From sequence record PP337211: DNA of 64,000 nucleotides. One strand, given 5' to 3'. The notes beneath the pieces are model-generated. The model ran no database searches and had not been told where the DNA came from. It saw nothing but the letters and a program-made list of their open reading frames with translations. Below are positions 1-64,000 of the stretch, piece by piece. The stretch comes from Escherichia phage ERS-1. The translations under genes and the position numbers were made by a program. Positions within the stretch are counted from its first letter, which is position 1; every line of letters starts with the position of its first letter.

Positions 1-173
1 GGAATTGAAAATGATTTGTGGTCATGAGAACTTGTACGAGTAAATGATTTATCTTTAGCATAAACCAAAGTTACTTCATGACCATTTTTAATAAACCAAT
101 CACGTTGCTCAAGAGAAAATTTAGTTACGCCACAACCTTCAAGACCTCGAGCCATAAAAATACATACTTTCAT
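1..173 (-). CDS. a-gt: alpha-glucosyltransferase, N-terminal 57 codons (T-even phage a-gt); gene runs off the left edge
   Basis: Minus-strand translation from ATG at 173-171 gives MKVCIFMARGLEGCGVTKFSLEQRDWFIKNGHEVTLVYAKDKSFTRTSSHDHKSFSI, recognised from memory as the T4 alpha-glucosyltransferase N-terminus; GAGGA RBS 6 nt upstream. Confidence 0.7.
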   Translation of the reverse strand, partial: MKVCIFMARGLEGCGVTKFSLEQRDWFIKNGHEVTLVYAKDKSFTRTSSHDHKSFSI

Positions 174-204
174 TTAATATCCTCATTGTTTTGGTTTATT
201 TTAC

Positions 205-244
205 CAAAAAATTTATAAAGCAATATAGGAGCCGAAGCTCCTAT
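205..244 (-). terminator. hairpin (taggagc-UUCG-gctccta on the minus strand) followed by a U-rich run; T4-style intrinsic terminator
   Basis: Inverted repeat 227-244 with cgaa/uucg tetraloop, T-rich tract downstream on the minus strand. Confidence 0.4.
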
Positions 245-414
245 CCGCATAATACACCATACAGAGGCTCATTAGAGCTTCTAAATTTTATACGCTTATA
301 TGTTATAGTTCCTTCCGCTTTAGCTTTATCATGCGCCTCTTTAAAGCGCCTCATCATTTCTACTTTAGAGGAACGAATTTTATTATAATCTATTTCAGAA
401 GTCTGGATGTTCAT
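241..414 (-). CDS. small hypothetical phage protein (57 aa)
   Basis: Minus-strand ORF MNIQTSEIDYNKIRSSKVEMMRRFKEAHDKAKAEGTITYKRIKFRSSNEPLYGVLCG read by hand; same polarity as neighbours; weak RBS; competes with the plus-strand track ORF 191..388. Confidence 0.3.
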   Translation of the reverse strand: MNIQTSEIDYNKIRSSKVEMMRRFKEAHDKAKAEGTITYKRIKFRSSNEPLYGVLCG

Positions 415-587
415 CTTTCACAGTTGCCACCATTTTTTGACTTGATAAGAATCAACCCACACTTTTATTAGGGTCTGCTCTTACAATAGGAGGATTAACT
501 TCTTTAATTGAACTATCGTGGTATTCTTTTTCAGAAATTTTCACGCAAAGATGACCATTCAAAGATTCAGTAAATCCTGCATTAATT

Positions 588-905
588 TTAAGACGCTTGA
601 ATTTTACGTGTGTAAGCATCAATCATATCCTCAATCTGCGATCTAGTAGTCTTCCAAAGAATACTAATAAGTTCATCGTTATATGGCTGTTTTAGAATAT
701 CCCGACTTTTCTTGATAGCATATTCGTATTGAGCAAAATTATTGTTTTCAGCTGCAATCTGAGCGTGCTTATAAAGACGGTTCAGTTCGCGTTTGTTTTT
801 AGACAATAACTTATTTGCTTTTCTTTCTGCTTCAAGACGGTTCTTTTCTTCAATAGAAGAAATAAGCTTTTCCACTTCATCATTAATTTCGGGTTTATCA
901 GTCAT
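588..905 (-). CDS. hypothetical T-even phage protein (105 aa)
   Basis: ORF track; AT-rich codon usage and polarity consistent with the neighbouring phage genes. Confidence 0.55.
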   Translation of the reverse strand: MTDKPEINDEVEKLISSIEEKNRLEAERKANKLLSKNKRELNRLYKHAQIAAENNNFAQYEYAIKKSRDILKQPYNDELISILWKTTRSQIEDMIDAYTRKIQAS

Positions 906-962
906 ATTATTTCTCTAATATAAAATAAAAATCATCATCTGTTAAATGATACCGATAGTTTA

Positions 963-1127
963 AAATTCTACACCATTAGATTTAAAAGCGGTATCATACG
1001 GATTTTCTGGATCAATATCAATGTCAAGAGCTAAAACTTCCCTGAGATACATTTTAAGTAAATAGGGAATAGCTTCAACTTCAGGTATTTCTTCCAAGAA
1101 TCCGGAGAGGTTAATCGTTAGCCTCAT
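963..1127 (-). CDS. small hypothetical phage protein (54 aa)
   Basis: Minus-strand ORF MRLTINLSGFLEEIPEVEAIPYLLKMYLREVLALDIDIDPENPYDTAFKSNGVEF read by hand; no clear RBS. Confidence 0.3.
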
Positions 1128-1154
1128 ATAAAAAATCCAAACTAGGAGAATCGT

Positions 1155-1667
1155 CTACAACACTTTTCTTTCAGCCCCCGGTGTTCTATAGGTTGATTCT
1201 TCGTAATGCGTCATTTTATCGTAGATGTCTTGAATAAAAGTTTCATCTACTAACGCAACCATATCGTCGTCACGGCTGTCATAGACATTGTGAACGAAGT
1301 AACTATATTTCTTTGCAACTTCCTTACGTTCTTTTTTAATACGTTGGACGAATGCATTAAAACAAGCTTGAGTTATATACGCATGTGGGTTTTTATATTT
1401 CGTTTCATCAAAATTATGAAGCCCCTTAATAGAAGCTTCTATACCATCTGCAATCATTTCTTGTTTCCAAGATTGGGTGTATCCTGAAAAGTTGAAACGT
1501 TTAGATAAGCCTTCTGCAATAAGCATAATGGCTAATCCGATAGTATCATTCTGACGAACTACTTTATTTGGGTCTTTATTATTTGCTAATTCTGTTTTCC
1601 AATCAATAATAGCTTGTAAAAGCTCTTTATTGTTTACGTAATTATATTTAGGCTTAGTTTCTGACAT
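1155..1667 (-). CDS. 55: late-transcription sigma factor gp55 (T4-like)
   Basis: ORF translation [31 protein letters not shown]... matches my memory of T4 gp55; GAGGTG RBS upstream of the ATG at 1667; C-terminal end may differ from canonical T4. Confidence 0.8.
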
Positions 1668-1749
1668 TTTCACCTCTTAGCTCAATTCATAGATCTATTA
1701 TATCATAATATTTGAAGATCTATCTTAAAGCATAGAGGATGAATCAATT

Positions 1750-1965
1750 TCACACATTCATTAAGTTAGCCGCTTCAAGAGCTGCATCTAGTGAATCAAA
1801 TTGATCGACATATTCAATCAATTCGCCATAATTAGCGTATAACCACCATTGGCTAAATTCATACTCAAGGATGAATCCATTTCCTTCAATTTGAGTTAAA
1901 CCAATGCAGTTTGTATTTACTTCATATCCGGCAAGACGCAAATCGTTAATAAGAGCTTCGTTCAT
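1750..1965 (-). CDS. hypothetical T-even phage protein (71 aa)
   Basis: ORF track; AAGGT RBS; tightly packed with the upstream ORF. Confidence 0.5.
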   Translation of the reverse strand: MNEALINDLRLAGYEVNTNCIGLTQIEGNGFILEYEFSQWWLYANYGELIEYVDQFDSLDAALEAANLMNV

Positions 1966-1967
1966 AA

Positions 1968-2168
1968 TTATACCTTAGCAATTTTTAGGTCTGCAAATTT
2001 TTTCTTGCGTTGATTTTTCATGCGACGAATAGTCTTATCGGAAATTTCATGCTTTTGATAAGCTTTAGATTCTACACCAAAAGCTTTAACATCAAATTCT
2101 GACAAGATATATTGAACCAACAATTCACGGACAGTATTGCGTCCAATTTTCTGATCATTCTGTTTCAT
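1968..2168 (-). CDS. hypothetical T-even phage protein (66 aa)
   Basis: ORF track; basic small protein, phage-like packing. Confidence 0.45.
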   Translation of the reverse strand: MKQNDQKIGRNTVRELLVQYILSEFDVKAFGVESKAYQKHEISDKTIRRMKNQRKKKFADLKIAKV

Positions 2169-2319
2169 CGTCTGATGAAGCTTTTTCCCATTTATCCAAA
2201 ATTTGAGGAGTTACAATATCGCCTTTTCTAGCAAAGAAACTACTTTATCATATGCGTAAGAATTGATGGCGTTTTTAATTTGAATAGTCATACATTATCC
2301 TCAATTTCATTAAAATTTT

Positions 2320-2345
2320 ATTATCCAAAAAGGGCCGAAGCCCTT
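2320..2345 (-). terminator. hairpin aagggc-UUCG-gccctt followed by a U-run on the minus strand
   Basis: Perfect 6-bp stem with cgaa/uucg loop at 2330-2345, T-rich tract downstream on the minus strand. Confidence 0.45.
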
Positions 2346-2546
2346 AGCTAAACTGTTTGGCACCCTTCCAGCCTTCGTACATCATTGCGGCTGATATTAA
2401 TATTGCTCCTGAGCAACTTGAATATTTGTGATTCCAAAACCAGTTCAGAAAAACTTACCGTCATCAATACCCTGGGCTATCATATTTTCAAAGAACTGGC
2501 GACGAGCTTCAGCAATTCGTTGTGATAATTTAGATTCAGGATTCAT

Positions 2547-2678
2547 TTAAATTTTCCAGTTACCGTTTTCATCAATGAATTTAATCCAGTCATTTACTGA
2601 CCACTTAGTCGTATCGCCTTTTGGAGCAACATTTAAAGTGTATAATCCTTGTTTAAAAAGCATTCGTTTGATATTCAT
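2547..2678 (-). CDS. small hypothetical phage protein (43 aa)
   Basis: ATG at 2678 preceded by GAGGAAAAT RBS; translation MNIKRMLFKQGLYTLNVAPKGDTTKWSVNDWIKFIDENGNWKI. Confidence 0.4.
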   Translation of the reverse strand: MNIKRMLFKQGLYTLNVAPKGDTTKWSVNDWIKFIDENGNWKI

Positions 2679-2685
2679 ATTTTCC

Positions 2686-2961
2686 TCAGCTGTAACGATA
2701 GCACTCGTTTGATTTACGCTTAGCAACTCGTTGAGAAGTATTGTAATCAAAATCATCGTCAATGTAAACTGATTTTTTCAACTTTCTTACTTCACTACGC
2801 AATTGACGGTTTAGCTCATCTTTAACTTCTGAATCAATGCCTTTCATTCTACGCCATTTATCAGAGCGAAAAATGTTTTCAACCATATCTTTATGACTTA
2901 CACCATCAGGAGCTTTACGCTTTCCGAAATAGTCATAATCACGTACTTTTAAATCTTTCAA
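2686..2961 (-). CDS. hypothetical phage protein (91 aa; TTG start in track, internal ATG possible)
   Basis: ORF track; its 3' part (2731-2807) is the source of the inverted 77-bp copy at 4781-4857. Confidence 0.4.
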   Translation of the reverse strand: MKDLKVRDYDYFGKRKAPDGVSHKDMVENIFRSDKWRRMKGIDSEVKDELNRQLRSEVRKLKKSVYIDDDFDYNTSQRVAKRKSNECYRYS

Positions 2962-2973
2962 CGGCGATACGTT

Positions 2974-3150
2974 TTACCCATGGAGTTTAATTTCCTTAGC
3001 AACTGAACTAAATACGGCACGATCGCAAATCATCTGTTTATTCCATTTAAGTACAGTATAATGAACATCTAGATCATCTACTGCTGTAACAATAACAATA
3101 TGTCCATTAACACGATAATACTGATCCCTTTTAATCTCTTTATCAACCAT
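2974..3150 (-). CDS. small hypothetical phage protein (58 aa)
   Basis: Minus-strand ORF MVDKEIKRDQYYRVNGHIVIVTAVDDLDVHYTVLKWNKQMICDRAVFSSVAKEIKLHG with TGAGGA RBS. Confidence 0.4.
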   Translation of the reverse strand: MVDKEIKRDQYYRVNGHIVIVTAVDDLDVHYTVLKWNKQMICDRAVFSSVAKEIKLHG

Positions 3151-3282
3151 ATCAATTCCTCAAAGGCAATTCATATGTTAATAATACCACAGTTTGAACT
3201 TCTTGTAAACAACTTTGTGAAAATTATTTTAGGGAACGATAAGAAGGGAACGATGGCTTAGAATGGTAATATACAGAATGTG

Positions 3283-3305
3283 AGAAAGAAAGGCCCAGAG
3301 GGCCC
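3283..3305 (-). terminator. short GC hairpin followed by UUUCUUUCU on the minus strand, just downstream of nrdH
   Basis: ggccc...gggcc inverted repeat at 3292-3304 adjacent to the nrdH stop (3309). Confidence 0.4.
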
Positions 3306-3308
3306 GTC

Positions 3309-3617
3309 TTAATCTTCTATGATATCTCTATCATATCCAAGTGAAATGAGAGTTTCTTTGAAGTGTTTAATGTTCTTTTGTCTAGAATCATTGATGAAAA
3401 TGACTGGATAACGAATGTTAAGAGATGTGAATCCAGCGCGTTTAGCAAGAGATACAATCAGTGGACGATCATACTCAATCTTACCATTATTTGTAAGAAC
3501 TTTATAGAAAGTAAAAGGAGCATTAAGCTCCTTTAGAAGTTTTGTAACTGATTGACATCCAGGACAACGACCTACTTCATCTGGAATTCCATAGACTTCA
3601 ATCTTGTTTTGTTTCAC
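3309..3617 (-). CDS. nrdH: NrdH-like glutaredoxin/redoxin (102 aa)
   Basis: CPGC redox motif near the N-terminus (GRCPGCQS), size and position next to nrdG as in T4; GTG start with AAGGA RBS. Confidence 0.7.
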   Translation of the reverse strand: MKQNKIEVYGIPDEVGRCPGCQSVTKLLKELNAPFTFYKVLTNNGKIEYDRPLIVSLAKRAGFTSLNIRYPVIFINDSRQKNIKHFKETLISLGYDRDIIED

Positions 3618-3619
3618 AA

Positions 3620-3832
3620 CTATTCCTTACTAAGAGCAGCATTCAGTTTGTTAGTAATTTTATCCAGACGCTCATTGAACTCGCTAGAAGACAGTCCTTT
3701 TTCTGGAGAAATCAAACTAATCACGAAAAATATAACAATAAAAGGAATAAGGAAAATAGCTCCAACTGTCATAAACAGAAAGAATGTTACAGTTGTAAGA
3801 AAATCAGCTAAACCTTTACGAAATTTATACAT
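3620..3832 (-). CDS. small membrane protein (70 aa), hypothetical
   Basis: Hydrophobic core FLTTVTFFLFMTVGAIFLIPFIVIFFVISLI in the ORF track translation. Confidence 0.45.
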   Translation of the reverse strand: MYKFRKGLADFLTTVTFFLFMTVGAIFLIPFIVIFFVISLISPEKGLSSSEFNERLDKITNKLNAALSKE

Positions 3833-3951
3833 ATTTTACCCTTAATTGATTAACCAAGCATTGATAAGCACTAAACTATACTGCGAATAAAATTCTGGAC
3901 CAAAATGAAAAATCATATCATTTATAGTGTCCACAATATAATTCAATTTAA

Positions 3952-4419
3952 TCATTTTCCCCACACCCCATCGGTATTTGACCAAAGTCGCTGATTATCT
4001 GATCCTCGCCACAACTTTTTGGTCGGAAGATTTTTCTCATACTTCCCATCAATAATAACATCAACATATTTAAGCATTTCTAGTTGTTTAATATCTTCAA
4101 ACTTATATCCTGTCCACAACCAAATGCTTTTATTGGGATAAAGATTTTTTACTGTTTGAACGATGCAATGAACAACATCTCGGTTATCAGGATAGAGAGG
4201 GTCTCCTCCAGTTATAGTTAATCCTTCTATATAATCATTATTCAAACATTCAATTAATTGCTCCAGTGTTTCACCAGTGAATGGAACGCCATTTCTAGCA
4301 TTCCAAGTACTACGATTATAACAACCTTCGCATTTATGCAAACAACCTGTAACGAAAAGAACGACCCTGCAACCAGGGCCATTCACAAAGCAGCACGGGT
4401 ATATTCTGTCATAATTCAT
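3952..4419 (-). CDS. nrdG: anaerobic ribonucleotide reductase activating protein (radical SAM), NrdG
   Basis: CLHKCEGC (CxxxCxxC) radical-SAM cluster motif; translation matches my memory of T4 NrdG. Confidence 0.85.
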   Translation of the reverse strand: MNYDRIYPCCFVNGPGCRVVLFVTGCLHKCEGCYNRSTWNARNGVPFTGETLEQLIECLNNDYIEGLTITGGDPLYPDNRDVVHCIVQTVKNLYPNKSIWLWTGYKFEDIKQLEMLKYVDVIIDGKYEKNLPTKKLWRGSDNQRLWSNTDGVWGK

Positions 4420-4446
4420 TGGTGTTTAATCCTATGCATGATTTCT

Positions 4447-4677
4447 TTATTTTTGCCTAAGATTAAATCCGCGTTCGTTCGGATTTCCCAAATATCCGCA
4501 TGTTCTTCTTATTGTGTTCATCTTTTTAGGATCAGTTTCTCCACAAATAGAACAAACAAACCCGTTTTCAGTAGGAGTCATTTCATGGGTACTTCCACAC
4601 GTAAAACATTTATCTACTGGCATATTAACGCCAAAATAATCTAAATGTTGTGCAGCATAATCCCATAGGTTCATGCC
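4447..4677 (-). CDS. nrdD: anaerobic ribonucleotide reductase NrdD, C-terminal ~76 codons only (5' part of gene absent)
   Basis: CxxC...CxxC zinc ribbon and glycyl-radical motif RRTCGYLG; upstream in-frame sequence is a poly-A tract and repeat, not NrdD. Confidence 0.7.
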   Translation of the reverse strand, partial: GMNLWDYAAQHLDYFGVNMPVDKCFTCGSTHEMTPTENGFVCSICGETDPKKMNTIRRTCGYLGNPNERGFNLRQK

Positions 4678-4780
4678 TTTTTTTTTTTTTTTAGGTGCTG
4701 TCGATTCTGTTTGTAGTCGTCTGTTTAACCTTAGCAATACTAACTGAACCAAGTACAAAACAGTCAATTGCTAAGGTTAA
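4678..4780 (+). repeat. J-unit copy 1: T15 + aggtgctgtcgattctgtttgtagtcgtctg + perfect 14-bp palindrome arms (ttaaccttagcaat / attgctaaggttaa) around a 28-nt loop
   Basis: Directly read; ~85% identical by eye to the unit at 25997-26098; arms identical in both copies while the loops differ. Confidence 0.8.
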
Positions 4781-4857
4781 GTCAATTGCGTAGTGAAGTA
4801 AGAAAGTTGAAAAAATCAGTTTACATTGACGATGATTTTGATTACAATACTTCTCAA
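4781..4857 (+). repeat. perfect inverted copy of 2731-2807 (internal fragment of the T4-like ORF 2686..2961)
   Basis: 77/77 nt identical to the reverse complement of 2731-2807 by manual comparison. Confidence 0.85.
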
Positions 4858-4922
4858 CCAGTTTAAGTTTAAATTAATCTTTTGAGGTTTGTCGGAACAA
4901 TTTATATTAAACTGGTTCTTTT
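4858..4922 (+). other. hairpin (ccagttta ... taaactgg) followed by ttcttttt; terminator-like but with a 41-nt loop
   Basis: 8-bp inverted repeat 4858-4865 / 4907-4914 and downstream T-run. Confidence 0.3.
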
Positions 4923-4927
4923 TAAAC

Positions 4928-4971
4928 AGGTGCTGTCGATTCCGTTTGTAGTCGTCTGTTTAACCTTAGCA
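4928..4971 (+). repeat. left 31-bp inverted repeat of block A (aggtgctgtcgattccgtttgtagtcgtctg) plus ttaaccttagca half-site
   Basis: 30/31 identical to 4693-4723 and to the reverse complement of 25689-25719. Confidence 0.8.
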
Positions 4972-5002
4972 TATGTCTAATGTCGAAGCCACACACCACC
5001 GC

Positions 5003-5850
5003 CAGAGTTAAAGGATCGACTCCCATGGAACACCAGCACCTTCGGCATCAAGCTGAGCAAGATCTTCCCGTGGCTGGTTCAGGAAGGAGCTGCCGGGATC
5101 AATCGACTTCCCGTGGCGGACCTCCTCAACGCGCCCGGAAGGTGAACAGGCCTGCGCATGACCTTCGCCCAGCTCCGTCCAGGATGACCTGGCGGTGAAC
5201 GGTCGCCTTGGCGGGACGTTCAACCTGCTTCGCCGCCGGAAGGATGACGAAAGCGACGGGACCGCGGGCGCCGCCGCACGGGCGACTGTCCGTGAATGCC
5301 CGAACCTCCCTGGCCGGCTCGGCATGAGTTCGCCCTTCACGTGGTGGGGCCTTCCACCTCCCGGAGGAAGGCCGGGCGTCTGGGCGTCCGGACGATGTCA
5401 CCTGCCTGGAGCTGCGGCGGCGGCTCGTCACGCCTGCTCGGCGAAGGACCTGATTGGTGGGGCCTGGCTGTCTGGGTTGAAGCCCGGGACAGGTACTGTA
5501 CGAACACCGAGCATCCGAGGACCCTCCGGTGATGGTGGACATGGCGGGGATCAAGCGCAAGGACGCCAAAGGAAACTACCTGGGCCGTCCTACGGGATGG
5601 GCGGGGCGAAGATGTGCCTGGGCTCGGGCTCCCGACGATGATGGCCGTGCGCGGCCCCCGCTTCCGCTGTTCGACGCGGCACCTGCCCGGAGGGTCGGCG
5701 CCTGGTCGCGGAAGGGGCGCGGAGGTTCGAGGCCGCGGGGCCGGAGGGTCAGGCCCTCCTGGACACCCTCCACCCGGGTGCCCGTTCGCATCGGAGAAGC
5801 TGGCGAAGGCTTGCGAAGCCCGGGCGAAGGCCGTGGGCGGCGTCACATGA
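5003..5850 (+). pseudogene. first coding region of block A, hypothetical protein, frame lost repeatedly
   Basis: Protein-like stretches in three frames in succession (LPWNTSTFGIKLSKIFPWLVQEGAAGINRLPVADLL; DDLAVNGRLGGTFNLLRRRKDDESDGT; MVDMAGIKRKDAKGNYLGRPTGWAG; FASEKLAKACEARAKAVGGVT-stop at 5850). Confidence 0.35.
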
Positions 5851-6619
5851 CCTGAGCGGTCGCCGCTGCCGCTTCCCGAAGGAGGGGACGGGAACTACGA
5901 CTGGGACCCGGCGACCAACCGGCTGATCGGGCTCCTCCCGCGGACCGGGTCAAGATGGCGATGGTGGCCTGCGCGGAAGCCGGACTGGGGCGTCCCGGGG
6001 CCGGCGATGAGATCGCCTTCGGCTAGGCGAGGCGGAGGAGGCCGCGGAAGCTGCCTGGTTGCGGACGTGTACGCCGCCCCAACTCCCGTCAAGGTGGACG
6101 TGGAGATTGGGCAGGCTGGGGTCATCGCTTGGGCTGGACGGGAGCCGCCTTTGCGGTTCCGCTACGGGTGACGTGGGTGTCGGCTCACTCGTTTGCGGAT
6201 CGCTGCGGGTGTACCCGCTCGACCCCGCAGGAAGTCCGGGCGAACCCCTGGAGAACGATATGCGCCGTGGCAACGACAGCGTCCGTGGACCTCGAAGTGT
6301 TGGCGAGCGTGAGAAAGGGGGCCCTGGTCGACGGCGGCGGTGAGGAGGAAGTCTGGATGCCGGGTTGGTGTCCGCGCGGTCGAGAAGAAGGGCCTGCGGC
6401 CACCTGGACCGTCACCGAATGGATCGCCGGGTCAGAAGGGGCTGATATGAATGATCGCTGTGCGCTGGGAAGTTCTGGGCGGCGATGATCTGGGAGGCGG
6501 TCCTGGTCTGGCTCCTGGTAGGCGGTTGCCGGTGGACGCCTTCGAGTCCTTGACCTGGCCTCCTGCTGGGCGGCACTTCCTCGGAACGTTGCCCGGTTTC
6601 CGCTGAAGGAGGAGGTGAA

Positions 6620-6838
6620 ATGAGCGAACGTCAAGACCGCCTGGGACCGCCGCGATGTTGGGCTGGCCGGTCGTCGCGGGCTGGAAGGGGTGATCAAGGT
6701 CGGAGCCGTCCTGGTCGGCCGGGCGGTGGCGCGGCTTCGACCGGGTTCAACGGCTTCCCGCCCGGTGCGATGACTCGCCGGAGCTGTACGCTGACCGCGG
6801 TGTACCTGCCGTCGGTGGCGGAGGCGTTGGCTCTTTAG
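6620..6838 (+). CDS. hypothetical protein start with strong RBS (GAAGGAGGAGGTGAA-ATG); downstream frame drifts
   Basis: AGGAGG 6-8 nt before ATG 6620; N-terminus MSERQDRLG, then protein-like sequence continues in another frame (DRRDVGLAGRRGLEGVIKVGAVLVGRAVARL). Confidence 0.4.
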   Translation: MSERQDRLGPPRCWAGRSSRAGRGDQGRSRPGRPGGGAASTGFNGFPPGAMTRRSCTLTAVYLPSVAEALAL

Positions 6839-9800
6839 GCTCGCCTGCGACGGCTTCGCTCTACATTCTTTCCCTGCTGTCCGAACTGTATGGAGGCCGC
6901 GGGGAAGGCGGGCGTGAAGCGGGTCGCCTTCCCGGTCGACTACGGGCTGCGATCCGGGGTGGGTTGCTGAGTGGAATTCGACGGTTGATGAGGCTTTGGA
7001 AGTCGCCCGCCGTTAGGGGTTGAAGCGAGGTGGGTAGATGTCTGAAGCCGGGCGCGGGACTCCCTCCGCCCCGTCATCCGGTCGCTGGACCCGGTGCGCG
7101 TGGAGAACCCCTTTCGCGCCCGGGACCCCGGATGTGAACTATGCCGGGCTGGATTGAATTGAAGTTCGCTGAACGCTGGCCGCCCTGGGCGGACCGCTTC
7201 CGAGTGGACCGACTCCACCTGCCCAGCACCTGGCTCACCCGTCGCCGGGTGCCGGGGCCGGGCCTTCCTCCTGCTGAAGGTCGGGAGACGGAGTGGTTGC
7301 TGATTCGATGGAGCGGTGGCCGCTGCGACGCCGGGCCGGGTTCCGCGAGAACGCCTGTATGAGGTCTGCGCTGCCGTTGGATGCCTTCCAGAAATGAGGA
7401 GATTTGTAAATGTCGCCGCGGTGAGGCGGGCGGAAGGTGAAAGCCCACCGCTACACCGCCGCTGGCAGGGTTGAACCAAATTGAGGCCGCGAAGGAGTAC
7501 GGGGTCCTTGCACCGCTACCGTGATGGGAAGCGGACCGCCGCCTGGACGATGAACCGTGCCTGTCCCGGCGAGGTCCGAGCCCGAGGTCTGCTTGCTGTT
7601 CCGCCGCCGCTCGGGCAAGACCTGCGCGAAATCGCCGCCGCTCTGGGCTGACTCGCCTCGGGTTGTCCAGATGGCAGGACGGAAAGCGCCGGTTGAGCGC
7701 CTTCGTGAATATTGGGGCTTTTGAGGGGGATCGGAAATGGCGGAACTGCCGAAGTGGAGACGAGGATGGTTGACTTCCTGAAGAAGCGGTGCCGGAGGGG
7801 CCGTGGGTCCTGACGGCCATCGTCCGGACGGGAAAACGGAGACGGTACCGTCTTGTTGCCCACTGCTTAAGGCCGCGGAGTGGATCGAGGGCATCAGGGC
7901 AAGCGGGCCCCGGATACTTCCTCGCCAACCCGGCTCCGCCGGGCGATGGACGTGAAAGCCTCGAAGGAGGGATGGCCCGCCTCGCCTGGCTTCGCGTCCA
8001 CCCCGCGAGCCGGGAGGACTTCGAGGAGGAGCGGGCGCGGGCGCTCAGCTGCTCCGGTCTGACCGCCGGAGCCGGCGGTCATCGTTGACTCGGGCGGGGG
8101 CTATCCGGGCTTTTGGCGTCGAACCCGTCCGAGGCCTGGAGATTGCTGGATCGGCGGCGAAGGCTGGAGCTGGAAGCGTAGGTGTTCGGCTGGAGAAGGT
8201 GTTTCAGGCGGACCAGTTGCCGGCCACGTGGACCGCATCATGCGCCTCCCGGGCGATCAACATGCCCCGCGAAGAAGGTGGAGAAGGGTCGCCTGCCGAC
8301 CCTCGCCCGTCTGCGTGGAGTGGAATGAGGCCGCTACCCCATCGAGGTTTACCCCCGCGGTTCGAGTCCAGATGGCGGAGCAGGGCCTGGCCGGGGGCCG
8401 TCCGAAGGTGAGATTGGGGCACGTCCGGAGGTTCGGGGACGGAGGAGCTGCGGAGCGGGCCCTTTAGGCGCAAGGCCATCCGTTACCCGCGCTGGCGCTG
8501 ATCGCTACTGGGCAGGGACCCGCCGGACCGACCAAGTACCCCTCCCGGTCGGAAGCCCTGTTCGGGTGCTCGCTGCGACCTCGTGCGGGCGGAGGTCCCT
8601 GATGAACGACTTCGCGGGTGATCGCCGGCTTCGGCGAAATCGCCGCGCAGCCTGTCCGGTAGGGCCCAACTGGGAAGGCTACGCCTGCGGGGGTTCGAAC
8701 GTGCCCTTGAGGAGGCGGTGCACCCTCGGCCTGGGCGGACCAGAAAGCTCGCCGTCGGTGGAGGTTGGCGGAAGTGCCGGGCGGTGAGGTCTGGGACCCG
8801 GCGATGAAGCGGTACGGGTCTGGGGGTCCTTCGAGGACTTCCGGCACGCTACCGCCGGAGGTAGTGGTTGGTCGGAGGAGGGGGTAGCCGTTGAGAAGGC
8901 CGCGGGAGCCTTCTGGATCGATCACCCGTGCTGCCCGGCACGAGACGGTTGGTTCGCCCCCGGCCTGAGGTCGAAGAAGCCTATGCCTCTGGCGCGGGTT
9001 CGCGCGCGATCCTCCCGGCGAGAGCTGCGCCCTCCCGGCACCTTCGTGAGGGCGCCGCCGGGGAACCCGGCTACCACGGTCACCTGGTCGGGTGGATGGC
9101 GCGGATGGTCCCGTTGCACGGCCCGGCGAGTGGCCGTGGTCCTCCGCGGTCGCCGCGGGCCGGGTTCTCTTCCTTCGCCGGTAGTCCTGGCGCGATGTTC
9201 GGGGGCGTCACGACTTCCGGCTTGCGACGAGCTGGTGGGCTCCTCAAACGCTTACCTTTGCATACCGTCCTGCTGTTCGGTGATGAGGCTTTCTTCGCCG
9301 GGAGGAGGCGAAAGCGTGCCGAGACCTCGCGACCGAAGAACGCCTGGTGATCGAGGGTAAGGGCGTGGACGCGGAAGCGGCCCCAACCATGTCCCTGGTC
9401 CTCGCCTCGAACGAAGATTGGGCGGTGCCCGCGGGTCTGGATGAACGCCGGTCTTCGTTGGTGGAGGTGGCGAGGGCCCGGTGACCCCGCCTGATTTCAG
9501 CGGTTGGGTGATGATCTGGAGGGCGCAGGACGCAGCCCGCCCCAGCCTTTCTCCCACCTATGACCTGAGCGCCTTCGAGGTTCGCCAGTTAACCGGGCGC
9601 TGCAGGACCAGAAGATCATGAGCATGTCGCCGGAAACCTGTGGATGTATGAGAAGCTGTGGGAGGGCCGGTCGCTCAAAGACCGACCAGGACTGGCGAAG
9701 CAAGGTGGTGAAGGACAGCTGCTGCCGCATGACGACGACGCAACGACCTCCGCGACCAGGGCCGGAACTTCCGCATGAGCCGCACCCGGCTTCGGCGGCT

Positions 9801-10503
9801 GGCTGCCCGGGCCTTCCCGGACGGCTGGCCGCGAAGTGAAATGGCGGAGATCGCTTGGACGGGTCAAGGTTGGCTTCGAGGTGATGATCGAAGAAGCGCG
9901 TGGCCACCACCCGCCGCCGGAGGTGTCCGGCGCCTGGGAGAACTTTGGCGGCCCGTTCGAGTGGCCCGGGGTCCAACCTACCAGGAGCCTCTGAGGACGG
10001 CCCGAAGTCGGAGGCCGTCCCTTCCCAGGATGCCCCCATGAGTGAGCACGCTGTAAGCGACGAAGCGGGAGCTGGAGGGGGCGGGGATCGCCTACACGGT
10101 GGAGCTGGCCGGAGAGGTCAGGAGGCCGCTTCGCCGTGAGGGGGAAAGCCCCGATGGTGACGTGCTCGCGGACTTCCTCCACGTCGCGTGGCCCTCGGTC
10201 GCTCGCCTTCGCGTCTGGTGGAAGACCGCCGCGCGCTGGAATTGACCTGAACCGCTTTACTTCTTCGGACTCTATCACTTCTTTGCCAGTTTGAGAAATG
10301 AACTGGTCCGGCCAGGTCGCGATTCGAGATTGGAAAGGAGCTGACCCTTAAATTAGGAAGAAGCCTTCCGCTGGTGCGGCTTCCCGATCCCGCGCGGTGG
10401 GGGTCCTGGTAAGTTGGGCGAGGACTCGCTGCGCGAAGCCCGTTGCGATTCGAGTTTGAAGTCGGTTCGCCTTCGGGCTATGCGTGGACGCTGACGAGGT
10501 TGT

Positions 10504-10758
10504 GTGACCGCCCGCTGGGCTGCTCCGCTCGCCTTCGCCGTCCTGCTGCTCTGGGGCCTGGCGGGGGTCTTTGCGGACTATCCTGGACCGCCCGGAGGTT
10601 TGTATCAGCTACCTGACCCGGGAGTGTGTGCGCGTGGTGAACGCGGACGGCTCCCCCGGGATCGTGTGGAGCCCTCCCGGACCGCTATGAGCGAGTGTGG
10701 GTGGAGAAGATTCTGTTTCAACCCTGAGAAAGGAGTTGCGCTACGTCTTTTTGGGTAG
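10504..10758 (+). CDS. secreted or lipoprotein-like hypothetical protein (signal-peptide-like N-terminus)
   Basis: GTG start after GACGAGG; MTARWAAPLAFAVLLLWGLAGVFADYPGPPGG looks like a signal peptide with AxA-type cleavage site. Confidence 0.35.
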   Translation: MTARWAAPLAFAVLLLWGLAGVFADYPGPPGGLYQLPDPGVCARGERGRLPRDRVEPSRTAMSECGWRRFCFNPEKGVALRLFG

Positions 10759-13700
10759 GGTGCCGCTTCACTCAGCGGTTGTTGCCTTTGGGGTGGCTGA
10801 GGAGAACCCCGGGGCCGTCGGTTTTCGGGACCGGCCTCAAGACGCCATCGCCTCCTCCTCCGCGAGGGCTGCGCATCCCTTCACGCTGGGAGTGCAAGCT
10901 GGAGTTCGGCATCAAGCGGATCGCGTCCGGGTCGATGACTTCAACGTGGTCACGATGAACAACCGCCGTCTGGGCTTCACCACGGAGGTCGGCAAGACCT
11001 GGAAGTGTGGCCTTCCGCGAGCTGTATGGCGATGGACGAACGGGGCGAAGTGTTCGAGGCCTGTGAGGTCCCGGAGGTCGCCGCGGACGAAACCGTGATT
11101 GTGGTCCGGGGCGAAAGTTCCTGGATGTCTGGGCTCCCGCTCCACCCTTCCCGTCCTCCTGAACCGCTGGAGTGCGCGAGGCTGTCCGTGCCCTTCCCGG
11201 CCGTCTCGGGTTTCGCGCACGACCGGGGCGCGAGCTACCGGCTGGAGGACCCTTGGGCCGAGGTGTCCGGAAGAAGGTGGACCTGACGGAGGATCGGACC
11301 TTCGGAAGTGGTCCTGGACATGCGCCGCCGTCCGCCGCGGGCTCTGCGAATCCGGCAGGCTCCTCTGATCAAGAAGGCCGCCACCGCGCCCAAGGTGACC
11401 TTCAGCGTGCGCTGGAGTTCGAGGGCGTGGAGCCGTCCTAGCCCTTCCTGGCGACCGTCTCCGAACTCGCCTGCTTCGACTCCTCGCCGCCGCTCCGCGC
11501 CGAAGGCTTCGCGCCTGGACGCATGGATGGCTCCCGCCAAGGAGGCGACCCCGACGCGCCTGAGCGAGCTGGAACGGACCCGGCTGGAGAAGGCCGCGGG
11601 CTTCTGCGAGCGGCTGGGCTTCGCCGTCCAGGAGTACCCGATCCGTTGCTGTGAGTTCCTGGGCGAGGAAGTCCTGGGCCGGCGGCGAGAGGGGGATCAG
11701 GTCCGGGAGCCTGGTCCTTGATGATGGGTACACGCTGGCCGGCACGCTGATCGAGGAGTTTCGCCTTCGCCCCTCCGCTGGACCATGAAACCTGCCGCGG
11801 GTTCCTGATGGACACGTTCGTGTCCTTGGGCGGAACAGACGTTGCAGAACCGCTATGAGCTGGAACACGCCCTTCCGTCTCACCGGAGATGCCTGACCGC
11901 CGCCCGGGCCGTCCGCATCCACGGCCACGCCCAGAAGGCGGAGCTGGAACGCGAGTTTCAGGAGCGACTGAACGAACTCGGCGGACGCCCAGGAGCAGAC
12001 CAGCCGGGCCTGGCCGGTGCTCTGAACGCCGCGGACCTCCCGATGGAGGAGCTGGGCGAGTGGGAGCTGGACGCGAGCTATTGGATGACCCCGGCTGCGC
12101 CTTCCTGAGCAAGCGCGAGGCGGAGGACGCCCGCCCCTCCTTGGGCGACCTCCTCCGTCGTTGCACGGCCTCGGCTAGGCACCTCCGAGGAGCCCGACTA
12201 TGACAAGGAGCCCGATCAGAAACCGCTGCCGATCTTCGCCCTCGCCCTGCTGCCCCTCGCCCGCTCGCGGTCCGGAGGACCGCCCCCGCAGAACGCCGGG
12301 AGACGGTCCGGCGTGCGGGTTGGCGGCTCCTCGCCTCGCCTCGCCCCTCCGTCCCGGGTCCTCCCGGCGGAGGTCGGGGCGAAGCCGGACCCGGCCCGCT
12401 TCGAGCGGCTGGAGTGCTGCCGCGACCCGCCCGACCCCTGGGTGCCGTATCGTTTGCGAACCTCGGAGAAGGGGTCAGAAGATGGAAAACCGGAAGAATT
12501 ACCCGCCTGGGCTGACGAAACCTTCGGCAGTGAAGCACCCGGTGGAAGTCGCCGCCGCGGATGAACGTGGAGGTGGCGGAGCTGGTCGCTGGCCTTGCCA
12601 CCGTCGCCGCCGTCCCGGTCGGAGGATGGACCCGGAGCTGGTCCGGGAACTCCGGAAGGAGTGCGCGGACGTGTTCGGTTGCTCGCCCGTCGCGGAGAAG
12701 CTGGACGTGGACCTTTGGGTCTGTGGTGAACTTAGGGATGGGGGTGCACCGCTGCTGGGCTGGACCCGGAGCCCGTCCGGAAGATGTGCGTGGAAACCTT
12801 CCTGGACCCCGGAAGCGGGCTGAAATGGAGCTGGAAGGTTGACCTTCCCCTGCGACTCGGGGCTCTTTGCTGGGCTTCCACTCCGCCGACGTAGCCCTGA
12901 ACTGGGTCGGTCCGCGGCAGGGGATCGCCGCCGAGCGGAGGACGCCGTGGTGCCGACCTTCCGGCCGGGGCTTCTTCGAGGGCCTGACGGGCGTGAAGGT
13001 TGTACCTGGGCCGCGAGCTGCGCGCCTTCTGGAAAGCCGGACCCTGTGCGAAGGAGAACCTGGGACGTCACGATGGCGGGTGTCCAGGCCCGCCTCGGGC
13101 GCAACCCGGAGGACCCCCGCAAGTACCAGGTGACGGTCCTGGTGTATAGCCAGTTTGCCCCGGCCTGAGCCTCCACGGACATTGACCTGGCCAGTGCGCG
13201 AGCCAGCACCCCTTCCAGCCGATCGGGACGGCGGAGCCGCTTGCGCGGAGTACCTGGGGAGAAGTACGGCGACAACGACCCCGCGGCGGCCTCCCGGGAT
13301 GCGGTCCGCGCCTTCGGGAGGAGTGCCGCTTGATGGCGGAACTCGCCCGCGACGTACCCGGAGAAGCTGAAGCGCCTCGAAGCCGACGTGGCCAAGCTGT
13401 CCGGTCAGAACCCGGCCCGCCGCGCCGCCTGCGCCACCCGTGGATCCCCGCGGAGAAGCTGCTGCCCGCGGGAAGTCGCGTGGCTGAATCAGCGCCTCGG
13501 GAACTCGGAGGGCCTGCTGTGACGGACCTGGACGAAGCGGCCCTGGCCGTTCTGTTCGAGGAGTAACCGGTACGCTTTCCGGTCGCGGACTGGGAGGAGT
13601 TCCTGGTCATTGCCCGGGCGTCCTCGCCTCGGAGCGGGTCCGCTGCCGGTCGGCGCTGGGAGTATTTTGTGGAGGACTACCTGGAAGCCGATCTGCGCCG

Positions 13701-16410
13701 CCTTCTCCTCGCCGGCGGTTGTCGTTTGCATCGCCCGCCTGGCGATCCCGGGACCGCGACCGCTCCGCTGAAGGAACTCCCGTGGTGGAGACGCCGGGCG
13801 CTGCTCGCCCTCCTCCCGAAGCCGGATGACGAGGGTCCTGATCCGGGGCGGGAGAGGTTGATGATCGAGAGAATGGCACCCGGGCGGCGGTTTTTCGGCA
13901 ACCTACGCCCTGAAGAGGGCGAGGAGGCTGCGCGGGTGCTTGGGCCGCGGCCTTCGAGGCGATTGCCCTGATCCCCTCCGCGAAGCCGGAGGAGGTCCTG
14001 GGTTACCTGGACCTGCGCGTATGGGCGTCCCACCGCGGATGAAGTTCTGACGGTACCCGGTCGCCCGCCGGGTGGAGTTCCGCCGGGCTCGCCTCGCGCG
14101 TGCCCTTCGCGGAGATTCAACGCCAAACCGCCCGCGGGGCCTTCGAGGACTGACCATGATACGCTTTGACAAGTCGAAGCCTACGTGGGCGACTTCCTGA
14201 GCGAACTCCGCGGGACGGGGCCTGGGCGGAACATCGTGAAGGACTCGCCCGCCCAGCTCGGCCCTACCCGGAGCGGGCGCTGTGGACCGGGAGGCGGCTC
14301 GCCTTCCTGGGCGAGCCCGGGACTACCGCCTGGAGCTGCGCCGGATCGAAGGCGGGCACTGGGAGGCGATCCGCGAGGAGCGCGACCCGGACCGCTTCAA
14401 CCTGCTGATGAGTCGACCTCGCGTAAGGAGGGCGACGCCATGAAACCAAGACTGAAGCGTAGCGCCCCAAACGGGATGCAGGAGCCGGAAGGCGCAGCGG
14501 GTGCCGCCGGTGAACCTTGACGCGGCGATCGCGGGGCCTCCGCCTTCTCGCCTTCGCCCTGTTCCGTCCGGGCTGTCGTGGAGGCTATCGTGGACCTGCG
14601 CGTAGACGGCCCGGTGTCCGACGGCGACGGCTCCGCGGCGACCTCCTGGGAGGAGCTGGAGCGGTCCTGGGGAGGAGACGGTGGAAGGTATGAGGGCCGG
14701 AACTTGAAGGAGAACCGGGCTGGGAGCTGTGCTGGCATCGTCCCGGAGGTTCCCTTTGTTGGAAGAGGTGACGGGCTACGCCCGCGCCTGCCCTGGAGGC
14801 CAGAATTCCGTTTCGGGATGCGGGGTACCGAAGGAGTGAGAGATGGATCGGAGCGAGTTCTGAGCTGGCTGCGGAGCCTGTTCGGCGGACGCCCGCCGCC
14901 CCGCCGCCGGAGTCGGACTGATCGCCTGGCCCGGATGATGGCCCCGGGCTTCGAACCTTGGCTGCCCCTACCCGGAGAACTTCCCCTTGGAACTTATCGA
15001 ACTGTGGGGGCGTGGTGAAAAATGATTCGACCGGTGACCTTCTCTGGGCGACCGCCTGGGGTTCGGAGTCGCCCGCCTGGTGCACCCGCCCTCCGGCGGA
15101 GGCACTGCCTTGTGGCTAAGGTCGAAAACCACCGCCAGTCCTTCCGGATGTCGCGGAATGGCCGTGGCCAGTCCAGTTTGCCCCTGGGCGCGCCTGGTCG
15201 CCCCGCGTCGCCGCCTGGCCCCGCGGCATCGTCCTGATCCAGGAGCGGACGCGACCCCTGCCCCGGCGGCGAACTGCCGAAGGCAGCTGCCCGACTTCTT
15301 CACCGACCTGAAGCCGGAGAACTTCGGCCTGATCGACGGTGGTGGCGGTGCGGCATACGCCCTCCGCCTCGCCTCCTCGAACCTGGTTGGGGAAGGCGAA
15401 GATGAAGAAGGTGAAGAAGGACGAATGGCGACTGCCTGACAAGATCCATGCCCGATGGGAACGGAGCTGGGGCGGAAGTGTTGAGGCGACGGCACGCCGC
15501 TGCTGAGTTCGGTGATCCGGGCAGGCGCGGCCGACTTCGCGGACGCGATGCGCCTGGAAGTGGAGAAGAAGCGGGCGGAGGGCCGGCGGTTGGACGATCT
15601 TACCCGGTGCCGGCTGGATTCCCTCGCGGTGATGCTGCTGGATCGCCTGGAGAAGGGCGACCCCGTGGACGGTGCCTTCGCCGGCGCCGCAGACCTACCG
15701 CGGCGACGGAGCGGACGGGTGGGCCCTCCGTCCTCGGGGCGACCTTCCGCGAATGGCTGGATCTCCGCCTGGAGGCCCGGGACATCGTTGCCTCAACCTC
15801 CAAGCCGCTTGGAAGGCCGCGGCCCGGATCGCGGAGCTGGAGGGGATCGCCGGACGCCTCGAAGGCGAGCGCAACGAGGCCCGCCGGTCGCTGGAGGAGG
15901 AGCGGGAGGTGTTCGGGCAGGAGCTGGAGGCGGAGCGGACGCCCGCCGCCGGTCGGAGCTGAACCTGGCCCGTGCCGGAGGGGTTCACCGCGTGACGGAA
16001 GGCGAACCGCCGCTGCCGGGAGTGCGGGCGAGGTCGGCGCAGCGGGTCGGAGGTCGGCCGGGCGGTACCGGATCGCCGCGGACCGCGCCTTGACCTGGGC
16101 GAACCCCGCGACCCCTATCAATTCCGCCGATGGCCCGCCGGAAACCCCGCCGCGGGGAGTACGTCTGCCGCGGGGCCTATCCGGTTCCCGCACCGCTTCG
16201 CAGGCGGTCGCTGCTCGGGCTACTTCATCGCCGTGGAGCAGCGGAGTTGGCACTAGGGGACCGGCGACTGCCGCCTACTGTAACTGCCTCAACCGGACGG
16301 AGGCCGTGCCCACTGCGAAGTGGTGGAGGGCGGCGAGTCGGTCCAGGAATGCCCCGTGTGGCAAGAGTTTGTACGATTCAATGAGATCAAACTGAAGAAG
16401 GAGAAGTGAG

Positions 16411-16968
16411 ATGAGTGATGACAACACGATGGACAGGCGTGATGATCGACCTGGAGACGATGGCGACCGGCCCCAGCGCCGGGGTCGTTTGTCGGGGCCA
16501 TCCGTCGTTCAACTGCCGAACCGGATTGGTGAAGCCGGACCTGTTCGAGGTGGACGTGGACCTTCACGCCGACGCTGGGCGGCGAGGTCGATGCTTCCGG
16601 CGGTCGGTCTGGCGGGACCAGGTGGACCCTGCCCAGCGCTGGCCGAAGGCGATGCGCTCCGCGCTGACCGACCTCGCCCTCCTGGTCGGGGTACCCGGAC
16701 CGAAGCGGGTCTGGGCCGGGGCTGTCCTTTGACGTTGCCATCTAGGGTTACTATCGCCGGCGGGCGTCCCGATCCCCTGGCATACTCCGCGCTGATGCTG
16801 ACACCCGAACCGTGTATGACCTGGCGAAGGAGCGGGGCTGGTCGAAGCCGGAGGGGGAACGGGGCCGTTCTGCCGCCTGGAGGACTGCCGCTGCCGTACC
16901 CTTGCCGTCCATCAGCGCCCTGAACGTCCTCCGGGGCAGCCTGAAGGAGAACCCGGTAATTGGCTGAC
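16411..16968 (+). pseudogene. DnaQ/DEDD-like 3'-5' exonuclease, frame-disrupted
   Basis: AAGGAGA RBS then ATG 16411; Exo I-like motif VMIDLETMATGPSAGVV (16439-16489) sits in a different frame from the start codon; protein-like C-terminus ...SISALNVLRGSLKENPVIG ending at 16968 in a third frame. Confidence 0.35.
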
Positions 16969-19900
16969 GAATCGACTTGAAGGATGGAATTCCCTTCCCC
17001 CCTTGCGGACCGCGAAGTGGCCCGGATCGCGGAGGAGGCGGCGACACACCGCCCGGGAGCCGGCGACTGTGACCTGTGTGGCGAATGGAGCGGGAGGCTG
17101 GTGGAGGAGTCTGTGCGCCCTGTCGGACCGCCCGGGCTTTGCCGGTGAATCGAAGAAGTTGTATGAGGGCTCTACTTCTTGCAGGCCCCCCGCCACTCTC
17201 CTTCGTTGCAGGTACCGGCCTGAAAATGGAGAACGGCGATGACCTGGATTTCCGCCTCCAACCCGACACCCGCGCCACTGCCCCGCTTCGTGGCCGGTTT
17301 CACTGTCCTCGCCTCTGGCGGTAGCCCTCCGCGACCCTCGGCTACGCCTTCAGCCGCTAGAGCGTGGTTCCTGGCCTGGTCCGGCGACTCTGCATGGCAT
17401 GCTGGAGGATGTACCGTGAAGGACGTGTACTGGAACCTGGCCCACTACCCCCGTCTGGAAGGCTCGGGTGCCCCCGCCCTCGCCCTCCGAAGTTCCTGGC
17501 GTCATCCCCGACCGTCGCCCGAATTGAAGCCCTGGGTGGAGTTCCGCGCCCCGAAGGCTGCGCCGGTGGTGAAGGCGGGAGCGCTTCTGCCAGGGGCGCC
17601 GGGTGCCCGCCCCGCGCCCGGGCTGGCCAGTCCTGATGGAGCTGGCAAGCCCTGGTCCGCCGCTGCTCCATGGTCCAGCCCCGCGAAAGTCCGGTCGGCG
17701 TAGGAAGGACGGAACCGATCCTCGCCGGCGAGCGCCTGGGCTCGCCGCGGGCCTTCGACCACCACCCGGGTTGAAGGAGCCCGCGTGTATCTGGAAGGAT
17801 GAGCCGCCGCTGGAGGGAAAGGCCCGAGGAAGATGGAAGCGAGTACCAGAAGCGGGAGGGCTCCGGCCCTCCCCCCCGCGGGTCGAAAAAAGTTGTCTGC
17901 TGGGCTGACCTTCTTCGGGTTGGGTCACTTTTTGTTAGGCCGTAGAAATGGAGAACTGAAATCAGCCGACTCCCGCCCAGGTCGCTGCCCGCGAACTGAT
18001 CGCAGGCTGGGGCTCGCCTCGCTGGGCGATGTCCGGGTTGTCAAGCCGCTGACCCTCCCGGCCGGAGTACCTCCGCGGCCCGCTCCTTCGCCGGTGACCG
18101 CGCGATCCGCCGGATCGGTGCCGGTCCTCCGCGGGACGTCCCCCTGGCAGCTGATCGGCTTCGGACCTCGCGGAGGTCGCCGGGCCCTCTGGAAGTCGGC
18201 TGCCGTTGACCGGGAGGGCCTGGCTCTCCCCCTCCCGGAGAAGGAGCCCCTTGTGAACCGGTGGCCGCCTTCCCCACCCCCTCCCCTCGTCCCCACTCCT
18301 GTTCATCGGAGTCGGGGAGCTGGGGCTGCTCTTCACCCTCCGCGAGACGGAGCTGAAGGCCGTCCCGGGTCCTGGCCCACGGACGCGGTGGTGAATGGCG
18401 TGTATCGGGGTCCTCCGAGGTCCGTGCTCCCGTGAAGAACCTGAGCCGGGACCGACGAAGCCTTCGAGAAGGCCCGGAAGCCTCTGCAGCGTATGGGCCG
18501 AGCCGGTGACCTCCCGCGACTCCCTGCGCGAGGAAATGAACGCGATTCACCGCGTGACGCTGCGGAGCTGGAGCGCCGGGAGCGCGAGCGGAAGGAGCGC
18601 GAGGACCGCCTGGGCCGCGGAACGGGCCGCGGAGGAGGAGGAGAAGCGCCTGTACCTTCCTGGGCTGGAAGTTTGCCTTCGGACCTACGCGTGGCGAGTT
18701 CCCAGGCCCCGCGGGCTGGCCTCCGCCGGTCGATCCAGCCTCCGGACTTCGAGGAAGGTGGCCTGATGCGCCTGACCGCCCGTGAGGTCGCCCGCCGGGT
18801 CCCTGTCCTCGCCCGCCGAAGCCGAAGCCCGACCTGTACGTGGGCGAGCCGAGAGTGCATCACCTTCGACGTGACCGTGGTGCGCCGTACCCTTGCGCCC
18901 GTGACGCCTGGAACGGCTACGGTATCGAGACGGTCCAGGCGTTGCGATGATCGACCGCGCGACCGGGGCCTGCCTCGTGTCCAAGTCCGGGGCCTTCTAC
19001 GCGGAGGAAGGCGAGGAGCTGAAGATCAAGGCCACCGTGAAGGAGCACGCGGAGCACCGCGGCCAGGCCCAGACCGTTGTCCAGCGGGTCGCGGTGCTGG
19101 AGGACTACCGGATGCGCCGGGAACCTCTCAGCTCGCGGTTGTTCGGAGGGCGAGCTGTACGCCGCCTGCACCAGGACCCCCTCACCGGGGCTCTTACGCA
19201 GTGGCCTTTGCCGGAGCCCTCGGGGAGGCCCGGCCGTCGCCCTCGTTGACTGGACTCGCTGAAGTGGACGGGTCACCTGCCCGGGCTTACCGCGTGGGTG
19301 ATTAAGCTTCGCGCTTGGCGGACGCCCTCGTGCGATCCTTCGGAGCTGACCGGGCGTTCCGCGCGTCGGGCGATGAGTTCGCCGTTATGGGTGATAGCCG
19401 TGAACGTCTGCCCGGGCTCGCTTCTCCGCGCGAGGGTCCGGGTTTCTGCTTCGGACGGGGATCGGAGGCGGCGGAGGCGGACGGCGACCTGGCGCGTCGA
19501 GGGGCGGAGGGGGAGCGGTCCGGCCTTCGGGGCCGCGCGAGGGCTCCTCGACCGCCTTGGGGTCGATCATCGACCTCCGGGGGGCTTTACTTCTTCGGAG
19601 GCCCCCCGTCACACTTCTTTGTCGGGCGGTCCGGACCCGGAGAACGGCTGCCGGGGCGGCTGGGCATTTACTGTCTCCCCTGTCCAGGCCACGGACCTGC
19701 GCCTCCAAAGTTCTCCCGACCTTCTTTCGGGCGTGACTTCCTCCGGGTCCAAACGGCCCTGGACCGCCTCCTTAGATGGCGGAGGAGTAGGACGGTGCGC
19801 ACTGGTTCATGTACAAGCTGTCCAACGGTGCGACTGACCTGGCCCCGGCGATCACCGACCGGAAGCTGCGACTGACCGTGGACACCAACGGCTACGGGCG

Positions 19901-20634
19901 AGGTCAGCGGAGACGCCGCGGGCCTGATCGCCTGCCTGTTCGTGTCAACGCCCTCGCTGGAATACCCGCAGCGCCAGGACTACGTGGACCTGTCTACAAG
20001 CCGCGCGACTTCGCCTTCGACCGCCGCAGGCTGAGGAAATCACCGCTGCCTTCGACCTGATACCCTCGGCGCAGCCGACCGCCCCAACTTCCCGGCAAGG
20101 AGCAGATGACCGGTAGACCGCCCCCGGACCAAACCTCCTGCAGGAGACTTTCGTTGGTGTCGCCCCTGACGTGACCGCCCGCCGCGTCCGTCCTGGGCGA
20201 CTTCAGGTGCGCCTCGGCGACCGAGTCGATGCCGGCTTCCGTCCTTCGCCCCGGGCGGAAGTCGGACCCGGCGACCCTGAGCTGGAACCCGTTGGCCCGT
20301 TCACGCTGAAATGGCGACCCCGCAGGGCCTGCACATCCCGGCCGAGGTCCGGCTGGAACATCGCCTTGCCCGCCACTTCGACCGCCTGCTTACGATGGTC
20401 GGTGGACCCCCTCTGTAAGGTAGAAAAGGAGCCCGCGATGGCTGGGCGAGCCACCGCCGTTGGGAGAACCCTCCGTCACCTCCGCGACTGCGCGGAGCCG
20501 CGCACCCCCTGGGCGGATCCGGAAGCCCGCGCCCGGGCGTCCTCCTCCAACTCGCCGTGGAGGCGGCTGGAGGAGGTCGGGTGACGATCACCGCCGCGAG
20601 CTGGACGAAGCCCGAGCAACGCGGGAGGTGAGTG

Positions 20635-20907
20635 ATGAGCGGACGCTACAAGGTCCTGGCCGGGTCCCAGTGCCCGGCCACCGCCGCTCGACTACACCGT
20701 GGTGGATGTCCGGAGCCTTTGCCCGCGGGCGCCTCGGGTGCCGTCGATGCGACTGCGAGACGTTTGGCGAGGAGGAAGCCCTGCGGTTGCCCGCGCCCGA
20801 ACGCGGCGATCGGCGAGTTGAAGTGTACCCTCGCCCGGGCCGCTCGCCTGTTCGAGGAGGCCCTGCCGAAGTCGTGCTGGGCGCCAGCGCCCTGGACGCC
20901 GGCGTGA
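20635..20907 (+). CDS. hypothetical Cys-rich protein; start with GGGAGGTG RBS
   Basis: GGGAGGTGAGTG-ATG at 20621-20637; MSGRYKVLAGSQCPATAARLH...; C-terminal part protein-like (PCGCPRPNAAIGELKCTLARAARLFEEALPKSCWAPAPW). Confidence 0.4.
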   Translation: MSGRYKVLAGSQCPATAARLHRGGCPEPLPAGASGAVDATARRLARRKPCGCPRPNAAIGELKCTLARAARLFEEALPKSCWAPAPWTPA

Positions 20908-21825
20908 TCCGCTGCTTGGTCAGGTCCCGGCGAAGTCCGCGCGGCCCTGAAGGCTTGCGCCCTTGTGCGGAGGGGAAGTGCCCCGTACGGCCCCGAACCG
21001 CCCCTGGGCGAAGGAGGGCGGAGCATCACCCCCGGGCGCTGACGCCCTGATCCTGAGTTCGTGTCGACCTGGGCGGCTAGGGGTCAAGCGGCTGAAGGAC
21101 CGCCGGGCGAAGATCGCCGGCTGTTCGCCCCGGGACGGACGGAAGGCGACCGCCTGGCCCTGTACGTCGCCGGGCGGGCGACCCTCCCGCTTCGACGCGG
21201 CCCGCTGCGCCGGTACGCGCCCGCCGCCCGTTGGACCTCTGCCGCGTGACGACCTAGGTAACGGCTCCGCCCGCGTGGTGCCGAAGTCGTAACGAGACCG
21301 GAGAAGGAGAAGCGGCGAAGCGGGGAATCTACCGCGGCCCGATCCCTGCCCGATTCGGCAGACCTGCGCTGCTGCGCGAGGCGACCCGGCCATGCTCGTG
21401 GCGGTTCGATGACGGAGCCTGACCCGGAGCGGCGACCCGATCCCGGCGGAGAAGCCCGAAGGCCCGCCCGCGGACGCCCTGGGCTACGGCTCGCGCCTTC
21501 CCGGCGGAGGACTTCGAGGAGAACCGGACCTGCCCGACCTGCGAGGCGACCGGCTTTCGGCGGCTCGCGCCGGGTCCTGACCGCTGTACCTTCTGCGACG
21601 GGACGGCAAGGCGGGAACCCGCCGGAGGAGGACGGCGAGGCTGCCGGGGTGCCCCGCCCGACCGCCCGCGCGCGGTCGGTGACCTCCTCCGTGGGCATGA
21701 CCCGCGACGGCTACCGGCTCGCCGGGTGGTTGTCGAGTGCGAGGACGGCGCTGTGGCGAACTCCGCCAGGAACGAAGCCGGGACTGATCCTGGGTCCGGC
21801 TCCCGGTGATCCCGGGAGGTGAACG

Positions 21826-22490
21826 ATGTCCCTGGCTGAGTTCGAGGACCGCGTGGCGGATCCCCTGCCTCATCGTGGTCACCACCGGGAGCCCTGACGT
21901 GCCCGCGAAGTGCTGCGGCCCGCCTGAAGATCGCTACCCGGCGGAAGGCGGATGCGGTGAATGGGAAGTCCGCGACCGCCGCGGACGCCCGCCCCCTGGC
22001 CTGGAGCGGGGTATGACGGAGGCGGAGCGCGAAGCGGTTGACCTGGCCGTGTTCGATCCGTGCGGAGGACCGGCGATGACCTGCGTGCGCGTCCCCGGGG
22101 GTCGCTTGCCGTCGCCCTCTTCCGGCTCCGCCTCGCGGACGGCTCCTGCGCGTCGGAGCCCTGCCACCTGCGGGCTGCCTCTTCCGCGACCGGCGGCTGG
22201 CGTCTTCACACGAGTGGTGGAGGACCCCTGCGATCTGCGCCGCCCTGGACTGGTCCTTCAACGAGGAAAACGGGCCGACCGCCCTCGCCGCGGGATGCCC
22301 CGCCGGGTGGTCCCGCGGTGCCGACTGGTCGAGTCGGAGGCCGAAGGCTGCGGAAAACCGGCGGGCTCCCCCTCCTTCTCCCTTCCACCGGGTGCGCTTG
22401 GGTTACGGGAGTGCGCTTGGGTTCGGCTCCAAAAGTATGAAGGGGTGCGTGGCGGGAAGTTGTAGCCGTCTGGGGTTCCTGCCTTGCGCT
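21826..22490 (+). pseudogene. hypothetical protein, last gene before island 1; frame-disrupted
   Basis: GGGAGGTGAACG-ATG at 21813-21828 (MSLAEFEDRVADPL then stop); protein-like text resumes in other frames (GMTEAEREAVDLAVFDPCGGPAMTCVRVPGGRL; ICAALDWSFNEENGPTALAAGCPAGW); stop at 22488-22490. Confidence 0.35.
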
Positions 22491-22597
22491 TAGGTTACTT
22501 GGGATTCTTACCTGAAACAAATTTGCCCAGGGTTGACCCGGCGGACCGGCCTGAGAATCCTTGTTGAGGCTTCCGGCTGTCCGAGGGCTTCCTGGGG

Positions 22598-22700
22598 CTA
22601 AGGTAAGTAAGTTAAGTAAGTTAAGTATCTATCTATCTATCTATCTATAAAGGGCTGTTTTATATGGCCTTTTTGCCCGCTTGACTTTTTACTTTTTCGG
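22598..22700 (+). promoter_or_regulatory. island 1: AAGGTAAGTAAGTTAAGTAAGTTAAG (stops in all three frames) + (TATC)6 microsatellite + TATAAA + TTGACT + T-rich run
   Basis: Directly read; AT-rich intergenic module between the 22490 stop and the SD+GTG start at 22927; homologous inverted copy at 63420-63515. Confidence 0.7.
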
Positions 22701-22926
22701 ACGTGGAAGTGAAGCGCGACCCCTCGAACCTAAGCGGAGGACGCCGCGTGCCTGCTTGGGTCTGTTGCCCGTCGCTCCCGCGCCTCCCCCGCGGGCGAGC
22801 GCGACCCGCCCTTGGCGAACGCAGGCTTCGCCAGACTCGCGGCGAGGATGTCCTTGGGCGTGAGGCCGGGACGGATCGCCGCGTGATGCGCGATTGACGG
22901 GCGGTGCTGCCCAAGGGGGAGGTGAT

Positions 22927-24000
22927 GTGCCCATTGAGAAACTGAAGCCGAAGCCGATGGTGCCCTTGCCCTTGGATGGAAGCAGTACCTGGAGTTGTTC
23001 CGCACGTCCCGACCTGGGTGGGTGGAAGTACCGTGCGCGGAGGCGTGGGCGTCTCCGGCTCCGCCGTTCCACTATGCCGTTGAAGAATGACCCGGAGTTT
23101 GCCCTGGCTCTGCAGGACGCCCGCCAAGCGTGGATTGATGAGATCCTGTTGCGCGGCCCTGAAGCGGGCGCGGGACGGCGCGGCAGCGCCCGATCGGTCG
23201 GGGAAGTTCAAGGACGAAATTATTGGATGAGCGGGTGTACTGTGATTCGCTGATGGCCTTGACGCTCCGCGCCCGCCGTGCGGAGTTCGGGAGGACGGGA
23301 GGACGTGGCCTGTATCACTGCCCTCGGCCCGGTGGGCGCCGATCGTCCCGGGCCCCGGCGTCGACCGGACGACTGGGAATTGTTTGGGACCTCGCCCGCG
23401 GGACCGTGGGCCGTCCGACCGGGAGGGCGATGTTCGCCTGGTCCCAAGCGGGCAGGCGGTTGCCATCGCCGCCCGCCCGGACTACCCGATCGAGCGGCGC
23501 GAGGCGGAGCCCGGCGAGCTGCGGGCACCACGTGGACCCGGAGACGGGAAGGAGTCGGAGGCGACCTGGTGCGGGTACGGGTTGCAGCTCGCCTTCCTCG
23601 GCGTCCCGATCTTCGAGGTGCTGTATGAGGGGACGCGCGGCCCGGGCAAGACCGACTGCCGATGGACTTCCTCCAGCACGTGGGGAAGGGCTACGGTTGG
23701 AGCGGCGGGGTCCCCGTTCCGTCTGGCAGGGACCCCCGCTGTCGGACGTGATCAGACACAAAACCAACAAGTGGTTCAAGCGTTTCTTCCCGGCTAAGTA
23801 CAGGCAAGGTGGGTTGGCGACCTTCCCGGCACGGCGAGGAGCTGCTGCTGTGTCGGCGGTCGCCGGAGGATTATTGGAACTACCCACGGCCACGTGCCCG
23901 TGGATTGGCTGGGAAGAACTCTTGGGCTGGGCCTGACAGCGCCACCGTTGCGACGTCCTGCCGCCGCTCCCAAGCCGGGGATGCCCCGCCGCGACCCGGG
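22927..24000 (+). pseudogene. P-loop NTPase-containing coding region (copy 1), candidate packaging/terminase-like ATPase, frame-disrupted
   Basis: GGGGGAGGTG RBS then GTG 22927; Walker A GTRGPGKTD at 23630-23656; further protein-like segments in shifting frames (MPLKNDPEFALALQDARQAWIDEILL; DFLQHVGKGYGW; SDVIRHKTNKWFKRFFPAKYRQGG). Confidence 0.35.
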
Positions 24001-25688
24001 CGACCGGCCCCACGGCCCCGCCCCTGGCTGGGTCAGGCCCGCTCCCGCCTCCCCCGTTGCGCGGTCGGGTGATCCTGGACGCGATGCGAGACGGCGAGCG
24101 CGAACCGCCCCGGGTCGCCTTCCCGGTTCCTTTCCCATGAGAACCGGGTTGCTCCTCGCTGACCCGGAGGGCCTGGTATTCGAGCCGCGGCCCGGAACCC
24201 CTCCGACTCGCCGCCTGGCTCCACGGCTCCTGCAGGTTGTTTGCGGGAGGATGTTGTACGAGGCTTGCACCGCGGGACGCACCGCGGCGCCCTCCGTCCC
24301 GCTGTCGGTGATCCCGAAGCGGTGGAAGATCGACCTGCGGCTTCCACCGGGCCGGAGCCCTTTGCCGTCCTGTGGTGGGCGGAGTCGAATGGGAGCCGTT
24401 CGAGCGGAATGGCCGCGTGTACGGAAGGTGCGGGGGCGATCTGTACCTGATCCTGTAGCGGGTACGGCTGGAACGGGAACGCGAGCAGGGCGTCCTGCGG
24501 CTCGCCTCGGAGGTCGCCCAGTGGGTGAAGGACCGGGAGGAGGATTGGGCGCTGGAAGGTCGGGTCAGCCCTGGCCCCCGCGACCTTCTCCTCACGTGGA
24601 GGTATGGGGCCTGGATTGCTGTGGAGGCGGAGAGAGGGTGTGCGCCTGGACGCCCGCGGGAGGCTGGGCTCGCGGGTGGGCTGGGAGGGGTTGGCTGTCG
24701 GAGGGCGCTGCCTCCGGCGGCGGGGACCGCGCCAGGTCCCTGGGCTGTTCGGTTTTTTCGACCCGTGCTGGTGTCGTCCAGACGGTCCCGCGCTGCCCCG
24801 CGATGAGGTGTACCTGGGATGACGTGAAGGCGGAGGCGGAGGACCGGTTGGTGACGCGACCGCTACCGCGTGCGGGGTAAGCTGCGTGGTGCGGTGGTGG
24901 CCCGCAGAGGCTCGGCCGGGTCCTCGCCTTCGGGCGAGAATCCGCGAACCTGGAGAACCGACGGCCGGCGAGACGGCAGCCCTGCCGACCTGCGGGGCGT
25001 ATTAACCGCGCTCCCGCGCTGGCCCACGCTCCAGACGCCGCCTGGGCGGGACCGAAGGGCGCGCGAGGCGGGCGAGACGTACCTACCCCGCCCTCGGAGG
25101 AGACGGCAGGGTGGGCTATCGGGAGCGCCTGGCCTCCGCCGCTCCTCCTCGGCGGTTGAACCTGGGCGCCTGGACCTGCCCTGCAGCGGAGCCCTTTGCC
25201 AGCCGATCAAGCCGGCCAGGACGTGCCCGGAGGCGATCCAGGAGATGATCCTGCCTGACGTGGACCTCCTGGGGCTGCCCACGCGTTCGCCCGTCCTGTG
25301 GTTCCGCCAGCCTATCCGGTGAGGCCCTGGCCTCCTCGTCCAGACCGCCTCGCCCGGCCCCGCGGAGGATGGCCTACCCGGACCTGGCGGATGACCGCCG
25401 GGAGGGCCTGCGCCCTGACTGGGTGATGATCCAAGCCGGAGGCGCCCGCTGTTGGCCCGGTCGGAGGTGATCAAATGGGGCCCGAGTCCTCTGCGTGCTG
25501 CTGTCCAAGTTACGAGGCGGAGGCAGGACGGCTTCGCGCAGGCTTGGGAGCGCTGTCCGCGTCCTGGAGCTGGGCCTTGTCCCGGCTCTGGCAGCCGGTG
25601 AGAAGTTGGTGGTCCCGCAAGGAGGAGTGGGTGCTGGCGGATGAGCGGGCCATGGGGCTGAACCACGTCCCTGTGGTTGCCTTTACGC

Positions 25689-25719
25689 CAGACGACTACA
25701 AACGGAATCTACAGCACCT
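25689..25719 (-). repeat. right 31-bp inverted repeat of block A (reverse complement reads aggtgctgtagattccgtttgtagtcgtctg)
   Basis: 30/31 match to 4928-4958 in inverted orientation. Confidence 0.8.
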
Positions 25720-25725
25720 GAGTAT

Positions 25726-25771
25726 GTATTGCTAAGGTTAGAGGGAAACACGATAGAATCCAACAGCACCT
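25726..25771 (-). repeat. partial J-unit, variant b, inverted (aggtgctgt-tggattctatcgtgtttccctc-taaccttagcaatac on the minus strand)
   Basis: Shares the aggtgctgt head and taaccttagcaatac tail with the J-units; middle resembles the 26008-26040 variant. Confidence 0.7.
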
Positions 25772-25996
25772 AAAAAGGTTCAACTTTTTACTAAATAATA
25801 AATGTTGTAGTATCTTCTTAAAACGAAAAATTTAATTTGCTTTAAAACCTTCCCAATTTTTTTTGCCTTTTTTTAACATACGTCAGAACATGGAAGAATG
25901 GTGGCCGTTTTTTACACTGTGAAGAAACAATTTTGAACTTTTAAATGACTTCCATTTATATTGTTTTAATTTCCTTTTTTCCCGTTTGTTGTTAAT
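25772..25996. other. AT-rich spacer without a convincing ORF, phage-like (T-even-like) composition, T-runs
   Basis: Sharp GC drop between two GC-rich blocks; only very short ORFs; ends in a T11 run leading into J-unit 2. Confidence 0.4.
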
Positions 25997-26098
25997 TTTT
26001 TTTTTTAGGTGCTGTTCCGGATTTATCGTGTTTCCTGATTAACCTTAGCAATACGTAACTGAACGAAGTACATAAAAACACCAATTGCTAAGGTTAAA
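25997..26098 (+). repeat. J-unit copy 2: T11 + aggtgctgt + variant spacer + 14-bp palindrome arms around a 32-nt loop
   Basis: Same architecture and arm sequence as 4678-4780. Confidence 0.8.
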
Positions 26099-26099
26099 A

Positions 26100-27216
26100 G
26101 GTTACACAAACCCTGGACAAGCAGCACCCTCCCTTTGCGGTGTTCTCCGGCTCCGCCTTGTCCTTTGAGAGCGGAGGGGTGTCGCTTGTTGATGCAGCGG
26201 GCGATGGCGAACATGGACCAGAGGTGCGGGTGGTCCGCGAGGGCTGACGGATGCTTCTCGTCCGGTCCTGGTCCCACCCTTCCGGTTGGCTCCTGGAAGA
26301 TGTTGGGTACTGCCTGTTCCAGACCGGGTCCGCGGTCGGGCCGGGGCTTCCCGGCCTTGCGGTCCGGTAGATGTCGCGCCGGGCCTTCAAGGCGGCGACG
26401 TCGTCGACGCGCGGGGTGGTCGGTGCTGGGTCCTGGTCGGGCCCTCCGATGACGGCCTTGATGTCCTTCAGGGCCGTCTCCCTGTGGATGTCGCGGACCG
26501 TCTCGCCGTCCGCCAGGGCCTCCCGCGGACCTGGGCGATGGCGCGGTGCTTGTTGGTCCTTCCCTGGTCCTCCTCGACGGGCTTCCCGCCGTCGCGCTCC
26601 TGGATGTGCTTTGGCTTCCAGCGGCGTGTCCTGAAGGCCGGGTCGCCGCCGTTCGCCTTCGACCGCCACCCTGCGTTGGTACCTGTAGATGGTGCTGATG
26701 GCCGCCCTCAAACCTTACCGCCTTCACGTCCGGGTCCCGCCCAACCAGCTCCGCGACGGCCTTGGCGGCGGCTTGGGTCTTGATCCGGTCTGGGCCGGCG
26801 GTGGTCGCTCCGGCGGCGGCGGTGTAGTCCCCGATGATGGCGATGCCGTCCGGGGCGTGTTGCCGGGATCGGCTTGTGGTCCGGGGACGATGACGTTGAT
26901 GACGCGGGCGGATCGCGGGCCAGGCTGCGCGGGGGTGTGCTCTGCCGGAGCCGTATGCCCTGCCCGTCGATGTACTTCGGTTGGTTTTCCAGTTTGGTTG
27001 AAAACGGCGGAGCCGGAGCCCCCGCCTGGGGTTGCTGTTGGACCCTGCGCGATCGGATGATCTTGCGCTCGCCGCCGTCCTCCTCCGGCGGGGCTGGTTT
27101 CCCGACCTCTGAGTCTGGGCGAGCGGCCTTCGCCGCCCCAGGTTCCGAACCGCGGGCTCGGCTCGTCGTCGTCCGCGCGGTGGAGACCTGGCCGGTGGGG
27201 GGCGGCTTCCCCTCAC
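26100..27216 (-). pseudogene. hypothetical protein, frame-disrupted
   Basis: Protein-like segments in two minus frames (DGIAIIGDYTAAAGATTAGPDRIKTQAAAKAVAELVGRDPDVKAV; EALADGETVRDIHRETALKDIKAVIGGPDQDPAPTTPRVDDVAALKARRDIYRTARPG). Confidence 0.3.
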
Positions 27217-27521
27217 CTCCTGGAGGGCTGGCCCGTCGGTCCGGGTGAAGGTTCGGGACGCGCTGGCCGTGGCGGCCCCGCGGCGATCATTTCACGCCTT
27301 CCAAAGCCAGTGCCGGTTCGCCGGTTCCGGGCTTCCCGCGGCGGTCCAGGCGTGTCGTCGCGTAGGTCGTTGCCGCGCTCCGTCGCCGGTTCGGTACCTG
27401 CCGGCGGGCTTCGACCCGGCACGGCTCGCGATGGTCTTTCCGGGCTCCGGCCTGGTTCTCCGCGGGCTGTCGGCGAAGGCTTTGGTGCGCCCCGGGCTGA
27501 ACCGCTTTTGGAGGTGTTCGA

Positions 27522-28655
27522 TCATTGCTGGAGCCCTGCTGTAGCCCGCTTCCCGAATTTTGCGATTGCGTGGTCGTTGCCGACCGCGGCCTGGCGCTCG
27601 AAGCTGTGGCGGATGTCGTCGTGGGTGACGATCCCCGGGATTACCGGATTGACCTGATGGAGGTGTACATGCCCGACGCGCGCTCGCGATTTCGTCGGGA
27701 TGGTCCTGAAGGCTGATGGCCCCGGAGGCTCGTGCCGTTGTGGTCGTTGCCGGTGTTCGGTGACTTCTGGGCGTAGCTGTAGGGGTTCCGCTTCGGAGGT
27801 CGATGGCCGGATGGGGTAGCAGACGGCCGGGAAGAAGACTGGGCCGGGAGTTGGCGAAGGCTTCCGCCCCCGCCTGGGTGTTATGGGGCGCTTTGAAACG
27901 GTGAAGGGGTCCGTGAAGCTGGAGAAGCAGCCCGCGGCGGAGGTCCGGACTTCGAGAGGCATTTTGCGGACCTGCTCGCCGTAGTTCACCGGGACGCTGA
28001 TGAGGCCGGTGCCGCGGTAGCCCCGGAACCCGCTGTCGACGTAGAAGGCGCAACCCACTGTAGCCCCATAAGGCTCCGTCAGGATCGCCTCGCTGCAGGG
28101 GCGGGCGCGGGAGCCTCGCTTGTCGTTGTGCTTGTCCTGGCACCTGCCCTGAAGGGGCTTGGCGTTCGGGATGCGGATGTGCGGGAGGTAGGTGACGACC
28201 CTTTGAAGCCGGTAGGCCCAGCCCTTCACCTCCTTCTTGTCGTCTCTCCTTCGCGTTGCGGACCGTCCCCCCTGCCTTGCCGGAACTTCGCGCGCTGGCG
28301 CCGGTCCTGCACCCTTCTCCCCCATCGGGCCCGGAACTCCCGTTGGTTCGGTCCGGCGGCGAAATACTTGTAAGCCTCCTGAGCGGCTTCGCCGGTGCCT
28401 TCCTGCCCTTGCCTGCGTGGTCCGGTCATTCTCCTTCAACTGTGAAAAAAGTCTTGAGCGCCTTACCCGGAAGAAGTAAGCGGCGTTAATCGGCCCCGGC
28501 TCGCCACGTTGTTTCCGGGAGGTCCCCTGGCCTTCGCTCCTCCGAATGCCGGCGACCGGCGAACTGCCGGAACCGCGCGGCGACCCTTCCGCGTCATATC
28601 CTCCAGGTTGTCCTTTTGGGACCCGAGGGAACAAATGCTCGGGGTTGACGCACAA
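27522..28655 (-). pseudogene. hypothetical protein with possible metal-dependent hydrolase motifs
   Basis: Long protein-like stretch (KGWAYRLQRVVTYLPHIRIPNAKPLQGRCQDKHNDKRG...) and GHVHLH; family not identified. Confidence 0.25.
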
Positions 28656-30700
28656 CGGTCGGTCGCAGCGATGAACTTACGTTATCGCCGTCGGGATGGA
28701 CCGTCGAACCTGGCCGAAGGATAGCCGATGAGTGCCGTCTTAGTCTCATGTTGGCGTGCTGCTTATCATTGACTGGGAGCCGTTGGTTGGTCCCGTCTCC
28801 GGTCTTGATAGTGGGCGTCGAAGTAGGTGAGCCGGTCCGTCGATTACCCCATGTTCGGAATGATGGGGCGTGGGATGGACGAAGCCCGTTGAGCGGTTGC
28901 TGCGCTTTAGCTTTTGGGTTGGTAACGGGTTGGGGGAACGGGGCGGAGGCGTCCCGGGCTGCGTCCGCGTACCCGTAGCCCTCGTCGTATTACCGGTCAC
29001 CCGGTTGCCGGGTGCCTGGCCGCGGCCTTCCCCATGTACTCCCGGGTGGCGTCCTGGCTCTGCAGTATCCTTGTGGAGGATGACGTTGTAGTTGCGGGCC
29101 CGCCCCCTCCAAGCCCTCTTCAGTGCCCGGCGGCGACCGTCCCCGAGCTGAGACTGATGACCGGGGTCCCGGAGTCCGGGAGGTGCGGGGCGGTGCGGAC
29201 GGCCTCCGCGGGCGTTCTCCGTGATCGACTCCGGGAGCTTCGGGTGTTCGGCTGTAGCTGTCGTGGGAGTTCTCCCGTGCTTCTTGGCCGGACGGGGATC
29301 GCGGAGCGGCCCGCCGGCATGTCCAGGTCCGCCCCGAGCTGGCGAGCGCGCCCGCCGCCGGACGCGCGGGGCGTCCGCGGCCCCGTCGCGCTTGAAGCGG
29401 GGCCAGTAGTCCACGGCCTGTTTCCCAGCTGCTGGCAGGCGACCGCCCGGCCCGCCTTCGAGCGGTACGTGTCCGGCTGCCGATGGTGGTTCTTGTGGTC
29501 TCGATATGGGCGAGGCCCCGCCAATCTCGCTGAAGGACGGCACCGGGAGCGGGTGCTCTCCCCGCTTCAGGATCGGACCCCGTTGAGCGGGCGTTTGACC
29601 GGGCGTCGTTGACGACGTTGCTGCCTGGCGTGGTCGAGGAAGGCCCGTGCGGCGGAGGGCGGCCTGCCCGGTTCGAGCCCGCCGTCGATTTCCCGGATGT
29701 TGTTCCGTGGGTAGTGGCCGTTCGACGGTGGGGATTTTCCATTTACACAGCACCGTTCTACCTCTGCATGTTCGGCGGGTGGTTGCCCGGGTGGGCGGGG
29801 CGAGGTCCGCGAACCGCTGGTTTGCAGTCCGCCACCCGGACGCTTGATCGCCTCGCGCTTGGGCTTCGCGTTCTCCGGGTACTGTGAGCCTCGCGCTGCT
29901 CCGCGTTGCGGCCTTCTCCGGGTCCTTGAAGGTTAAGGCGGCGTCGTGCCGAAGTCGGCCGCACTTCACCGGTTCGACCTGTCCGCGATCTTGAAGCCGA
30001 TCCGGTCGGACCGAAGCCGTCGTGCTCCTGGGCGCGGGCGGAGACGGTGCGGAAGGGCAGGCGCTCCTCCGTCGCCCGGGCTCTCCCGTGCCCCGCCTCC
30101 GGGCGGTCGCCGTAGCGGGCCTGGAGGGAGGTTGCGGAGTCACGGTATCGGCCTGTAGCGGCGGTGCTCGCGTCCCCGGGGGCCTGTGCTCCCCCGGCGG
30201 GCGTCTCCTCCTCGTCGCGGGCCGCGACCTTCCCGGTGCGGCAACTCCTCGCCCTCCTCCACCAGGAAGGAGGCCACCCGGCGTGGTAGCTCCAGAATAA
30301 CCGAGGAGCCCGGGAGCTGCGGCACGGAGAAGTCCCCCGCCTCCTCCGCCCGAACCAGGGCCGTGTACACGGGTCCAGATCGCCGGTGGTGATCAGGTGT
30401 CGGCCGGGGTCGTCTCGATGTCCGGTCGCGGGGCAAGTTCTGCTCGGCTTTTTCTGGGTATGCGTGACTGATTTTCCCGGCTCAGGTCTTTGCGATGTCC
30501 GGTTCAGAGAATTGGCGACGAAGGAAGGCTCCGGCGGGACTTTTCGTCACGTGATACGGGAATGGACTTGTCTGGCGCCGCCGTCGCCGTCCTCCGTGAT
30601 CCCTGGTGAACCCGGCAGGAGCTTGAAGGGCTCCGTTCTGTATCCCCGCTCCGCCGGGCACCTGCCCGGCGGGGGTGCGGTGTGCGCTCCGAGGCTCCCG

Positions 30701-31363
30701 TTACCCTTGCCCTTGTCGGCCTGGCGGGTCTGGCGGGCGTCTGCCTTCGGCGGACTTTGCGGCTCGTGGGCCGGGATCGCGTGGCCTTCCGGGACCTCCG
30801 ACGTGGAACCGCTCGTGCCGTCCGCGTCGAAGGCGGAGCGGACCCCGCAGCCCTTTGGTCGCTTGTCCTGCTGAAGCCGGAGTGGGCGGTGGCTTCGGTC
30901 CTGGGCTTGTTGCTGCCCTTGGGCTTCGACCTGTTCGGCCGGTCCTCCTGTTTGGGCGGGACCCCCTACGTCGGGAGACGGCCGCTCCGAGCCCTCGCGG
31001 CGGGGGATCGGGGCGTGGCCCGGGCGGCAGGTTGGCGCCGCGCGGGCGCGGGCCTTCCTCCTCCGCGGACTTCGGAGCCTTCTGGGCCTTCGGAGGCGAC
31101 GGGCGGGGGTTGCGGTTTGTTTGCGGTTTCGACCTTCTGGGTTCGGCCTGCTGCTGCTCGGCACTTCCGGGCGCGCTTCGGCGGCGCCAGGCTTCTGTGT
31201 GGGGGTATGGCGGTGGTCTTGTCGGCAAGCGGTGGACGTTCGGGACGGACTTGCCGTTGCGGAAGGTGCCGATGACTTCGTCGGGACCTGCTCGACCGGG
31301 CCGGGCTGGACCTCGCTGGGAGGCTTCGGTGTAGGCGACGTTGTTGAAGTTGATGGTGTTCAT
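30701..31363 (-). CDS. hypothetical protein with strong RBS (AGAAGGAG, 6 nt, ATG at 31363); frame decays after ~50 codons
   Basis: RC of 31361-31378 gives AGAAGGAGCCTACC-ATG; N-terminus MNTINFNNVAYTEASQ... Confidence 0.4.
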   Translation of the reverse strand: MNTINFNNVAYTEASQRGPARPGRAGPDEVIGTFRNGKSVPNVHRLPTRPPPYPHTEAWRRRSAPGSAEQQQAEPRRSKPQTNRNPRPSPPKAQKAPKSAEEEGPRPRGANLPPGPRPDPPPRGLGAAVSRRRGSRPNRRTGRTGRSPRAATSPGPKPPPTPASAGQATKGLRGPLRLRRGRHERFHVGGPGRPRDPGPRAAKSAEGRRPPDPPGRQGQG

Positions 31364-31380
31364 GGTAGGCTCCTTCTGGG

Positions 31381-31460
31381 GTTGAGGTGCGATCTTGTTC
31401 GACCGTGAGAGAAATCTTAACCCTGCCCCCGAAGAAGTAAAGTGGTTTGACTAAACTTTT
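31381..31460 (-). promoter_or_regulatory. lower-GC intergenic island with sigma70-like elements (TTTACT-17-TAAGAT on the minus strand) and a TTGACT/T-run motif resembling the islands
   Basis: Read on the minus strand upstream of the 31363 start. Confidence 0.3.
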
Positions 31461-31949
31461 TCAGTTTCCCGTCCGAAGGCCAGGTGCCCGTTGGACGGCG
31501 GAGGGCGAACCGTTGGCGCCTCTTCCCAGAAGGCCCGGGCGGCGTCTCGTGCCCTGTTCTCCTGTACCAATGGTTGCGCCCCGAGGTGTGCGGGAACCCA
31601 GCGACCTCGAAGCCCCAGCGATGTTGGGTTGCACTGGTGGAAGTCCAGGTGCTGGGCCGGGTAGCCGAAAGCCTCTGCGACGTTCCGCCCAACGAGGATG
31701 ACGTGCCGACCGCCCAACAAGGGCTTCCCTCGCGGCTGCGGGCCCCGCGTCCCGGGCGGGCCGCTGTCGTCCCGCTTCCAGCGCCCCGGGAAGGTGTGGA
31801 GCAGGTGGTGCGGTCGAAGGTCTTGAGGTAGTCCTTGGGCGATAGGCCTGCCTGCTCGCCCGACGCCCTCCCGCGGAGGACCGCGGAGGGGAGCCAGGGG
31901 CCGGTCCGGGTCCGCGTTAGGTCCTGGCGCTGGCCGATCTGGGCTTGTT

Positions 31950-33400
31950 CGTTCTTTCGGGCACATTTCTCTGGGTGACGTTCTGTTTGAGGTCCGCTCC
32001 GGCACCGGGATGGCCCTTTGAGGGCGTCCCGGTTGGAGTACCCGGTGGTGATCTGGGTGATCACCGCCTTTGGCTTGTCTTTGCACCTCCGTCCGGTGGC
32101 CGGTCGATGCGGTCGGCTTGCCGGCTCCTCCGCCGGGCGTCCGCTTCGGCTCGCCGCCGTCATCCTTCACCCGAGGATGCCCACCGCTTCCCGCCAGCGG
32201 AAGGTCGTGCAGCCCTTCGCCCCGCCTTCCCGGCGCCGCTGTCTCGAAGTCCTCCCGCTGATGTCGGAGCGCCGCTCGCTCGCCGCGGAATCGACCCGCT
32301 GGGCGGCGACGGTCGGGCGGCGACGTGTTCCTGGACGGTGACGCGGGAGCGCCTTGCCGCGGACCCGACGCGGTCCGCAGTCCTCCCTCCCCCGCGCCGC
32401 GGGCCGCTGAACTCGATTGCGGTGCGGTCGAAGCTGTAGGCGAGTCGCTTCGGTCCCGGAGCTGACGTTGTCGGCCCAGGCTGACGGTCCCGGTCGGGGC
32501 GATGGAAGTGAGGTGGGAGTTGCGGATGCCGTATTTGGCGATGGCGTCCTGCGTCCTCGCGGAGGGTCTTGATGAACTGGCCCTGAAGGTACTTGTCCTT
32601 GTCGAACTTCGGGAAGGAGCCCTTGACCTTGGCGATGTGGGCGCTGGCCGTAGGGCTGCGCCTGCGTGTTGGTACCCTTGCCTCGAAGGCGAGGAAGGCG
32701 GGCGAACCGTACGATGGCCTGGGCTTCGGCAGCGTTGGCCAGGCCGGTGATCCCGAGGCCCTTGCGGCGCTTGTCCTTGGCTTCCTGCTTCTGCGCGGCG
32801 GTAGATCGCGCGATCGTACCGTTGTGCCATTGCGTGGACCTTCCTGCGGGATGTCCTCGCGGAACTGGTCCCGTCGAAGGCGTAGTGGCCCGCCCCGTCC
32901 TCTAAGATGTACTTTACCTGTTGAAGGAGCCGGTGGTGCCGTAGGGCGGTAGGGTTGTCGTCCGTGGGGTTCGTGGCGGCGATGGTCTTGGGTTGGGCGT
33001 CGTTTGCGGTTGATCGCGTCGATGAACTTACGTCCCCGGCTCTGCCGGGTTGCCGGCTCGTGGCGATTGCGTCCTGGCGCCCGGGCGTCCGCTTCGCGGT
33101 AGGTCCGGCCCTCGAAGGTGAGGGGAACGGCTCGCCGGAGGCGACGCCGGCGCTGTCGGTGATGGCGACGGAGACGTTGAAGCCTGTTGCTTCTGGTCCG
33201 CTGAAGGGGATGATGGCCGCCGCTTCTCGGGGCTCCCTCCGGGAGTCGGTCCTCGAGGTCCGAGCGGCTGAACGTCCTTCCCGGGTCGCTTGGCGTGACG
33301 AACTCCTCGATGTCGGGATGGTCCGCGCATCACCCCCCCCGGGCTCCGCGGCGATGGCCGGCAGGAGGCGACGCACTGGGATCGCGTCGAAGATGTGCAT
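31950..33400 (-). pseudogene. ribonucleotide reductase large subunit (class I or II, NrdA/E/J-like), frame-disrupted
   Basis: Minus-strand motif AKYGIRNSHLTSIAPTGTVSLG at 32474-32533, then ADNVSSGTEA and RLAYSFDRTAIEF in shifted frames, resembling the conserved YGIRNSLL..APT...EP...Y.RR...GEF region of class I R1 proteins as I remember it; gene bounds uncertain. Confidence 0.45.
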
Positions 33401-33799
33401 GAAGCTGATGGGGCCGGAGGAGTGGGACTGGAGCTTGCGGATCAGGTCGCCGCGAGGACGGAGGGTGCTGAAGTCAGGCCGATCCCGCCGCCCTTCCCGG
33501 TTGTGGCCTGCGGCTTCCGCGGCCCGGATTGACGGAGCCTTCGCCGTCCGCTTGAAGCTGTCGTTGATCGTCCCGGAGACGTAGCCTGTCCGTATGGCGT
33601 GACCTGGCGAGTGGAGCCCGTCGCGGACCGGATGCGGCCCGCCGGGAGGAAGTGGTACGCCTGCGAGGGCGTCCCGGAAGTCCGCGAAGTGCTGGTCATT
33701 GTCCTTCAGGGCCGCGGCGATCCGGTTCGTGGCCTCGCGGAAGGACTCGCCGCTGCCGCGGTACTTCTGGGCGTGTAGTTCTGTGAGTAGGGTACTTGA

Positions 33800-35650
33800 G
33801 GACCTGTCGGTGAGTCTCCTCGAAGGGTTGAGGGCTTTCTATCGTGTTGTTGCTCCTGTTCTTGGGCTAGGCGGTGAACGAGGTCGATGCGTTCCGCGGC
33901 CCGGGTAATGGCGGTGTACAACCCTTTCCTTCCGGCTCCTTCCCGTACCCCGTCCGGGGTGGCAGGACGTTGTTCCTTTGGGAGCCCTGCGACTTGTGGA
34001 CGGTGAGCGCACCTGCCCTGTCGAACTCCTCCGCGCCTTCCGCTCCCAGACTTCGGCTTGTTGCCGTGGAAGTAGTGGGGGTGGGCGCTGACTTCGACCT
34101 TCGCGCCGTCCTCGCCTTCGATGTCCTTGATGGAGTCGCTGTTGAAGATCGTGTCACGGCGGACCTTCCGGCTGGCCGTCGAGCAGGCCCGCCCTTCGTG
34201 GTCGTGAGGGGCCTTTGCCGTCGCCTTCCTGGGTGGGCGCGTCCGCCCGAGGAGTTCCCGGGACGTCGTCGCTCGTGATTCTCGTGGCGTTCCTGCCGGG
34301 TCAGGAGCTGGTCGGTGGACAGTACCATGTCCCGGAGTTCTTCGCGTGGTGGCGGCCATAGGAATCACGCGGCTGGCACCGTAGTCGCCGGGGGCGGAGC
34401 ACGCGGCCCTCGCGGACCTCCTTGGAGGTCCGGTCATCGGGTTGTCCTGGGCCTGGCGGTGAATCTCCGCGAGGACGTCGGGCTTGTCTTGAAGCAAGGG
34501 CGCTGCCGGGCGGGAGCTGTCCGGGATCGCCCGGGTGAGGACCGGTGCCGAAGTGAGGCCCTCCCCCCCGCCTGCCCGGACGGCGGAAGAATTCGCTTGC
34601 CGAGCGCGGCCCTCCAACCTGGGCGACTCCGCGTTGAGCTGGAAGGTCGGGCGGGCGAGGTTGATCTGCTCCGCCTTGATCGCCGGATCGACTTCTCCGG
34701 TCAGGGTTTCCGGGACGGGCTTGCGAGTGAGTAGCCGCGCCCGCTCCGCTTGGAGTTCCCTGGCGCTGCTGCGACTTGTCCTTGGGCGTGTAGATGAAGC
34801 TGCGAATGGTAATTCTCCGTTGGTCGCCCCGGACTTCGTGAGGACGTGAGCGGCCTTGCCGGTGTAGGCGGCGAAGGTGCCGGGACCTTTGACGGTCGCG
34901 GCGAGGTGTTTGGCCGGGTGGCCTGCCGGTTCCGGCGTACCCGGCGAGCTGGAAGGCAGGGCTTGTCCCGGGTCTTGACGTTGCCTGTCCTGGTTGGCGC
35001 GGTCTGCTGTTGGCGTACTCCGCGATGACCGTTCTCCGTTTCTGATAAGAAGGGGGGCCCTTGAAGGCCCCTGAAGGCACGCCGAGGGGGCGGGCCGTCC
35101 GGGCTGGTCCTCCCGGGTATCGGGTTGGCTGCCGCCGCCTGCGCCTGGGCTTCTCGTCGCGGCAGCCGGAGCTGGCGACGGGCGGCGCGGGCCTTGCCCT
35201 GCTGATCGTCGATTCGATGTCGGCGGACTGGAACAGCGGGTCATCGGGCAGGAGGCGAGCCGTGGGCGTTCTCTCGCCGTCGAAGGCGATGGTGTCCTGT
35301 TGAAGAAGGGCCCTTGTCGTCTGTCGGCTCGAGGCGGTAGCGGTGGGCGGCTGCGGAGCCGGGATGCGGCGACCGTCCCGGAATCCTGGATGGTCTTGGC
35401 CTTGTACCCTCTGCCCTTGTACTTCTTGATCTTCGTGGAGCCGAAGGCCCGACCGCTTCCCAGGCGTTGCCGCTGTTGCGCGTGCCGGCCCCGGTGGTGT
35501 AAGGTTCCGATTGGCTCGTTGCCGTCCGGGGGTGCTGCAGCTGCCGTGCTCGAGGACGCGGCCTTGGCGGTTCGCCGGGTCGCCGTCGACTCTGGGATGC
35601 CCGTTGCACCGCCGCCGCATCGCGGGGCTTCCACCACCGCACGTGCTGGG
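33800..35650 (-). pseudogene. RecD/TraA-like superfamily 1 DNA helicase, frame-disrupted
   Basis: Motif I LAGYAGTG (34926-34949), Ia FAAYTGKAAHVL (~34838-34870), V LTVHKSQGSQ (33975-34007), VI GLYTAITRA (33901-33921) in correct order and spacing but three different frames. Confidence 0.6.
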
Positions 35651-36640
35651 TGGTCGCCGGGACGAAGGCAATGCCCTTCTTGCCGTCCCAGACTTCGCCG
35701 GTCACCGGTGTTCGTGTACCCCGCCTGGCGGTGCTTGTCGTTCTCCTGGAGCTGCGGGCTGAGGGCCTGAAGAATCTGGAGGAACGGGATGCTGTAAGTT
35801 GTCGCTGGTCCGGCTTCTCGAAACCCGCGCCCAGCCGTGCTGTGCCCTGGCCTCGCCGCGGCGGTGTTGTCTTTGTCGCCAGCGGTGGTCTTGCTATCGG
35901 TCTTGGCCCGGCGGCGCTGGCTCCTTCGGTTCGATGTGAGCGGGGCCGATTGGGCCCCCGGCTCGAATAGCCCTGCCGTCTGCCGGTGTACCCGCCATCG
36001 CCGCGGGGCGGTTGTAGGAAGGCCCGGGCCCGCCTCCTTCTGGGTCGTCACTTGGACGCTGACCACGGACCCCGAAAGGTTCTGGGACTTCCTGCCTTCG
36101 CTGTGGCCTCGCCGGCACGAAAGTGGTAGGGTTGAAGGATGGACGCTGGCGTTTGTCGTCGCCCGAACTCGTCCGCGAGACGCTGGCGGTTCGCTGCCTT
36201 CCCGCCTCGCCCTTGCCAAGGCGACTGGCGACCCGGCGCTCGATCAATCGCGGGCGTGGCCGTGCTCGCTCAGCTCAGGCGAAGGCGAGCGGGGCCTTGG
36301 CCTTCGGATGCTGGCGCCATCGTCTGCGGAATCCTTGATCTTCGGCTGGCGGTGGTCTTGGAGCTGCGGTATGCCGATCTGGTCCTCAAGTTTGGTACCC
36401 GGCGCTCCGCGATGTCGCGGAGTTCTTCGCGGGCCTTGTTGAGCTGGGCTTCGAGGCTGCGACCTTCGACGGGCGGCCTGTTGTTTGGCCCGCTGAGCCA
36501 GTTGGCGTGGCTTGACTCCGGCGGCTCGAGGTCTGTCTGGACGCGTTTTCCTTAGGCGTGGTTCTCCGTTTCTTCGGCGAGGGTATTTGTATCGCTGAAG
36601 AAGTATAGCCGGTTGTTGCAAGAAGTAGAGGCCCAGGCGT

Positions 36641-37171
36641 TCACCGTGACCAGCGTTGGTCCTTGCCGCTCCGCTTGGAGGGATACGTCCCTTCGGTTGG
36701 TGTCCGCGGCGATGGCGACGGCGAACCCGATTGGGACTGGATCGCCCTTTGAAGGTGGTCCCCCGGCCCCGAAGCTTCGGCCGCTTCTCTTCGGTTTGGA
36801 ATGATTCGGCTCCGGCGGAAGGGGCCGCGGTCGGGCGGCGGGGCACCGGCCTTCCAACTCCTCCGCCGGCGAGGTTGAATTGGGCTCGAACCGCTGCTGT
36901 CGCGGTCCCTGCGGTGTTGGTCGGTGGCGGCTGACGGCTGGTAGTCTTGTGGTCCTGTCTTCCAGGCGGTCGCCGGTGATCTGGCTCGTCCCCGTTGAAT
37001 TTGTTCCTCAACGTTTTCCACCTTTCCTTCCCCTCGCAGTTCTCTGCCCTTGAGGTCGATGTACCCGCCGTTGTCGGTCTGTCCGATCCGGCGGGCGCGG
37101 CTCCTCCGACCAAGGCGGTCATTGAGCTTGAAGCTGTTGGAATAATAAATGACCGTCTTGGCCGCGGTCAA
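36641..37171 (-). pseudogene. hypothetical protein; N-terminal 60 codons protein-like in a locally lower-GC stretch
   Basis: ORF track translation MTAAKTVIYYSNSFKLNDRLGRRSRARRIGQTDNGGYIDLKGRELRGEGKVENVEEQ... Confidence 0.3.
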
Positions 37172-38699
37172 GGTGTCCGTGCCCGTCGCCCCCGCCGCGG
37201 GATCGCCCTGGCCGTCGCGGGCCCGCTCCTCCGGCGGACGGCCTCCGCCCGATCACCTGCCCGTTATGGTACAGGGGCGCTCGCCCTGGAACCTGGGCCT
37301 CGGCGTCCGCCCGCTCGTTGCGTTTCCCCTGCCGTTGGCCGGACCGCGCCGACGCCGCGCTCGCGGAGGGCGTCCGGATTGCGGCGATGCCGCTTTGCAA
37401 CTGGGCCCGGTCGATGCCCTTGCGCGGACTCCTCCATCAATTAGGTGCCGGGCGACGGTTCGGCCCCGCAATTCGGGTACCTTGGGTTCCGCTTCGTCGG
37501 TCGGGAGGTAGCTGTGATCTGCTGGAGGCGGAGGAGCCGGGTGATGGCGAGGGCGGCGATGACCGGGGCGGGGCCCTCCGCGCCCGTTGGGGGCGTCCCC
37601 GTCGGGTCGGTAGATGGAAGCGGTTGGGTTTGCCGCCGTTTGCCCGGCCCGTCGGTGCGTCTCGGCGACGGCTCGCGGCGACCGCTTCCGCGTCCCGGCT
37701 CACCCTGTTTCCCGCCCCTGTCATGTACTCGTCCGTGCTGGTGATATGCTTGCCCTGCTCCGGGGGTCCGTTTGGGAGAACTGCTCGCCGGTACTGTCGG
37801 CCGGGAGGTCTGGTGCGCCTCCCTTCGTGACCCGGGAGGAGACGGGCTGGAGTAGGGCGGTCGCGTGTCGGGCGGCGAGAGCCCTTCTGCCGTCCGTCTC
37901 CGCCTTCGTTCTTCTTGGTCTTTGGCTTGAAGGCGGTCGGGTCCTGCTCTTCCGGTCGTGAAGTGCTGTCTTGAACTCCGTGAAGGTGCCCTAGCGGTTG
38001 GGCTTCTGTAGTTGTTGTTTGTCCACCATCTCGGCTGTACAGGTGTTGAAGGGTCCCGGCTGTCGGAGTCCCGGCTGGGACCTGCCCTGAACGGCGCGTA
38101 CTTCGCGGAGCGGAGGATGGCAGCTGGTGCGCTCCGCGGTCGGGTCTTGATGCAGCGCGCCTTCCCTGACGTAATGTAGGCGGCGCTTGTCCAAGAAGTC
38201 GGTTGGCCCGCTTCCCGGAGGTGGTCAAGGCTTCAGGCGATGGCGGAGCCTGGTGAAGCCCTCGTGCTCGATGACGGCCTTGACCGCCTGCTCGTGCCCT
38301 TGGTGTCGGCCTTCGGGCTCTGGTAGTGGAAGGCCCGGACGTGCTTGATCGCGTTCGGGTACGTGGTCCGGAGATTCCCTCTCAACCCAGTTGCGGTGCA
38401 CGCTGTTCGGGCGACCACCTCGCTGTCGATGAGCCGCGGAGCCAGAGCCAGAGGCGGTGTCGATGGTCAGCTTGGACTTGCCGGCGCCCTGTTCCCGGAA
38501 GATCGCGCGGGCTTCTTCTTCGCGGGAGCGTGTCACTCCTCGCGCTGGCGGTTGAAGGGTTCGGCTTGAAGGGGTATTGGAGGGCGGCCTCATTTCTCGG
38601 CGATGCCCGGAAGATAGCCCAGCTGGGCGGCGAAGGCGAGCGGAGAATCATGTGCGCTTGGGAGGGGGGCCCAACGCTCGACTTCGTGTGCTGAAGAAG

Positions 38700-38795
38700 T
38701 ATGAAGTGGAGAGGCAGTGGAAGCCCTGTGGGGCTGGGGGTTTATATATTCTTCTTCTTCTTCTTTAACTCACTCAACTTACTTACCTTAACCCC
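38700..38795 (-). promoter_or_regulatory. island 2 (inverted): GGTTAAGGTAAGTAAGTTGAGTGAGTTAA + (GAA)5 + TATATAAA on the minus strand
   Basis: Same motif grammar as islands 1 and 3 but a different microsatellite; flanks are not clearly homologous to those of islands 1 and 3. Confidence 0.65.
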
Positions 38796-41700
38796 CGCAC
38801 GGCCTCTTGGAACCTAGGCAACGGTCGCCGGTCGCCTCCCTGGGGGTCCCGGCGATTTATCGGGCGAAGTAGAACTGAACTGGAGAAGTGAAGTAACCTA
38901 AGCGAGGAGGGTCGGAGCTGTTACGGCGCTGGGCCTTCCATGGCGCTTGGGGCTCAGACCTTCGGGCGTGAAGGTAAGTATCCCAGCGTTCTCATTTGCG
39001 GAACCTCTCCTTGAGGCCCAGGAGGATCGGGGAGACCAGGCTGCAGAAGAAGATGCCCAGCAGTGGCACGGTTCCCCTTCCGCTCCTGTCCTCCCCGGAC
39101 TCGCGCCACTGGCGGAGGTGTTGGAAGTCCCTCTGGCGGCCAGCGGCTGCACGTGTTGGCCCGAGCTGGACTGTGTTTGCTTCACGGCTTCTGCCGCTTA
39201 CGCTGTTGGCTCCGCGCGGACGGCCCGGCTTCCGCGGCTCGCTTCGCCGCGTCCTCGCGGTAGCTTCGCCGCCCGGGTCTGTGGCCGGGCGGCGATGTCT
39301 TCGACTTGCTCCGGGCGGGGGTGTCGGTCCTGCGCGGGTCACCTCGGCTGTACTCCACGGAGTCCGGGCCCCTGGGGGTTCAGATGGCCTGTCCTGTCCG
39401 CGTCCTTCCCCTGCGAGCCCGTGGACCGTGTCGGCTTGCCGGGTGGTGTCGAGTATCGGCCCCCGATCCGGAGGCGGCGCCGCCGCCGGCGGCTTCGCGG
39501 TCGTGCCGTAGCCGCGGAGGAACTTCCCGCGCCGCCGTGCCGGTAGGCGCTGTTGGCATCCTCCGGCGGAAATGGTCCTCCCCTTCTTCGGCGAAGACTT
39601 CTGCCGTCGCCGCGCTCGAATAGCGCGCGATCCGTTGGCCCGTACCCGGTTGTTCGTGCCGGTCGGGCTCGCCGGGCTAGGCCATGCTCCCCGTCCGCGG
39701 GCGAAGCCGGTTGGGCGGTCGTGGTCGCGGACTTCGCGTGGCCCTTAGAAGGCCGTCGGTCCTGGCGGAGGAAAGACTGAAATTGGTTGTAGGGCGCTGG
39801 TCCCCCAGCGCGCCGTTCCCTTGATGCCCGTTCGGGCCGTCACTGATAGCCGTTGGGACCTTCGGTACAGTTTGGGTATGTTCCCGAGTCGCTGTTCCCG
39901 GTGCGACGTGGGATCGGTAGCTGTCCTGGCCGTCGCGGACCGCCGTGACCTCATCCGTTCCGGCCGCGGCGTTCTCCGTCGCCTCGTCGGTCGGTTTCTG
40001 CCGGCGCCGGTTGTGCCCGGCTCCGATTTTCGGGAGCGCGCCGCCGTTGGCCGCGTAGATGTCCGCGGTAGGTGTACCCGGCTCCGGCGATGTTCGCCGC
40101 GGAGTGGTCGATGACGGATGGATCCGCTGCGGTCCGGTCGCGGTGTGCCGGGTACAGGCTTGTCTCTCCGAGGATAGCCGAAGGATACTGGAGAACTGCT
40201 TTGCCGGAAGTTCCCGGGAGCGTAGGGGCGCGCGAAACGGCTACCAGCGCCTTCGAGTCCTCCGGCGGGCGGAGGTGTCCTACGCCACCCGGACTGGCCG
40301 GCCCTTCGCGGCGATGGTCTCGCCGCCTGTTATACGGAGCCGGTCGGCGCGCGGGCGTCCTCCGCGGAACGGAAACTGCGCCCCGGCTGCGCGTTCCGCG
40401 CAGACGAAGAATCGAAAGCAATCCCCACCCTGTCACTGACCCGTTCACCAGGTCGATAGCGTCCCTTGCCTGCGATTTCGTTGTCGGTTGCCGTCCACCG
40501 CTCCGTGGGGTTCGGTGCGGGAGGGCCTGGTTGGACCTGCTGGATGGAGGTCTGTATGGGCGTGATCGCGTTCGTCCTGGCCAGCGTGCGCCGCGGGGTC
40601 GCCGGTGGCCGCGTATGCGTAGGACCCGCCCGTGGCTTGTCCCTGGTCGGGGCTCTGGAGGTACTGGCGGGCTTGCCCTTTGCCGATCCAAGGCGGAGGC
40701 GTTGTCCAGCGCCTGGAGCTCGCCGAGGCTCGTTCGCCAAGTTGGAACAGTTCGCCTCCTCCGTAACGGCGGAGGGCGAACGGGTTGGGCGCTTGAACCG
40801 GGTCCTCTGCCGAGCCCTGGTTGCCCGTAGGTGGAGGACGGAAGGCCAAGGCTCGGTTGTGCTCCGCCGCATTCACCCGCTGGGCCGGTCTGCAAGTTCA
40901 CCCGAGGCCGCGGAACCATGTCGGCGAGGTGGTGCTGGTCCTGTAGAAGCGGTGCCACTTGGGCGTGTTGGCGCGTTCCGGCTTCCCCGCATGTGACGCG
41001 TGCGAAGGGGGTGGACTTCTGGGGAGGCTGCACCCGTGTTCGCTGCGTTCGCCGCGGTGCTTCATCCCTGGACAGTTCGCCGTCTGGCTCGCCACGCTCG
41101 TTGGGCTTGAATCGCTGCGAGGTCCTGGACGGGCCGGAGTTGCTCTGTGGAGCCTTGCGGACGGTAGGTTGTCGTGATTGTCGGTTTCTGCAGAGCCCGG
41201 GCGCTCGAGGACTCTGCTGGATCCGCGTCGGACTCGTCGCAACCTGCGGAGGTCGCTGCCAGCCTCGCCAAACCGCTTTGCCCCTTAATCGACCAGTTGT
41301 CGGTTGCGTGTAGGCAGGTTGCGGCTGGGTGGTGGTGTTGTGTACACGAAGGACTGATGGAGCTCCTGCTCGTCCGTCAATTCGGTCCAGGCGGCCGGCT
41401 CTTCCCGCGCTAAGGCAGGTCTGCCGCGCGAAAGGGGCGTCGTCGCGCGTTGATCCGGTACTCCGTCCCAGTCCGGGTTCGTCTGCTGTTCTCCGTGCAT
41501 GACGTGGGGGCGGGGTTCGCTGAGCCGTTGACGTCCCGCCTTCGCCGGATACTTGGCCTTGCCCGGAGGCGCTTCGCCTTTTGGCGCCTGGCCTTCCGAT
41601 AGGTGGCGGCCTGGCGCCCCTTCCGAAGGTCTGCCAGCACGCCCCGGAAGGCCCGGTATGACCGTGCCGAGTTTGGACTGGAGGTAGACTGTTCGCGGCC

Positions 41701-44700
41701 CGGGTTCGATTCCCCCCTTACGTCCGTAGCCCTGGACACCCTTCTCCTCCTCGCTGCCGAGGGCTCCGGGGTTGTTGAGGTAGATTTGCTGGCGAGGCGG
41801 TCCGTCTCCGCTCCTGCCGGTTCGTTGCCGATGGTTTCCTGGACGGAATCTCGACTGGCCGGTACCCAGGTGGGCGAGATAAACTGTAACCGGTGACGTC
41901 AGATTCGCTGCCGGGCTTCTCCGTCACTTGTAGCGCCGTTGTGATCGCGGTCGCTCCGCTCCTCCGCCCGGCATGCCCTCGTGGACGCGGCCCCGGTCCT
42001 GCCCGCGTCGGGCGGCGAAGGCGGCGCCGCGGTGTAGCTGGAGGCGCGGGCGGTGTCCAACCTGGAACGCTGCCGCTTTGTCCTCGCCGCCGTCCGTTCA
42101 CGGGACTGCTGGCCAAGTCCCGGACCGGTGTCGTTCGGCTCTTCGGCGAAACGGTCCCGAGGCGGTCCGGGATCGGTCGCCCTGGCTCCGCGGTTGGAAA
42201 TTGGAAGTCCTCGGGTCAAGCGGGTTTGGGGGTGGCCTGCTTCGGCGCAGGGCCACCGCTGCGTACGCCTGGGTCGATGAAGATGATCCGGATGCCCTGT
42301 CTCCTTTACGGGTCCTCCTCGGAAGATTGGCGCCGTTCGTTGGGTTCTCTTCGGGCAGAACGGCTGACCCCCGAAGTCGTCCGTTGTCGAACTCTGTTGT
42401 GGCGCATTTGGTGTGGTCGTCGCTGGGATAGGCCCGGACCGTCGCGTTGGCGGGTATCCCGCTGGTCGGGAGGTTGAGCGTGATCGCCTGCCCCGCGTGC
42501 GCGATGATGAACCGCCGTTCCGGGACCCTGCGCTTCCCGGTTCGCAGCCCCCGGCGAAGTAGCCGTCGGTGAAGGAGGAGAAGGCCGGTGAGCTGAGGCC
42601 CCGCCCCGAGACGCCCGTGAGGGTCGTGCTCCGCCCGGAAGTTCGCGGGCGGCCGCCCGCGGCCCGCAGGACGTGGGCGGTCGTCCGGTCCTCCGGCGGT
42701 GGGTCGGGCGGCGCGACGTGAGCCTGGCCTGCCTGGCTTCGGCCCCGCGCTCGGGTTCTGCCGATCCCCGCCGGTCTGCGGACGGCGAGCTGGCCGTCGC
42801 CTCGTGGTAACGCTGGACGGTGAGCTGGACGATGTCGGTGGGCGGCGAACCGCGGAATTGATCAGGAAGCCGATGCCCTTACCGCTTTGCCGGTGCCGGT
42901 TGCTCCGGGTATTCCTGGTTCTGCTCGAAGGCCCCGCGCTCTGACCTGGACGGAGTCTGGGAACCCCTGCCGACCCTTGCTCGTCCGCTGAGGTGTAGTG
43001 CCGGGATCGCGCGCCCCGGGCGGCGGGCGTGCTCGACCGGGTAGGCTTTGGCTGCTCCGCTCGCGTGCGTTGTGCGTTGCGGTTGAATCTCCGGCGGACT
43101 GGAGCTTCGGAGGGACCCGGTTGGAGTTCCGTCGAGTCTACCTGATCCGCGTCCTGGTGCTTTTGCTGGAAGCCGATTGGCGGATGCGACTGGCGTTGAT
43201 GTTGATCGGGGCGTCCGGTCTGATCGACCGCCGTGCCGTCCTGCAGGCCGTCGCCGCGTTGATCGTCCTGGCGGCCGTTCCGTCTGTCCGGAGGATGCCG
43301 ATGTGAGCGCGCTCCGGTGGGGTCGCGGTAGTCGTTGCTGGCGTGCCCTTGACGCTCTGGGCTGGCTCGCCGGTCTGGGCGATCCGCGGTTGTTCTCGAA
43401 GGTCGGAACCCGGAACGGGCGCGCGTCCTGGCGCCGGCGAAGGAACTTGCGGAGTTCGTGACGTCCTGGAGTCCTGGAGGTAACTGTAGGGGTGTCCGGT
43501 TGTGCGTAGGTCGGGGCGATAGAAGCTGGCCCCGCCGCGGTCCCGTAGTCGCGTGTCGGCCCGGGCTCGAAGGCTGTCCGTCGGCGCCTCGCCCGTTCTC
43601 GGCGCCTCGTCGAGATGTCAGGTGCCGAGGAACTGCGTGGGGGCCGCGGCGGGTCCGTCGACGTTGTCGCTGAACTCGGTGCGATTTCGGTGAACCGTCG
43701 TAGCCCGAGGTCGCCCGCGAGACGTTGCCAGGACCGCCGAGGCGCCGGGTACGATCCTCGGGTTGGCGAAGGTTTCGGCCGGTGGTCGGTTCGGTGCGGA
43801 GTCCCGGCGGAAACGATACCCGTGCTGCGGTCGCGCTCTCGCGGTTGGATCTCCCGGTTGACGATCGGCGCGCTGTCCCGGTAGTCGGAGGCGGTCGTGC
43901 TCGATGTTGATCCGGTCGTGCCCGCCTGTGGTTCCCACCTGTTGGGCCTCGGGTCGGAGGCGACGGCCCGGGTTGCGAGTCGGCCGGCTGGTGCCTGGTC
44001 TCCGCCCGGCCATTTCCTGGTACGGGATCGGATAGGTGACGTTGAAGGACTGGCGGGGCTCTCGTGCGTGCCTCGCCGCTCCGACCTGTCGTCGGTCGTG
44101 AGGCACGTCTGTTTTCCCGTCGTGACCTCCTTGGCGGGGCCTCGAAGATGTACGGGGCGACGATGCGCGAGCCCGACAGCACGTCGGCAGGTCGCCGTAC
44201 GACTGTCCCGTCCCGTCGAAGCGGAAGATGGCGTTGATGTCGGGCGGGCCGTCCGTGGTTAATGCTGCTGATAGGTCTGGTCTCCGGCCGCCCCGTGTCG
44301 CGGGCGGGATGGCCTCCTGGGTGGAAAACGCCGCCGCCGTTCTGAACCTGGATGTTCTGAAGGTATCGGTTGTCGAAAAGCTGTTCGGGTCCCTTGATCG
44401 CGAACTGCTGCTTCCTCTCCTCAGGTTTGCCGTTTGACGTTCGAGGGGCGGATGTGGACGCGGTTGTAGTAGTTGTTGTAAGCTAATGCCCTGCCGTCGA
44501 AACCTCCCCGGCTTCGCTGATGGGAAGGCTGTTCTGGACGGAGCCGAAGCCGTCCGTGGTTCGCTCCCGGGTAACGTTCTGGGCGGGCTTTGATCGTCTG
44601 CTGGACCAGGAGTCCCGCCCCACTGCCGGTTCCGGGCGGCCCCTGGAGACGGTGCCCTGCCAAGGCTCGCCTGGACGACTGTGTCAGACCTTTGTACCAT

Positions 44701-47700
44701 TTCCCCCGTTGGGATGGACCGCCCGCCTTTTCTGGTACGGGTGGAGCCTTCCGTCCCATCTGGTTGGGTGTGACCTTCCTCCCCCGGCCGGCAGGCCGGC
44801 TCGCCCTGCCCATTGGATTCCCCACCGGACTCGGGTACTCCTCGTTGCGGTTCGCTGAAGAGTTGATTGCAAGGACAAGCCCGACCCTGTTGGGGGTCGG
44901 CGAATAGTCCACGGGTTCATCCGTGAGCACCGCCTCCGCCGGCCCTGACCCGCTCTAGCGTAGGTCGGGCCGGCGCCAGGAGTGACCCTCCGAATTGTTC
45001 AAGGAATCGAACGAGCTGGAAGGAGACCCTGCCGTCGTCGTTGGCCGTGGTATAGTGAACCTGCCGACCGAAGGGACCTCCGGCAGTCCGTAGTTACCGC
45101 CGTCGGATCCTGCGGGTGGCGTTTCCGGTATAGTTGCGGGATGTTCCCCGCCCGTAGCGTAGAAGAACCGCCCCGCTCCGGGCCGCGGGTCAGGTTGGTG
45201 AGCCGAAGCCCTGGGCGCTGGAAGATAGTGGATGCCACCCTTGGCCTGTAGATGGTCTTGCTGTCCGGCAGCGGTAGGATGGCAATGGCCCCAAAGTAGA
45301 TGGGCAGCGGAAGATTGGCATGCCCTTGTCCCCGTTCGAGGTCGAGTGCGCAGCGGATAGCCGGGCTGGCGATCCGGCGAGCCCCCGCGCAGCCGTCCGA
45401 ACCGTTGACCGCGATTGGTATCGCCCGGAGCGAGGAACCGTTGACGGTGATGGTTTCGTTTGGGCAGCTGTGGTTTAAATAGGCCGTACCCTCGTGAGGG
45501 GCTCGCGCCGGGAGCCCGCCGCCACGCGGCCGTTTACCCTGGCCGCGGCGAAGTCGTGGCTGAAACGGGTTGTTGTCCGGTCCGGTCGTGCACCGGGTTC
45601 GGCTTCACCGGTTTGTCGTGTAGAGGTGGTGCTGGTGGAACTGATTCCGGTAGGCGGTGCTGGAGTTGTGGGCCCCGCCGTTATAGGTTGTCGTGTTCTC
45701 CGCGGCGTTCTGATACCCGCTGATGCTGAGGTCCCTCGGCTCTCGACCTCGCCAGCCAAGGGAGCCCGCTGGAGTAGGACGGTGGGCCAAGGACCCACCA
45801 CGCCTTCGGTAATTGCGGTATGGAGCTTGCCTGAGCTCCGGTCGGTCGTCCCGTGTGGCCCCCGCCGCCGCCGCTGGACGGCGAGAAGGGGATGCTGGCA
45901 GGATTTGTGTCGGCCCGGCTCTCCGGTTGCGGGCTCGAGCTCGCCGCCTCCCGAAGTATGCCTTTAGCCGTCTGGGTTGCGAGGCGTCGCCCGGGCGGCC
46001 TTCGCCTGCTCGGGAGCCTGTCGTTGCCGGTGCCCGGCACGTCCGCGGTGCCGTTCGCGTAGGAATAGCGCCGCTCGGAACGGGAGCGGCGTCCTGCGGG
46101 ACCAAGGACCCCCCGACCGCCTGCGGGTAGGGGAACTGGTTGGGCGTAGGTGCGGTGACGCAAGCCCGGCAGCCTCCCTCAGGCTGGTCGCGACCTCGGC
46201 GAACTGCAAGGAGCGGCCGAGGCGCGAATGAACAGGGCAATGTGGCGTTCCCGGGGACGCGTCGGGACGGCGAGCGGGTATTGAGCCCCGAACCGGTAGG
46301 GCGCGCCCGGCTGGTCGAACGGGGCGTCGGTTGGCGTCAGTGCCCGCGTACCCGTTCGTTGACGCGTTGTACCTGCCTGCGGCGCTGTCGTACTCTGACC
46401 TGATCTCGGCGTAGATTTCGGGTTGCAGTTGCCCGTGCCTTCGGGATGACCTCCGAGCCGAAGTGGTTGGCCGTCGGTCCCGTCCGCCTCGGCGAGGAGT
46501 TCGGACCTGAAACGTTCGTTGTTCCGCTTTGGATGGTTCCTGGCAGGTCGCCCGGCCAAGATGAGCCCCGGCAGTTCCGGCAACCGCGAAGGTCGCTGTT
46601 CCCGAGGGAGGCGGGCGTCCGTCATGGTCAGGCTGTAGTCCGTGAAGTCCCGTCGTCTGAGCATCGGAGGCCAGGACCGCGGGGGGAGGCCGTTGGATGT
46701 GCCGTATGTCGGATGTGACTTGTCCGCCGCTTGACTTCGCGGGCCGTCCCAGCTTCTGTGAATTGAAGCTGACCCCCGGATAGGTTCGAGGCGTACAAAA
46801 GCGGCCAGTTATTGTGGGGTCGTTCTGTGTTGGGTTCGTGGGGTTGTGCTGAACGCGTGGGGATGGTTCTTTGCGAGGCTGGTGGCAGGGTCCGCTGGCG
46901 GCCGGTATGGGTGGCGATGTTGTCCCGGCGGTACGGCGCGCCTGCCGGGCTGGCCATGCGCCGCTCCTTCTGGGTCGCGTTCGTGGTAAGGTGATCTGAC
47001 TCGCCAGAAAGTCTCGGGTTCGTCGCGGTTCCGATTTCGTTGCCTTGTCCTTCCCGGTTGTTGTGACCTGGCGGACCGCGCCAGCGTTGCGTCGGATCCC
47101 GTTTGGAGGACCCGCTCGCCCGAGGAGCTGGTGGTAGTCCTGTTCGGGCTCGATCCGTTCAGGCCCGGATCGCGGACCGACCGCCTGCTGCCCCTCGCCA
47201 CCGCCTGACGCGCTTCGCCCCGCTCCTGGGTCGGAGTACGGATGGACCTCGCTTTGCCGGCGTAGGCGGAAGGCGACCTGCTGCGAGTCCTGCCGCCTGC
47301 CCCCCGCCAGCGGGTCCCCTTCTGCCAGGCTGGGCCTGGCGTCCTGGGCGATGATCTGGGCGACGTTCGCGCGTCGCCGCGCCGGTCGCCGCCGCGAGGG
47401 CGTAGTTGGCCGGGGCGGAGCGGAGGCGAGGGCCTTCTGAACTGCCCTTGCCGTCAATGGTTGCCGCGGCGATAGCCGCCGCCTTGCCGATTGCCGCCTG
47501 CTTCGCTCCCGACCGGACCTGCCCTGGAGGGTGGAGAAGAAGTTGCGCTGGGTGGCGGTCCGCCTGTGATCTGGGCCTGGACCCGAGCCTTCAATCGTGG
47601 GCGGTCTGCTCGCCGACGAGGTCGGCTTGCCGCGTTGCCGTTGCGGCTTTGCCTGTGCCGCCAGGTATTGTGCCGGGCTTCCACCGTACCCGCGAGAGGT

Positions 47701-48499
47701 CCGCGTCGGACTTCCCTAACCGGTTCGCCTGGGCCTGCGCGATCGCCCCCGCGGCCTGGCCGTTCGATCGCCGTGAGCTGGGCGGTGAACTCCTGCTGGG
47801 TCCGAGGATAGCCTGAAGGACCTGGTTGCGGGTTTCCGCCGCCCCGGGTCTCCCTGAACGGTGCTGCTTCTCGCCAGCTGCTTCGGGTCTGGCTCCCCAG
47901 GACGACGCCTTGATAGCGGCGTCTGTTCCCATGTAGCGGTGCTGCTGTTCGACCTCGCCGCCCCCAGGTGAGGCGGCTCGCGCCTCCTCCTCCGGCTGGC
48001 GGTTGATCGCGCCCGGGGCCGGGCGTGGTCCTTCCGCTGCTCCTCGACGGTGCCTGACCTGGGCCTTGCGCTCCGCGGTGACGGCTCGCCCCCGGTTTGT
48101 CAGAGGGGGCGAGGGCGTTGGCGTACCCCGCCGAGCTGCCCGGTGCGCGGGGATCCTACCTGTTGGTTGAGTTCATCCTGGAGTCTCGAGGGCCTTGGCC
48201 GCCTCCTCATCGCCTTTCCCGGAGGTCCGGCGACCACCGCCGTCCCTGTTCGGCGTTCCGACTCCAGCCGCGGCGACCCGCTCCTTGGAAATGTCGCGCG
48301 CGTTGATCCGCTTGTCCGGATCGCCTAAACCGCTTTCCGGATCGGCGAGGACTTCCTGGCGGAAGCCTTCCTCGGGTTCGTGCCGATGTTGGCGCCGGCG
48401 GCCTTCGGCCCTCGACGTCGCTGGTCACCGCCGCCTTCTGGCCGTCCGTCGTCGTAAGGTTTTGCCGCCGGCCTTCGCGCGTTCCCCGAGCTGGCGGGA

Positions 48500-49248
48500 A
48501 GTCGTTCAGGGCGTCGATGACGGAGCTGCGGTTGAGGACCCGCGGTTCCCACGCCCCGGATCGTCCCGCCGATCCGGTTGATGTCCGAAGGACGGTGCGG
48601 CTTTGTTCTGCCTGGGCTTCCCTGGTTCTGCACGCTGGCCCCGGCCGGTCGGTTGTGCGTGCCGTCGCCGCGAGCCTGTTGCCCGTCGAGAACTCCCCAC
48701 CGTATTGGCGAGGCCGGTGATGATCGGGCCGATGTCCTCCCGGCGGCGCGCGTCAGATTGCCCAGAGTGGTCGTGTCGTCAATCCCCAGCTCGATTCTCG
48801 TCCCGGAACAGGGTCAGGGCGGTGATCACGGGAGGTGAGGACGATCAGGAATGCGCCCAAGGGGTTCGCGGCGATGGCGGCGTTGAGGGCGACCACCGCG
48901 GTGCGGACCGCGTTGAACGCAGCCGCGCCCCCGGCGACGATAGCGAAGCCCGCGCCCAGGAGGACCTTGGCGAGGGTGTCCGGTTATTGCTGATGAAGCT
49001 GTTGATCGCCTTGGACTGGCTCGCTCGCCCCGGTCGCCCGTCCAGTTGCCGGCTCCCTGGCCCTCCCGTTGTTCTGAAAGGACTTGGAAGGACTGGCCGA
49101 TGGTGGACGGACTGGGGTCGTTCCTCCGGCCTCCGTCCCGGGCGTTCTTGAAGGCGTCGAAGATGATGTCGGCGCTGATCTTCGCTCCTTTCCTTATCCT
49201 TGCCGGAGTTCGCCGCGGTTGTCCCGTCGCTTGGCCATCCTTCGCCAT
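48500..49248 (-). pseudogene. tail tape-measure-like protein fragment (bounds uncertain, gene probably longer)
   Basis: Minus-strand stretch VLLGAGFAIVAGGAAAFNAVRTAVVALNAAIAANPLGAFLIVLTS (~48841-48975), resembling conserved tape-measure segments; protein-like N-terminus MAKDGQATGQ...KISADIIFDAFKNARDGG at 49248. Confidence 0.35.
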
Positions 49249-52200
49249 GGTCTGGCTGTTCGGACGGAGTTCGGTCGATCGCTGCGGAGGACGCCCAGGC
49301 GCAGGCCCTGGGCCTGCTGGACGTGCCCGCTCCAGCCTCGCCCGCGCTCGCGCCTGGACGGGCGACGGCTTGGTCCCTGTGACTTCGTGAAGTCGATCTG
49401 GCTCCTGCTGCGAGGTGCCGCCCCTTCGCGCTGTCGGCCGTCGGCCGCACGTCTCCCGGACCCTTGGGGACTGGCGGGTGGAGTTCGAGACGCAGGCCGA
49501 CCATAGACCGCCCCGAGGTATGGGTCTTCAGGCCGTCGCCCGGAGTCGGTTCTGAGGTTGGCGAGGCTGTCCTGCCCCTCCAGTTCGCGCGGGGCGTGTA
49601 CGCGCCCTGGAGGTGGTGGTTCTCAGGAAGTCCCCTCCCGTCCGCGGCTCCTCGCCCGGACTCGCCGATGTCCTCCCGTCGCTGAACGGCGCGCCAGCCT
49701 CGTTCGGTGATGATGATGTCGGTTGTGCCGGCCGTTGGCTCCCCGGTCCCCGTCAGATGCCCCTTCCCAACTGTAGGCCGGACGGCTTCGAGCACCGCCT
49801 GTTCCAAGTTGCTGGGGCTCGGCGGAAGCACCCGTCATTCCCGTTGTTGGATGTACGGAGGTTGTTGGTGATGCGCATCTCTCCCCGGCACCCAACCCGC
49901 GAATGACCGATTGGCTTGGTCGATAGCGGCCTGAGTGTCGGCGGCTTCGGTGCTGCCTGCCTCGCCGGCGAGAGGCGTTGTTGCGGGAGGAGGGGGCGGA
50001 GCCGGTCGCGGTGATCCGGTTGGATCGGGCGCGGCCCGTGTCCGGGCGTCCGGTGTCGGCTTGATCCGCGGCGAGGGCGACCTTGCGAGCGAGCGTGTTA
50101 GATGCTCGCCACCTTCGGTCCCGGGAGGAAATGCGTCGGCCCTGAGTCGCTGAGACTTGGCTGCGCTCGCCTTGTACAGACTTCTGGCGGCTTGCTGGAT
50201 GGTCGGGGGCTCTCCCCTGCTGCTCGCCCTCCATCCCTGTCTACTGTAGGTTTCTGGAATGGAGGGTGGCGGCACAGGTCCCTGGCCTGTGCCGATTCTG
50301 CCGTCACGTTGTTTAAAAATCCGATGTAGTACAGGCTCGAATGAAGGTTTACTCCGGGGCGTTCTGTATGCGGTCGGGGCGGTCCGACCCGTGCGTCGCT
50401 CGATGATCTTCGCCTCACTGGGCCTCGCTCGAAGCCGTAGGCGACTTCCCGGTTTCCCGTGCCGTCTCCCCGCACCTCGTCGCGGAGCGTTGCGTCGGCG
50501 GACTGCTCGCGGAGGTCCCGGCTGTCCGGTGCTCGAACCTGTTCGGACGTCTCCTCGTCGAAGTCCGCTTCGGCTGGCCGTCCGGGCCTTCCCGTCGATC
50601 GGTTGGGACCGCCGTCTCCGCGAACATTCCTCGGCACCTGTCCGCGGGGTCGTTGTCCGTGTCCGGTTGGACGGCCTTTCTGTACGGGCGGGTGGCCTTC
50701 TCCGCGCCTTCGAGAAGGCGAGCGTCCGCGGCCCCGGCGCGCGATCTCGATGCGGATCGGTCTGCCGTCCGCCGTTGGCCGTACCGGCGGAAACGTTGTC
50801 CGTTTCCGGGCCCTCCGTCTGGTCGGGCCCGTTTGGGCCCTCGCTCTCCGTTTCTCGCCAGGGTGAGGGAAGGGAGGGCCCGCAGCCTCCCGGGTCTGTT
50901 GATTATACGTCCGCCGTGTTCGGAAGGTAAGGAATTCGTTTCCAGTGGGCCAGCCCCGCCGCCCTCCCGCTCCGCTCCGCCAGGCAGGGTGATCCGCGGC
51001 CTGTCTGCGCTTTGTCGTCGCCCGGGTGAGCGGCATGTCCGTGGTTATGCAGTTGCTTGCCAGGCGAAGTCCTTGCCGTCACGTTGAGTTGTCGCGGTTG
51101 CTGGACCGCCTGGGTTCCGCGAAGTAGGCGGTGACGTTACCCGAGCCCGGAAGGTGCCCGCGGAACGCTCGAAGGCCCCGAGGACCTGCGACCGCCTTGT
51201 CGGGCGAGACGTTGTTGTTGATCGTCGGGTCAGCTCCGCTCAGGAAGGCGAACAGCGCAGTGGGGTTCGAACTCGCCCGCGGTCAAGCCTTCCCATGATC
51301 CGGCTGAAGTCCGAGGAGGTGTTGAAGGCCGGTGCGTCCCAGGTCGGGACGGGCGCCCGACTTCGTCGCCGGAGCTGTCGCGCTGTTCGTTGTCGGTCGC
51401 CGCGAAGCCGGGTCAACCGTGACCTTGTCGGCCTGGCGAATCTGGAGGCTCGGTTGTTTCTGGACCGCCTCCTGGTACTCACGTGCCGTTCGCGTCCTGG
51501 CCCGGGTACGTTCGAGCTGGCAGGTGCGGCGCTTTATCGTGTTGGCGTCCCGCTCGTCGATCCGATCCTGCCGGAGCAACTGTGGATGGTCTTGCCCGTG
51601 CCCGTCTCGTCCTCGGCGGTGCCGGCGGTCTTGTCGGTCTGATGTAGGTGGCCGCGACCGCGCGGACGCGGGCGAAGCCGTCGTCGGCGGTGTCGGCGGA
51701 ACTGGTCGCCGCCGCGTCCCCGCTCCGTCACCTTGCCAGGCTGGGTTTAGGCCTCGCGCCCAGCTCGCGGACCTGGTGCGGATAGCTGCCCAGTTGTCGA
51801 CCGTCGTTTGCGGAGCCCAACTGGAAACCAACCTCTCATCAAAGCTTCGCCGGTCGCCGGGGGCGTCATCCACTGCGGTTTGAGTCACCACCACGGTCGT
51901 GGCCGTGGAGCTGGCGACGTTCTTCAGGCCGTTGTTCGAGGCCTGACCGAAGCCGGAGGCGCAGGGCCAGATCACCGGCGAGGAACGCGACCCCTCGCCT
52001 GCCCTGAGCCCTGGGCGTAGGCCCCGCCGTGCCCGTTGCTGGGAGAAGGGCGGCGGTTCCGTTGGTCGGGACGTCGCTGGCCTTCTCGCGGATGTCCGCG
52101 AGACAAGCTGAAGCTGTGGTTTGTTGTTCTGGTCTGTTCTTACCCCAAACTGCCCAGGCGTCCGTGTTGTGGTCGTCGGCCCTCTGCGCTGGCCGGACGG

Positions 52201-55200
52201 GTCGACGGGGTTCCGGCTACCGTGGTCCTGGCCCTGATCAGCTGTTCGTAGCCGTTGGGGCTCCTGCAGACTGTCGGCGGCCCTGTTCTCGATCGTGTCC
52301 TCCTCCGCAGGCGCAGGCCGGTGACGTTCAGTCAATCTCGTTAGCCGTTGCAACCTCCGGATCGAGTGGTGGGTCGATCCGTTTGTCCCGTCTGACTCCA
52401 CCGCCGATATCCGCGCCGTCCGGGCCAATCTCCTGGACGCGCGCGTTGCGGAACGGATCGCCGCTCGCGCGCCTCGCCCCTCGAGGCGTCCCGGGCGATC
52501 ATCGCCTGTTTCCGGCGGGTAGGCCTTGGCCTCCGGGCCGCGGGTGAAAACTTGTACCGTGAACCCGGTCCGGTACGGTAAAGCGGCGACCGCCCGGCTG
52601 CTCTCGAAGGTCGCGCCGCGAAGTCGGTGCGGCGCAACGTGATTCGGCATAGGGCTGTCCGCGGGCGGCAGGGTCGCCCGCGTCCTCCTGGGCGGCCGCG
52701 GATCGGAGCCCCGCCGTTGAGGGCCGGGGCGTCCGTGGTCGGCTGGTGTTGAAACCTGCCGGGTGATTCCGTCGCGGGCGCTGTCGAAGGTCGGGAGGGT
52801 CATTGGCGCACCTGCAATTTCCGTTATCGCTCGCCCGTTCGGGTTCTGGTTTCGGCGATGACCTTCCGGTCTCCGGAGCCGGCGGCCTTCGACCTCCGGC
52901 GGAGCCGTGCGCGTCTCTCCGCGGGCGAAGTCGCGCTGGTCGCCCTTGCGGATCGTCGGCCGTCGATGTAGCGTTGCTGGTGTTGGACACCGCTTCAACC
53001 GGTGGTCCGCCGCGACGTTGCCGCCCGGCTTCCGGCTTGCCGCCGGGATCGGGGCGGCCCCGGCGGTGAAGCCCCGCAGGTTGCGGCCTGGCCGTTCTTC
53101 TTGACCGTTCTTGGCCCTGCGCGATAGCGGGTAGTACTGTGCCCGACCACCCGTGCCAGGCCGCCGGAGTGATAAGCTGGTGGTACCTGCTTCTGGCTTG
53201 TCGCCGCCGGAGTATTGGGTCGGAATACGGCCCCGCCGTCAAGGCGACGGACTCGCTGACGGGTCGGACCGCCTTCCGACTTCAGGACCGCTGTCGCCGA
53301 GGCGTCTTCCGCTCCGGGTTGGGGTTCTGCTTCGCCAGGGCGCGCGAGTCGCGTGTTCTTCACCCTTTGCGGCATGTCGTCGATGTAGTAGCGGTGCGGT
53401 CTGGCGTCCGTCCGGTGCCCTTCCCGGTGGTCGCGGCCTGCTGCTTTCTCGCCTTCAAGTCGAACCGCTGTTCCGGTAGTCGGTCGCGCGGATGACCGCG
53501 GCCTCGGTCCCTGGGGGTCCGTGAGCCCGCGAAGGAGTCGCCCCGGTCGGCGCGGTAGGTCTTCGAACCCTCCCCGCCACGTAGGGTTCGCCCCGGCCAC
53601 GGCTCCCGCGTCGTCTGGACGACGGGTGCCGGCGCTCCTCCAAGGCTTGATATTTGGCCCGGCGGATCGTCGATGTTCCGTGGCCTCCGGTTGATCGGCT
53701 GGTTCCTGTTCCCGTACCCGGGCTGAGGGACGCGGGGACTTGAGGCTGGTGCGTTCCGACGTGCCGGGTCGGGGCGGGGCCGGGTCGTCCGCGGGCGTTC
53801 AGGCGGCGGTGATCCTGTAGGACGCCCGCCGCCCCGCCGTTGTAGCTGGACGCCACGAAGCCCCGCCGTTGTGACCGTCGCGCCCGGGCTTCGCGGCGCA
53901 TCTTCGCCCGTGTTTTCTGTCCAGTTGCGTCATGGCCGTGAGCCTGGAAAGCCCGGGTCAGGCGGTTTCCCGTGTCGGTCGCGGCAGGGAGGCGTGCGCC
54001 GCGCGCTCCTCCAACCCGTCCAACCGCTCGAGCCGTCCGCGCGATAGGCTACCGGGATTGGCGGCTGAACCCGTATCGCCAGGTCCGCTCTGCCCGAGGG
54101 TTCCTGGCGGGGAGCGTGCGTGAGGCCACATGCTTTTCCTGCTCGATCCGTCCGGCGAGGGTCCGGGTCGGCCGTGGTGACCTCCCGCTGCTCGACCTGC
54201 CGCGGTGCCTCCTTCGCCCCCGAAAGGGACGAAGGCGCGGGCGTCCTGGGCGAGGGCGACCAGCCGAAGGCCCTGTACACGCGAAGGCGAAGTGAATCTG
54301 GCCCTCGCCGGAATGGTTGGAAGGTGAAGCGCTGCGGGGGCGATGGCGAGGACCCCAGGCTCCCTGCCCCTCCCAGCTCTCCCGGCTGTGTGAGCCTTTC
54401 CCAGTGTCGGCCCGGGCAGTACGGCGGGTGATCTGGGCGGTGATCCCTGCGGCGCGAGGGACGCTGTCCGTTGCGCGAGGGTCACGACGCGGCCGGGGTC
54501 GAATCCGTACGGGACCACGCCTGGCGATGAAGGTACCGGCCGGTTGTTGAAGAAGGGCGCGAGGGCGCTTGTCGGTCGGAAGAAGCGGGTGACGGCGATG
54601 TTCATCGTTGGTTCTCCGGTTGGTGGGGGCAGGGTAGTGGGTGGACGGCGGACGCGCCCAGGCTGAAAGGGGCCTTTCGGCTTTCCCGACGGCCCGGTCG
54701 CCGTCTGCGGCGACTTCCCCGGTAGCCGCCGAAGTCTCTGGCGGTGGTTGGCGCTCCGTTCGGCCCTCGCCGGGGTGGACCTGCTGTCCGGATCGGCTGG
54801 GCCTGCAGGAGAATTGGAGGCGCCCCGCTGATTGCCTGGTCCTGGGGGTCCTGTGCAGAGCGCGGCTCTTCCCCGCGCCCGGGCGTCCGCTCGCCGTCGG
54901 GCGAAACCCGCGCCCGGAAGGTCGGCGCCTCGCTGTCGGCGGGTTTTCCCCCGTCGGCGGTCTCGTTGTTGGCCTGGCGCGTAGGCGTTCCCCTCCCGTT
55001 CCCGGCGCGGACCTCCTCCTCGCAATTCGTCAGCGGCCTCCGCCGCCTCCGCGGTCGCGCTCCGCCTTCCCGGAGCCGTAGCCGTAGCCGTAGCCCGCGA
55101 AGGTGATCCAGTGCGACGGTGAGGTGCACGCCTGCCGTGGCCGGCTTGGAGGAGGGGAAGCCGAACACGGGGGCTTAACCTCGCCCGTCCGTTGCCCTTG

Positions 55201-58200
55201 ATCGGGGCGGCGGGGCCGGAGGGGCCGGAGCGGACTTGCCTCCGGCGTTGCCTCCTCCAGTTCTGGCCGTGACGTGCGCCGGTTTCTCAGGCGTCAATGG
55301 TCGAGGCGGTTGCCTTGGTGGTGCCGGATCTTCGCCGGCTGTTCTCCTTTGCAGAGTCGGTCGGGTTACTGAGCGGCCTTCGCCTCTCGCGGGCGTGGCC
55401 CGGGCGACGGCTTCCACGTCAGCGCGGGCACGCCGGCGGAGCCCTGCCCCGCTTCTCCCGGCGGCCATCGTGGGCTCTCCGTCCTTGGTCCGAGTGAGAG
55501 TGTCGTCCGCCGGGTCCAGGCCGAGGACCGCCTTCTGAGCTTGGCAATCGGTTTCCGCGGTTTGGCCCCCTTGCCGGACCGGCGGGACCGCCGGTTGCTC
55601 GTCTCCCTTTGGGTTACCCCCGGCTCGCCCGGCTTCGGCTTCGCTCCGCCGCTGAGGCGTACGCGTTGCGGTTTTGCCGCTCCCGTCCGGGCGAACGTCG
55701 CCGTGTACCGGCTGTCGGCCGTCGCTGGCAGCCTTCTCTGAGATTGCTGGCCCTTCCGGTACCTTTGCGGGGTGCCTTCCGGTAGGCCTGCCGTTGCGTC
55801 TCGAGGAAGCGGGCGTGGCGCTGACCTCCCGCCGGAGCGGCGATGGTCAAGCGGCCCTTGTCGAACGGTAGGGCTGACTGCCCGGAGCGGACCGCGGCCC
55901 GCCTGGGGGTCTGGTCAGGACGAAGGTTGTTTGGATGATGGTGGGTCCCGTACGGTTCTCCTGGGTCAGCGGCTGTTGCGTTGCGGCCAGGACCCGCGGG
56001 TCCACAGCAGCGTCGGCAGGGTATCGCTGAGGGCGTCGCCCAGGCTCCGCCGTCCGTGATCGTGCCCGGGCGCTCGATGGGGGATTCGCCCCCGGCGGCG
56101 TGGACTGGATCCTGGTCTGCCGGTTGCCGGTAGTGCGTCCGCGGCTCCCGCGATGGCTAGGGTGTTCGTGGCGCGGGACGCGGCGTTGATCCCGGTTGTG
56201 TTCGGAAGCGGTCAACGGTGCTGCGGCGACCTGTCGGCGGTGTTGTCGGTCGCGTCTCCGCACCGGTGACGCTGACATGGGCGCTCCGTCCGCGGCCTCC
56301 GCCCGGGTACCTCGTCGAAGGTCCTGCTGTTCCGTCGGCTCCGGCGGCGATTCGGTCGGTTGAATCGTTGAGCCCTGCCCTGCCGTCGCCGTCGAACTTC
56401 GCCTGGTGGTCCGCTTGGCGATGGTGTCGGAAGCGGCGACAGGTGCCGGCGCTCCGCGCCGTGCGTCAGGTCGCGGCCGGAACTTGTTCCGGTCCAGGGT
56501 TAGGGTAAGTGGGCGGATGGCTTCTCCTGAGCGTGTTTCGGAAGGGTGACCCGCCCTGGCGGCCCGCCCTTCGGGTATGACGGGGGCCCTCCCCCGGAGG
56601 GCGGGACCGCCTTAGCTGGCGACGCCGGCGTGGTGCCCGCCCTCCGCCGAAGGGCGCCAAGCCGGTACCACTTGACGCGCCAGATGTGCTCGTCGGAGTC
56701 CTCCACTCGCCCGTCGTCGTGGTCCTGGATGCCCGCGGCCTGGGTCGTGGTCGGGTCGGCGACGCCGTGGGTGCGCGAACCGTTGTCTGCAGTACCTGCC
56801 AAGATCGTGGTGGTGTGGCGCCGGTGCCCTTGGTCTGGTTGGTCGGGACGTAGTCGTTGCGGAAGATCGGGGTGCCGGAGTAGGCCGGACCTCCGCGCCG
56901 CTGGCTCCATGCCCGTCATGGATGGTGGCCGCGGTGCGGAGTAAGCGCTGTAGCTGTGGACGCGGTGCGGTTGGTGCGCAGCCCGCTGGCTGTCCCGTTG
57001 GCGAGGTCCTTTGCCGTGATGGCGAAGCCGACGCCGGAGCCGTTCGCGCCGGTGGTCGCTTTCTGACCCGGAGGCGGGCGGCCGGATCGTGCCCGCCAGT
57101 CTGCGTCGCCCGCGCCGGCGCCGTTGATCGGTGGTTCCTGCAACTTGCGGCCTGGCGGACTTCGCCTTGGAGGCGATCTGGACCTGCGGTTGGTCGTCGC
57201 CGTCGCCGCAGCGGTAGCCTGGATCAGGCTGCTTGGCTTCGCGGCGTCACCCATGATGGTGGTGAGGTCGGAGTTGACCTTGGTGAGGTCGCAGCGGCCT
57301 TACCGTGTGGCGCCGGAGAAGGTCGTGCGATGGGCCTTTACGACGTTGCCGGTGACGTTCTCGCGGTTGTACGCGAGGCCGTCGCCTTCGATCAGTCGAG
57401 GGCGCCGAACCCGGCGGTTGACGGTGATGATGTTCTCATCCCTTGCCCGTGCCGTTCGTCCCTGGCCGCTGGCGCTTTCGGGTAGAAGCTTAGCCCTTTA
57501 CCGGCCTTCTCTTCCGGAGTCGATGAATCTTGCTGGCGGTTTTGCCGTGCCGGATTGCCGGTGTTCCGTCGCGGCCCGCGCAATTCACGCGTGGGCCTTC
57601 GCCTCTGGCGTATGTCGGTAGCGGACACCACAGTACGGTTGGCGAAAAGGGAAGCCCCCTGGCCGGGGGCCCCTGGGCCTCCCCGGATCCGTCCCTCGCC
57701 CACCGCGGCCCGCCTTGAACTGACCCTTGGCGAGGCCCTGGGCGATCCTTTTCGTTGGCCGGTTGGTGACCTTGCCCTGCTGGCGCGGAGGCGCTGACCG
57801 CCGCAGGTGCCGCCGCCCGCCGGGCTTCCGACTCCAAAGGGTGGTCCTGGCTTCTCGTTGGCCTTCGGTTTTTTTGCTGACCTGCTCGCGGATGGTCCGT
57901 GGGCTGGCCGGTTGCTGCGATAATGTGGTCGCCCTGGATCACTGAACACCTGACTTTAGTGCCTGCTGCTCCACCCCTTCCTCTACCTGGGCTTGATGAA
58001 CGGTGAGTTCCGGGGACGCCCTTCGGCCTCCGCGACGGTGGCGGGTGGTGCTCGACCTGGTAGCCCGTGGCCGGTTCCTGGAGGGCTTCGGCGCGGGCCT
58101 CCGGCCTTCTTCAGGCCCTTCGCGCGCGCATTGGCCAGCTCTGGTGAACCTTGTCCGGTTCAGGCTGGCTTCGCCGCCCTTGGCGGTTTCGTTCTGGAGT

Positions 58201-59798
58201 TCGGTCCGGCTTCGCGCCGACGCTCGGCCTTGATTTCCTCCGGCGTCGCCGAAGCTTGCCCGGCTGTTGGCGAGGTCTTGGCCTTCGCTTCGGCGCGAGC
58301 GGCCTTGAGGGTACGGTTCCCTGCCGGTTTTCCTCACCTCCCTTGTGGGCTTCGTCCGGGACGGTCTGCCCTTTATCGCCCTGCTGTAAGATTCCCCGGA
58401 ACTGTTCCGGGACCTTGTCGATGGAATCGACCGGAGCTGAATTCAGGGTGGTGGAATTGTATCCTCGTTTGCCGTGGATCACCCGCCTGTCCCGGCGCCT
58501 TGCGGTTTGTGTCTGTAGCCTCTGGGGCTTTTCGCGTCGGTGCCCGCCTTGCGGAAGGCGTCCGGCTTGCGCTCCGCGAGTCAAGAGCCTTGCTGTTGCC
58601 TGATCCGAACTGGTCTGTTCCTGCCCGCCCTCCCGGCTGCTGGCCTTGGCCCTCGCCCCTAACCTCCTTCCTGGAAGGAGGCGGGCTGCGCTTCAAGTCC
58701 TGACACGCGGTCGCCGCCGGAACCCTGCCCCACGTTCTCCGCGGCCCGGCTTTCCCCTGACGTCCTGGATCGGCTTGCCCGCCTCCTTCGCCTTCCGGCG
58801 GAAGTCGATTTCACGCTTGGCGCGGGTCCGGGGTCGTTGCGGTCGGGCGATTGCCCGGAGGCCCTCGCCGTCGATGTAGGCGACCATCCGACCGGCAGTT
58901 GAAGTGGGCCGGGGGCTTCGCGTCCTTGGGCTGGAGCCGGGGATGTCCGTGGCAGCTGTTCGTCGCCCGGGCTCCCGCGGCCGTCCCGGGTGGCGTGCCC
59001 TGCCGTGGCCGACCGTCCGGCGTGCTCCTCCCCGGCCTTCGCCGTGATGATGTCGCTGTCGGCGTCCCGGGTCAGCCCGCGCGGTATTGGACCCGCGGTC
59101 GACCGCGGTTCGGACGATCCCCTGGGCGTCCCGCCGGGCGTCGAGCGATGCCGTCCTGGGCGCGTCTGCGCGTCCGACCCCGCTGCGATGTCGTCAATGG
59201 GCTCCCCGTTCGTCTGTCCGAGCTGAAGGGCCGTGGTCCTCGCTGCTGGTCAGCCGCCTCCGGTGCTGAACCTGTCCTGCAGGAACCGCCCTGGAACGGG
59301 CGGGAGGTGGCGATGGCCCGGAGCTGGTCCGCGCTTCATGCCTTGAAGCCACCTCAATCGTGATGGAGGATGTAGGCAGGTCGATTTTCGGCCTGGCCTT
59401 CGAGGACGGCGAGCTGCCCCAGTCCGCCCGGCGGGTCTTGTACTCCGCGAGGGCCGCGGCCCGGGCTCCGCGGACGTCCGGCGGCCTTCCTGCGTTCGCC
59501 GGTGAAGTCCGTGCGCGGCCCTCGAAGCGGGCGAGCCGGGTGCGCGGTGTTCGGTCGGCGCGGTCCGCCTCCTCCTAGCCGGGCGACCCGCTCGGCGACG
59601 CCCGCGCTGTAGCGGCGCAGGTCATTTGGTGACGCAACGCGGCGTCCCCGGTACTTCGTTGAAGGTGGGCATTGCCTTCTCCATTTCTTCGGTCCGTTTG
59701 CTGAAGTGGTATAAGCCCGGTAATTGAGCGGCCGAGGACGATGCTCAAGGAGCCAAAGCCAAGAAGTGCCGGGTTCGACTCGCCTCCGGATTCCGGTT

Positions 59799-59843
59799 GC
59801 TTCGCCGCCTTCGCCGCCTTCGCCGCCCTCGCCGCCCCTCGCC
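59799..59843. repeat. tandem 9-bp repeat (GCCTTCGCC-like) x ~5
   Basis: gcttcgccgccttcgccgccttcgccgccctcgccgcccctcgcc read directly. Confidence 0.7.
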
Positions 59844-61999
59844 CCTCCCCTTCGGCGGGTCTTCTGGCCGGGTCGGTGCCGGAGCTGCGCGGCCCATCGC
59901 CTCGCCGATCTTCCTTCTGCCCTCCCCTCGTCCGTTGAAGTCCTCCGGCAGGACCCCGCGGCGGAGGCCGTTCGGGTGCCCCGCGGCGACGTCGCGCTTC
60001 TCGCGTGCGACTTGGAGGGCCTGAAGGCCCGGGGCGTCCGTTTTTCCGTCAGGCTCCGGCCTGCGCGCCGCCGTTCGGCCCAGGCGGAGCCGTTCGCGGT
60101 GATGTCCAGGGCCTGGGCCGGGCGTCCTCGAACTGCCCGTTGTCGCGTTCCGTCGCCGGTCGCCTCCGCGCTGTCCGGCGCCGGGCGGTCGCCGTCGCCC
60201 GCCGGTCTGCGCTTCGGGAACTCCGCGCCAGGCCCGCCCCTTCCCGCCTCGGGTGTCCTTGAGGTCCGTGCGGCCCGCGGCGATGGCTTGGCCGGTGTGC
60301 TCACCAGAGAACCGGCCCGCCGGGTCCGGGTTGGGCCCTTGTCCGGCCTGACCACGGCCGGGTCCCAGTCCTCCCCGCACGCCCCCGAGGCGAGGATCGG
60401 GAAGCGGGAGACGGTGAGGATGTGGCGTTGGTCGGAGGAGGACTGCCTGTGAGCCACGTCCGTTGAGGTGAGCCGTGTCCGGGAGCGGGGGCTTGCCCGG
60501 CGAAGCCTTGGCGGTCCGCGTAGAAGGTGACCTGTGGGACGGGTAGTTCTGGCCCGTCGCCCCTTCCTCGCCCTTGCCCCCTTCTGGGCGTTGGACTTTT
60601 GCCGGCTCCCGGCTGAGGCCCGGCTCCGGACGCGGATGCGGCGCTTGGCGTCTCCGCGAAGCCGTCCTGCTCGGCGTAGTGTTCGATGATGCGGACGTGC
60701 TGGAGGACTTCACCCCGTCGATCACCTCTGACCGGGCGGCTGGGGTCGGCTCTGATCAGATCCTGTACGGGCGGTGCTCTCCCGGCGGTCCTTTGCGGGT
60801 CCGGGGTTGGCCGTCCTCCCGCGGGGCCGGGCGGGGGTCGATGAGGACGTGGCAGGGCCTTGCCTTGCCTTCGCGAACCCTTGATGGGCCAACGTTTGTC
60901 GTTCCCCGCAGGTTCCTTGTTGGTGATCGTCTCCAAATTGCCTTGGGCACGTCTCGCCTCCAGCTTGATCGGCTCGCTGAGGGCTTGCCGCTCTGGGCGT
61001 CCGCGTCTGTTCGACCTTGTTGAGGAGGACGGCGGAGGCCTGGTGCTCCTGATAGCCCTTGTCCGTCTCCCTCCTGGTGGCGGGTACGCTCCGCCCGCCT
61101 CGCGGATCGTTTGCCCCGCCTGGTCTCCATGACGTGCCGTGCGGAGGTTGGGCGTCGCCCCCGCTGGTCGTGGCGGGGGGCTCTTCGGGCTTTGTCGGCC
61201 GGTTGGTTCTCCTGGTTCGCGGATCTCGCCCGAAGGCGAGGACCCTGGCAGTTGCACCGAGGTTGCCCTGCTTGACGCGCGTGGCTCGTGCGCGGTAGCG
61301 GATCGCGTCGGCGTGGTCCTCCGCCTCCGTGTTTGTTGTCCGTCCTCGTCGTCGTGGGGGGGGGACCGTCCGATGGTCTGTGATGCCTGTCGAAAGACGG
61401 GACCTGCCGGGACCTCGCGCGGTCCCCCGCCCGCCGGAGGTAGTCGCCCCCCAGGCTCGCGGATTCGCTCCTGCCTGCTTGCGCGAGCCTGGGCCTCGTC
61501 CGCGGGCGTCGGCGACGCCCTTCCTCTCCGTCTGGCGGCGATGCCGTCGCCGTTCTCCCGTCGAAGATGGAGGAGCTGCGGGGCCGGGCTGACCCACCTT
61601 CCGGCGCCCAGCCCCTCCTCCCGGCCCTTGCCCTTGGGCGACCTCGGAGGTGAGGCGCGGATGCCCTCGTTGCGCGTTCCGTTCCTGCCGTACCGCCCTG
61701 GAACGGGTGATCGCCCCGCCTTCCCGGCCTCGCGGCCGTTCCCCTGGAACGGCTCCCCTTCCGACTCTGCCTCGGCGACGGCGAAGGGCTTGCAGCTGCC
61801 CCGTCGAAGCCGCGGCGACTTTCACCGCTTCGGGATCGCCGATGGCGGGACGGAGGGCGGGTGCACGTCCCCGCGGTAGATGTCGTCGGTGTCCCTTCCC
61901 GCGCAGACGCCCCAGGAGCCGTGGAGCCGGCGGCGAGTTCGGAGGGGTTCCGGCCGCGGCTCGAATCTTGCCGATGTACTCCGGGCGGCGTGGGGGTAT

Positions 62000-63190
62000 C
62001 CGGTTTTCGGCACGGACCGGTGGATGGCGACCCGGGGCGGTTCGCGCTCGCCGTCTCGTCGCGTCCAGGATTGCCCACCGCGGCTGTGGGGAGGCGGAAG
62101 CGGGCCTCTGACCCTGTTGTGGCCGGGGCCGTAGGGGTTGGTGGTCGCCCGGTAGCGGGTCCCGGCTTCGCGGGAGTGGTGGTGTCCGTTAATGGCGAGC
62201 CCCGCCGTCGCCCGTTGGTGCTCTTCCCGCCGGTTGCGGATAGGCGTGGCCGTGGCAGTTCAATCCTCCGCGACTTCTGGCGCCCTGCTCCTCGCCGTCC
62301 GGGAGGTCTTCTGTGCTCCCCTTGTTGTACTTGGCCCCCGGGAAGATGCGCTTGAACCGTTGGTCTGTCGATCGCGTCTGAGGGCTGGGGTAGGTCTGAC
62401 GGGGAACTGTATGCCCCGCCTCTCCACCCGTAGCCCTTCCCCCGCGCTGGAGGAAGCCTTCCCTGGTCGGTCTTGCCCGGGCCGCGCGTCCCCTGCCTCC
62501 CTCGAAGATCGGGTGCGCCTTTAGGAAGGCGAGCTGCGACCCGCACCGGCCCTTCCCTGTCGCCTCCGACTCCTTCCCCCGTCTCCGGTCCGCGGCAGCC
62601 CTGGCTCGCCGGGCTCCGCCTCGCGCCGCTCGGGTTCGGGTAGTCCGGGCGGGCGGCGATGGCGACCGCCTTGTCGGCTTCGGTTCGAGCGGTCTTCCTG
62701 CCGCCCTCCCCGGTCGGACGGCCCGACGGTCCGCGGGCGAGGTCCCCGGGTCTGGTTCTGCCGTCGTTGATCGTGGCCGGAGCCCCCGGGACGATTACCC
62801 CGCCGGTGCCCGAGGTGGTTGCTGGCCGCGTCCTTCCCGTCCTTGAACTCCTGCGGTGGGCGCGGAGGCTGATGGCGCGAGTGAATCGCTGGCACCCTCC
62901 GCCGGTGATGATTTCGTCCTTGAACTTCCCGCCGATGATCGGCGCTCCGCCGCCCCGCGCCCGCTTCAGGCCGCGCCGGAACCTGGTGCCGGCTTTGTCG
63001 CTCGGCGGGCGTCCTCCAGGGCCTGGGAACTCTCGGTCCCTTCCCCGGTGATAGTCGATGGTGGAGCCGGAGACGCGGCCTCCGCGGTGTATTCCGCCCT
63101 CCCGTCGGGACGCGTGCGGAGGGCTCCTGGCACCTGCTCCTTGCGGTCCGAGGTGAAGGGCCCTTCGGCTCCGGCTTTTGGTCTTCCTGG
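62000..63190 (-). pseudogene. P-loop NTPase-containing coding region (copy 2), inverted paralogue of 22927-24000
   Basis: Walker A GTRGPGKTD at 62465-62491 (minus); flanking AVAIAARPDYP, GKFKDEII and KGYGW segments are shared with copy 1. Confidence 0.35.
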
Positions 63191-63419
63191 TTGCGGTTCG
63201 CTCCCCCTTCGGCGTGTACTGTTCGTCGGTTGTGCTGCGTGGCCACCCGTCCCGGCCTCGGTCGGGCTTTCCCTCGCCGCGAGTATAGCGTGAGCTTGGG
63301 CAATAGCCAAGGGCGGGTCGCGCCCGCCCGCGGGGAGAGGTCGAGGAGCGTGTGGGCGGATTGCCGGCAGGCGCGCAGCGTCCTCCGCTTAGGTTCGAGG
63401 GCTGCGTTCCACTTTCGTC

Positions 63420-63515
63420 CGAAAAAAAAAAAGTCAAGCGGTAAAGGTTAAAAACCTGCCCTTTATATACAGACAGACAGATAGATACTTAACTCACTAA
63501 CTCACTTACCTTAAC
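63420..63515 (-). promoter_or_regulatory. island 3 (inverted copy of island 1): GTTAAGGTAAGTGAGTTAGTGAGTTAAG + (TATC)2(TGTC)3 + TATATAAA + TTGACT + T11 on the minus strand
   Basis: Reverse complement aligns base-for-base with 22560-22700, with substitutions and a different microsatellite composition. Confidence 0.7.
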
Positions 63516-64000
63516 CCCCTGACAGCCCTTCGGACAGCCGAAACCCTCAGTGGTGATTCTCTGGGCGGTCCGCCGGGTCGATTTGTCGGCAGAATTTATT
63601 TCAGGGTAAAGATCGAAGGTAACCTAGCTAAGGACGTGAACCCCAGACGGTTTGACCTCCCGCCTCGCCTCGCTTTCTCTTTTCGGAGCTGAACCCAGTG
63701 CATTTCGTAACCCGGGAGGTTCCCGGTCACGGAAGTGGAGAAGGAGGAGGGAGCCCCGCCGGTTTTCCGCTGGCCTTCGGCCTCCTGTAGCGAAGTCGGT
63801 CGATTGCCGCCCGGCGGGGCATTCAGGGGCGGGCTGCCCAGGTGTCGACCTGGATGGAAGGGGGTGAGGAGCCGCCCCGGCGGGCCTCCAGGTGGAGGGG
63901 AGGGGGTGGTTGTTGACGTAGGTGGAGCGGGGCGGTGGAATTGAGGGCGGCGTCCTCCGGGTCCCACGCCGCCCTCGACGGCCTGTCATCCCAGGTCGGT

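Follow-up and report, generated by a model that had tools for sequence, protein, structure and literature searches.

A terminase large subunit P-loop of a Yuavirus phage, seen twice in what appears to be a chained nanopore record

The terminase-portal region in two copies

The peptide GTRGPGKTD occurs once on each strand of the window, that is, the whole stretch of 64,000 nucleotides analysed here. It is the Walker A motif of the N-terminal ATPase domain of a terminase large subunit (TerL) from a Yuavirus, an M6/YuA-like siphovirus of Pseudomonas aeruginosa. The original prediction described this peptide as a Walker A motif conserved in two inverted copies. This is borne out by translation on both strands; the plus-strand position (23630-23656) is exact, and the minus-strand one, placed at 62465-62491, is one base off. 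The gene lies between the terminase small subunit (TerS) gene upstream and the portal gene downstream, at the head of the structural module. The TerS-TerL-portal order, which is annotated in the phages AN14 and Churro, was recovered by tblastn in both copies. Copy A belongs to the first and copy B to the second of two nanopore reads described below, and their features are as follows.

22583-22664, plus: AT-rich island upstream of TerS, a genuine Yuavirus intergenic element (second reading at 63449-63527)
38765-38806: paralogous AT-rich element upstream of the helicase gene
22925-23430, plus: TerS gene, copy A, which holds GKFKDEII (tblastn and coordinate map; the reference protein matches phrog_4044, E 3.6e-61)
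62696-63196, minus: TerS gene, copy B (coordinate map, tblastn)
23430-24906, plus: TerL gene, copy A, with many frameshifts (coordinate map to Churro 29367-30914; tblastn frames +2 and +3, E 1e-33 to 1e-39)
61256-62696, minus: TerL gene, copy B, with many frameshifts (coordinate map; tblastn frames -1, -2 and -3, E down to 1e-51)
23630-23656, plus: GTRGPGKTD, Walker A or P-loop of TerL, copy A, read 1 (translation; maps to Churro TerL residues 71-79)
62466-62492, minus: GTRGPGKTD, Walker A or P-loop of TerL, copy B, read 2 (translation; coordinate map from Churro)
23901-23921, plus: WIGWEEL, Walker B with the catalytic glutamates, intact in copy A only (peptide search)
62221-62236, minus: Walker B equivalent in copy B, garbled and unreadable (three-way alignment)
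23456-23488, plus, and 62637-62669, minus: AVAIAARPDYP
23201-23224, plus, and 62907-62930, minus: GKFKDEII
23686-23700, plus, and 62424-62438, minus: KGYGW
23775-23801, plus, and 62327-62356, minus: FKR.FP..KY
24963-25688, plus: 5' part of the portal gene, copy A, truncated at the end of read 1 (coordinate map; the reference protein matches DUF4055, E 5e-42, and is a portal in the AN14 annotation)
59775-61201, minus: portal gene, copy B (coordinate map, tblastn)

The four companion peptides listed above, which had been proposed to be retained near the motif, were all found in both copies by peptide search. The surrounding frames do differ between the copies as first described: the inverted alignment of 22286-25472 with 63831-60720 has 70.7% identity over 3333 columns and contains many indels, and a reference TerL requires two to three frames per copy in tblastn.

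The AT-rich island lies about 1 kb upstream of the motif and, in Churro (OL763419.1), between gene 51 and TerS. The suggestion that the motif marks the first major gene of a transcription unit is near but inexact, since TerS comes first after the island and TerL second. Two intergenic regions of Yuavirus genomes (about 28480-28560 and about 54010-54070 in Churro) carry this type of element, in which TTAAGGTAAGTAAGTTAAGTAAGTTAAG precedes a few tandem units, (TATC)n or (GAA)n. The element may act as a promoter or regulatory site.

Identification of the terminase large subunit

Taken alone, the Walker-A-like pattern says little in this DNA. Over the six frames of 5042-64000, [AG]xxxxGK[ST] was matched 7 times, compared with 8.5 +/- 2.8 times in composition-matched simulations, and the pattern alone is thus not above chance in such G+C-rich sequence. 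What identifies GTRGPGKTD as genuine is homology with a known gene and not the pattern itself.

Matches to the segment 22286-25472 were found in 127 phage records and extend over 80% or more of the segment in 51 of these; the best identity is about 82%. The best matches are all Yuavirus phages of P. aeruginosa (Churro, PaTs-2, AN14, Lydia, and others), and the annotations matched are terminase small subunit, terminase large subunit, and portal. Copies A and B show about 82% and 80% identity, respectively, to the Yuavirus TerS-TerL-portal region. The TerL of these phages (Churro, AN14, M6, YuA, and Lydia; Mesyanzhinovviridae) is the same gene as the window copies, with identical or nearly identical Walker A, Walker B, and flanking peptides. 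The DNA is colinear across the three genes, and its raw identity of about 82% is limited by read errors. In Churro TerL, which reads ...FEVLYEGTRGPGKTDCLLMDFLQHVGKGYGSEW...WFKRIFPGAKY...YPWIGWEEL..., the motif occupies residues 71-79, AVAVAARPDYP lies at residues 10-20, and KGYG(S/W) and FKRIFPGAKY follow the motif. GKFKDEII is encoded upstream of TerL, in the TerS gene. In a three-way DNA alignment, the P-loop codons are identical, base for base, in Churro and both window copies.

The original prediction held that no family could be assigned by eye, and the window's own reading frames indeed gave little. A Pfam search with ten long open reading frames of the window, including both that contain the motif, returned only two short sub-threshold matches (RNR and Pam3 gp34), and a search of PHROGs with the window frames returned none, as the frames are too broken for single-frame translation. 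The family was reached only by frameshift-tolerant comparison with a clean reference; a consensus of just two noisy copies cannot recover the terminase reading frame. Reference TerL matches the profiles of PHROG 2 (phrog_2, terminase large subunit; E 2.5e-36) and PHROG 979 (E 8e-30), and all of its PHROG matches are terminase large subunits. Pfam Terminase_6N aligns with it from residue 69, at the P-loop, with 18.3 bits against a cut-off of 22 bits, and some TerL homologues carry a precomputed PF03237 match. No NCBIfam profile matched the reference protein. A search of PDB sequences found no match with the single sequence, and the best match with a profile was D6E at only E 0.14. Because the Pfam match is weak and neither NCBIfam nor PDB sequences gave a significant one, the assignment to TerL is based on PHROGs, on structure and gene order, and on public annotation.

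Among 36 homologues, down to 62% identity, the P-loop residues R73, G74, G76, K77, and D79 never vary and G71 and T78 hardly do; R188 is invariant as well. Walker B (WIGWEE, residues 165-170) has I166, E169, and E170 invariant in these homologues, and its glutamate pair is predicted to contain the catalytic residue. The acidic residues D315, D400, and D497 are also invariant. An AlphaFold model of reference TerL, built from the homologue alignment, has a mean pLDDT of 87.9. It displays P-loop geometry at the motif (strand 66-71, loop, helix 77-86) and a Walker B strand at 165-168. Foldseek against the PDB ranks the D6E TerL first (E 3e-16), followed by HK97, Sf6 gp2, and T4 gp17, and it also matches the P74-26 ATPase domain and the P22 nuclease domain (4dkw, TM 0.72 on target). 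Of the 35 matches with E <= 0.001, nearly all are packaging ATPases of viruses, and large terminases form the majority. The alignments are full-length for the D6E, Sf6, and T4 TerLs. The C-terminal domain of the model is predicted by Foldseek to be an RNase H-like nuclease. Four features expected of a TerL were found: an ASCE ATPase Walker A on a strand-loop-helix, a Walker B, a C-terminal nuclease domain, and the appropriate gene neighbourhood.

With the solved TerLs (D6E, PDB 5oe8 and 5oeb; HK97, 6z6d; Sf6 gp2, 4iei; T4 gp17, 3cpe; P74-26, 4znl), reference TerL shares a two-domain fold, an ASCE P-loop ATPase plus an RNase H-like nuclease, at Foldseek E values of 3e-16 to 1e-6, although sequence identity is only 10-16%. 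Unlike these proteins, the Yuavirus model has an extra N-terminal beta-rich segment of about 45 residues before the ATPase core. TerL of M6/YuA-like phages is already known: dozens of genomes carry an annotation of it, and a comparison of its fold with that of D6E TerL has been reported. It was reported for phage Lydia that D6E is the nearest structure to Yuavirus TerL and that R188 corresponds to the trans-arginine finger R158 of D6E (PMC11946847).

The original prediction left open whether the ATPase serves packaging or replication. A P-loop from a replication protein (an AAA+ initiator, helicase loader, or helicase) might be considered, given that Walker A alone cannot separate P-loop families and that helicase and primase-helicase genes are present elsewhere in the phage. 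However, the gene sits between TerS and portal, its PHROG matches are confined to terminase large subunits, and no AAA+, initiator, or helicase-loader match was found among the Pfam, PHROG, and NCBIfam profiles. Helicases such as RIG-I appear in Foldseek only above E 1e-3 and over the ATPase core only, whereas the C-terminal nuclease domain matches that of P22 TerL. A replication protein is therefore extremely improbable, and the packaging half of the proposal stands. Terminases hydrolyse ATP at the Walker A/B site and pump DNA through the portal into the procapsid; TerL partners with the small subunit and docks on the portal, and its RNase H-like C-terminal nuclease cuts the DNA. By analogy with this family, the motif would serve here in the ATP hydrolysis that drives DNA packaging.

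Composition of the record

The G+C content rises from 33% to 68% at about 5 kb, and comparison with reference phages and with published adapter and barcode sequences divides the window as follows.

1-4680 (or 1-4667): T4-like coliphage read, 97% identity to KFS-EC3, nrdD-nrdG towards gp55; internal control for read quality
4681-5041: join 1, with NB02 at 4701-4724 and 4936-4959, a read-start adapter at 4733-4759 (minus), a 145-nt T4-like insert, and a probable NB07 at 5011-5033
5042-25688, plus: nanopore read 1 of a Yuavirus genome (Churro 10242-31711, about 82% identity)
25688-26130: join 2, with NB02 at 25688-25711, NB04 at 25741-25763 and 26016-26038 flanking a 233-nt T4-like insert, a read-start adapter at 26047-26074 (minus), and an exact NB05 at 26098-26121
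4781-4925 and 25773-26005: the short T4-like inserts within the joins
26131-64000, minus: nanopore read 2 of a Yuavirus genome, in the opposite orientation and extending past the window end (78-83% identity to Churro)

Unrelated inserts are separated by internal units of the form AAGGTTAA-barcode-CAGCACCT, by the read-start adapter AATGTACTTCGTTCAGTTACGTATTGCT, and by end adapters that are truncated. Published papers give the same adapter sequences, the same NB02, NB04, and NB05 barcodes, and the same AAGGTTAA-NBxx-CAGCACCT arrangement. NB02, NB04, and NB05 were mapped with 0-4 errors, and the barcode at 5011-5033 is presumably NB07. The 33-nt adapter-plus-flank sequence GTACTTCGTTCAGTTACGTATTGCTAAGGTTAA occurs exactly at 26039-26071 (minus), where none is expected by chance. 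The same adapter-barcode units characterize unsplit or chimeric reads from native-barcoded ligation libraries of the SQK-LSK109/EXP-NBD104 type. In contrast to simple unsplit reads, an end-type NB02 at 25688-25719 is fused straight to phage DNA without an adapter, which suggests a ligation chimera besides unsplit reads. We infer that the record is a chain of at least five library molecules bearing at least three, and probably four, different barcodes, and that it came from a multiplexed phage run as an unsplit or chimeric read. An exact 52-nt string of the window had no match in viral, metagenome, or genome collections, and no record of the phage collection is identical to the window.

The aligned part of read 2 (26188-63823, minus) corresponds to Churro 5651-5 and then, the record being circular, to 61205-28187. 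Reads 1 and 2 overlap solely on Churro 28187-31711 (about 3.5 kb), and the "inverted repeat" is exactly that overlap. The claim of two inverted copies in one genome therefore gives way to two independent nanopore reads of a single-copy locus, joined via adapters and barcodes. In the account proposed here, the window would consist of several barcoded library molecules chained in one unsplit or chimeric Oxford Nanopore read, two of which would be opposite-strand reads of the same kind of phage genome, so that the motif would be seen twice and inverted.

If the packaging module were truly duplicated in inverted orientation, as in terminal inverted repeats or a rearranged element, and its decaying pseudogenes kept a few motifs under selection, the window would also contain a 3.3-kb inverted repeat at 70.7% identity with short peptide motifs left in both arms. 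The sequencing adapters and barcodes between the segments speak against this reading, as does the fact that each arm simply terminates a long segment that follows a single-copy Yuavirus genome colinearly. Furthermore, the lack of a stable frame extends to all genes over about 59 kb and not just to the repeat; a codon-phase plot of G+C content shows no stable codon phase anywhere in 5-64 kb. Non-coding or synthetic DNA was considered as a cause of the absent codon phase and rejected, as read errors explain it. A whole-read palindrome (missed hairpin) was also rejected, as the repeat spans only 3.3 kb.

Several other features of the window touch on its composition. The direct repeats at 4681, 4916, and 25995 are ONT barcode-and-adapter units and not genomic repeats, and the inverted repeat 2725-2807/4781-4863 is a second short molecule from the same T4-like locus and likewise not genomic. 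The alignment with Churro has gaps at 17575-17803, 20640-20827, 28479-28862, 45599-46055, 46502-46920, and 55964-56560, which may be real indels, variable genes, or stretches too garbled to align. When the phage collection was compared with 21000-27000, four records from unrelated hosts matched a small part at 99% identity or more, and the match list includes one Klebsiella, one Bacillus, and one Yersinia phage; leftover adapter or barcode sequence in deposited genomes is one possibility. Rfam and tRNA scans found nothing.

Error profile of the two reads

In a three-way alignment of the overlap, Churro and both copies agree in 61% of columns, copy A alone differs in 14.5%, and copy B alone differs in 18.1%. 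Differences shared alike by both copies make up 3.8% of columns, compared with 32.6% private to one copy in total, and the share of columns at which neither copy matches the reference is 6.5%, compared with 5.1% expected under independence. As the differences are mostly private to one copy, they represent read errors rather than divergence. The columns that differ from Churro in both reads alike, at most 3.8%, may be real strain differences, and the remainder is noise.

The errors are concentrated on one base. In the window orientation, reference A is called correctly in only 69% (read 1) and 59% (read 2) of cases and is mostly read as G or deleted, compared with 90-92% for reference G. The error rate is 0.32 and 0.42 at A, falls to 0.05-0.08 at a distance of 7 nt or more, and does not depend on the distance to T. 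The full 28-nt read-start adapter with its T-rich leader reads on the minus strand, and the end adapters are cut to AGCAAT in that orientation. This adapter polarity indicates that the window minus strand was the one sequenced, and the poorly called base is thus T. Modified adenine (for example, 2-aminoadenine) was ruled out, as adapter polarity makes the affected base T and the TG context fits the literature.

On the sequenced strand, 65-80% of T before G is miscalled, compared with 4-18% of T before C. The T of TG is correct 24% of the time, compared with 94-96% for T elsewhere, and all 16 NTGN contexts have error rates of 58-83%. In TC, TA, and TT without a TG within 8 nt, the error at T is 4-6%, and positions more than 8 nt from any TG have an error of 7%, with any real divergence from Churro included. 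The profile over 16 contexts correlates between reads 1 and 2 (r = 0.96), and the errors show no link to codon position. The errors are strand-specific, falling only at CA on the window plus strand and never at TG. An assembled or polished contig was rejected on this ground, because a consensus of two strands would not show strand-specific errors.

The same rule accounts for which motifs survive. Measured over 27 nt at a time (27-nt windows), the accuracy of a copy is 0.90-0.93 where TG is absent and only 0.55-0.66 where three or four are present, and it correlates with the number of TG on the copy's own sequenced strand (r = -0.65 and -0.63) and not with that on the other strand. On the strand read in copy B, the P-loop codons are free of TG, and on that read in copy A they have a single one, whereas the Walker B codons are TG-rich and were lost in copy B. 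Retention of the motif therefore reflects composition and not selection. In the proposed account, basecalling would fail at the T of 5'-TG-3' on the sequenced strand and break the frames differently in each copy, while TG-poor stretches such as the P-loop codons would pass intact through both reads.

These observations also bear on the inverted duplication. In a genuine inverted repeat, the two arms would lie in one native molecule and share their differences from the reference; here the arms belong to separate molecules, and the differences are private, follow a strand-specific TG rule without regard to codon position, and spare motifs according to their low TG count and not their function, Walker B being lost in copy B. 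A true duplication is thus very improbable. The differing frames are basecalling errors and not divergence, and both the inverted duplication and the frame decay appear to be artefacts that arose when DNA, most likely hypermodified, was read as a raw chimeric nanopore read. It is highly probable that the motif is the Walker A of a Yuavirus TerL, seen twice through a chimeric or unsplit nanopore read, with its frames broken by TG-centred basecalling errors.

The practical value of this case is a warning that a raw chimeric read can mimic a strange element: the window shows two inverted gene copies in apparent decay, lacks stable frames, has AT-rich islands, and jumps in composition at 5 kb. Other findings in the window (inverted repeats, "pseudogenes", skew shifts, and the direct repeats mentioned above) need to be weighed with this in mind.

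Thymidine hypermodification as the probable source of errors

Yuaviruses replace about 30% of T by 5-(2-aminoethyl)uridine (5-NedU), as described for M6 (PMC5889632). It was also reported from restriction studies that hypermodification via the 5-hmdU DNA kinase/aGPT-Pplase2 pathway prefers TG, and restriction digests of phage M6 pointed to TG or TC as the modified context. Churro contains pathway genes encoding aGPT-Pplase2, a PLP enzyme, and a thymidylate synthase homologue. Taken together, the TG-centred errors, the known Yuavirus modification, and these genes indicate that modified TG thymidines (5-NedU or a relative) most likely defeated the basecaller. The footprint of the 5-NedU pathway known from M6 would then fall here on the T of TG, and 32.3% of all T lie in TG.

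Even with the TerL and the chimeric read as stated above, the errors may be due to generic poor quality, or to a weakness of the basecaller on G+C-rich DNA, without any modification. G+C-rich genomes are generally basecalled less well, and the error far from any TG is still 7%. Nevertheless, the indel rate of the T4-like read from this record is only 0.3%, and most of its substitutions are transitions, which argues that generic poor read quality is not the cause. In addition, the errors are focused on one dinucleotide of one strand (76% at the T of TG, compared with 4-6% elsewhere), their profile recurs in two independent reads, the TG share of T, 32%, matches the published level of about 30% 5-NedU, and TG is the published preferred context. 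Generic error is thus unlikely. A basecaller quirk specific to this DNA is a less likely source of the TG errors. The TG-specific basecalling failure agrees with known hypermodification biology, and such records would hold usable modification-site information.

The footprint may go further and amount to a strand-resolved, single-molecule modification map. We lean slightly towards a reading in which essentially every T of TG, in all 16 NTGN contexts, is modified and T in TC, TA, and TT is not, with the level of about 30% being the TG share of T. The M6 restriction data allow TC, whereas TC carries no excess error in these reads. If this reading is correct, the specificity would be TG only, narrower than the "TG or TC" of the M6 restriction digests, and the roughly 30% of modified T would be explained as the share of T lying in TG. 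This TG-only error footprint is the sole mildly new aspect of the analysis, and it refines but does not overturn the restriction-based inferences.

T-even phages are expected to carry glucosyl-hydroxymethylcytosine, and the long T4-like insert shows no error excess at G, which is C of the sequenced strand. The plus-strand AT skew is -0.3 to -0.4 over 26001-64000 and is also negative in read 1, which has the opposite orientation. Reference A is under-called (10.7-14.8% of read bases, compared with 15.9-19.6% of reference bases), and the negative AT skew is hence an artefact and not a replication or transcription skew.

What the first reader, a model, noticed from the sequence alone, without database searches (positions are those of the whole stretch)
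31361..31460. Compact promoter plus RBS module resembling the island motif
On the minus strand a TTTACT-17nt-TAAGAT pair and AGAAGGAG-6nt-ATG precede the protein-like N-terminus MNTINFNNVAYTEAS. The same stretch carries TTGACT plus a T-run, as in islands 1 and 3, suggesting the islands are variations on a recurring intergenic regulatory design.
Basis: seen in the sequence. Interest (0 to 1): 0.35.

Follow-up and report, generated by a model that had tools for sequence, protein, structure and literature searches.

The report
Known Yuavirus phage promoter plus RBS
The flagged stretch is a real promoter and ribosome-binding site in front of a DNA-binding-protein gene of an M6/YuA-like Pseudomonas phage, one copy of a repeated phage-specific promoter that is already described, so it is ordinary; the surrounding window is an error-laden raw nanopore read.

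Summary
It is 17 in every clean relative; the difference is a read error. Window 5042-63823 is a Yuavirus (Pseudomonas phage M6/YuA/Lydia group). The site lies between a UDG-like gene and the homolog of Lydia gp84 / M6 ORF049 / YuA gp08 (DUF3489), whose N-terminus MNxINFNNVAYTEAS is real.

TTTACT belongs to a repeated motif, gcTTTACTTCTTCGG-N10-TATACTTCTTCA. It occurs about nine times per Yuavirus genome, always intergenic and co-directional with the genes. YuA's GenBank record annotates it as a "putative sigma70 promoter requiring phage-encoded cofactor". ONT-cappable-seq mapped a start site at the positional ortholog (YuA P008, TSS 7 nt after the -10). The M6-type copy has TAAGAT instead of TATACT.

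A recurring intergenic design does exist, but the shared element is not TTGACT plus a T-run. TTGACT is not enriched, lies on the non-coding strand here, and two of its three T-run sites are one locus read twice.

The window itself is untrimmed, concatenated nanopore reads with barcodes. T is miscalled in about 80% of TG dinucleotides, consistent with 5-NedU hypermodification, and this breaks nearly all reading frames. Verdict: already known, low interest.

The parts
31461..31463 (-). TGA stop of the upstream UDG-like gene (homolog of Lydia gp83 / M6 ORF048). The 649-aa ORF ending at 31451 in the ORF list is an artefactual frame fusion.
   Evidence: Alignment to Lydia GGGACCTGAAAAAG; tblastn of Lydia gp83; ORF list
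31453..31461 (-). A-tract AAAAAGTTT at about -55 to -47, UP-element-like.
   Evidence: AAAAAAGTT is conserved upstream of the -35 in gp84-homolog upstream regions, even in relatives with only 60% protein identity. The UP-element role is inferred.
31436..31441 (-). -35-like hexamer TTTACT, invariant in the family
31429..31435 (-). Conserved block TCTTCGG directly after the -35; a family-specific signature not expected in a sigma70 spacer
31414..31419 (-). -10-like hexamer TAAGAT, the M6-type variant of the family consensus TATACT. It keeps T-12, A-11 and T-7.
   Evidence: the same variant is conserved in L006-L010 and in the divergent L015
31406..31406 (-). Predicted transcription start (the A of TCTCTCA). 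This is 7 nt after the -10 in clean relatives and 8 nt in the window, which carries an inserted T.
   Evidence: By homology with the YuA P008 TSS at 7758, the A 7 nt after TATACT. Inferred for this site.
31364..31406 (-). 5' UTR, 43 nt in the window and 45 nt in Lydia, with no significant secondary structure
   Evidence: z = 0; weak, one compensatory pair
31370..31377 (-). Shine-Dalgarno AGAAGGAG (AGAAAAGGAG in relatives), 6 nt before the ATG
30701..31363 (-). Gene for the homolog of Lydia gp84 / M6 ORF049 / YuA gp08 (DUF3489, annotated as DNA-binding protein). The start ATG at 31363-31361 is genuine; the frame is broken by read errors after codon 15.
10256..10268 (+). Family member upstream of the Lydia gp16 homolog (= YuA P010). 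The -10 is garbled by read errors.
17868..17958 (+). Family member upstream of the Lydia gp33 homolog, heavily garbled in the read
19586..19598 (+). Family member upstream of the Lydia gp35 homolog
22688..22700 (+). Partial family member TTTACTTTTTCGG with no -10, preceded by TTGACT. It lies in the long non-coding region before the small terminase gene (first copy).
63411..63437 (-). The same locus as 22681-22700, read a second time from the other strand (TTGACTTTTTTTTTTTCGG)
28468..28480 (-). Family member upstream of the radical-SAM gene (Lydia gp88; annotated repeat_region 10500-10527 in YuA), with -10 TAGACT
36595..36640 (-). Family member upstream of the Lydia gp78 homolog (= YuA P006). 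The -10 block TATACTTCTTCAG is intact; the -35 block is garbled.

Best explanation
The stretch is the promoter, 5' UTR and ribosome-binding site of the Yuavirus gene encoding a DUF3489 putative DNA-binding protein (Lydia gp84 / M6 ORF049 / YuA gp08). The promoter is one copy of the Yuavirus 'phage-specific' promoter repeat, gcTTTACTTCTTCGG-N10-TATACTTCTTCA.

Its geometry is that of a host sigma70 promoter. The -35 is TTTACT, the spacer is 17 bp, and the -10 is TATACT (TAAGAT here). The start is an A 7 nt downstream of the -10. It also carries conserved blocks right after each hexamer, and in this copy an upstream A-tract.

The most likely mechanism is as follows. Host RNA polymerase holoenzyme initiates here during infection. 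It does so only with the help of a phage-encoded factor that recognises or compensates for the non-consensus, family-specific positions. This gives middle-phase expression of the DNA-metabolism and DNA-modification gene block. The mRNA then starts about 45 nt before the ATG and is translated from a strong AAGGAG Shine-Dalgarno sequence 6 nt upstream.

Shown here: the sequence family, its enrichment, its strand and intergenic bias, and its conservation and positional orthology.

Shown by others for YuA: 5'-triphosphate start sites at five full-motif copies, including the ortholog, and lack of promoter-trap activity in uninfected cells.

Inferred: that the M6-type TAAGAT copy fires at the homologous A, the need for a cofactor at this copy, and the UP-element role of the A-tract.
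For: 1. Identity of the window: 5042-63823 aligns to Pseudomonas phage Lydia/M6. The site aligns base for base with the gp83|gp84 intergenic region of Lydia.

2. In Lydia, hits to TTACTTCTTCGG with 0-1 mismatches are, with one exception (a 1-mismatch hit inside gp10), intergenic or at a gene end just upstream of the next gene. All but one (antisense, in the gp45|46 region) lie on the coding strand. The full-motif copies sit 55-105 nt before a start codon and are followed after 10 nt by TATACT-like hexamers.

3. Enrichment in the window: 6 hits against 0.87 expected, with 0 of 100 shuffles reaching 6.

4. In IMG/VR the full motif occurs in 31 stretches from about 22 contigs, up to 4 per contig and always on one strand.

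5. Upstream regions of gp84 homologs down to 60% protein identity keep CCAC-TTTACT-TYTTCGS-N10/11-TATACT or TAAGAT, while the N10 and the flanks diverge.

6. The YuA GenBank record annotates 7722-7749, between RNR gp07 and gp08, as 'putative sigma70 promoter requiring phage-encoded cofactor'.

7. Putzeys et al. 2024 (PMC10914365; supplementary Table S3 of bioRxiv 10.1101/2023.10.13.562163) map YuA P008 at TSS 7758 with exactly this motif. The TSS is the A 7 nt after TATACT and 48 nt before the gp08 ATG.

8. The Shine-Dalgarno sequence and ATG are conserved in all relatives.
Against: - No start-site data exist for an M6-type phage. This copy's -10 (TAAGAT) deviates from the family consensus.
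- The hexamers match the sigma70 consensus at only 8 of 12 positions, and pairs of that quality are at chance frequency.
- The cofactor has never been identified. 'No activity' in a promoter trap could have other causes.
- The window's own copy has a 16-nt spacer and an extra T after the -10. I attribute both to read error but cannot prove it for this molecule.
Confidence: 0.78

Rival explanations
1. An ordinary, constitutive host sigma70 promoter with an UP element that needs no phage factor.
For: The geometry is canonical: 17-bp spacer, -10 at -12 to -7 relative to the mapped YuA start, T-12/A-11/T-7 retained, and an A-tract at about -50.
Against: The match to consensus is only 8 of 12. The blocks TCTTCGG and TCTTCA outside the hexamers are conserved across distant relatives, which sigma70 recognition alone does not explain. 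Four family members, including the ortholog P008, gave no activity in the YuA promoter trap in uninfected cells.
Confidence: 0.12
2. The repeat is primarily something other than a promoter. It could be a binding site for a phage DNA-binding protein, or a recombination/module-boundary sequence. Transcription of gp84 would then come from upstream.
For: The motif contains a direct repeat of TACTTCTTC 23 bp apart. One metagenomic relative (L013) has a hybrid: M6-type sequence upstream of the -35 and Lydia-gp32-type sequence downstream of it. This suggests recombination within the repeat. YuA and M6 differ by an inserted gene pair exactly at this repeat.
Against: Primary 5' ends map 7-8 nt after the -10 block at five full-motif copies in YuA. 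A recombination role would be additional to promoter function, not an alternative to it.
Confidence: 0.06
3. One reading: a shared TTGACT plus T-run module defines the AT-rich islands, possibly acting as a plus-strand (antisense) promoter here.
For: TTGACT followed by T5 within 8 nt occurs at three places, against 0.12 expected.
Against: Two of the three places are one locus read twice. TTGACT is not enriched. At 31447 it lies on the non-coding strand and no -10 follows at 16-18 nt (the sequence there is CGTCCG). AGTCAA is absent from non-M6-type relatives, which keep the promoter.
Confidence: 0.02
4. A chance match in an AT-rich pocket.
For: The hexamer pair alone is at chance frequency.
Against: The 13-mer is enriched, the site is orthologous to YuA P008, it is conserved across relatives, and start sites are mapped in YuA.
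Confidence: 0.02

Closest known systems
YuA 'phage promoter' class. Sources: Ceyssens et al. 2008, J Bacteriol 190:1429, annotated in NC_010116 as 'putative sigma70 promoter requiring phage-encoded cofactor'; Putzeys et al. 2024, Microlife, YuA P006/P008/P010/P012/P013.
   Same: The -35 block is identical over 13 of 13 positions (TTTACTTCTTCGG). The spacing is the same. The position is the same: directly upstream of the gp08/ORF049/gp84 gene. The 5' UTR start (CACGGTCGA) and the Shine-Dalgarno sequence are the same.
   Different: The -10 block is TAAGATTCTCTCA instead of TATACTTCTTTCA. A UDG-like gene pair is inserted upstream in M6-type genomes. No start site has been mapped for this variant.
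T4 middle promoters (MotA/AsiA sigma appropriation)
   Same: Host sigma70 holoenzyme, a sigma70-type -10, and a phage-specific conserved upstream box. They are inactive without phage factors and drive DNA-metabolism genes.
   Different: The upstream box here sits at the canonical -35 position with a 17-bp spacer and resembles TTGACA at 4 of 6 positions, unlike the MotA box at -30. No MotA or AsiA homolog was looked for or found. The comparison concerns mechanism only and rests on general knowledge.
Canonical sigma70 promoter with UP element
   Same: The hexamer positions relative to the mapped start, and the upstream A-tract.
   Different: The match to consensus is 8 of 12. There are additional conserved non-hexamer blocks. 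Family members are reported to lack activity in uninfected cells.
Alternative promoter motif of phage 14-1 (Putzeys 2024)
   Same: A second example of a Pseudomonas phage without its own RNA polymerase that carries a repeated non-host promoter motif, inactive in reporter assays.
   Different: The sequence is unrelated (a CTGGG core near the TSS).

Membership tests
Yuavirus phage-specific promoter repeat | -35 block CTTTACTTCTTCGG | tested here: met
   31442-31429(-) is an exact match
Yuavirus phage-specific promoter repeat | -10 block TATACTTCTTCA placed 10 nt after the -35 block (17-bp hexamer spacer) | tested here: inconclusive
   TAAGATT(T)CTCTCA keeps T1, A2 and T6 and the TCxxTCA tail, but differs at 3 hexamer positions. 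The spacer is 16 in the window and 17 in all clean M6-type relatives.
Yuavirus phage-specific promoter repeat | Intergenic, co-directional with the genes, 55-105 nt before a start codon | tested here: met
   78 nt from TTTACT to the ATG, on the coding strand, between the gp83 and gp84 homologs
Yuavirus phage-specific promoter repeat | Positional orthology with a mapped YuA promoter | tested here: met
   YuA P008 / repeat_region 7722-7749 lies directly upstream of gp08, the gp84 homolog
Yuavirus phage-specific promoter repeat | Primary 5' end 7 nt after the -10 during infection; silent in uninfected host | not testable with these tools
   Known only for YuA copies, from the literature
Consensus sigma70 promoter | At least 9 of 12 matches to TTGACA-16/18-TATAAT | tested here: not met
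   8 of 12; not reported by the scan. Pairs of this quality are at chance frequency.
Intrinsic terminator / known RNA family | GC hairpin plus T-run, or an Rfam covariance-model hit | tested here: not met
   No terminator-like site at 31364-31463. No Rfam hit in the whole window. UTR fold z = 0.

The most novel reading that the evidence does not exclude
The family's -35, TTTACT, is a TG-free version of TTGACA. Both changes remove a TG dinucleotide: TTG->TTT on the top strand and TGT->AGT on the bottom strand. Neither hexamer of the motif contains a TG on either strand. The read-error signature in this window indicates that thymidine hypermodification in this phage sits almost exclusively at 5'-TG-3'. 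If so, these promoters would stay free of 5-NedU in both recognition hexamers. Host-type phage promoters with TTGAC would carry it. The modification state of the -35 could therefore be part of what separates the promoter classes, or what makes a cofactor necessary. Separately, the repeat may serve as a recombination junction for gene-module exchange, as the L013 hybrid and the UDG gene-pair insertion at this exact site suggest.
Probability: 0.1. Interest if true: 0.55.

Novelty: already known. Interest (0 to 1): 0.15.

Why it matters
For the finding itself, little changes. It re-identifies a promoter repeat that is annotated in YuA and whose start sites have been mapped.

The practical value is that it assigns the M6-type TAAGAT variant to that family. 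It also predicts a start site that can be checked: window 31406(-), Lydia 56867.

The more useful outcome is a warning. This window is a raw chimeric nanopore read of hypermodified phage DNA. ORFs, spacer lengths, homopolymer lengths and 'repeated islands' read from it are therefore unreliable.

Tried and rejected
- Generic sigma70/terminator scan. It did not report the site and found no terminator nearby. It is uninformative for this promoter class.
- TTGACT enrichment. None found.
- TTGACT plus T-run. The apparent enrichment collapses to two independent loci with different strand relationships.
- Rfam scan of the whole window. No hits.
- Structure in the 5' UTR. The single-sequence fold gives z = 0. 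The alignment fold of 8 orthologous UTRs gives a 4-bp stem with one compensatory change and about 0 kcal/mol. This is not convincing.
- The Ceyssens 2008 paper is not held. I therefore relied on the YuA GenBank annotation and on Putzeys 2024.
- The Lydia paper and the composting-phage paper say nothing about promoters.
- I took the 649-aa and 220-aa ORFs of the window at face value at first. I rejected this after tblastn showed multi-frame hits at 40-50% identity despite 84% DNA identity.
- I did not search for the phage cofactor, such as sigma-binding proteins.

Full report
**1. What the window is**

The window has three parts.
- Positions 1-5000 are 33% GC and the rest is about 68% GC.
- Positions 29000-34000 match about 50 Pseudomonas Yuavirus genomes (M6, YuA relatives, Lydia) at about 84.5% identity.
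- Against the full Lydia genome, window 5042-25688 equals Lydia 4591-26186 in forward orientation.
- Window 26189-63823 equals Lydia 61977-22663 in reverse complement.
- Lydia 22663-26186 is therefore present twice, inverted.

The joints carry sequences I recognise from memory as Oxford Nanopore adapter and native barcodes NB02, NB04 and NB05, with their AAGGTTAA/CAGCACCT flanks. Window 1-4667 is a T4-like phage at 97% identity. The window is therefore a string of untrimmed raw nanopore reads, not a finished genome.

The Yuavirus parts are riddled with indels.
- The alignment has 7% gaps.
- Lydia proteins hit the window in several frames at 40-50% identity, although DNA identity is 82-84%.

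The errors are strand-specific and context-specific.
- The affected base is always T on the window's minus strand.
- T followed by G is called correctly only 21-29% of the time. For TC the figure is 86-91% and for TA 74-85%.
- In the stretch present twice, T of TG is correct in 74% of positions in one copy and 17% in the other. The A of CA shows the mirror pattern.
- Only 59 of 3524 positions differ from Lydia in both copies in the same way, so the real phage is about 98% identical to Lydia.

This fits the 5-(2-aminoethyl)uridine that replaces about 30% of T in M6 (PMC5889632). It also fits the TG/TC preference inferred from restriction resistance, and the M6 kinase acting on TG (PMC6449724).

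**2. The observation**

- TTTACT at 31441-31436
- TAAGAT at 31419-31414
- AGAAGGAG at 31377-31370
- 6 nt, then ATG at 31363
- MNTINFNNVAYTEAS

The spacer is 16 nt, not 17. All clean relatives have 17 (GGGGGCTGGGGT where the window has GGGGGC-AGGGT). They also have TAAGATTC (the window carries an extra T) and AGAAAAGGAG (the window lacks two A's). These three differences are of the read-error kind.

The N-terminus matches Lydia gp84 (MNAINFNNVAYTEASLSEL...). After codon 15 the window's frame is lost.

The upstream gene is the UDG-like gp83 homolog, ending at TGA 31463-31461. The 649-aa ORF in the mechanical ORF list is a frame fusion.

**3. Is it more than chance?**

The hexamer pair alone is not.
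- It matches the sigma70 consensus at 8 of 12 positions and is missed by the promoter scan.
- Pairs of that quality occur 21 times, against 15.5 +/- 4.3 expected.
- TTGACT occurs 14 times, against 13.6 expected.

The extended sequence is. TTTACTTCTTCGG with up to 2 mismatches occurs 6 times, against 0.87 expected, and always on the phage coding strand.

**4. What it is**

In the clean Lydia genome the motif gcTTTACTTCTTCGG-N10-TATACTTCTTCA precedes gp16, gp32, gp33, gp35, gp78, gp84 (the finding) and gp88. There are partial copies before gp46 and gp76. The seven full-motif copies are all on the coding strand, at or just past the end of the preceding gene, and 55-105 nt from the next start codon.

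Evidence from YuA:
- The YuA GenBank record annotates the copy between RNR (gp07) and gp08, and the one before gp12, as 'putative sigma70 promoter requiring phage-encoded cofactor'.
- ONT-cappable-seq of YuA (Putzeys et al. 2024, PMC10914365) found nine 'phage promoters' sharing a motif (MEME E = 2.7e-26). Four of them had been reported by Ceyssens et al. 2008 without detectable activity, which suggested a need for phage factors.
- Supplementary Table S3 lists them. P006, P008, P010, P012 and P013 carry exactly this motif.
- P008 (TSS 7758) lies 48 nt before the gp08 ATG. Its start is the A 7 nt after TATACT, which places the hexamers at canonical -35 and -10 positions.
- gp08 is the ortholog of the gene downstream of the finding.

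Across 14 metagenomic relatives, down to 60% protein identity, the upstream region keeps these features while the N10 and the flanks vary:
- CCAC-TTTACT-T(C/T)TTCG(G/C)
- a 17-18-bp spacer
- TATACT or, in the M6 type including a divergent member (L015), TAAGAT
- the first bases of the UTR (CACGGTCGA)
- the Shine-Dalgarno sequence

The full motif is confined to about 22 IMG/VR contigs, often several copies per contig on one strand.

**5. How it most likely works**

Host RNA polymerase with sigma70 initiates about 45 nt upstream of the ATG. In the window this is predicted at 31406 on the minus strand. It uses a weak -35/-10 pair at canonical spacing and is helped by a phage-encoded factor. That factor accounts for the conserved non-hexamer blocks and for the silence of these promoters in uninfected cells.

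The A-tract at about -50 may add an UP-element contribution. A strong Shine-Dalgarno sequence 6 nt from the ATG drives translation of a DUF3489 protein.

The promoter function and cofactor dependence rest on YuA data for orthologous and paralogous copies. They are inferred for this TAAGAT variant. There is no terminator, Rfam family or convincing UTR structure.

**6.

A recurring intergenic design does exist, but TTGACT plus T-run is not it.
- At this site TTGACT is on the non-coding strand and is specific to M6-type phages.
- The T-run is the complement of the upstream A-tract.
- At 22681 and 63437 the strings lie on the coding strand, overlap the motif, and are one locus read twice.
- The biggest AT-rich island is adapter/barcode sequence plus a short T4-like read.

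**7. Verdict**

This is a real promoter-plus-RBS module and a member of an already described Yuavirus promoter family. It was seen through a noisy read. Novelty: already known. Interest: low.

Noticed in passing
window 1-64000 (joints at about 4698-4970 and 25685-26121): The window is not a genome. It is a concatenation or chimera of untrimmed nanopore reads:
- a T4-like read (1-4667, 97% identical to Tequatrovirus genomes)
- a Yuavirus read (5042-25688)
- a roughly 250-nt insert with a short T4-like match
- a second Yuavirus read in the opposite orientation (26189-63823) that overlaps the first by 3.5 kb

ONT adapter and native barcodes NB02, NB04 and NB05 sit at the joints. I recognised the adapter and barcode sequences from memory.
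   Followed up: yes
window 5042-25688 and 26189-63823: There are systematic basecalling failures at T of 5'-TG-3' on the read strand. T is called correctly in 21-29% of TG, against 86-91% of TC. In the region present twice, the errors mirror each other between the two strands. The T4-like read in the same window is 97% accurate. TG accounts for 36% of T on that strand, close to the roughly 30% of T replaced by 5-NedU in M6. This is a base-resolution signature that the hypermodification targets TG and not TC. It sharpens the TG/TC inference of Flodman et al. 2019.
   Followed up: partly
window 38740-38800 (+) and 63460-63520 (+); also 22600-22650 (+): A second repeated element sits on the phage non-coding strand in the two long non-coding regions (Lydia gp75|76 and gp45|46). 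It reads TATATA, then short tandem repeats, then TTAACTCACTNAACTTACTTACCTTAACCCCC. It resembles YuA P002, a minus-strand 'phage promoter' TSS at 612. It could be divergent or antisense promoters, or an origin or packaging region.
   Followed up: no
L013 (IMGVR_UViG_3300033986_000045), upstream of its gp84 homolog: This is a hybrid promoter. The sequence upstream of the -35 is M6-type (GAAAAAAGTTTAGTCAAACCAC). The sequence from the spacer onwards matches the Lydia gp32 promoter and UTR with one mismatch (GAGCCCCCGCTATACTTTCTTCACGTTCAACAAGAAC; Lydia has A at the ninth base). This suggests recombination between promoter copies. YuA and M6 differ by an inserted ORF047/UDG-like gene pair exactly at this repeat.
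   Followed up: partly
window 31387-31406 (-) and orthologous 5' UTRs: The first roughly 12 nt of the predicted transcript (ACGGTCGAACAA) are conserved in gp84-homolog UTRs down to 60% protein identity. They can form a short 5'-terminal stem (GGTC/GACC), with one compensatory change in L017. The support is too weak to call it a structure.
   Followed up: partly
window 26189-31363 (-): Downstream of the promoter lies the thymidine-hypermodification gene block: amino acid:DNA transferase, PLP-dependent enzyme, radical SAM enzyme and a kinase. The radical-SAM gene has its own family promoter at 28480-28468. The promoter family therefore drives the genes that make the modification that corrupts this read.
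   Followed up: no

Follow-up and report, generated by a model that had tools for sequence, protein, structure and literature searches.

The window analysed here, a stretch of 64,000 nucleotides recorded as Escherichia phage ERS-1 (PP337211), is very probably a string of concatenated nanopore reads, and its ribonucleotide reductase (RNR) is, with the same high confidence, the normal class II gene of a Pseudomonas phage M6-like virus, garbled by the miscalling of modified thymines. A first-pass annotation had proposed that the GC-rich block around 31950-33400 carried the relic of a class I/II RNR large subunit, lying in the same window as a T4-like anaerobic class III system, and that the two modules supported a chimera of two phage-like sources. 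Our reading rests on what was directly observed: the homology of the gene and how far it extends, the class to which its ortholog belongs, the adapters and barcodes found in the joints, and the way in which the discrepancies follow strand and sequence context. The features on which the argument turns are collected in Table 1.

Table 1. Positions of the reads, joints and genes discussed in the text, in window coordinates.
Feature	Position	Strand	Basis or remark
Tequatrovirus (T4-like) read: a-gt.x genes, gp55, nrdH, nrdG, nrdD C-terminal stub	1-4693	-	
nrdH ORF	3309-3617		T4-like read
nrdG ORF	3952-4419		T4-like read
nrdD stub, last ~77 codons	4447-4680		T4-like read; Pfam Gly_radical/NRDD matches
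Joint 1	4694-5043		Barcodes, adapter remnant, T4-like insert
Yuavirus read c	5042-25688	-	Read strand is the M6 non-coding strand
Joint 2	25689-26128		Barcodes, adapter, T4-like insert
Yuavirus read a	26130-64000	-	Read strand is the M6 coding strand; ends with BC05
Thymidine-hypermodification cluster orthologs	26189-30446	-	Coordinate mapping; Pfam on M6 proteins
gp055 ortholog, start only	26423-26189	-	Coordinate mapping
gp054 5-hmdU DNA kinase ortholog	26979-26434	-	Pfam HMUDK_HMUD1 on M6 protein
gp053 radical SAM ortholog	28424-27036	-	Pfam Radical_SAM on M6 protein
gp052 PLP enzyme ortholog	29615-28924	-	Pfam PALP on M6 protein
gp051 amino acid:DNA transferase ortholog	30446-29616	-	Pfam ADDT on M6 protein
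M6 gp047, gp048 and gp049 orthologs, downstream of the RNR gene	30712-32082	-	No small-subunit domain
Full-length ortholog of Pseudomonas phage M6 gp046, class II/NrdJ-type RNR	32082-33845	-	blastn against M6, coordinate mapping, tblastn
Motif noticed in the first-pass annotation, YGIRNSHLTSIAPTGTVSL	32474-32533	-	Undamaged island
M6 gp045 ortholog, Dda-like helicase, upstream of the RNR gene	33867-35023	-	Equally frameshifted; not an RNR small subunit

The RNR catalytic-subunit motif that had drawn attention to this region is real and lies where it had been placed, and a translated search assigned it to the RNR family. The sequence AKYGIRNSHLTSIAPTGTVSL is encoded at about 32533-32474 on the minus strand, within a 649-aa mechanical ORF (31451-33400); AIEFSGP comes next after it, but in another frame. 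The raw 649-aa ORF matched the NCBIfam profile NrdJ_Z over 31 residues only (E 4e-6), the remainder being wrong-frame sequence rich in Arg, Pro, Gly and Ala. Between 33845 and 32082, other RNR islands were found distributed across all three minus-strand frames, among them KYRGSGESFREA, FLPAGRI, DFSTLRPRGDLIRKLQSHSSGPISFMHIFDAI, DHPDIEEF, TIAATNP, ASAHIAKVKGSFPKFDKDKYLQGQFIKTLRED and EGGAKGCTTFR. Alignment with tblastn placed HSPs in these three frames over residues 16-617 of M6 gp046 (602/620 residues), a 620-aa protein labelled "ribonucleotide reductase" in its record (YP_001294554). The originally proposed interval of 31950-33400 does hold RNR sequence, but the gene is larger and extends upstream to 33845, and positions 31950-32082 belong to the gp047/gp048 orthologs outside it. 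The shifted frames that had been reported are likewise present in the sequence: compared with M6 gp046, the window copy differs by 67 indel events in 1863 nt with a net loss of 99 nt, all attributable to read errors, and only 32% of its aligned bases keep the original frame, so that it cannot be read as one ORF.

In a blastn search of a phage collection, positions 31400-34000 aligned end to end with 41 genomes at 85-86% identity, these being the genomes that covered at least 80% of the query. Most of the 41 are M6/YuA-like Pseudomonas siphoviruses (Yuavirus), the RNR gene is conserved and intact among them, and over this region each of them is about 125 nt longer than the window. The likeness to M6 gp046 and its Yuavirus orthologs (YuA, PAE1, AN14, EKU1 and others) concerns the whole gene and its neighbourhood, which are collinear, with the Dda-like helicase upstream and gp047-gp050 plus the hypermodification cluster downstream; M6 synteny extends over the entire GC block, and all M6 genes lie on one strand. 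The RNR gene occupies, next to the Dda-like helicase and upstream of the genes for the 5-hmdU kinase, transferase, PLP enzyme and radical SAM enzyme, the nucleotide-metabolism and DNA-modification region of a Yuavirus. No record in the phage collection is identical to the isolate, the best one matching it at 86%, errors included.

As to the class of the enzyme, M6 gp046 scored 517.1 bits against TIGR02504 (NrdJ_Z), above the cut-off of 399.95, and 222.8 bits against NrdE_NrdA, below the cut-off of 341; against the class I profiles as a whole (NrdE_NrdA, class Ia and class Ib) its scores were all far under the cut-offs. The RNR ten-stranded barrel domain PF02867 was recovered with an E value of 1.2e-106, and the best solved structure was Thermotoga maritima NrdJ (PDB 1XJE, E 6e-57). 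The window copy, when translated codon by codon along its alignment with M6, also had NrdJ_Z as its best profile (287.4 bits, E 2e-85, versus 126.7 bits for NrdE_NrdA), a score that lies under the cut-off because of the errors. Judged by profile and nearest structure, the gene is thus a class II, NrdJ, adenosylcobalamin-type reductase, and of the class I/II assignment made earlier the second half stands and the first does not. The M6 ortholog shares with NrdJ the RNR barrel, the TNPCGE and IAPTGT motifs and the C-terminal region, and differs from it in being short (620 aa) and in giving only a weak match to the N-terminal all-alpha domain. Aligned to 1XJE, it has the thiyl-radical Cys of TNPCGE; in the window copy this catalytic motif reads TNP-X-G, the Cys codon being corrupted because TGC contains TG. 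Several GenBank records name the Yuavirus RNR class Ib alpha, a label which the profile scores do not support.

Class II RNRs work without a radical-generating small subunit (NrdB/NrdF), and therefore none is expected for this gene. The suggestion that a small-subunit relic might lie at 29000-31400 or upstream of 33400 was not borne out, the former interval holding the orthologs of gp049, gp050 and gp051 and the latter the 5' end of the RNR gene followed by the Dda-like helicase. The Ribonuc_red_sm domain was absent from the ten flanking M6 proteins scanned (gp044, gp045 and gp047-gp054), with which the flanks of the RNR gene in the window are collinear. There is nothing novel in the underlying gene: both the class II reductase and the phage genus that carries it were already known.

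At first sight, two features favour a real mosaic phage or element, in which a decayed class I/II RNR pseudogene in the GC-rich block had been joined to T4-like class III nrd genes: the RNR homology is spread across three frames interrupted by stops, and at about 5000 the GC content rises abruptly from 33% to 69%. However, adapters and sample barcodes stand exactly at this composition step and at a second breakpoint, and three to four different barcodes occur in what would have to be one molecule. In Joint 1, positions 4694-4738 consist of GGTGCTG, BC02 (TCGATTCTGTTTGTAGTCGTCTGT) and TTAACCTTAGCAAT, followed by a degraded adapter and then by ATTGCTAAGGTTAA; an 83-nt T4-like insert at 4781-4863 is an inverted copy of 2725-2807; the BC02 unit occurs a second time at 4929-4971 (43/43 match); and at about 5010-5043 a degraded BC07-like barcode is followed by CAGCACCT, which abuts the Yuavirus sequence. 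The barcode at about 5010-5035 is probably BC07, a degraded match read by eye at a place where BLAST gave no hit. In Joint 2, BC02 (25689-25718) is followed by two copies of BC04 (25728-25770 and 26008-26052) that bracket a T4-like insert of roughly 220 nt, then by the top strand of the ONT adapter with its leader T's on the minus strand (26047-26078) and by BC05 (26084-26128, 45/45 match); the 21-nt adapter core TTCGTTCAGTTACGTATTGCT is exact. In total, barcode searches that included blastn-short placed BC02 at three sites, BC04 at two and BC05 at one, all of them within the correct flanks, where none would be expected by chance, and shuffled controls for the barcode and adapter sequences gave 0 matches. 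The native barcode and adapter sequences match published tables (PMC9229804; bioRxiv 10.1101/2023.11.26.568539). An exact search of viral and metagenome contig collections with the sequence of Joint 2 gave no match.

Both joints have the arrangement known from unsplit ONT reads, an end-of-read barcode unit passing directly into a start-of-read leader and barcode unit, with barcodes that differ between segments. Only the top adapter strand has the leader, a T-run that passes into ATGTACTTCG...; since in the window this leader lies on the minus strand, that is the direction in which the reads were sequenced. The opposite direction had also been considered, the barcode units looking symmetric, and was ruled out by the position of the leader. 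With the minus-strand direction, the errors fall on T and not on A.

The segments between the joints come from unrelated or discontiguous sources. Positions 1-4690 (33% GC) are 97% identical to Tequatrovirus phages, and the remainder is made up of two Yuavirus segments of opposite orientation. On the window plus strand, read c corresponds to M6 47092-59445, then to 1.8 kb absent from the M6 record and then to M6 1-6703, and read a runs from M6 3136 to 42501 in the read direction, window positions 26189-63823 corresponding to M6 42501 back to 3136. As a result of the 3.5-kb overlap of the two reads, M6 3.1-6.7 kb is present twice in the window, inverted. The stretch at 16955-18776 was inspected as a further candidate site for adapters and contains none, being genuine Yuavirus sequence that is present in other genomes and missing from the incomplete M6 RefSeq record.

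These observations make the T4-like/Yuavirus chimera a technical one, formed by concatenated nanopore reads whose joints still carry adapter and barcode sequence. The earlier view that two phage sources are combined in the window holds, but their joining is no biological mosaic. The window is the reverse complement of at least five joined reads from an Oxford Nanopore ligation library in a multiplexed phage run, namely one T4-like, two short T4-like and two Yuavirus reads of three to four barcoded samples, set head to tail; either the software may not have split the reads, or an unpolished assembly may have merged them. The AT-rich read resembles the T4 anaerobic class III system (NrdD/NrdG, with NrdH nearby) in its nrdH, its nrdG and the glycyl-radical C-terminus of its nrdD. 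It had been described as carrying nrdH-nrdG-nrdD, of which the nrdH and nrdG ORFs are there and nrdD is represented only by its last codons (Table 1), because the T4-like read starts at that point; the gene was cut by a read start and not by recombination, which again speaks against a mosaic. The NrdJ-type gene was correctly recognised as unrelated to T4-like nrdD/nrdG, since the two are different enzyme families, and it also belongs to a different phage and a different read from the T4-like genes (BC02), not to the same genome. As the chimera is technical, the window is silent on the presence of two nucleotide-metabolism modules within one genome.

The state of the RNR gene was compared with that of its neighbours. 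Across the 17 M6-like genes tested (18 alignments, with TerL aligned twice), indel events numbered 35-51 per kb, and the original frame was kept by only 19-46% of the aligned bases. The RNR gene, with 36 indel events per kb, had the lowest substitution rate of the genes tested (8.7%). Every M6-like gene tested was equally damaged, and the damage is therefore not specific to the RNR. That all genes of the GC block are equally broken also argues against a mosaic carrying one decayed pseudogene, and the term "relic" has to be abandoned for a gene that is full length, no more damaged than those around it, and damaged in a strand- and TG-specific manner, as basecalling errors would be.

This specificity was pronounced. 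On the read strand, the T of TG was wrong at a rate of 79% in read a and 71% in read c, versus 14% and 8% for TC and 6-10% for C, values that were scored against M6, which is about 92% identical at best, so that the baseline is partly true divergence. The discrepancy peaked at the T of TG (0.765) and decayed symmetrically to 0.077 beyond 8 nt; T residues more than 5 nt away from any TG were at the baseline (TC 5.8%, TA 8.2%, TT 10.1%), and isolated TGs were wrong at 66-80% whatever the flanking bases. Deletions at the T of TG reached a rate of 20-25%, and the damage spread over about ±5 nt. The AT skew over 26-64 kb, mostly between -0.2 and -0.47, reflects the T lost from the read strand. By contrast, the T4-like read showed only 2-4% discrepancy from its reference; looked at for errors due to modified cytosine, it had a slight excess at C (4.2% versus 2.2-2.7% for the other bases). 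The A following a pyrimidine was also raised (CA 22%, TA 28%, mostly A to G), and the model does not account for these changes.

Reads a and c sample opposite genomic strands, and in both of them it is the TG of the read strand that is affected. The duplicated 3.5 kb gave an internal comparison, the two copies being only 58% identical to each other although the identity of each to M6 is about 78-80%. One copy reproduced the T of TG on the M6 plus strand in 69% of cases and the A of CA in 21%; for the other copy the values were 15% and 63%. Such reciprocal damage is a strand-specific reading error and no evolutionary process. Given the barcoded joints, and damage that depends on TG and on the strand read and is mirrored between the two copies of the duplicated segment, we regard a real mosaic as extremely unlikely. 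The strong motif specificity of the discrepancies could be invoked in favour of a biological origin, whereby editing, hypermutation or a diversity-generating mechanism had acted on the phage DNA, but such a process would ruin every phage gene, the deletions at T and the ±5 nt spread of the damage are the footprint of a pore k-mer, and in two reads that are oppositely oriented on the genome the damage tracks the strand with the adapter leader. Moreover, the public ONT-looking record of phage EKU1 (PV844354) has the same TG bias at lower amplitude and appears to carry the same artefact in a milder form. The probability left to a biological origin is vanishingly small.

The distribution of the errors within the RNR gene follows the same rule. 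Codons without TG within 2 nt were 87.5% identical to M6, versus 37% for codons near a TG, and among the residues of M6 gp046 none of 9 Trp, 3 of 17 Met and 3 of 13 Cys were preserved. The motif at 32474-32533 (YGIRNSHLTSIAPTGT) is an undamaged island because it is a stretch without TG. It could still be argued that the chimera is technical and that the Yuavirus RNR is nonetheless truly inactivated, or unusually diverged, beneath the errors: these mask single-base resolution, and 12.5% of the TG-free codons do differ from M6. We consider this very unlikely for a gene whose substitution rate is the lowest of those tested, which keeps long undamaged islands of 30-40 residues with full identity to M6, and which is conserved and intact in the 41 related genomes mentioned above. 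We infer that the real RNR gene is intact in the phage and that the window holds a miscalled copy of it.

A probable source of the miscalls is suggested by what is known of M6. In its virion DNA, 5-(2-aminoethyl)-dU (5-NedU) replaces about 30% of T; its synthesis starts from 5-hmdU and depends on gp51-gp55, among them a kinase, transferases, a PLP enzyme and a radical SAM enzyme (PMC5889632). Sites that resist restriction point to TG/TC as the context, and TG is what the M6 5-hmdU kinase modifies (PMC6449724). The window carries nucleotide-level orthologs of the genes for the 5-hmdU DNA kinase, the amino acid:DNA transferase(s), the PLP enzyme and the radical SAM enzyme, the same gene set as described for M6 (PMC5889632). 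TG accounts for 32.5% of the T's in the aligned M6 sequence, and the share of T's affected here, about a third, agrees with the reported 30%, as their context does with the reported preference for TG; the published restriction data suggest TG or TC as the context, whereas in our data TC was at the baseline. From the literature and the homology of the modification cluster, 5-NedU would be the likely cause of the TG miscalls.

If so, the basecaller would miscall or drop the modified T and its neighbours, k-mers with the modified base being uninterpretable to it, and in these data the effect is confined to the TG dinucleotides of the strand passing through the pore. The triplets ATG, GTG, TTG, CTG, TGC, TGG and TGA each contain TG. 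Start codons, TGA stops, Met, Trp and Cys codons and many Val and Leu codons are accordingly destroyed, with a frame shift every ~25-30 nt, and it is this loss of TG codons together with the frame shifts that gives the gene the appearance of a pseudogene.

The pairing of an NrdJ-type reductase with a T4 class III system is thus an artefact, and its biological weight is small. Untrimmed and unsplit reads yield false mosaic genomes. For phages with hypermodified thymidine, native nanopore reads can look as if the entire genome had decayed into pseudogenes, with a strong AT skew, since the loss of TG removes the three start codons used by bacteria, the stop TGA and the codons for Met, Trp and Cys. 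As a mildly informative by-product, the footprint of the errors points to TG as the context that is modified, and not to TC. We lean slightly towards reading the error pattern as a single-molecule footprint of hypermodification, which would fall on the T in TG with any flanks and not on TC, at about three quarters or more of the sites and on both strands. If this is true, the TG-only specificity would be sharper than the TG/TC context derived from restriction data, and uncorrected nanopore reads could map thymidine modification directly.

The error pattern of the two Yuavirus reads, marked chiefly by the miscalled T of TG on the read strand (the minus strand of the window), which is attributed to a modified thymine, was accompanied by discrepancies at a second base. 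Across 5042-63823, 17% of the read-strand A's lying away from any TG were discrepant with the Pseudomonas phage M6 reference, mostly as A to G changes, and the excess was concentrated after a pyrimidine (CA 22% and TA 28%, versus 11-12% for GA and AA). A TG on one strand corresponds to a CA on the complementary strand. Over 26000-64000 the AT skew was extreme, mostly between -0.2 and -0.47, and very long spurious ORFs were found in several frames of the GC-rich block. Start codons containing TG, as well as TGA stops, were largely erased in this interval, and mechanical ORF lists are therefore meaningless there.

A comparable signature was found in a public record, GenBank PV844354.1 (Pseudomonas phage EKU1; 6001-20722), in which the RNR, helicase and photolyase-like genes are each annotated in several fragments. 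When compared to M6, the T of TG was discrepant in 33% of cases and most other contexts in 2-5%, and the deposited sequence is probably affected by the same modified-T nanopore artefact, to a milder degree. The record was deposited as a 'complete genome'.

Many GenBank Yuavirus records label the RNR gene (M6 gp046 and its orthologs) as 'ribonucleotide reductase of class Ib (aerobic), alpha subunit'. In profile scoring, NrdJ_Z was above its cut-off and all class I models were below theirs, which places the gene in class II, contrary to those labels.

The first of the two T4-like inserts was a 99% inverted copy of 2725-2807 in the long T4-like read. In both AT-rich reads, the barcode flank was immediately adjoined by A/T homopolymers 11-13 nt long. 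Judged from the reading frame and not from an alignment, the end (4447-4470, minus strand) of the nrdD stub, the C-terminal remainder of the T4-like gene, appears to carry a single extra base (AATCTTAGGCAAAAATAAAG), an insertion by which a premature TAA would come into frame. The extra base is apparently a read error of the usual kind, the T4-like read being clean otherwise.

Inserts and Yuavirus segments located in the window
Feature	Position (strand)	Remarks
T4-like inserts, very short	4781-4863; 25772-26000	flanked by adapters
Yuavirus stretch, 1.8 kb	16955-18776	placed between end and start of the M6 RefSeq record
Yuavirus small and large terminase region	22200-25750 (+); 60200-63900 (-)	M6 3.1-6.7 kb; two inverted copies

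The 1.8-kb stretch is missing from NC_007809 (M6), whose last gene is marked incomplete; other Yuavirus genomes, phi_M6 (PP944330) among them, contain it. The Yuavirus read continues across the point where the two ends of the M6 reference meet, as is compatible with a template that is circularly permuted or concatemeric, or with incompleteness of the reference. The two copies of the terminase region come from reads with different barcodes and share only 58% identity because of the strand-specific errors in each, and the true sequence of this region could be rebuilt by merging both copies.

Follow-up and report, generated by a model that had tools for sequence, protein, structure and literature searches.

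Four SF1 helicase motifs spread over different reading frames raise the question of whether a helicase gene has decayed at this locus or whether its frame was broken in some other way. The initial annotation of the window, by which we mean the whole 64,000-nucleotide stretch of DNA analyzed here, had assigned positions 33800-35650 to the relic of a RecD/TraA-like SF1 helicase within a GC-rich block, and had taken the frame-hopping to be real. On that account, the locus would be a genuine pseudogene, part of a GC-rich mobile element lying in an AT-rich genome and decayed by real insertions and deletions. The three frames over which the motifs are distributed, and the roughly 24 frameshifts required to restore the protein, are what such a history would lead one to expect.

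The helicase gene and its neighbors

We located all four motifs as peptide matches in frame translations of the minus strand. Motif I (region LAGYAGTG) lies at 34925-34948, motif Ia (AAYTGKAA) at 34849-34872, motif V (TVHKSQGSQ) at 33978-34004 and motif VI (LYTAITRA) at 33898-33921. The motifs stand in the canonical order and occupy three frames, as first described, and such a series is far beyond chance.

To align a protein across broken frames, we used our own frameshift-tolerant protein-to-DNA dynamic program, with the 397-amino acid Dda-like helicase of Pseudomonas phage BL8 (XQW41823.1) as the query. The alignment ran along the minus strand over 33871-35024, where 287 of the 397 residues were identical. 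At the protein level, it required 24 net frame-changing events and 8 codon deletions, and 52 frame-changing indel events were counted at the nucleotide level. The initial annotation had left its helicase assignment to a frameshift-tolerant search of this kind, and the search was positive: the frame-corrected helicase of the window scored 33.1 bits against the Pfam profile UvrD_C_2 (cut-off 27.4), the C-terminal domain in which motifs V and VI lie, and narrowly missed the cut-off of 27 for AAA_30, an N-terminal ATPase domain, with 26.6 bits. The intact BL8 orthologue reached 72.4 bits for AAA_30 and 52.5 bits for UvrD_C_2, also matched AAA_19, and scored 396 bits against PHROG 325, "Dda-like helicase". 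This places the gene among the Dda-like helicases of Yuavirus phages, of which it is an ordinary representative, and upholds the proposal that the region codes for a RecD/Dda-type SF1 helicase.

The extent of the gene was narrower than first proposed. Projection from BL8 23301-24494 placed this error-laden Yuavirus copy of a Dda/RecD-like SF1B helicase gene at 33867-35023 on the minus strand, and both ends of the interval 33800-35650 belong to neighboring genes. Upstream, positions 35120-35650 form the 3' part of a homologue of BL8 CDS0029, a hypothetical protein gene projected to 35120-35910 (minus strand). Downstream, positions 33800-33845 are covered by the start of the gene for the large subunit of ribonucleoside-diphosphate reductase, the homologue of BL8 CDS0031 (32082-33845, minus strand by BL8 projection), which is equally frame-broken. 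In Yuavirus phages such as BL8, the Dda-like helicase gene is flanked in the same way by the CDS0029 homologue and the gene for the reductase large subunit.

Compared with that helicase, the copy in the window retains recognizable motifs I, Ia, III, V and VI but has no intact open reading frame (ORF). An uninterrupted ORF of about 400 amino acids was absent from the helicase region of the window, whereas the ORF is intact in BL8 and in other Yuaviruses. The ATG start is miscalled, with ATGTGG reading GCGG; ahead of the TAG stop, the ATGATG is corrupted, and a +1 shift puts the stop out of frame. After the motif I peptide, the window has R where BL8 has the Walker-A lysine, so that GTGKTT appears as GTGR\T, and motif II has become ASEF instead of VVDEY; BL8 keeps both Walker A and motif II intact. 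We attributed the failure of these two motifs to read errors rather than to a defect of the gene, and all of the defects listed here are attributable to base-calling errors of the kind described below.

By homology, the intact gene would encode a replication or recombination helicase of about 397 amino acids. The nearest solved relatives of the BL8 protein, to which it shows significant sequence similarity, are the SF1B helicases RecD2 of D. radiodurans (PDB 3e1s/3gp8; E = 1e-16), E. coli RecD (1w36_D; 4e-6) and T4 Dda (3upu; 4e-6), and by analogy with Dda, RecD2 and RecD the enzyme should translocate and carry out ATP-dependent DNA unwinding in the 5'-to-3' direction. In contrast to these relatives, the BL8 orthologue is shorter, at 397 amino acids, and is a phage protein outside any RecBCD complex.

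Conjugative relaxase-helicases of the TraA/TraI type have SF1 helicase core motifs in common with this protein. In the 397-amino acid BL8 orthologue, however, Pfam gave no hit to a relaxase domain (MobA/TrwC) and identified helicase domains only, and the neighbors of the gene are phage replication and nucleotide-metabolism genes, with no transfer operon. The missing relaxase domain and the phage replication module around the gene ruled out a TraA/TraI enzyme. Of the earlier suggestion that the GC-rich DNA derives from a replicative or conjugative element, the replicating mobile entity thus stands, in the form of a Yuavirus phage, and the conjugative element does not.

Composition of the window and its nanopore adaptors

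The GC content of the window is 33% over the first ~4.7 kb and 68% over the remainder, with an abrupt change near position 5000. The AT-rich part, at 1-4677, is a T4-like (Tequatrovirus) read that contains gp55, nrdH, nrdG and the 3' end of nrdD and is 97% identical to KFS-EC3/ime09. For the GC-rich block, the best matches were all Yuavirus-like Pseudomonas phages. As the reference we used BL8, in which the genes are intact; EKU1, the best BLAST match, was set aside because it is fragmented and itself TG-biased. Within the GC-rich block, 58 kb were collinear with BL8, and the part surrounding the helicase locus, 33000-37000, was collinear with Yuavirus genomes over its full length, at 82-83% identity and about 4% shorter. 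This similarity identifies the block as DNA of a Pseudomonas Yuavirus phage of the YuA/M6/BL8 group.

The Yuavirus DNA is present as two pieces. Piece 1, at 5042-25688, corresponds to BL8 36786 to 58417 and has the phage coding strand on the plus strand of the window. Piece 2, at 26188-64000, corresponds to BL8 32195 to 1 followed by 61409 to 54657; here the phage coding strand is the window minus strand. Despite these opposite orientations, both pieces were read along the minus strand of the window.

Oxford Nanopore (ONT) adaptor and native-barcode sequences (NB02, NB04 and NB05) were found at 4693-4975 and 25685-26127, where they separate the T4-like piece from the two Yuavirus pieces. The barcode sequences with their AAGGTTAA and CAGCACCT flanks are printed in PMC10593777, and the adaptor top strand, GGCGTCTGCTTGGGTGTTTAACCTTTTTTTTTTAATGTACTTCGTTCAGTTACGTATTGCT, in PMC11533379. 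The block at 26008-26127 (minus strand) consists of GGTGCTG, rc-NB05, TTAACCTTAGCAAT, GGTGTTTTTATGTACTTCGTTCAGTTACGTATTGCT, AAGGTTAA, NB04 and CAGCACCT. In this block, rc-NB05 is the 3' barcode of piece 2, which ends, in the read direction, with rc-NB05 and TTAACCTTAGCAAT, and GGTGTTTTTATGTACTTCGTTCAGTTACGTATTGCT is a collapsed leader joined to the top adaptor. At 25685-25772, where the short NB04 read has its other end, the sequence comprises an NB02 remnant and CAGCACCT, a partial adaptor, and AAGGTTA-NB04-CAGCACCT. The NB02 barcode that adjoins piece 1, at 25685-25716, does not have the orientation of a normal read start. At 4693-4780 (minus strand), the top adaptor together with AAGGTTAA-NB02-CAGCACCT marks the start of the T4-like read and the 3' end of the short read preceding it, the NB02 unit proper spanning 4759-4693. 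Directly after the end of piece 1, at 4928-4975 (minus strand), TGCT-AAGGTTAA-NB02-CAGCACCT forms the start of a short T4-like read. Truncated 3' adaptors and a poly-A run are also present in the window.

A well-formed AAGGTTAA-barcode-CAGCACCT unit was present at every read start except that of piece 1, and a recognizable top-strand adaptor, in the minus-strand direction, at two of the three read starts. The collapsed leader and the top-strand adaptor run 5' to 3' on the minus strand, which shows that the molecules were read by the pore along this strand. The same orientation led us to reject reading along the plus strand, where A would be the affected base and an adenine replacement such as 2-aminoadenine would come into question.

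Three sample barcodes in one sequence mean that the window is not one biological molecule. Its structure is that of unsplit or chimeric ONT reads, in which internal leader, adaptor and barcode units stand between unrelated inserts and the barcodes come from different samples; as in such reads, one short insert repeats a neighboring insert in reverse complement. The atypical barcode orientation at one junction sets the window apart from them, and nothing essential does. The junctions also speak against a decayed mobile element, which the abrupt change in GC content at ~5000 had seemed to favor: this boundary is an ONT barcode plus adaptor and not an integration site, and the AT-rich flank is T4-like phage DNA that is cut inside nrdD.

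We therefore propose, with a probability of about 0.9, that the locus is a Yuavirus helicase gene seen through a raw, uncorrected nanopore read, that its frame-hopping comes from base-calling errors and that the window is a concatenation of reads. Several native-barcoded library molecules (NB05, NB04 and NB02) would have been base-called end to end, in the 5'-to-3' direction of the window minus strand.

Independent errors in a segment present twice and at TG dinucleotides

BL8 54.7-58.4 kb was covered by both Yuavirus pieces, giving an overlap of about 3.4 kb of phage genome. In a three-way alignment, the two copies matched each other at only 61% identity and BL8 at 77% and 75%. Only 23 indel columns were common to both copies, compared with 181 and 251 in the individual copies. 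Since each copy is closer to BL8 than to the other and few indels are common to them, the damage is independent noise. At positions where the copies agree, 3.7% differed from BL8, and on this basis the underlying phage genome appears to be about 96% identical to BL8. Because only one copy of the helicase locus is present, the errors there are inferred from the overall pattern.

The disabling mutations of a pseudogene should be reproducible from one observation to the next; those in the doubly covered segment were not. With three sample barcodes inside one sequence and one segment present twice with independent errors, the frameshifts do not lie in biological DNA, and we regard a relic at this locus as extremely improbable.

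The errors were concentrated at one base of the strand that was sequenced. For pieces 1 and 2, the error rate at minus-strand T was 32% and 42%, respectively, compared with 9-11% at C. Gene orientation made no difference to this effect: the minus strand is the coding strand in piece 2 but its complement in piece 1. At isolated TG sites, the T was wrong in 70% of cases in piece 1 and 80% in piece 2, whereas at isolated TC, TT and TA sites the error remained at baseline (6-12%) in both pieces. The footprint extended to the bases around the T, with an error of 0.19-0.38 at positions -2 to +2 that fell towards baseline by about ±5. All 16 NTGN contexts were hit (50-89% error, with calls mostly C or a deletion), and across them we saw no sequence specificity beyond TG itself. 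The T4-like DNA in the same concatenated sequence behaved differently: there, the T of TG differed from the reference in 3.8%, similar to every other context. The effect therefore belongs to the Yuavirus DNA and not to the run. T4-like DNA should carry glucosyl-hmC, and the T4-like piece was cleaner than expected for such DNA.

The helicase gene follows the same pattern. Only 12 of its 61 TG dinucleotides survive, and its identity to BL8 was 94% away from TG and 65% within ±2 of TG. The substitutions were distributed evenly over the three codon positions (40/36/38). Neutral decay would likewise leave no third-position bias, which is a point in favor of a relic; the damage goes with TG on the read strand, however, and not with time or selection. 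The frame-hopping is thus real only in the character string, where errors follow the sequenced strand and TG rather than the coding strand.

TG does not explain all of the noise. Even at ≥7 nt from any TG, a baseline error of 8-10% persisted; true divergence from BL8 accounts for about 3-4% of positions within it. In addition, read-strand A in CA and TA was called G in 12-28%, even far from TG, an observation that a simple model of read-strand modification does not predict. These A-to-G calls might reflect modification of the complementary strand or a second, adenine-linked signal.

The loss of TG also accounts for the unusual reading frames. The minus strand of the helicase region is almost free of stops in any frame, with very long ORFs whose translations are implausible and of low complexity, and the window contains a spurious ORF of 837 amino acids. 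The start codons ATG, GTG and TTG and the stop codon TGA all contain TG, hence the stop-poor frames and the 837-amino acid ORF.

A biological recoding process, either U/T insertion editing or programmed frameshifting, has also been considered as the origin of a T-poor coding strand. In piece 2, the T-poor strand is indeed the coding strand, and stops are scarce in its three frames. In piece 1, however, it is the non-coding strand that is depleted of T. Moreover, the ORFs of related phages are intact and conventional for every gene, the helicase gene included, and the segment present twice has its indels at different positions in the two copies. We consider the likelihood of recoding to be vanishingly small.

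Thymidine hypermodification as a proposed source of the errors

Phage M6, a Yuavirus species, carries 5-NedU, or 5-(2-aminoethyl)-2'-deoxyuridine, in place of 30% of its T (PMC5889632); this M6 type of hypermodification is 5-HMUDK-dependent. The same modification has been predicted for YuA, MP1412, PAE1 and LKO4 (Lee 2018, PMC5889632), and genes for a PLP enzyme and a radical-SAM enzyme are markers of the M6 modification type (PMC5889632). The kinase gp54 and the radical-SAM enzyme gp53, the latter part of the thymidine hypermodification pathway, have been described for M6 (Lee 2021, PMC8989533). Restriction-resistant sites point to TG or TC as the modified dinucleotide, and the M6 kinase modifies TG (Flodman 2019, PMC6449724).

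Both marker genes of the M6 type are present in BL8 and could be projected into the window. A homologue of BL8 CDS0038, a radical-SAM (spore-photoproduct-lyase-like) gene, lies at 27036-28423 on the minus strand and is of the same enzyme kind as M6 gp53 (PMC8989533). A homologue of BL8 CDS0037, which is annotated as "threonine dehydratase" and encodes a PLP-dependent enzyme, lies at 28850-29615 on the same strand, with an approximate lower bound. Of the T's in BL8, 32.7% are followed by G and 39.2% by C, so that TG alone fits the published 30%. Overall, the TG share of T was 28-35%.

From these data, we infer that the base-caller fails where the T of TG is hypermodified. By analogy with M6, the modified T would probably be 5-NedU: the two cases have in common the genus, the marker genes, an affected fraction of T close to 30% and the preference for TG. 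They differ in that the signal is indirect here, being read from base-calling errors, and in that TC, the other site proposed by Flodman et al., shows no effect. The frame-hopping could then arise as follows. Virion DNA of the Yuavirus would carry the hypermodified thymidine, 5-NedU in M6, at 5'-TG-3', and the base-caller would miscall or drop the modified T, and often its neighbors too. T miscalls would remove about one third of the read-strand T's, and an indel would fall roughly every 20-50 nt. ATG, GTG and TTG starts and TGA stops would be erased, leaving apparent frame-hopping, a T-poor minus strand and giant spurious ORFs.

It is also conceivable that DNA modification played no role and that the read was generically poor, owing to high GC content, a bad pore or an old base-caller. 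The baseline error far from TG is compatible with such a read, as is the adaptor type, which suggests older LSK109/NBD104-era chemistry. Within the same concatenated read, however, the T4-like segment is clean and without a TG effect, and we know of no error mode of canonical DNA in which miscalls of 70-80% are limited to the T of TG while TC, TT and TA stay at baseline. The miscalls at TG also match both the published TG preference and the 30% stoichiometry of M6, and the same TG bias appears in EKU1, another Yuavirus record. A poor read without modification is therefore unlikely.

An artificial sequence, whose reads or errors were simulated by computer, would be another way to obtain the abnormal barcode orientation at one junction. 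The collapsed leader remnant, the truncated 3' adaptors and the poly-A run argue against it, as does an error footprint whose context specificity matches the published biology of M6-like phages. To our knowledge, generic simulators are not expected to yield either leader and adaptor remnants or a context-specific footprint of errors, and we consider a simulated origin very unlikely.

Under the proposed reading of base-calling errors at modified thymidines, the frame-hopping, the T-poor strand, the stop-free ORFs and the GC island of this window have one technical cause and are not biology. The TG footprint is the only by-product that is potentially useful. By analogy with M6, this footprint supports a TG-specific hypermodification of thymidine in the Yuavirus group. 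We would tentatively go further and regard the read as an accidental single-molecule map of the hypermodification, one in which TG only is modified, in all NTGN contexts, on both strands and at near-full occupancy, with TC untouched. If true, modification of TG only would be narrower than the published proposal of "TG or TC".

The same damage extends beyond this window. Among the Yuavirus records deposited as a "complete genome", at least EKU1 (PV844354.1) carries, relative to BL8, the same strand-biased damage centered on TG, and this common damage probably explains why EKU1 gave the best BLAST score. When nanopore reads come from hypermodified phage DNA and are left untrimmed, they can thus imitate decayed mobile elements, and the footprint described here suggests that base-calling errors are usable for mapping such modifications.

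Library molecules joined within the window

The window contains sequences of Oxford Nanopore adaptors and of the native barcodes NB02, NB04 and NB05, located at 4693-4780, 4928-4975, 25685-25772 and 26008-26127. Therefore, the whole window consists of several library molecules that were base-called one after the other as a single sequence, with the minus strand as the read direction. Directly after the first Yuavirus piece (5042-25688), the plus strand carries forward NB02 and CAGCACCT at 25685-25716. In the read direction, this piece is therefore preceded by AGGTGCTG-rcNB02, without leader or adaptor, and its start is no normal read start.

Two short barcoded inserts resemble T4-like DNA. The NB02-barcoded insert at 4781-4863 is a 98.8% reverse-complement copy of 2725-2807 in the T4-like piece, the two copies being set 2 kb apart within the window. 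The NB04-barcoded insert (25773-26007; 235 nt) is AT-rich and a poor T4-like read; about 68 nt of it match the helicase-loader region of gene 59 at 87%. A run of about 15 A was also observed at 4678-4692, where NB02-CAGCACCT, the A run and the T4-like insert follow one another in the read direction. This run probably arose as an artefact of base-calling or stalling.

Base-calling errors centered on TG

Across both Yuavirus pieces (5042-25688 and 26188-64000), the T of 5'-TG-3' on the minus strand showed 70-80% base-calling error, while TC, TT and TA on that strand remained at baseline. The TG-centered errors were present in all NTGN contexts, with a footprint from -2 to +2. Indirect evidence thus points to a hypermodification in this Yuavirus that is specific to TG, rather than to TG and TC. 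Errors also affected A on the minus strand of 5042-64000: the A of CA and TA was called as G in 12-28%, even where the nearest TG was over 5 nt away, and in the remaining contexts the total error at A was 7-21%, mostly 9-15%. Candidate causes of the A-to-G calls at CA and TA are a complementary-strand effect, opposite-strand information in the sequence and a second modification.

Very long stop-free ORFs were found in wrong frames, including one of 837 aa at 33706-36219 on the minus strand and others like it. They arise because TG-centered miscalls leave the read strand poor in T and remove TGA stops as well as ATG, GTG and TTG start codons.

The record of Pseudomonas phage EKU1 (GenBank PV844354.1), another Yuavirus, appears to be affected by the same nanopore artefact as the window. 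Its "complete genome" is 57,133 bp, compared with about 61.4 kb in relatives, and its RNR and helicase CDSs are split. Within the stretch concerned (10709-20845 of PV844354.1), differences from the intact Pseudomonas Yuavirus BL8 are TG-centered and strand-biased (35% vs. 10% at the T of TG).

Yuavirus and T4-like pieces compared with their references

Two oppositely oriented copies of one Yuavirus segment, corresponding to BL8 54.7-58.4 kb, are present at 22374-25688 (plus strand) and about 60200-63999 (minus strand). The segment contains the small and large terminase subunits and the start of portal. The copies share 61% identity with each other, and each is 75-77% identical to BL8. Stretches at about 28480-28860, 21033-21652 and 55944-56560 are missing from BL8 and found in other Yuaviruses; they include an HNH endonuclease located between the PLP-enzyme and radical-SAM genes, likewise present in PC1 and LKO4. 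These stretches are natural mosaicism and no artefact.

The T4-like piece (1-4677) differs from phage KFS-EC3 by substitutions at only about 2% of positions and by about 17 small indels. Given the glucosyl-hmC expected in T4-like DNA, it is surprisingly clean. Its gp55 ORF stops early relative to T4 gp55; a 1-nt deletion near 1168, among these indels, may account for this. A deletion of about 260 nt near 1738-1765 is natural.

Follow-up and report, generated by a model that had tools for sequence, protein, structure and literature searches.

Phage tape measure proteins (TMPs), such as lambda gpH, T5 pb2 and that of TP901-1, form an extended, largely helical oligomer that occupies the lumen of the tail tube. 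They set tail length during assembly, aided by chaperones from genes directly upstream, and are ejected at infection, when their hydrophobic segments are thought to help form a channel across the cell envelope. Among the phages closest to the DNA described here (PaTs-2, LKO4, NEU2024, BL4, AN14, YuA and M6; genus Yuavirus, Mesyanzhinovviridae), the corresponding gene product, gp69, appears in GenBank records of YuA as a "structural phage protein" or a "putative tail length tape measure protein".

In phage M6, about 30% of thymine is replaced by 5-(2-aminoethyl)deoxyuridine (5-NedU) (Lee et al. 2018, PMC5889632), and a 5-NedU-type replacement has been predicted for YuA, LKO4, AN14 and relatives (PMC5889632). 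The pathway operates after replication (Lee et al. 2021, PMC8989533), and its enzymes are a 5-hmdU DNA kinase, an amino acid:DNA transferase, a PLP enzyme and a radical SAM enzyme. Restriction digests of M6 DNA implicated TG and TC contexts (PMC6449724), and a related thymine modification (dapT, Acinetobacter phage 15599) is found at TG sites (PMC13458397). Our search of the literature on nanopore sequencing of Yuavirus or 5-NedU DNA returned nothing direct.

Here we examine a hydrophobic, Gly/Ala-rich coding stretch within 48500-49248 of a longer DNA, and the many frame breaks in the genes around it. We put the probability at roughly 0.9 that this is a Yuavirus tape measure gene whose frame breaks stem from raw nanopore errors at TG, likely reflecting hypermodified thymidine.

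Composition of the window

Base composition divides the window (the whole 64,000-nt stretch of DNA that was analysed) into a first block of 33% GC, extending to about 5000, and a remainder of 65-72% GC, in which A and T become strongly asymmetric from about position 26000. The high-GC part consists of two separate Yuavirus genome stretches in opposite orientations, hereafter blocks A and B (Table 1), which overlap on PaTs-2 13967-17491. Based on blastn, PaTs-2 is collinear with block B over about 39 kb and with block A over 21 kb, and this collinearity across 5042-25688 and 26188-63823 supports membership of the genus Yuavirus. Raw identity to the Yuavirus relatives is only 79-83%, due to basecalling errors.

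Adapter and barcode flanks were detected at 4690-5041 and 25689-26130. GGTGCTG-barcode-TTAACCTTAGCA units are present at the read junctions, and the pieces are separated by ATTGCT-AAGGTTAA-barcode-CAGCACCT together with its complement, a pair of short additional reads and one isolated barcode. The sequence ATTGCTAAGGTTAA occurs five times in the window, where none is expected. We take the adapter and barcode flank sequences to be those of the Oxford Nanopore ligation adapter and native barcodes, and the barcodes in the window to be 02, 07, 04 and 05 of the kit.

A nanopore read takes in the whole 5' adapter and, normally, a truncated 3' adapter. The complete top-strand adapter, GTACTTCGTTCAGTTACGTATTGCTAAGGTTAA, gave a 33-nt exact match on the minus strand only (26071->26039, with none expected by chance), and just before it stands TGGTGTTTTT, similar to the adapter's non-complementary arm; matches on the plus strand went no further than 14-mers, corresponding to the last 14 nt of the adapter. 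Because the full top-strand adapter is confined to the minus strand, this strand gives the read direction, and in block B it is also the coding strand. The alternative orientation, in which the plus strand would be the read and the errors would fall on the A of 5'-CA-3', is ruled out by the same observation. Taken as its reverse complement, the window is a string of uncorrected Oxford Nanopore native-barcoded reads, that is, several molecules strung together as an unsplit read or as concatenated reads.

Table 1. Position, strand and basis of assignment of features in the window, in order of position.
Feature	Position	Strand	Basis or remark
T4-like (Tequatrovirus) read, a-gt to nrdD region	1-4667		96-98% identical to phage ime09
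Block A, second Yuavirus read	5042..25688	minus	PaTs-2 35418->13967; different barcode and opposite genomic strand to block B
Complete 5' sequencing adapter of next molecule, ATGTACTTCGTTCAGTTACGTATTGCTAAGGTTAA	26039..26075	minus	fixes read orientation
3' end of block B read: GGTGCTG, 24-nt barcode, TTAACCTTAGCAAT	26084..26130	minus	synthetic DNA
Block B, Yuavirus read	26188..63823	minus	PaTs-2 40008->61810, then 8->17491
Hypermodification gene cluster	30445->26441	minus	collinear with NEU2024 and LKO4; window copies frame-broken
5-hmdU DNA kinase	26980->26441	minus	NEU2024 orthologue, Pfam HMUDK (PF18748) 2.7e-17
Radical SAM enzyme	28424->27036	minus	NEU2024 orthologue, Pfam Radical_SAM 1.8e-4
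HNH endonuclease	28844->28486	minus	between radical SAM and PLP genes
PLP enzyme	29618->28840	minus	NEU2024 orthologue, Pfam PALP (PF00291) 5.7e-10
Amino acid:DNA transferase	30445->29619	minus	NEU2024 orthologue, Pfam ADDT (PF18724) 1.7e-46
gp77 homologue	39853->39380	minus	BL4 mapping
gp76 tail protein homologue	41912->39853	minus	BL4 mapping
gp74 and gp75 homologues	42306->41899	minus	BL4 mapping
gp73 homologue	43080->42319	minus	BL4 mapping
gp72 homologue	44682->43077	minus	BL4 mapping
gp71 homologue	45604->44684	minus	BL4 mapping
gp70 homologue	47046->45616	minus	BL4 mapping
TMP homologue (YuA gp69 / BL4 XAV38795)	49733->47055	minus	global alignment to BL4, coordinate mapping
Hydrophobic Gly/Ala-rich TMP segment, LLSVGAGFAIVAGG...LIVLTSVITALTLF	48809..48985	minus	mapping to BL4 (aa 262-322)
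Counterpart of TMP_3 domain	49589->49038	minus	Pfam on BL4 TMP (aa 53-244) and mapping
Tail completion/Neck1	50161->49735	minus	BL4 mapping
Tail chaperonin	50392->50147	minus	BL4 mapping
Tail assembly chaperone	50844->50416	minus	BL4 mapping
gp66 homologue, major tail/structural protein	51994->50903	minus	BL4 mapping; 5' end further upstream

A Yuavirus tape measure gene in a conserved tail module

The stretch under study encodes, on the minus strand at 48953->48840, the peptide AGFAIVAGGAAAFNAVRTAVVALNAAIAANPLGAFLIV, which lies inside a 76-aa stop-free stretch (48983->48756). A preliminary description made from the letters alone had likened this Gly/Ala-rich hydrophobic stretch to tape measure proteins, and comparison with annotated proteins bears out the likeness: over its residues 275-312, the annotated TMP of Pseudomonas phage BL4 shares 37 of 38 positions with AGFAIVAGGAAAFNAVRTAVVALNAAIAANPLGAFLIV, and the 76-aa fragment on its own matches PHROG 3336 ("tail length tape measure protein", E = 7.8e-8). 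The same fragment gave no match when searched against Pfam. The intact orthologue from BL4 (XAV38795) matches Pfam TMP_3 (PF20155) with E = 7.7e-64, and phrog_3336 over its full length (residues 1-941). The peptide is the hydrophobic segment directly downstream of the TMP_3 domain, and in all annotated matching records the 3 kb around it falls on the annotated tape measure gene. The interval 48500-49248 accounts for only about 28% of that gene.

Based on sequence comparison, 49733->47055 is the gene for the tail length tape measure of a Pseudomonas aeruginosa siphophage of the YuA/M6 type (Yuavirus). It is alike to YuA gp69 (YP_001595892) and BL4 XAV38795 in its position in the tail module and in its collinearity over the whole 2.8 kb; it differs from them in having no intact frame and in being about 5% shorter (2,679 nt in the window versus 2,826 nt in BL4), and we put both differences down to read error. 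The single long uninterrupted open reading frame (about 940 aa in the genus) is absent from the window's copy of the gene: searched by tblastn, the BL4 TMP gave six HSPs that hop among all three minus-strand frames, and 3' of the peptide the translation resumes in a different frame (...LIVLTS then VITALTLFRDE...). The tape measure gene is already known, and there is nothing new in the gene itself. By analogy with known TMPs, its product would fill the tail tube, set tail length together with the chaperones encoded upstream, and be ejected on infection.

The surrounding region places the gene in a typical context. Aligned on the minus strand, 39000-52000 matches 55 phage records, 53 of them from Pseudomonas phages of the YuA/M6 group, at a raw nucleotide identity of 78-79%, and 35 of the 55 cover at least 80% of the query in one place. 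Mapping of the BL4 annotation by global alignment showed that the tail module (51994->39380) is fully syntenic with Yuavirus, with gp66, the chaperones, Neck1, TMP and gp70-gp77 in the same order and on the same strand as in BL4. The TMP thus occupies its usual site, preceded by the tail assembly chaperone genes and followed by those for the distal tail proteins. The minus-strand tail gene cluster that had been surmised from protein-like fragments was thus recovered gene by gene, 39380-51994 mapping to gp66-gp77 of YuA/BL4. Within the module, the gp70 homologue (45600-47258) is patchy against PaTs-2 (one piece at 70%) and aligns throughout to BL4; the alignments suggest that gp70 may be a variable tail gene within the genus.

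Annotation of the relatives is uneven. The GenBank record of PaTs-2 (MH791403.1) is flagged UNVERIFIED, and several of its genes are entered as "similar to" misc_features and not as CDS; the tape measure gene is among these entries and is interrupted by the record start. Several related phage records are wholly without annotation. Published assemblies of this phage group may have met the same sequencing difficulty.

Frame breaks reflect read error

The genes had been described at the outset as frame-broken, and the alignment to BL4 agrees, with 43 gap events in 48500-49248, 39 of them frameshifting. Over the entire TMP homologue, there are 2,352 matches, 265 substitutions, 209 deleted bases and 62 inserted bases relative to BL4, and 173 of the 182 gap events are not a multiple of three. 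The differences are spread evenly over the three codon positions (133/170/171).

The overlap between the two Yuavirus reads (3,525 nt, terminase region) allows the same DNA to be compared in separate molecules. Relative to PaTs-2, 135 positions are wrong in both reads, errors confined to a single read number 419 in one and 488 in the other, and the same non-reference call is made in both reads at only 57 positions. These counts suggest that true divergence from PaTs-2 in the overlap is at most about 1.6%, and that the other 16-18% seen per read consists of errors peculiar to that read; as their barcodes differ, the reads are not certain to come from the same isolate, which weakens this argument but leaves it in place. 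The same read-orientation bias is present in both reads, which come from opposite genomic strands, and therefore a mutational or genomic-strand explanation is excluded. The tape measure gene is not decayed, and its frame breaks are basecalling errors. The quoted peptide is probably legible because the four TGs in its GC-rich stretch were all called correctly here.

Errors are centred on the thymine of TG

In read orientation, thymines in TA, TC and TT contexts were called correctly in 94-97% of cases, versus 23-33% for isolated TG thymines (no other TG within 5 nt). When miscalled, the isolated TG thymine was deleted (24-31%) or called as C (24%), A (14-16%) or G (4-6%). Accuracy was 0.73 at the position before this thymine, 0.26 at the thymine itself and 0.68 at the position after it; the footprint extends from about -5 to +5 nt, beyond which accuracy returns to a baseline of 0.92-0.93, and bases flanking TG further out have no effect on error.

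Synthetic DNA adjoining the insert behaves differently. In the barcode and flank at 26084-26130 (minus strand) all five TGs are correct, as are two TGs in the adapter. As adjoining synthetic DNA is correct at TG, the effect lies in the phage DNA and not in some general trait of the basecaller. Indels are very rare in the T4-like read that begins the string, and of its 85 coding mismatches 66 are at codon position 3; its differences from ime09 are real divergence, accurately read, and once codon-position-3 divergence is set aside the read is more than 99% accurate. A general weakness of the basecaller at TG was accordingly set aside, with barcode, adapter and T4-like read all accurate.

Several other origins of the signature were considered and dropped. 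With the read strand fixed as minus, CA becomes TG on the read strand, which disposes of an adenine modification (6mA, Mom-type or 2-aminoadenine); the motif being TG on that strand, a cytosine modification in CA was likewise abandoned, and so were an influence of the complementary strand on the motor protein and misincorporation, of the kind made by a polymerase, opposite a modified T. An effect of the motor protein at a fixed distance from a modified base was rejected as well, there being no secondary accuracy dip out to 25 nt on either side of the TG thymine. Real variation as the source of TG>CG differences shared by both reads was rejected too, since the two reads make nearly independent calls at such sites; their calls at CA sites are likewise nearly independent.

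A second effect concerns the A of CA, which in read orientation was called G in 11-18% of cases versus about 3% at GA. This substitution persists with no TG within 7 nt, and its dip is sharp and shoulderless. A modified T on the read strand does not account for it. It may arise secondarily when signal scaling is distorted in a heavily modified read, and this signal, which has no footprint, could be a pointer to something further.

Thymidine hypermodification as the likely cause

The same four-gene set as in the M6 5-NedU system is encoded in the block B read (Table 1). Pfam matches of the NEU2024 orthologues lie above the cut-offs for ADDT, PALP and HMUDK, and that to Radical_SAM is weak (22.1 bits versus a Pfam cut-off of 29.5). 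The HNH homing endonuclease gene in the cluster is also present in LKO4, PSP2, NEU2024 and Luminis and is absent in PaTs-2, relative to which the window has about 335 additional bases at this site.

With all four genes in the same read, an M6-type pathway acting after replication would turn TG thymines into 5-NedU, and a hypermodified TG thymine on the strand in the pore would make the basecaller fail within about 5 nt on either side. We infer that the frame breaks are likely due to basecalling failure at such thymines. TG context accounts for 32.9% of thymines (both strands) in the PaTs-2 genome, close to the share of about 30% modified in M6. In contrast to the TG and TC contexts proposed from the M6 restriction study, TC thymines here are read normally; the evidence from the present DNA is a basecalling-error footprint.

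We lean towards reading this footprint as a single-molecule, single-base map of the modification, in which it would occupy most if not all 5'-TG-3' sites of both strands, irrespective of the bases further out, and spare TA, TC and TT. If this holds, recognition of the TG dinucleotide by the 5-hmdU DNA kinase, or by the pathway taken together, would be strict, and that alone would account for the figure of about 30% of T. The error pattern at TG sites is in line with the preference for TG put forward from the M6 restriction study and with dapT in phage 15599.

Alternative explanations

Loss of frame across a tail module could also mark what is left of a Yuavirus-like prophage, degenerate and pseudogenised within a bacterial genome, with many real indels in its tail genes, and both the frame-broken state of all genes in 26188-63823 and the identity of only 79-83% to all relatives would fit such a remnant. 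We judge this very improbable. Block B is flanked by sequencing adapters and barcodes, and no host DNA adjoins it, its neighbours being the T4-like read and the second Yuavirus read; the differences track read orientation and not genomic strand, two reads of one 3.5-kb region carry different "mutations", and codon-position bias is absent. Nor does ~93% identity outside TG sites, alongside one frameshift per ~15 nt, resemble decay. The idea that the Gly/Ala-rich stretch comes from a membrane transporter or some other non-phage membrane protein can be given next to no credence: its annotated TMP counterpart matches at 37 of 38 residues, the PHROG 3336 match points the same way, and the peptide sits within a 2.7-kb nucleotide match to tape measure genes in a conserved tail module, all of which outweigh the hydrophobic, low-complexity nature of the peptide alone and the silence of Pfam on the 76-aa fragment. 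The preliminary description had named a transporter or non-phage match as the outcome that would speak against a tape measure gene, and none appeared in the nucleotide, Pfam or PHROG comparisons.

The T4-like read, more than 99% accurate in the same string bar its codon-position-3 divergence, bears on whether we are dealing with a generic low-quality nanopore read of unmodified DNA, as might come from old chemistry, a wrong basecalling model or high GC. Raw single-molecule reads can be around 80% accurate, and even at a distance from TG the baseline error is about 7%, as such a read would have it; but adapter and barcode DNA beside the insert is perfectly read, including 5 TGs, and the excess error is limited to one dinucleotide with a k-mer-sized footprint, which leaves generic noise improbable.

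Raw nanopore error at likely hypermodified TG thymines, by contrast with decay, implies neither pseudogenisation nor a new tail architecture in the tape measure gene, and the "frame-broken genes" across 5042-63823 are basecalling error and not biology. Hypermodified Yuavirus DNA would then defeat standard nanopore basecalling at TG in a strand-specific manner, and this failure at TG sites would explain the poor assembly or annotation of such phage genomes. A strand-aware consensus is suggested as a remedy, as TG on one strand is the much better-read CA on the other.

Other features of the read string

T4-like DNA normally carries glucosyl-hydroxymethylcytosine, and the T4-like read is accurate despite this. 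The junctions at 4668-5041 and 25689-26130 carry four different barcodes. A short reverse-strand T4-like read occupies 4781-4877, a lone barcode lies at about 25690-25720, and a 240-nt AT-rich read at 25770-26010 matches a T4-like helicase loader gene at only 87%. T runs, which are A runs in read orientation, at 4675-4690 and 25998-26010 adjoin barcode flank at the start of two inserts, and may be a basecalling artefact of the read start.
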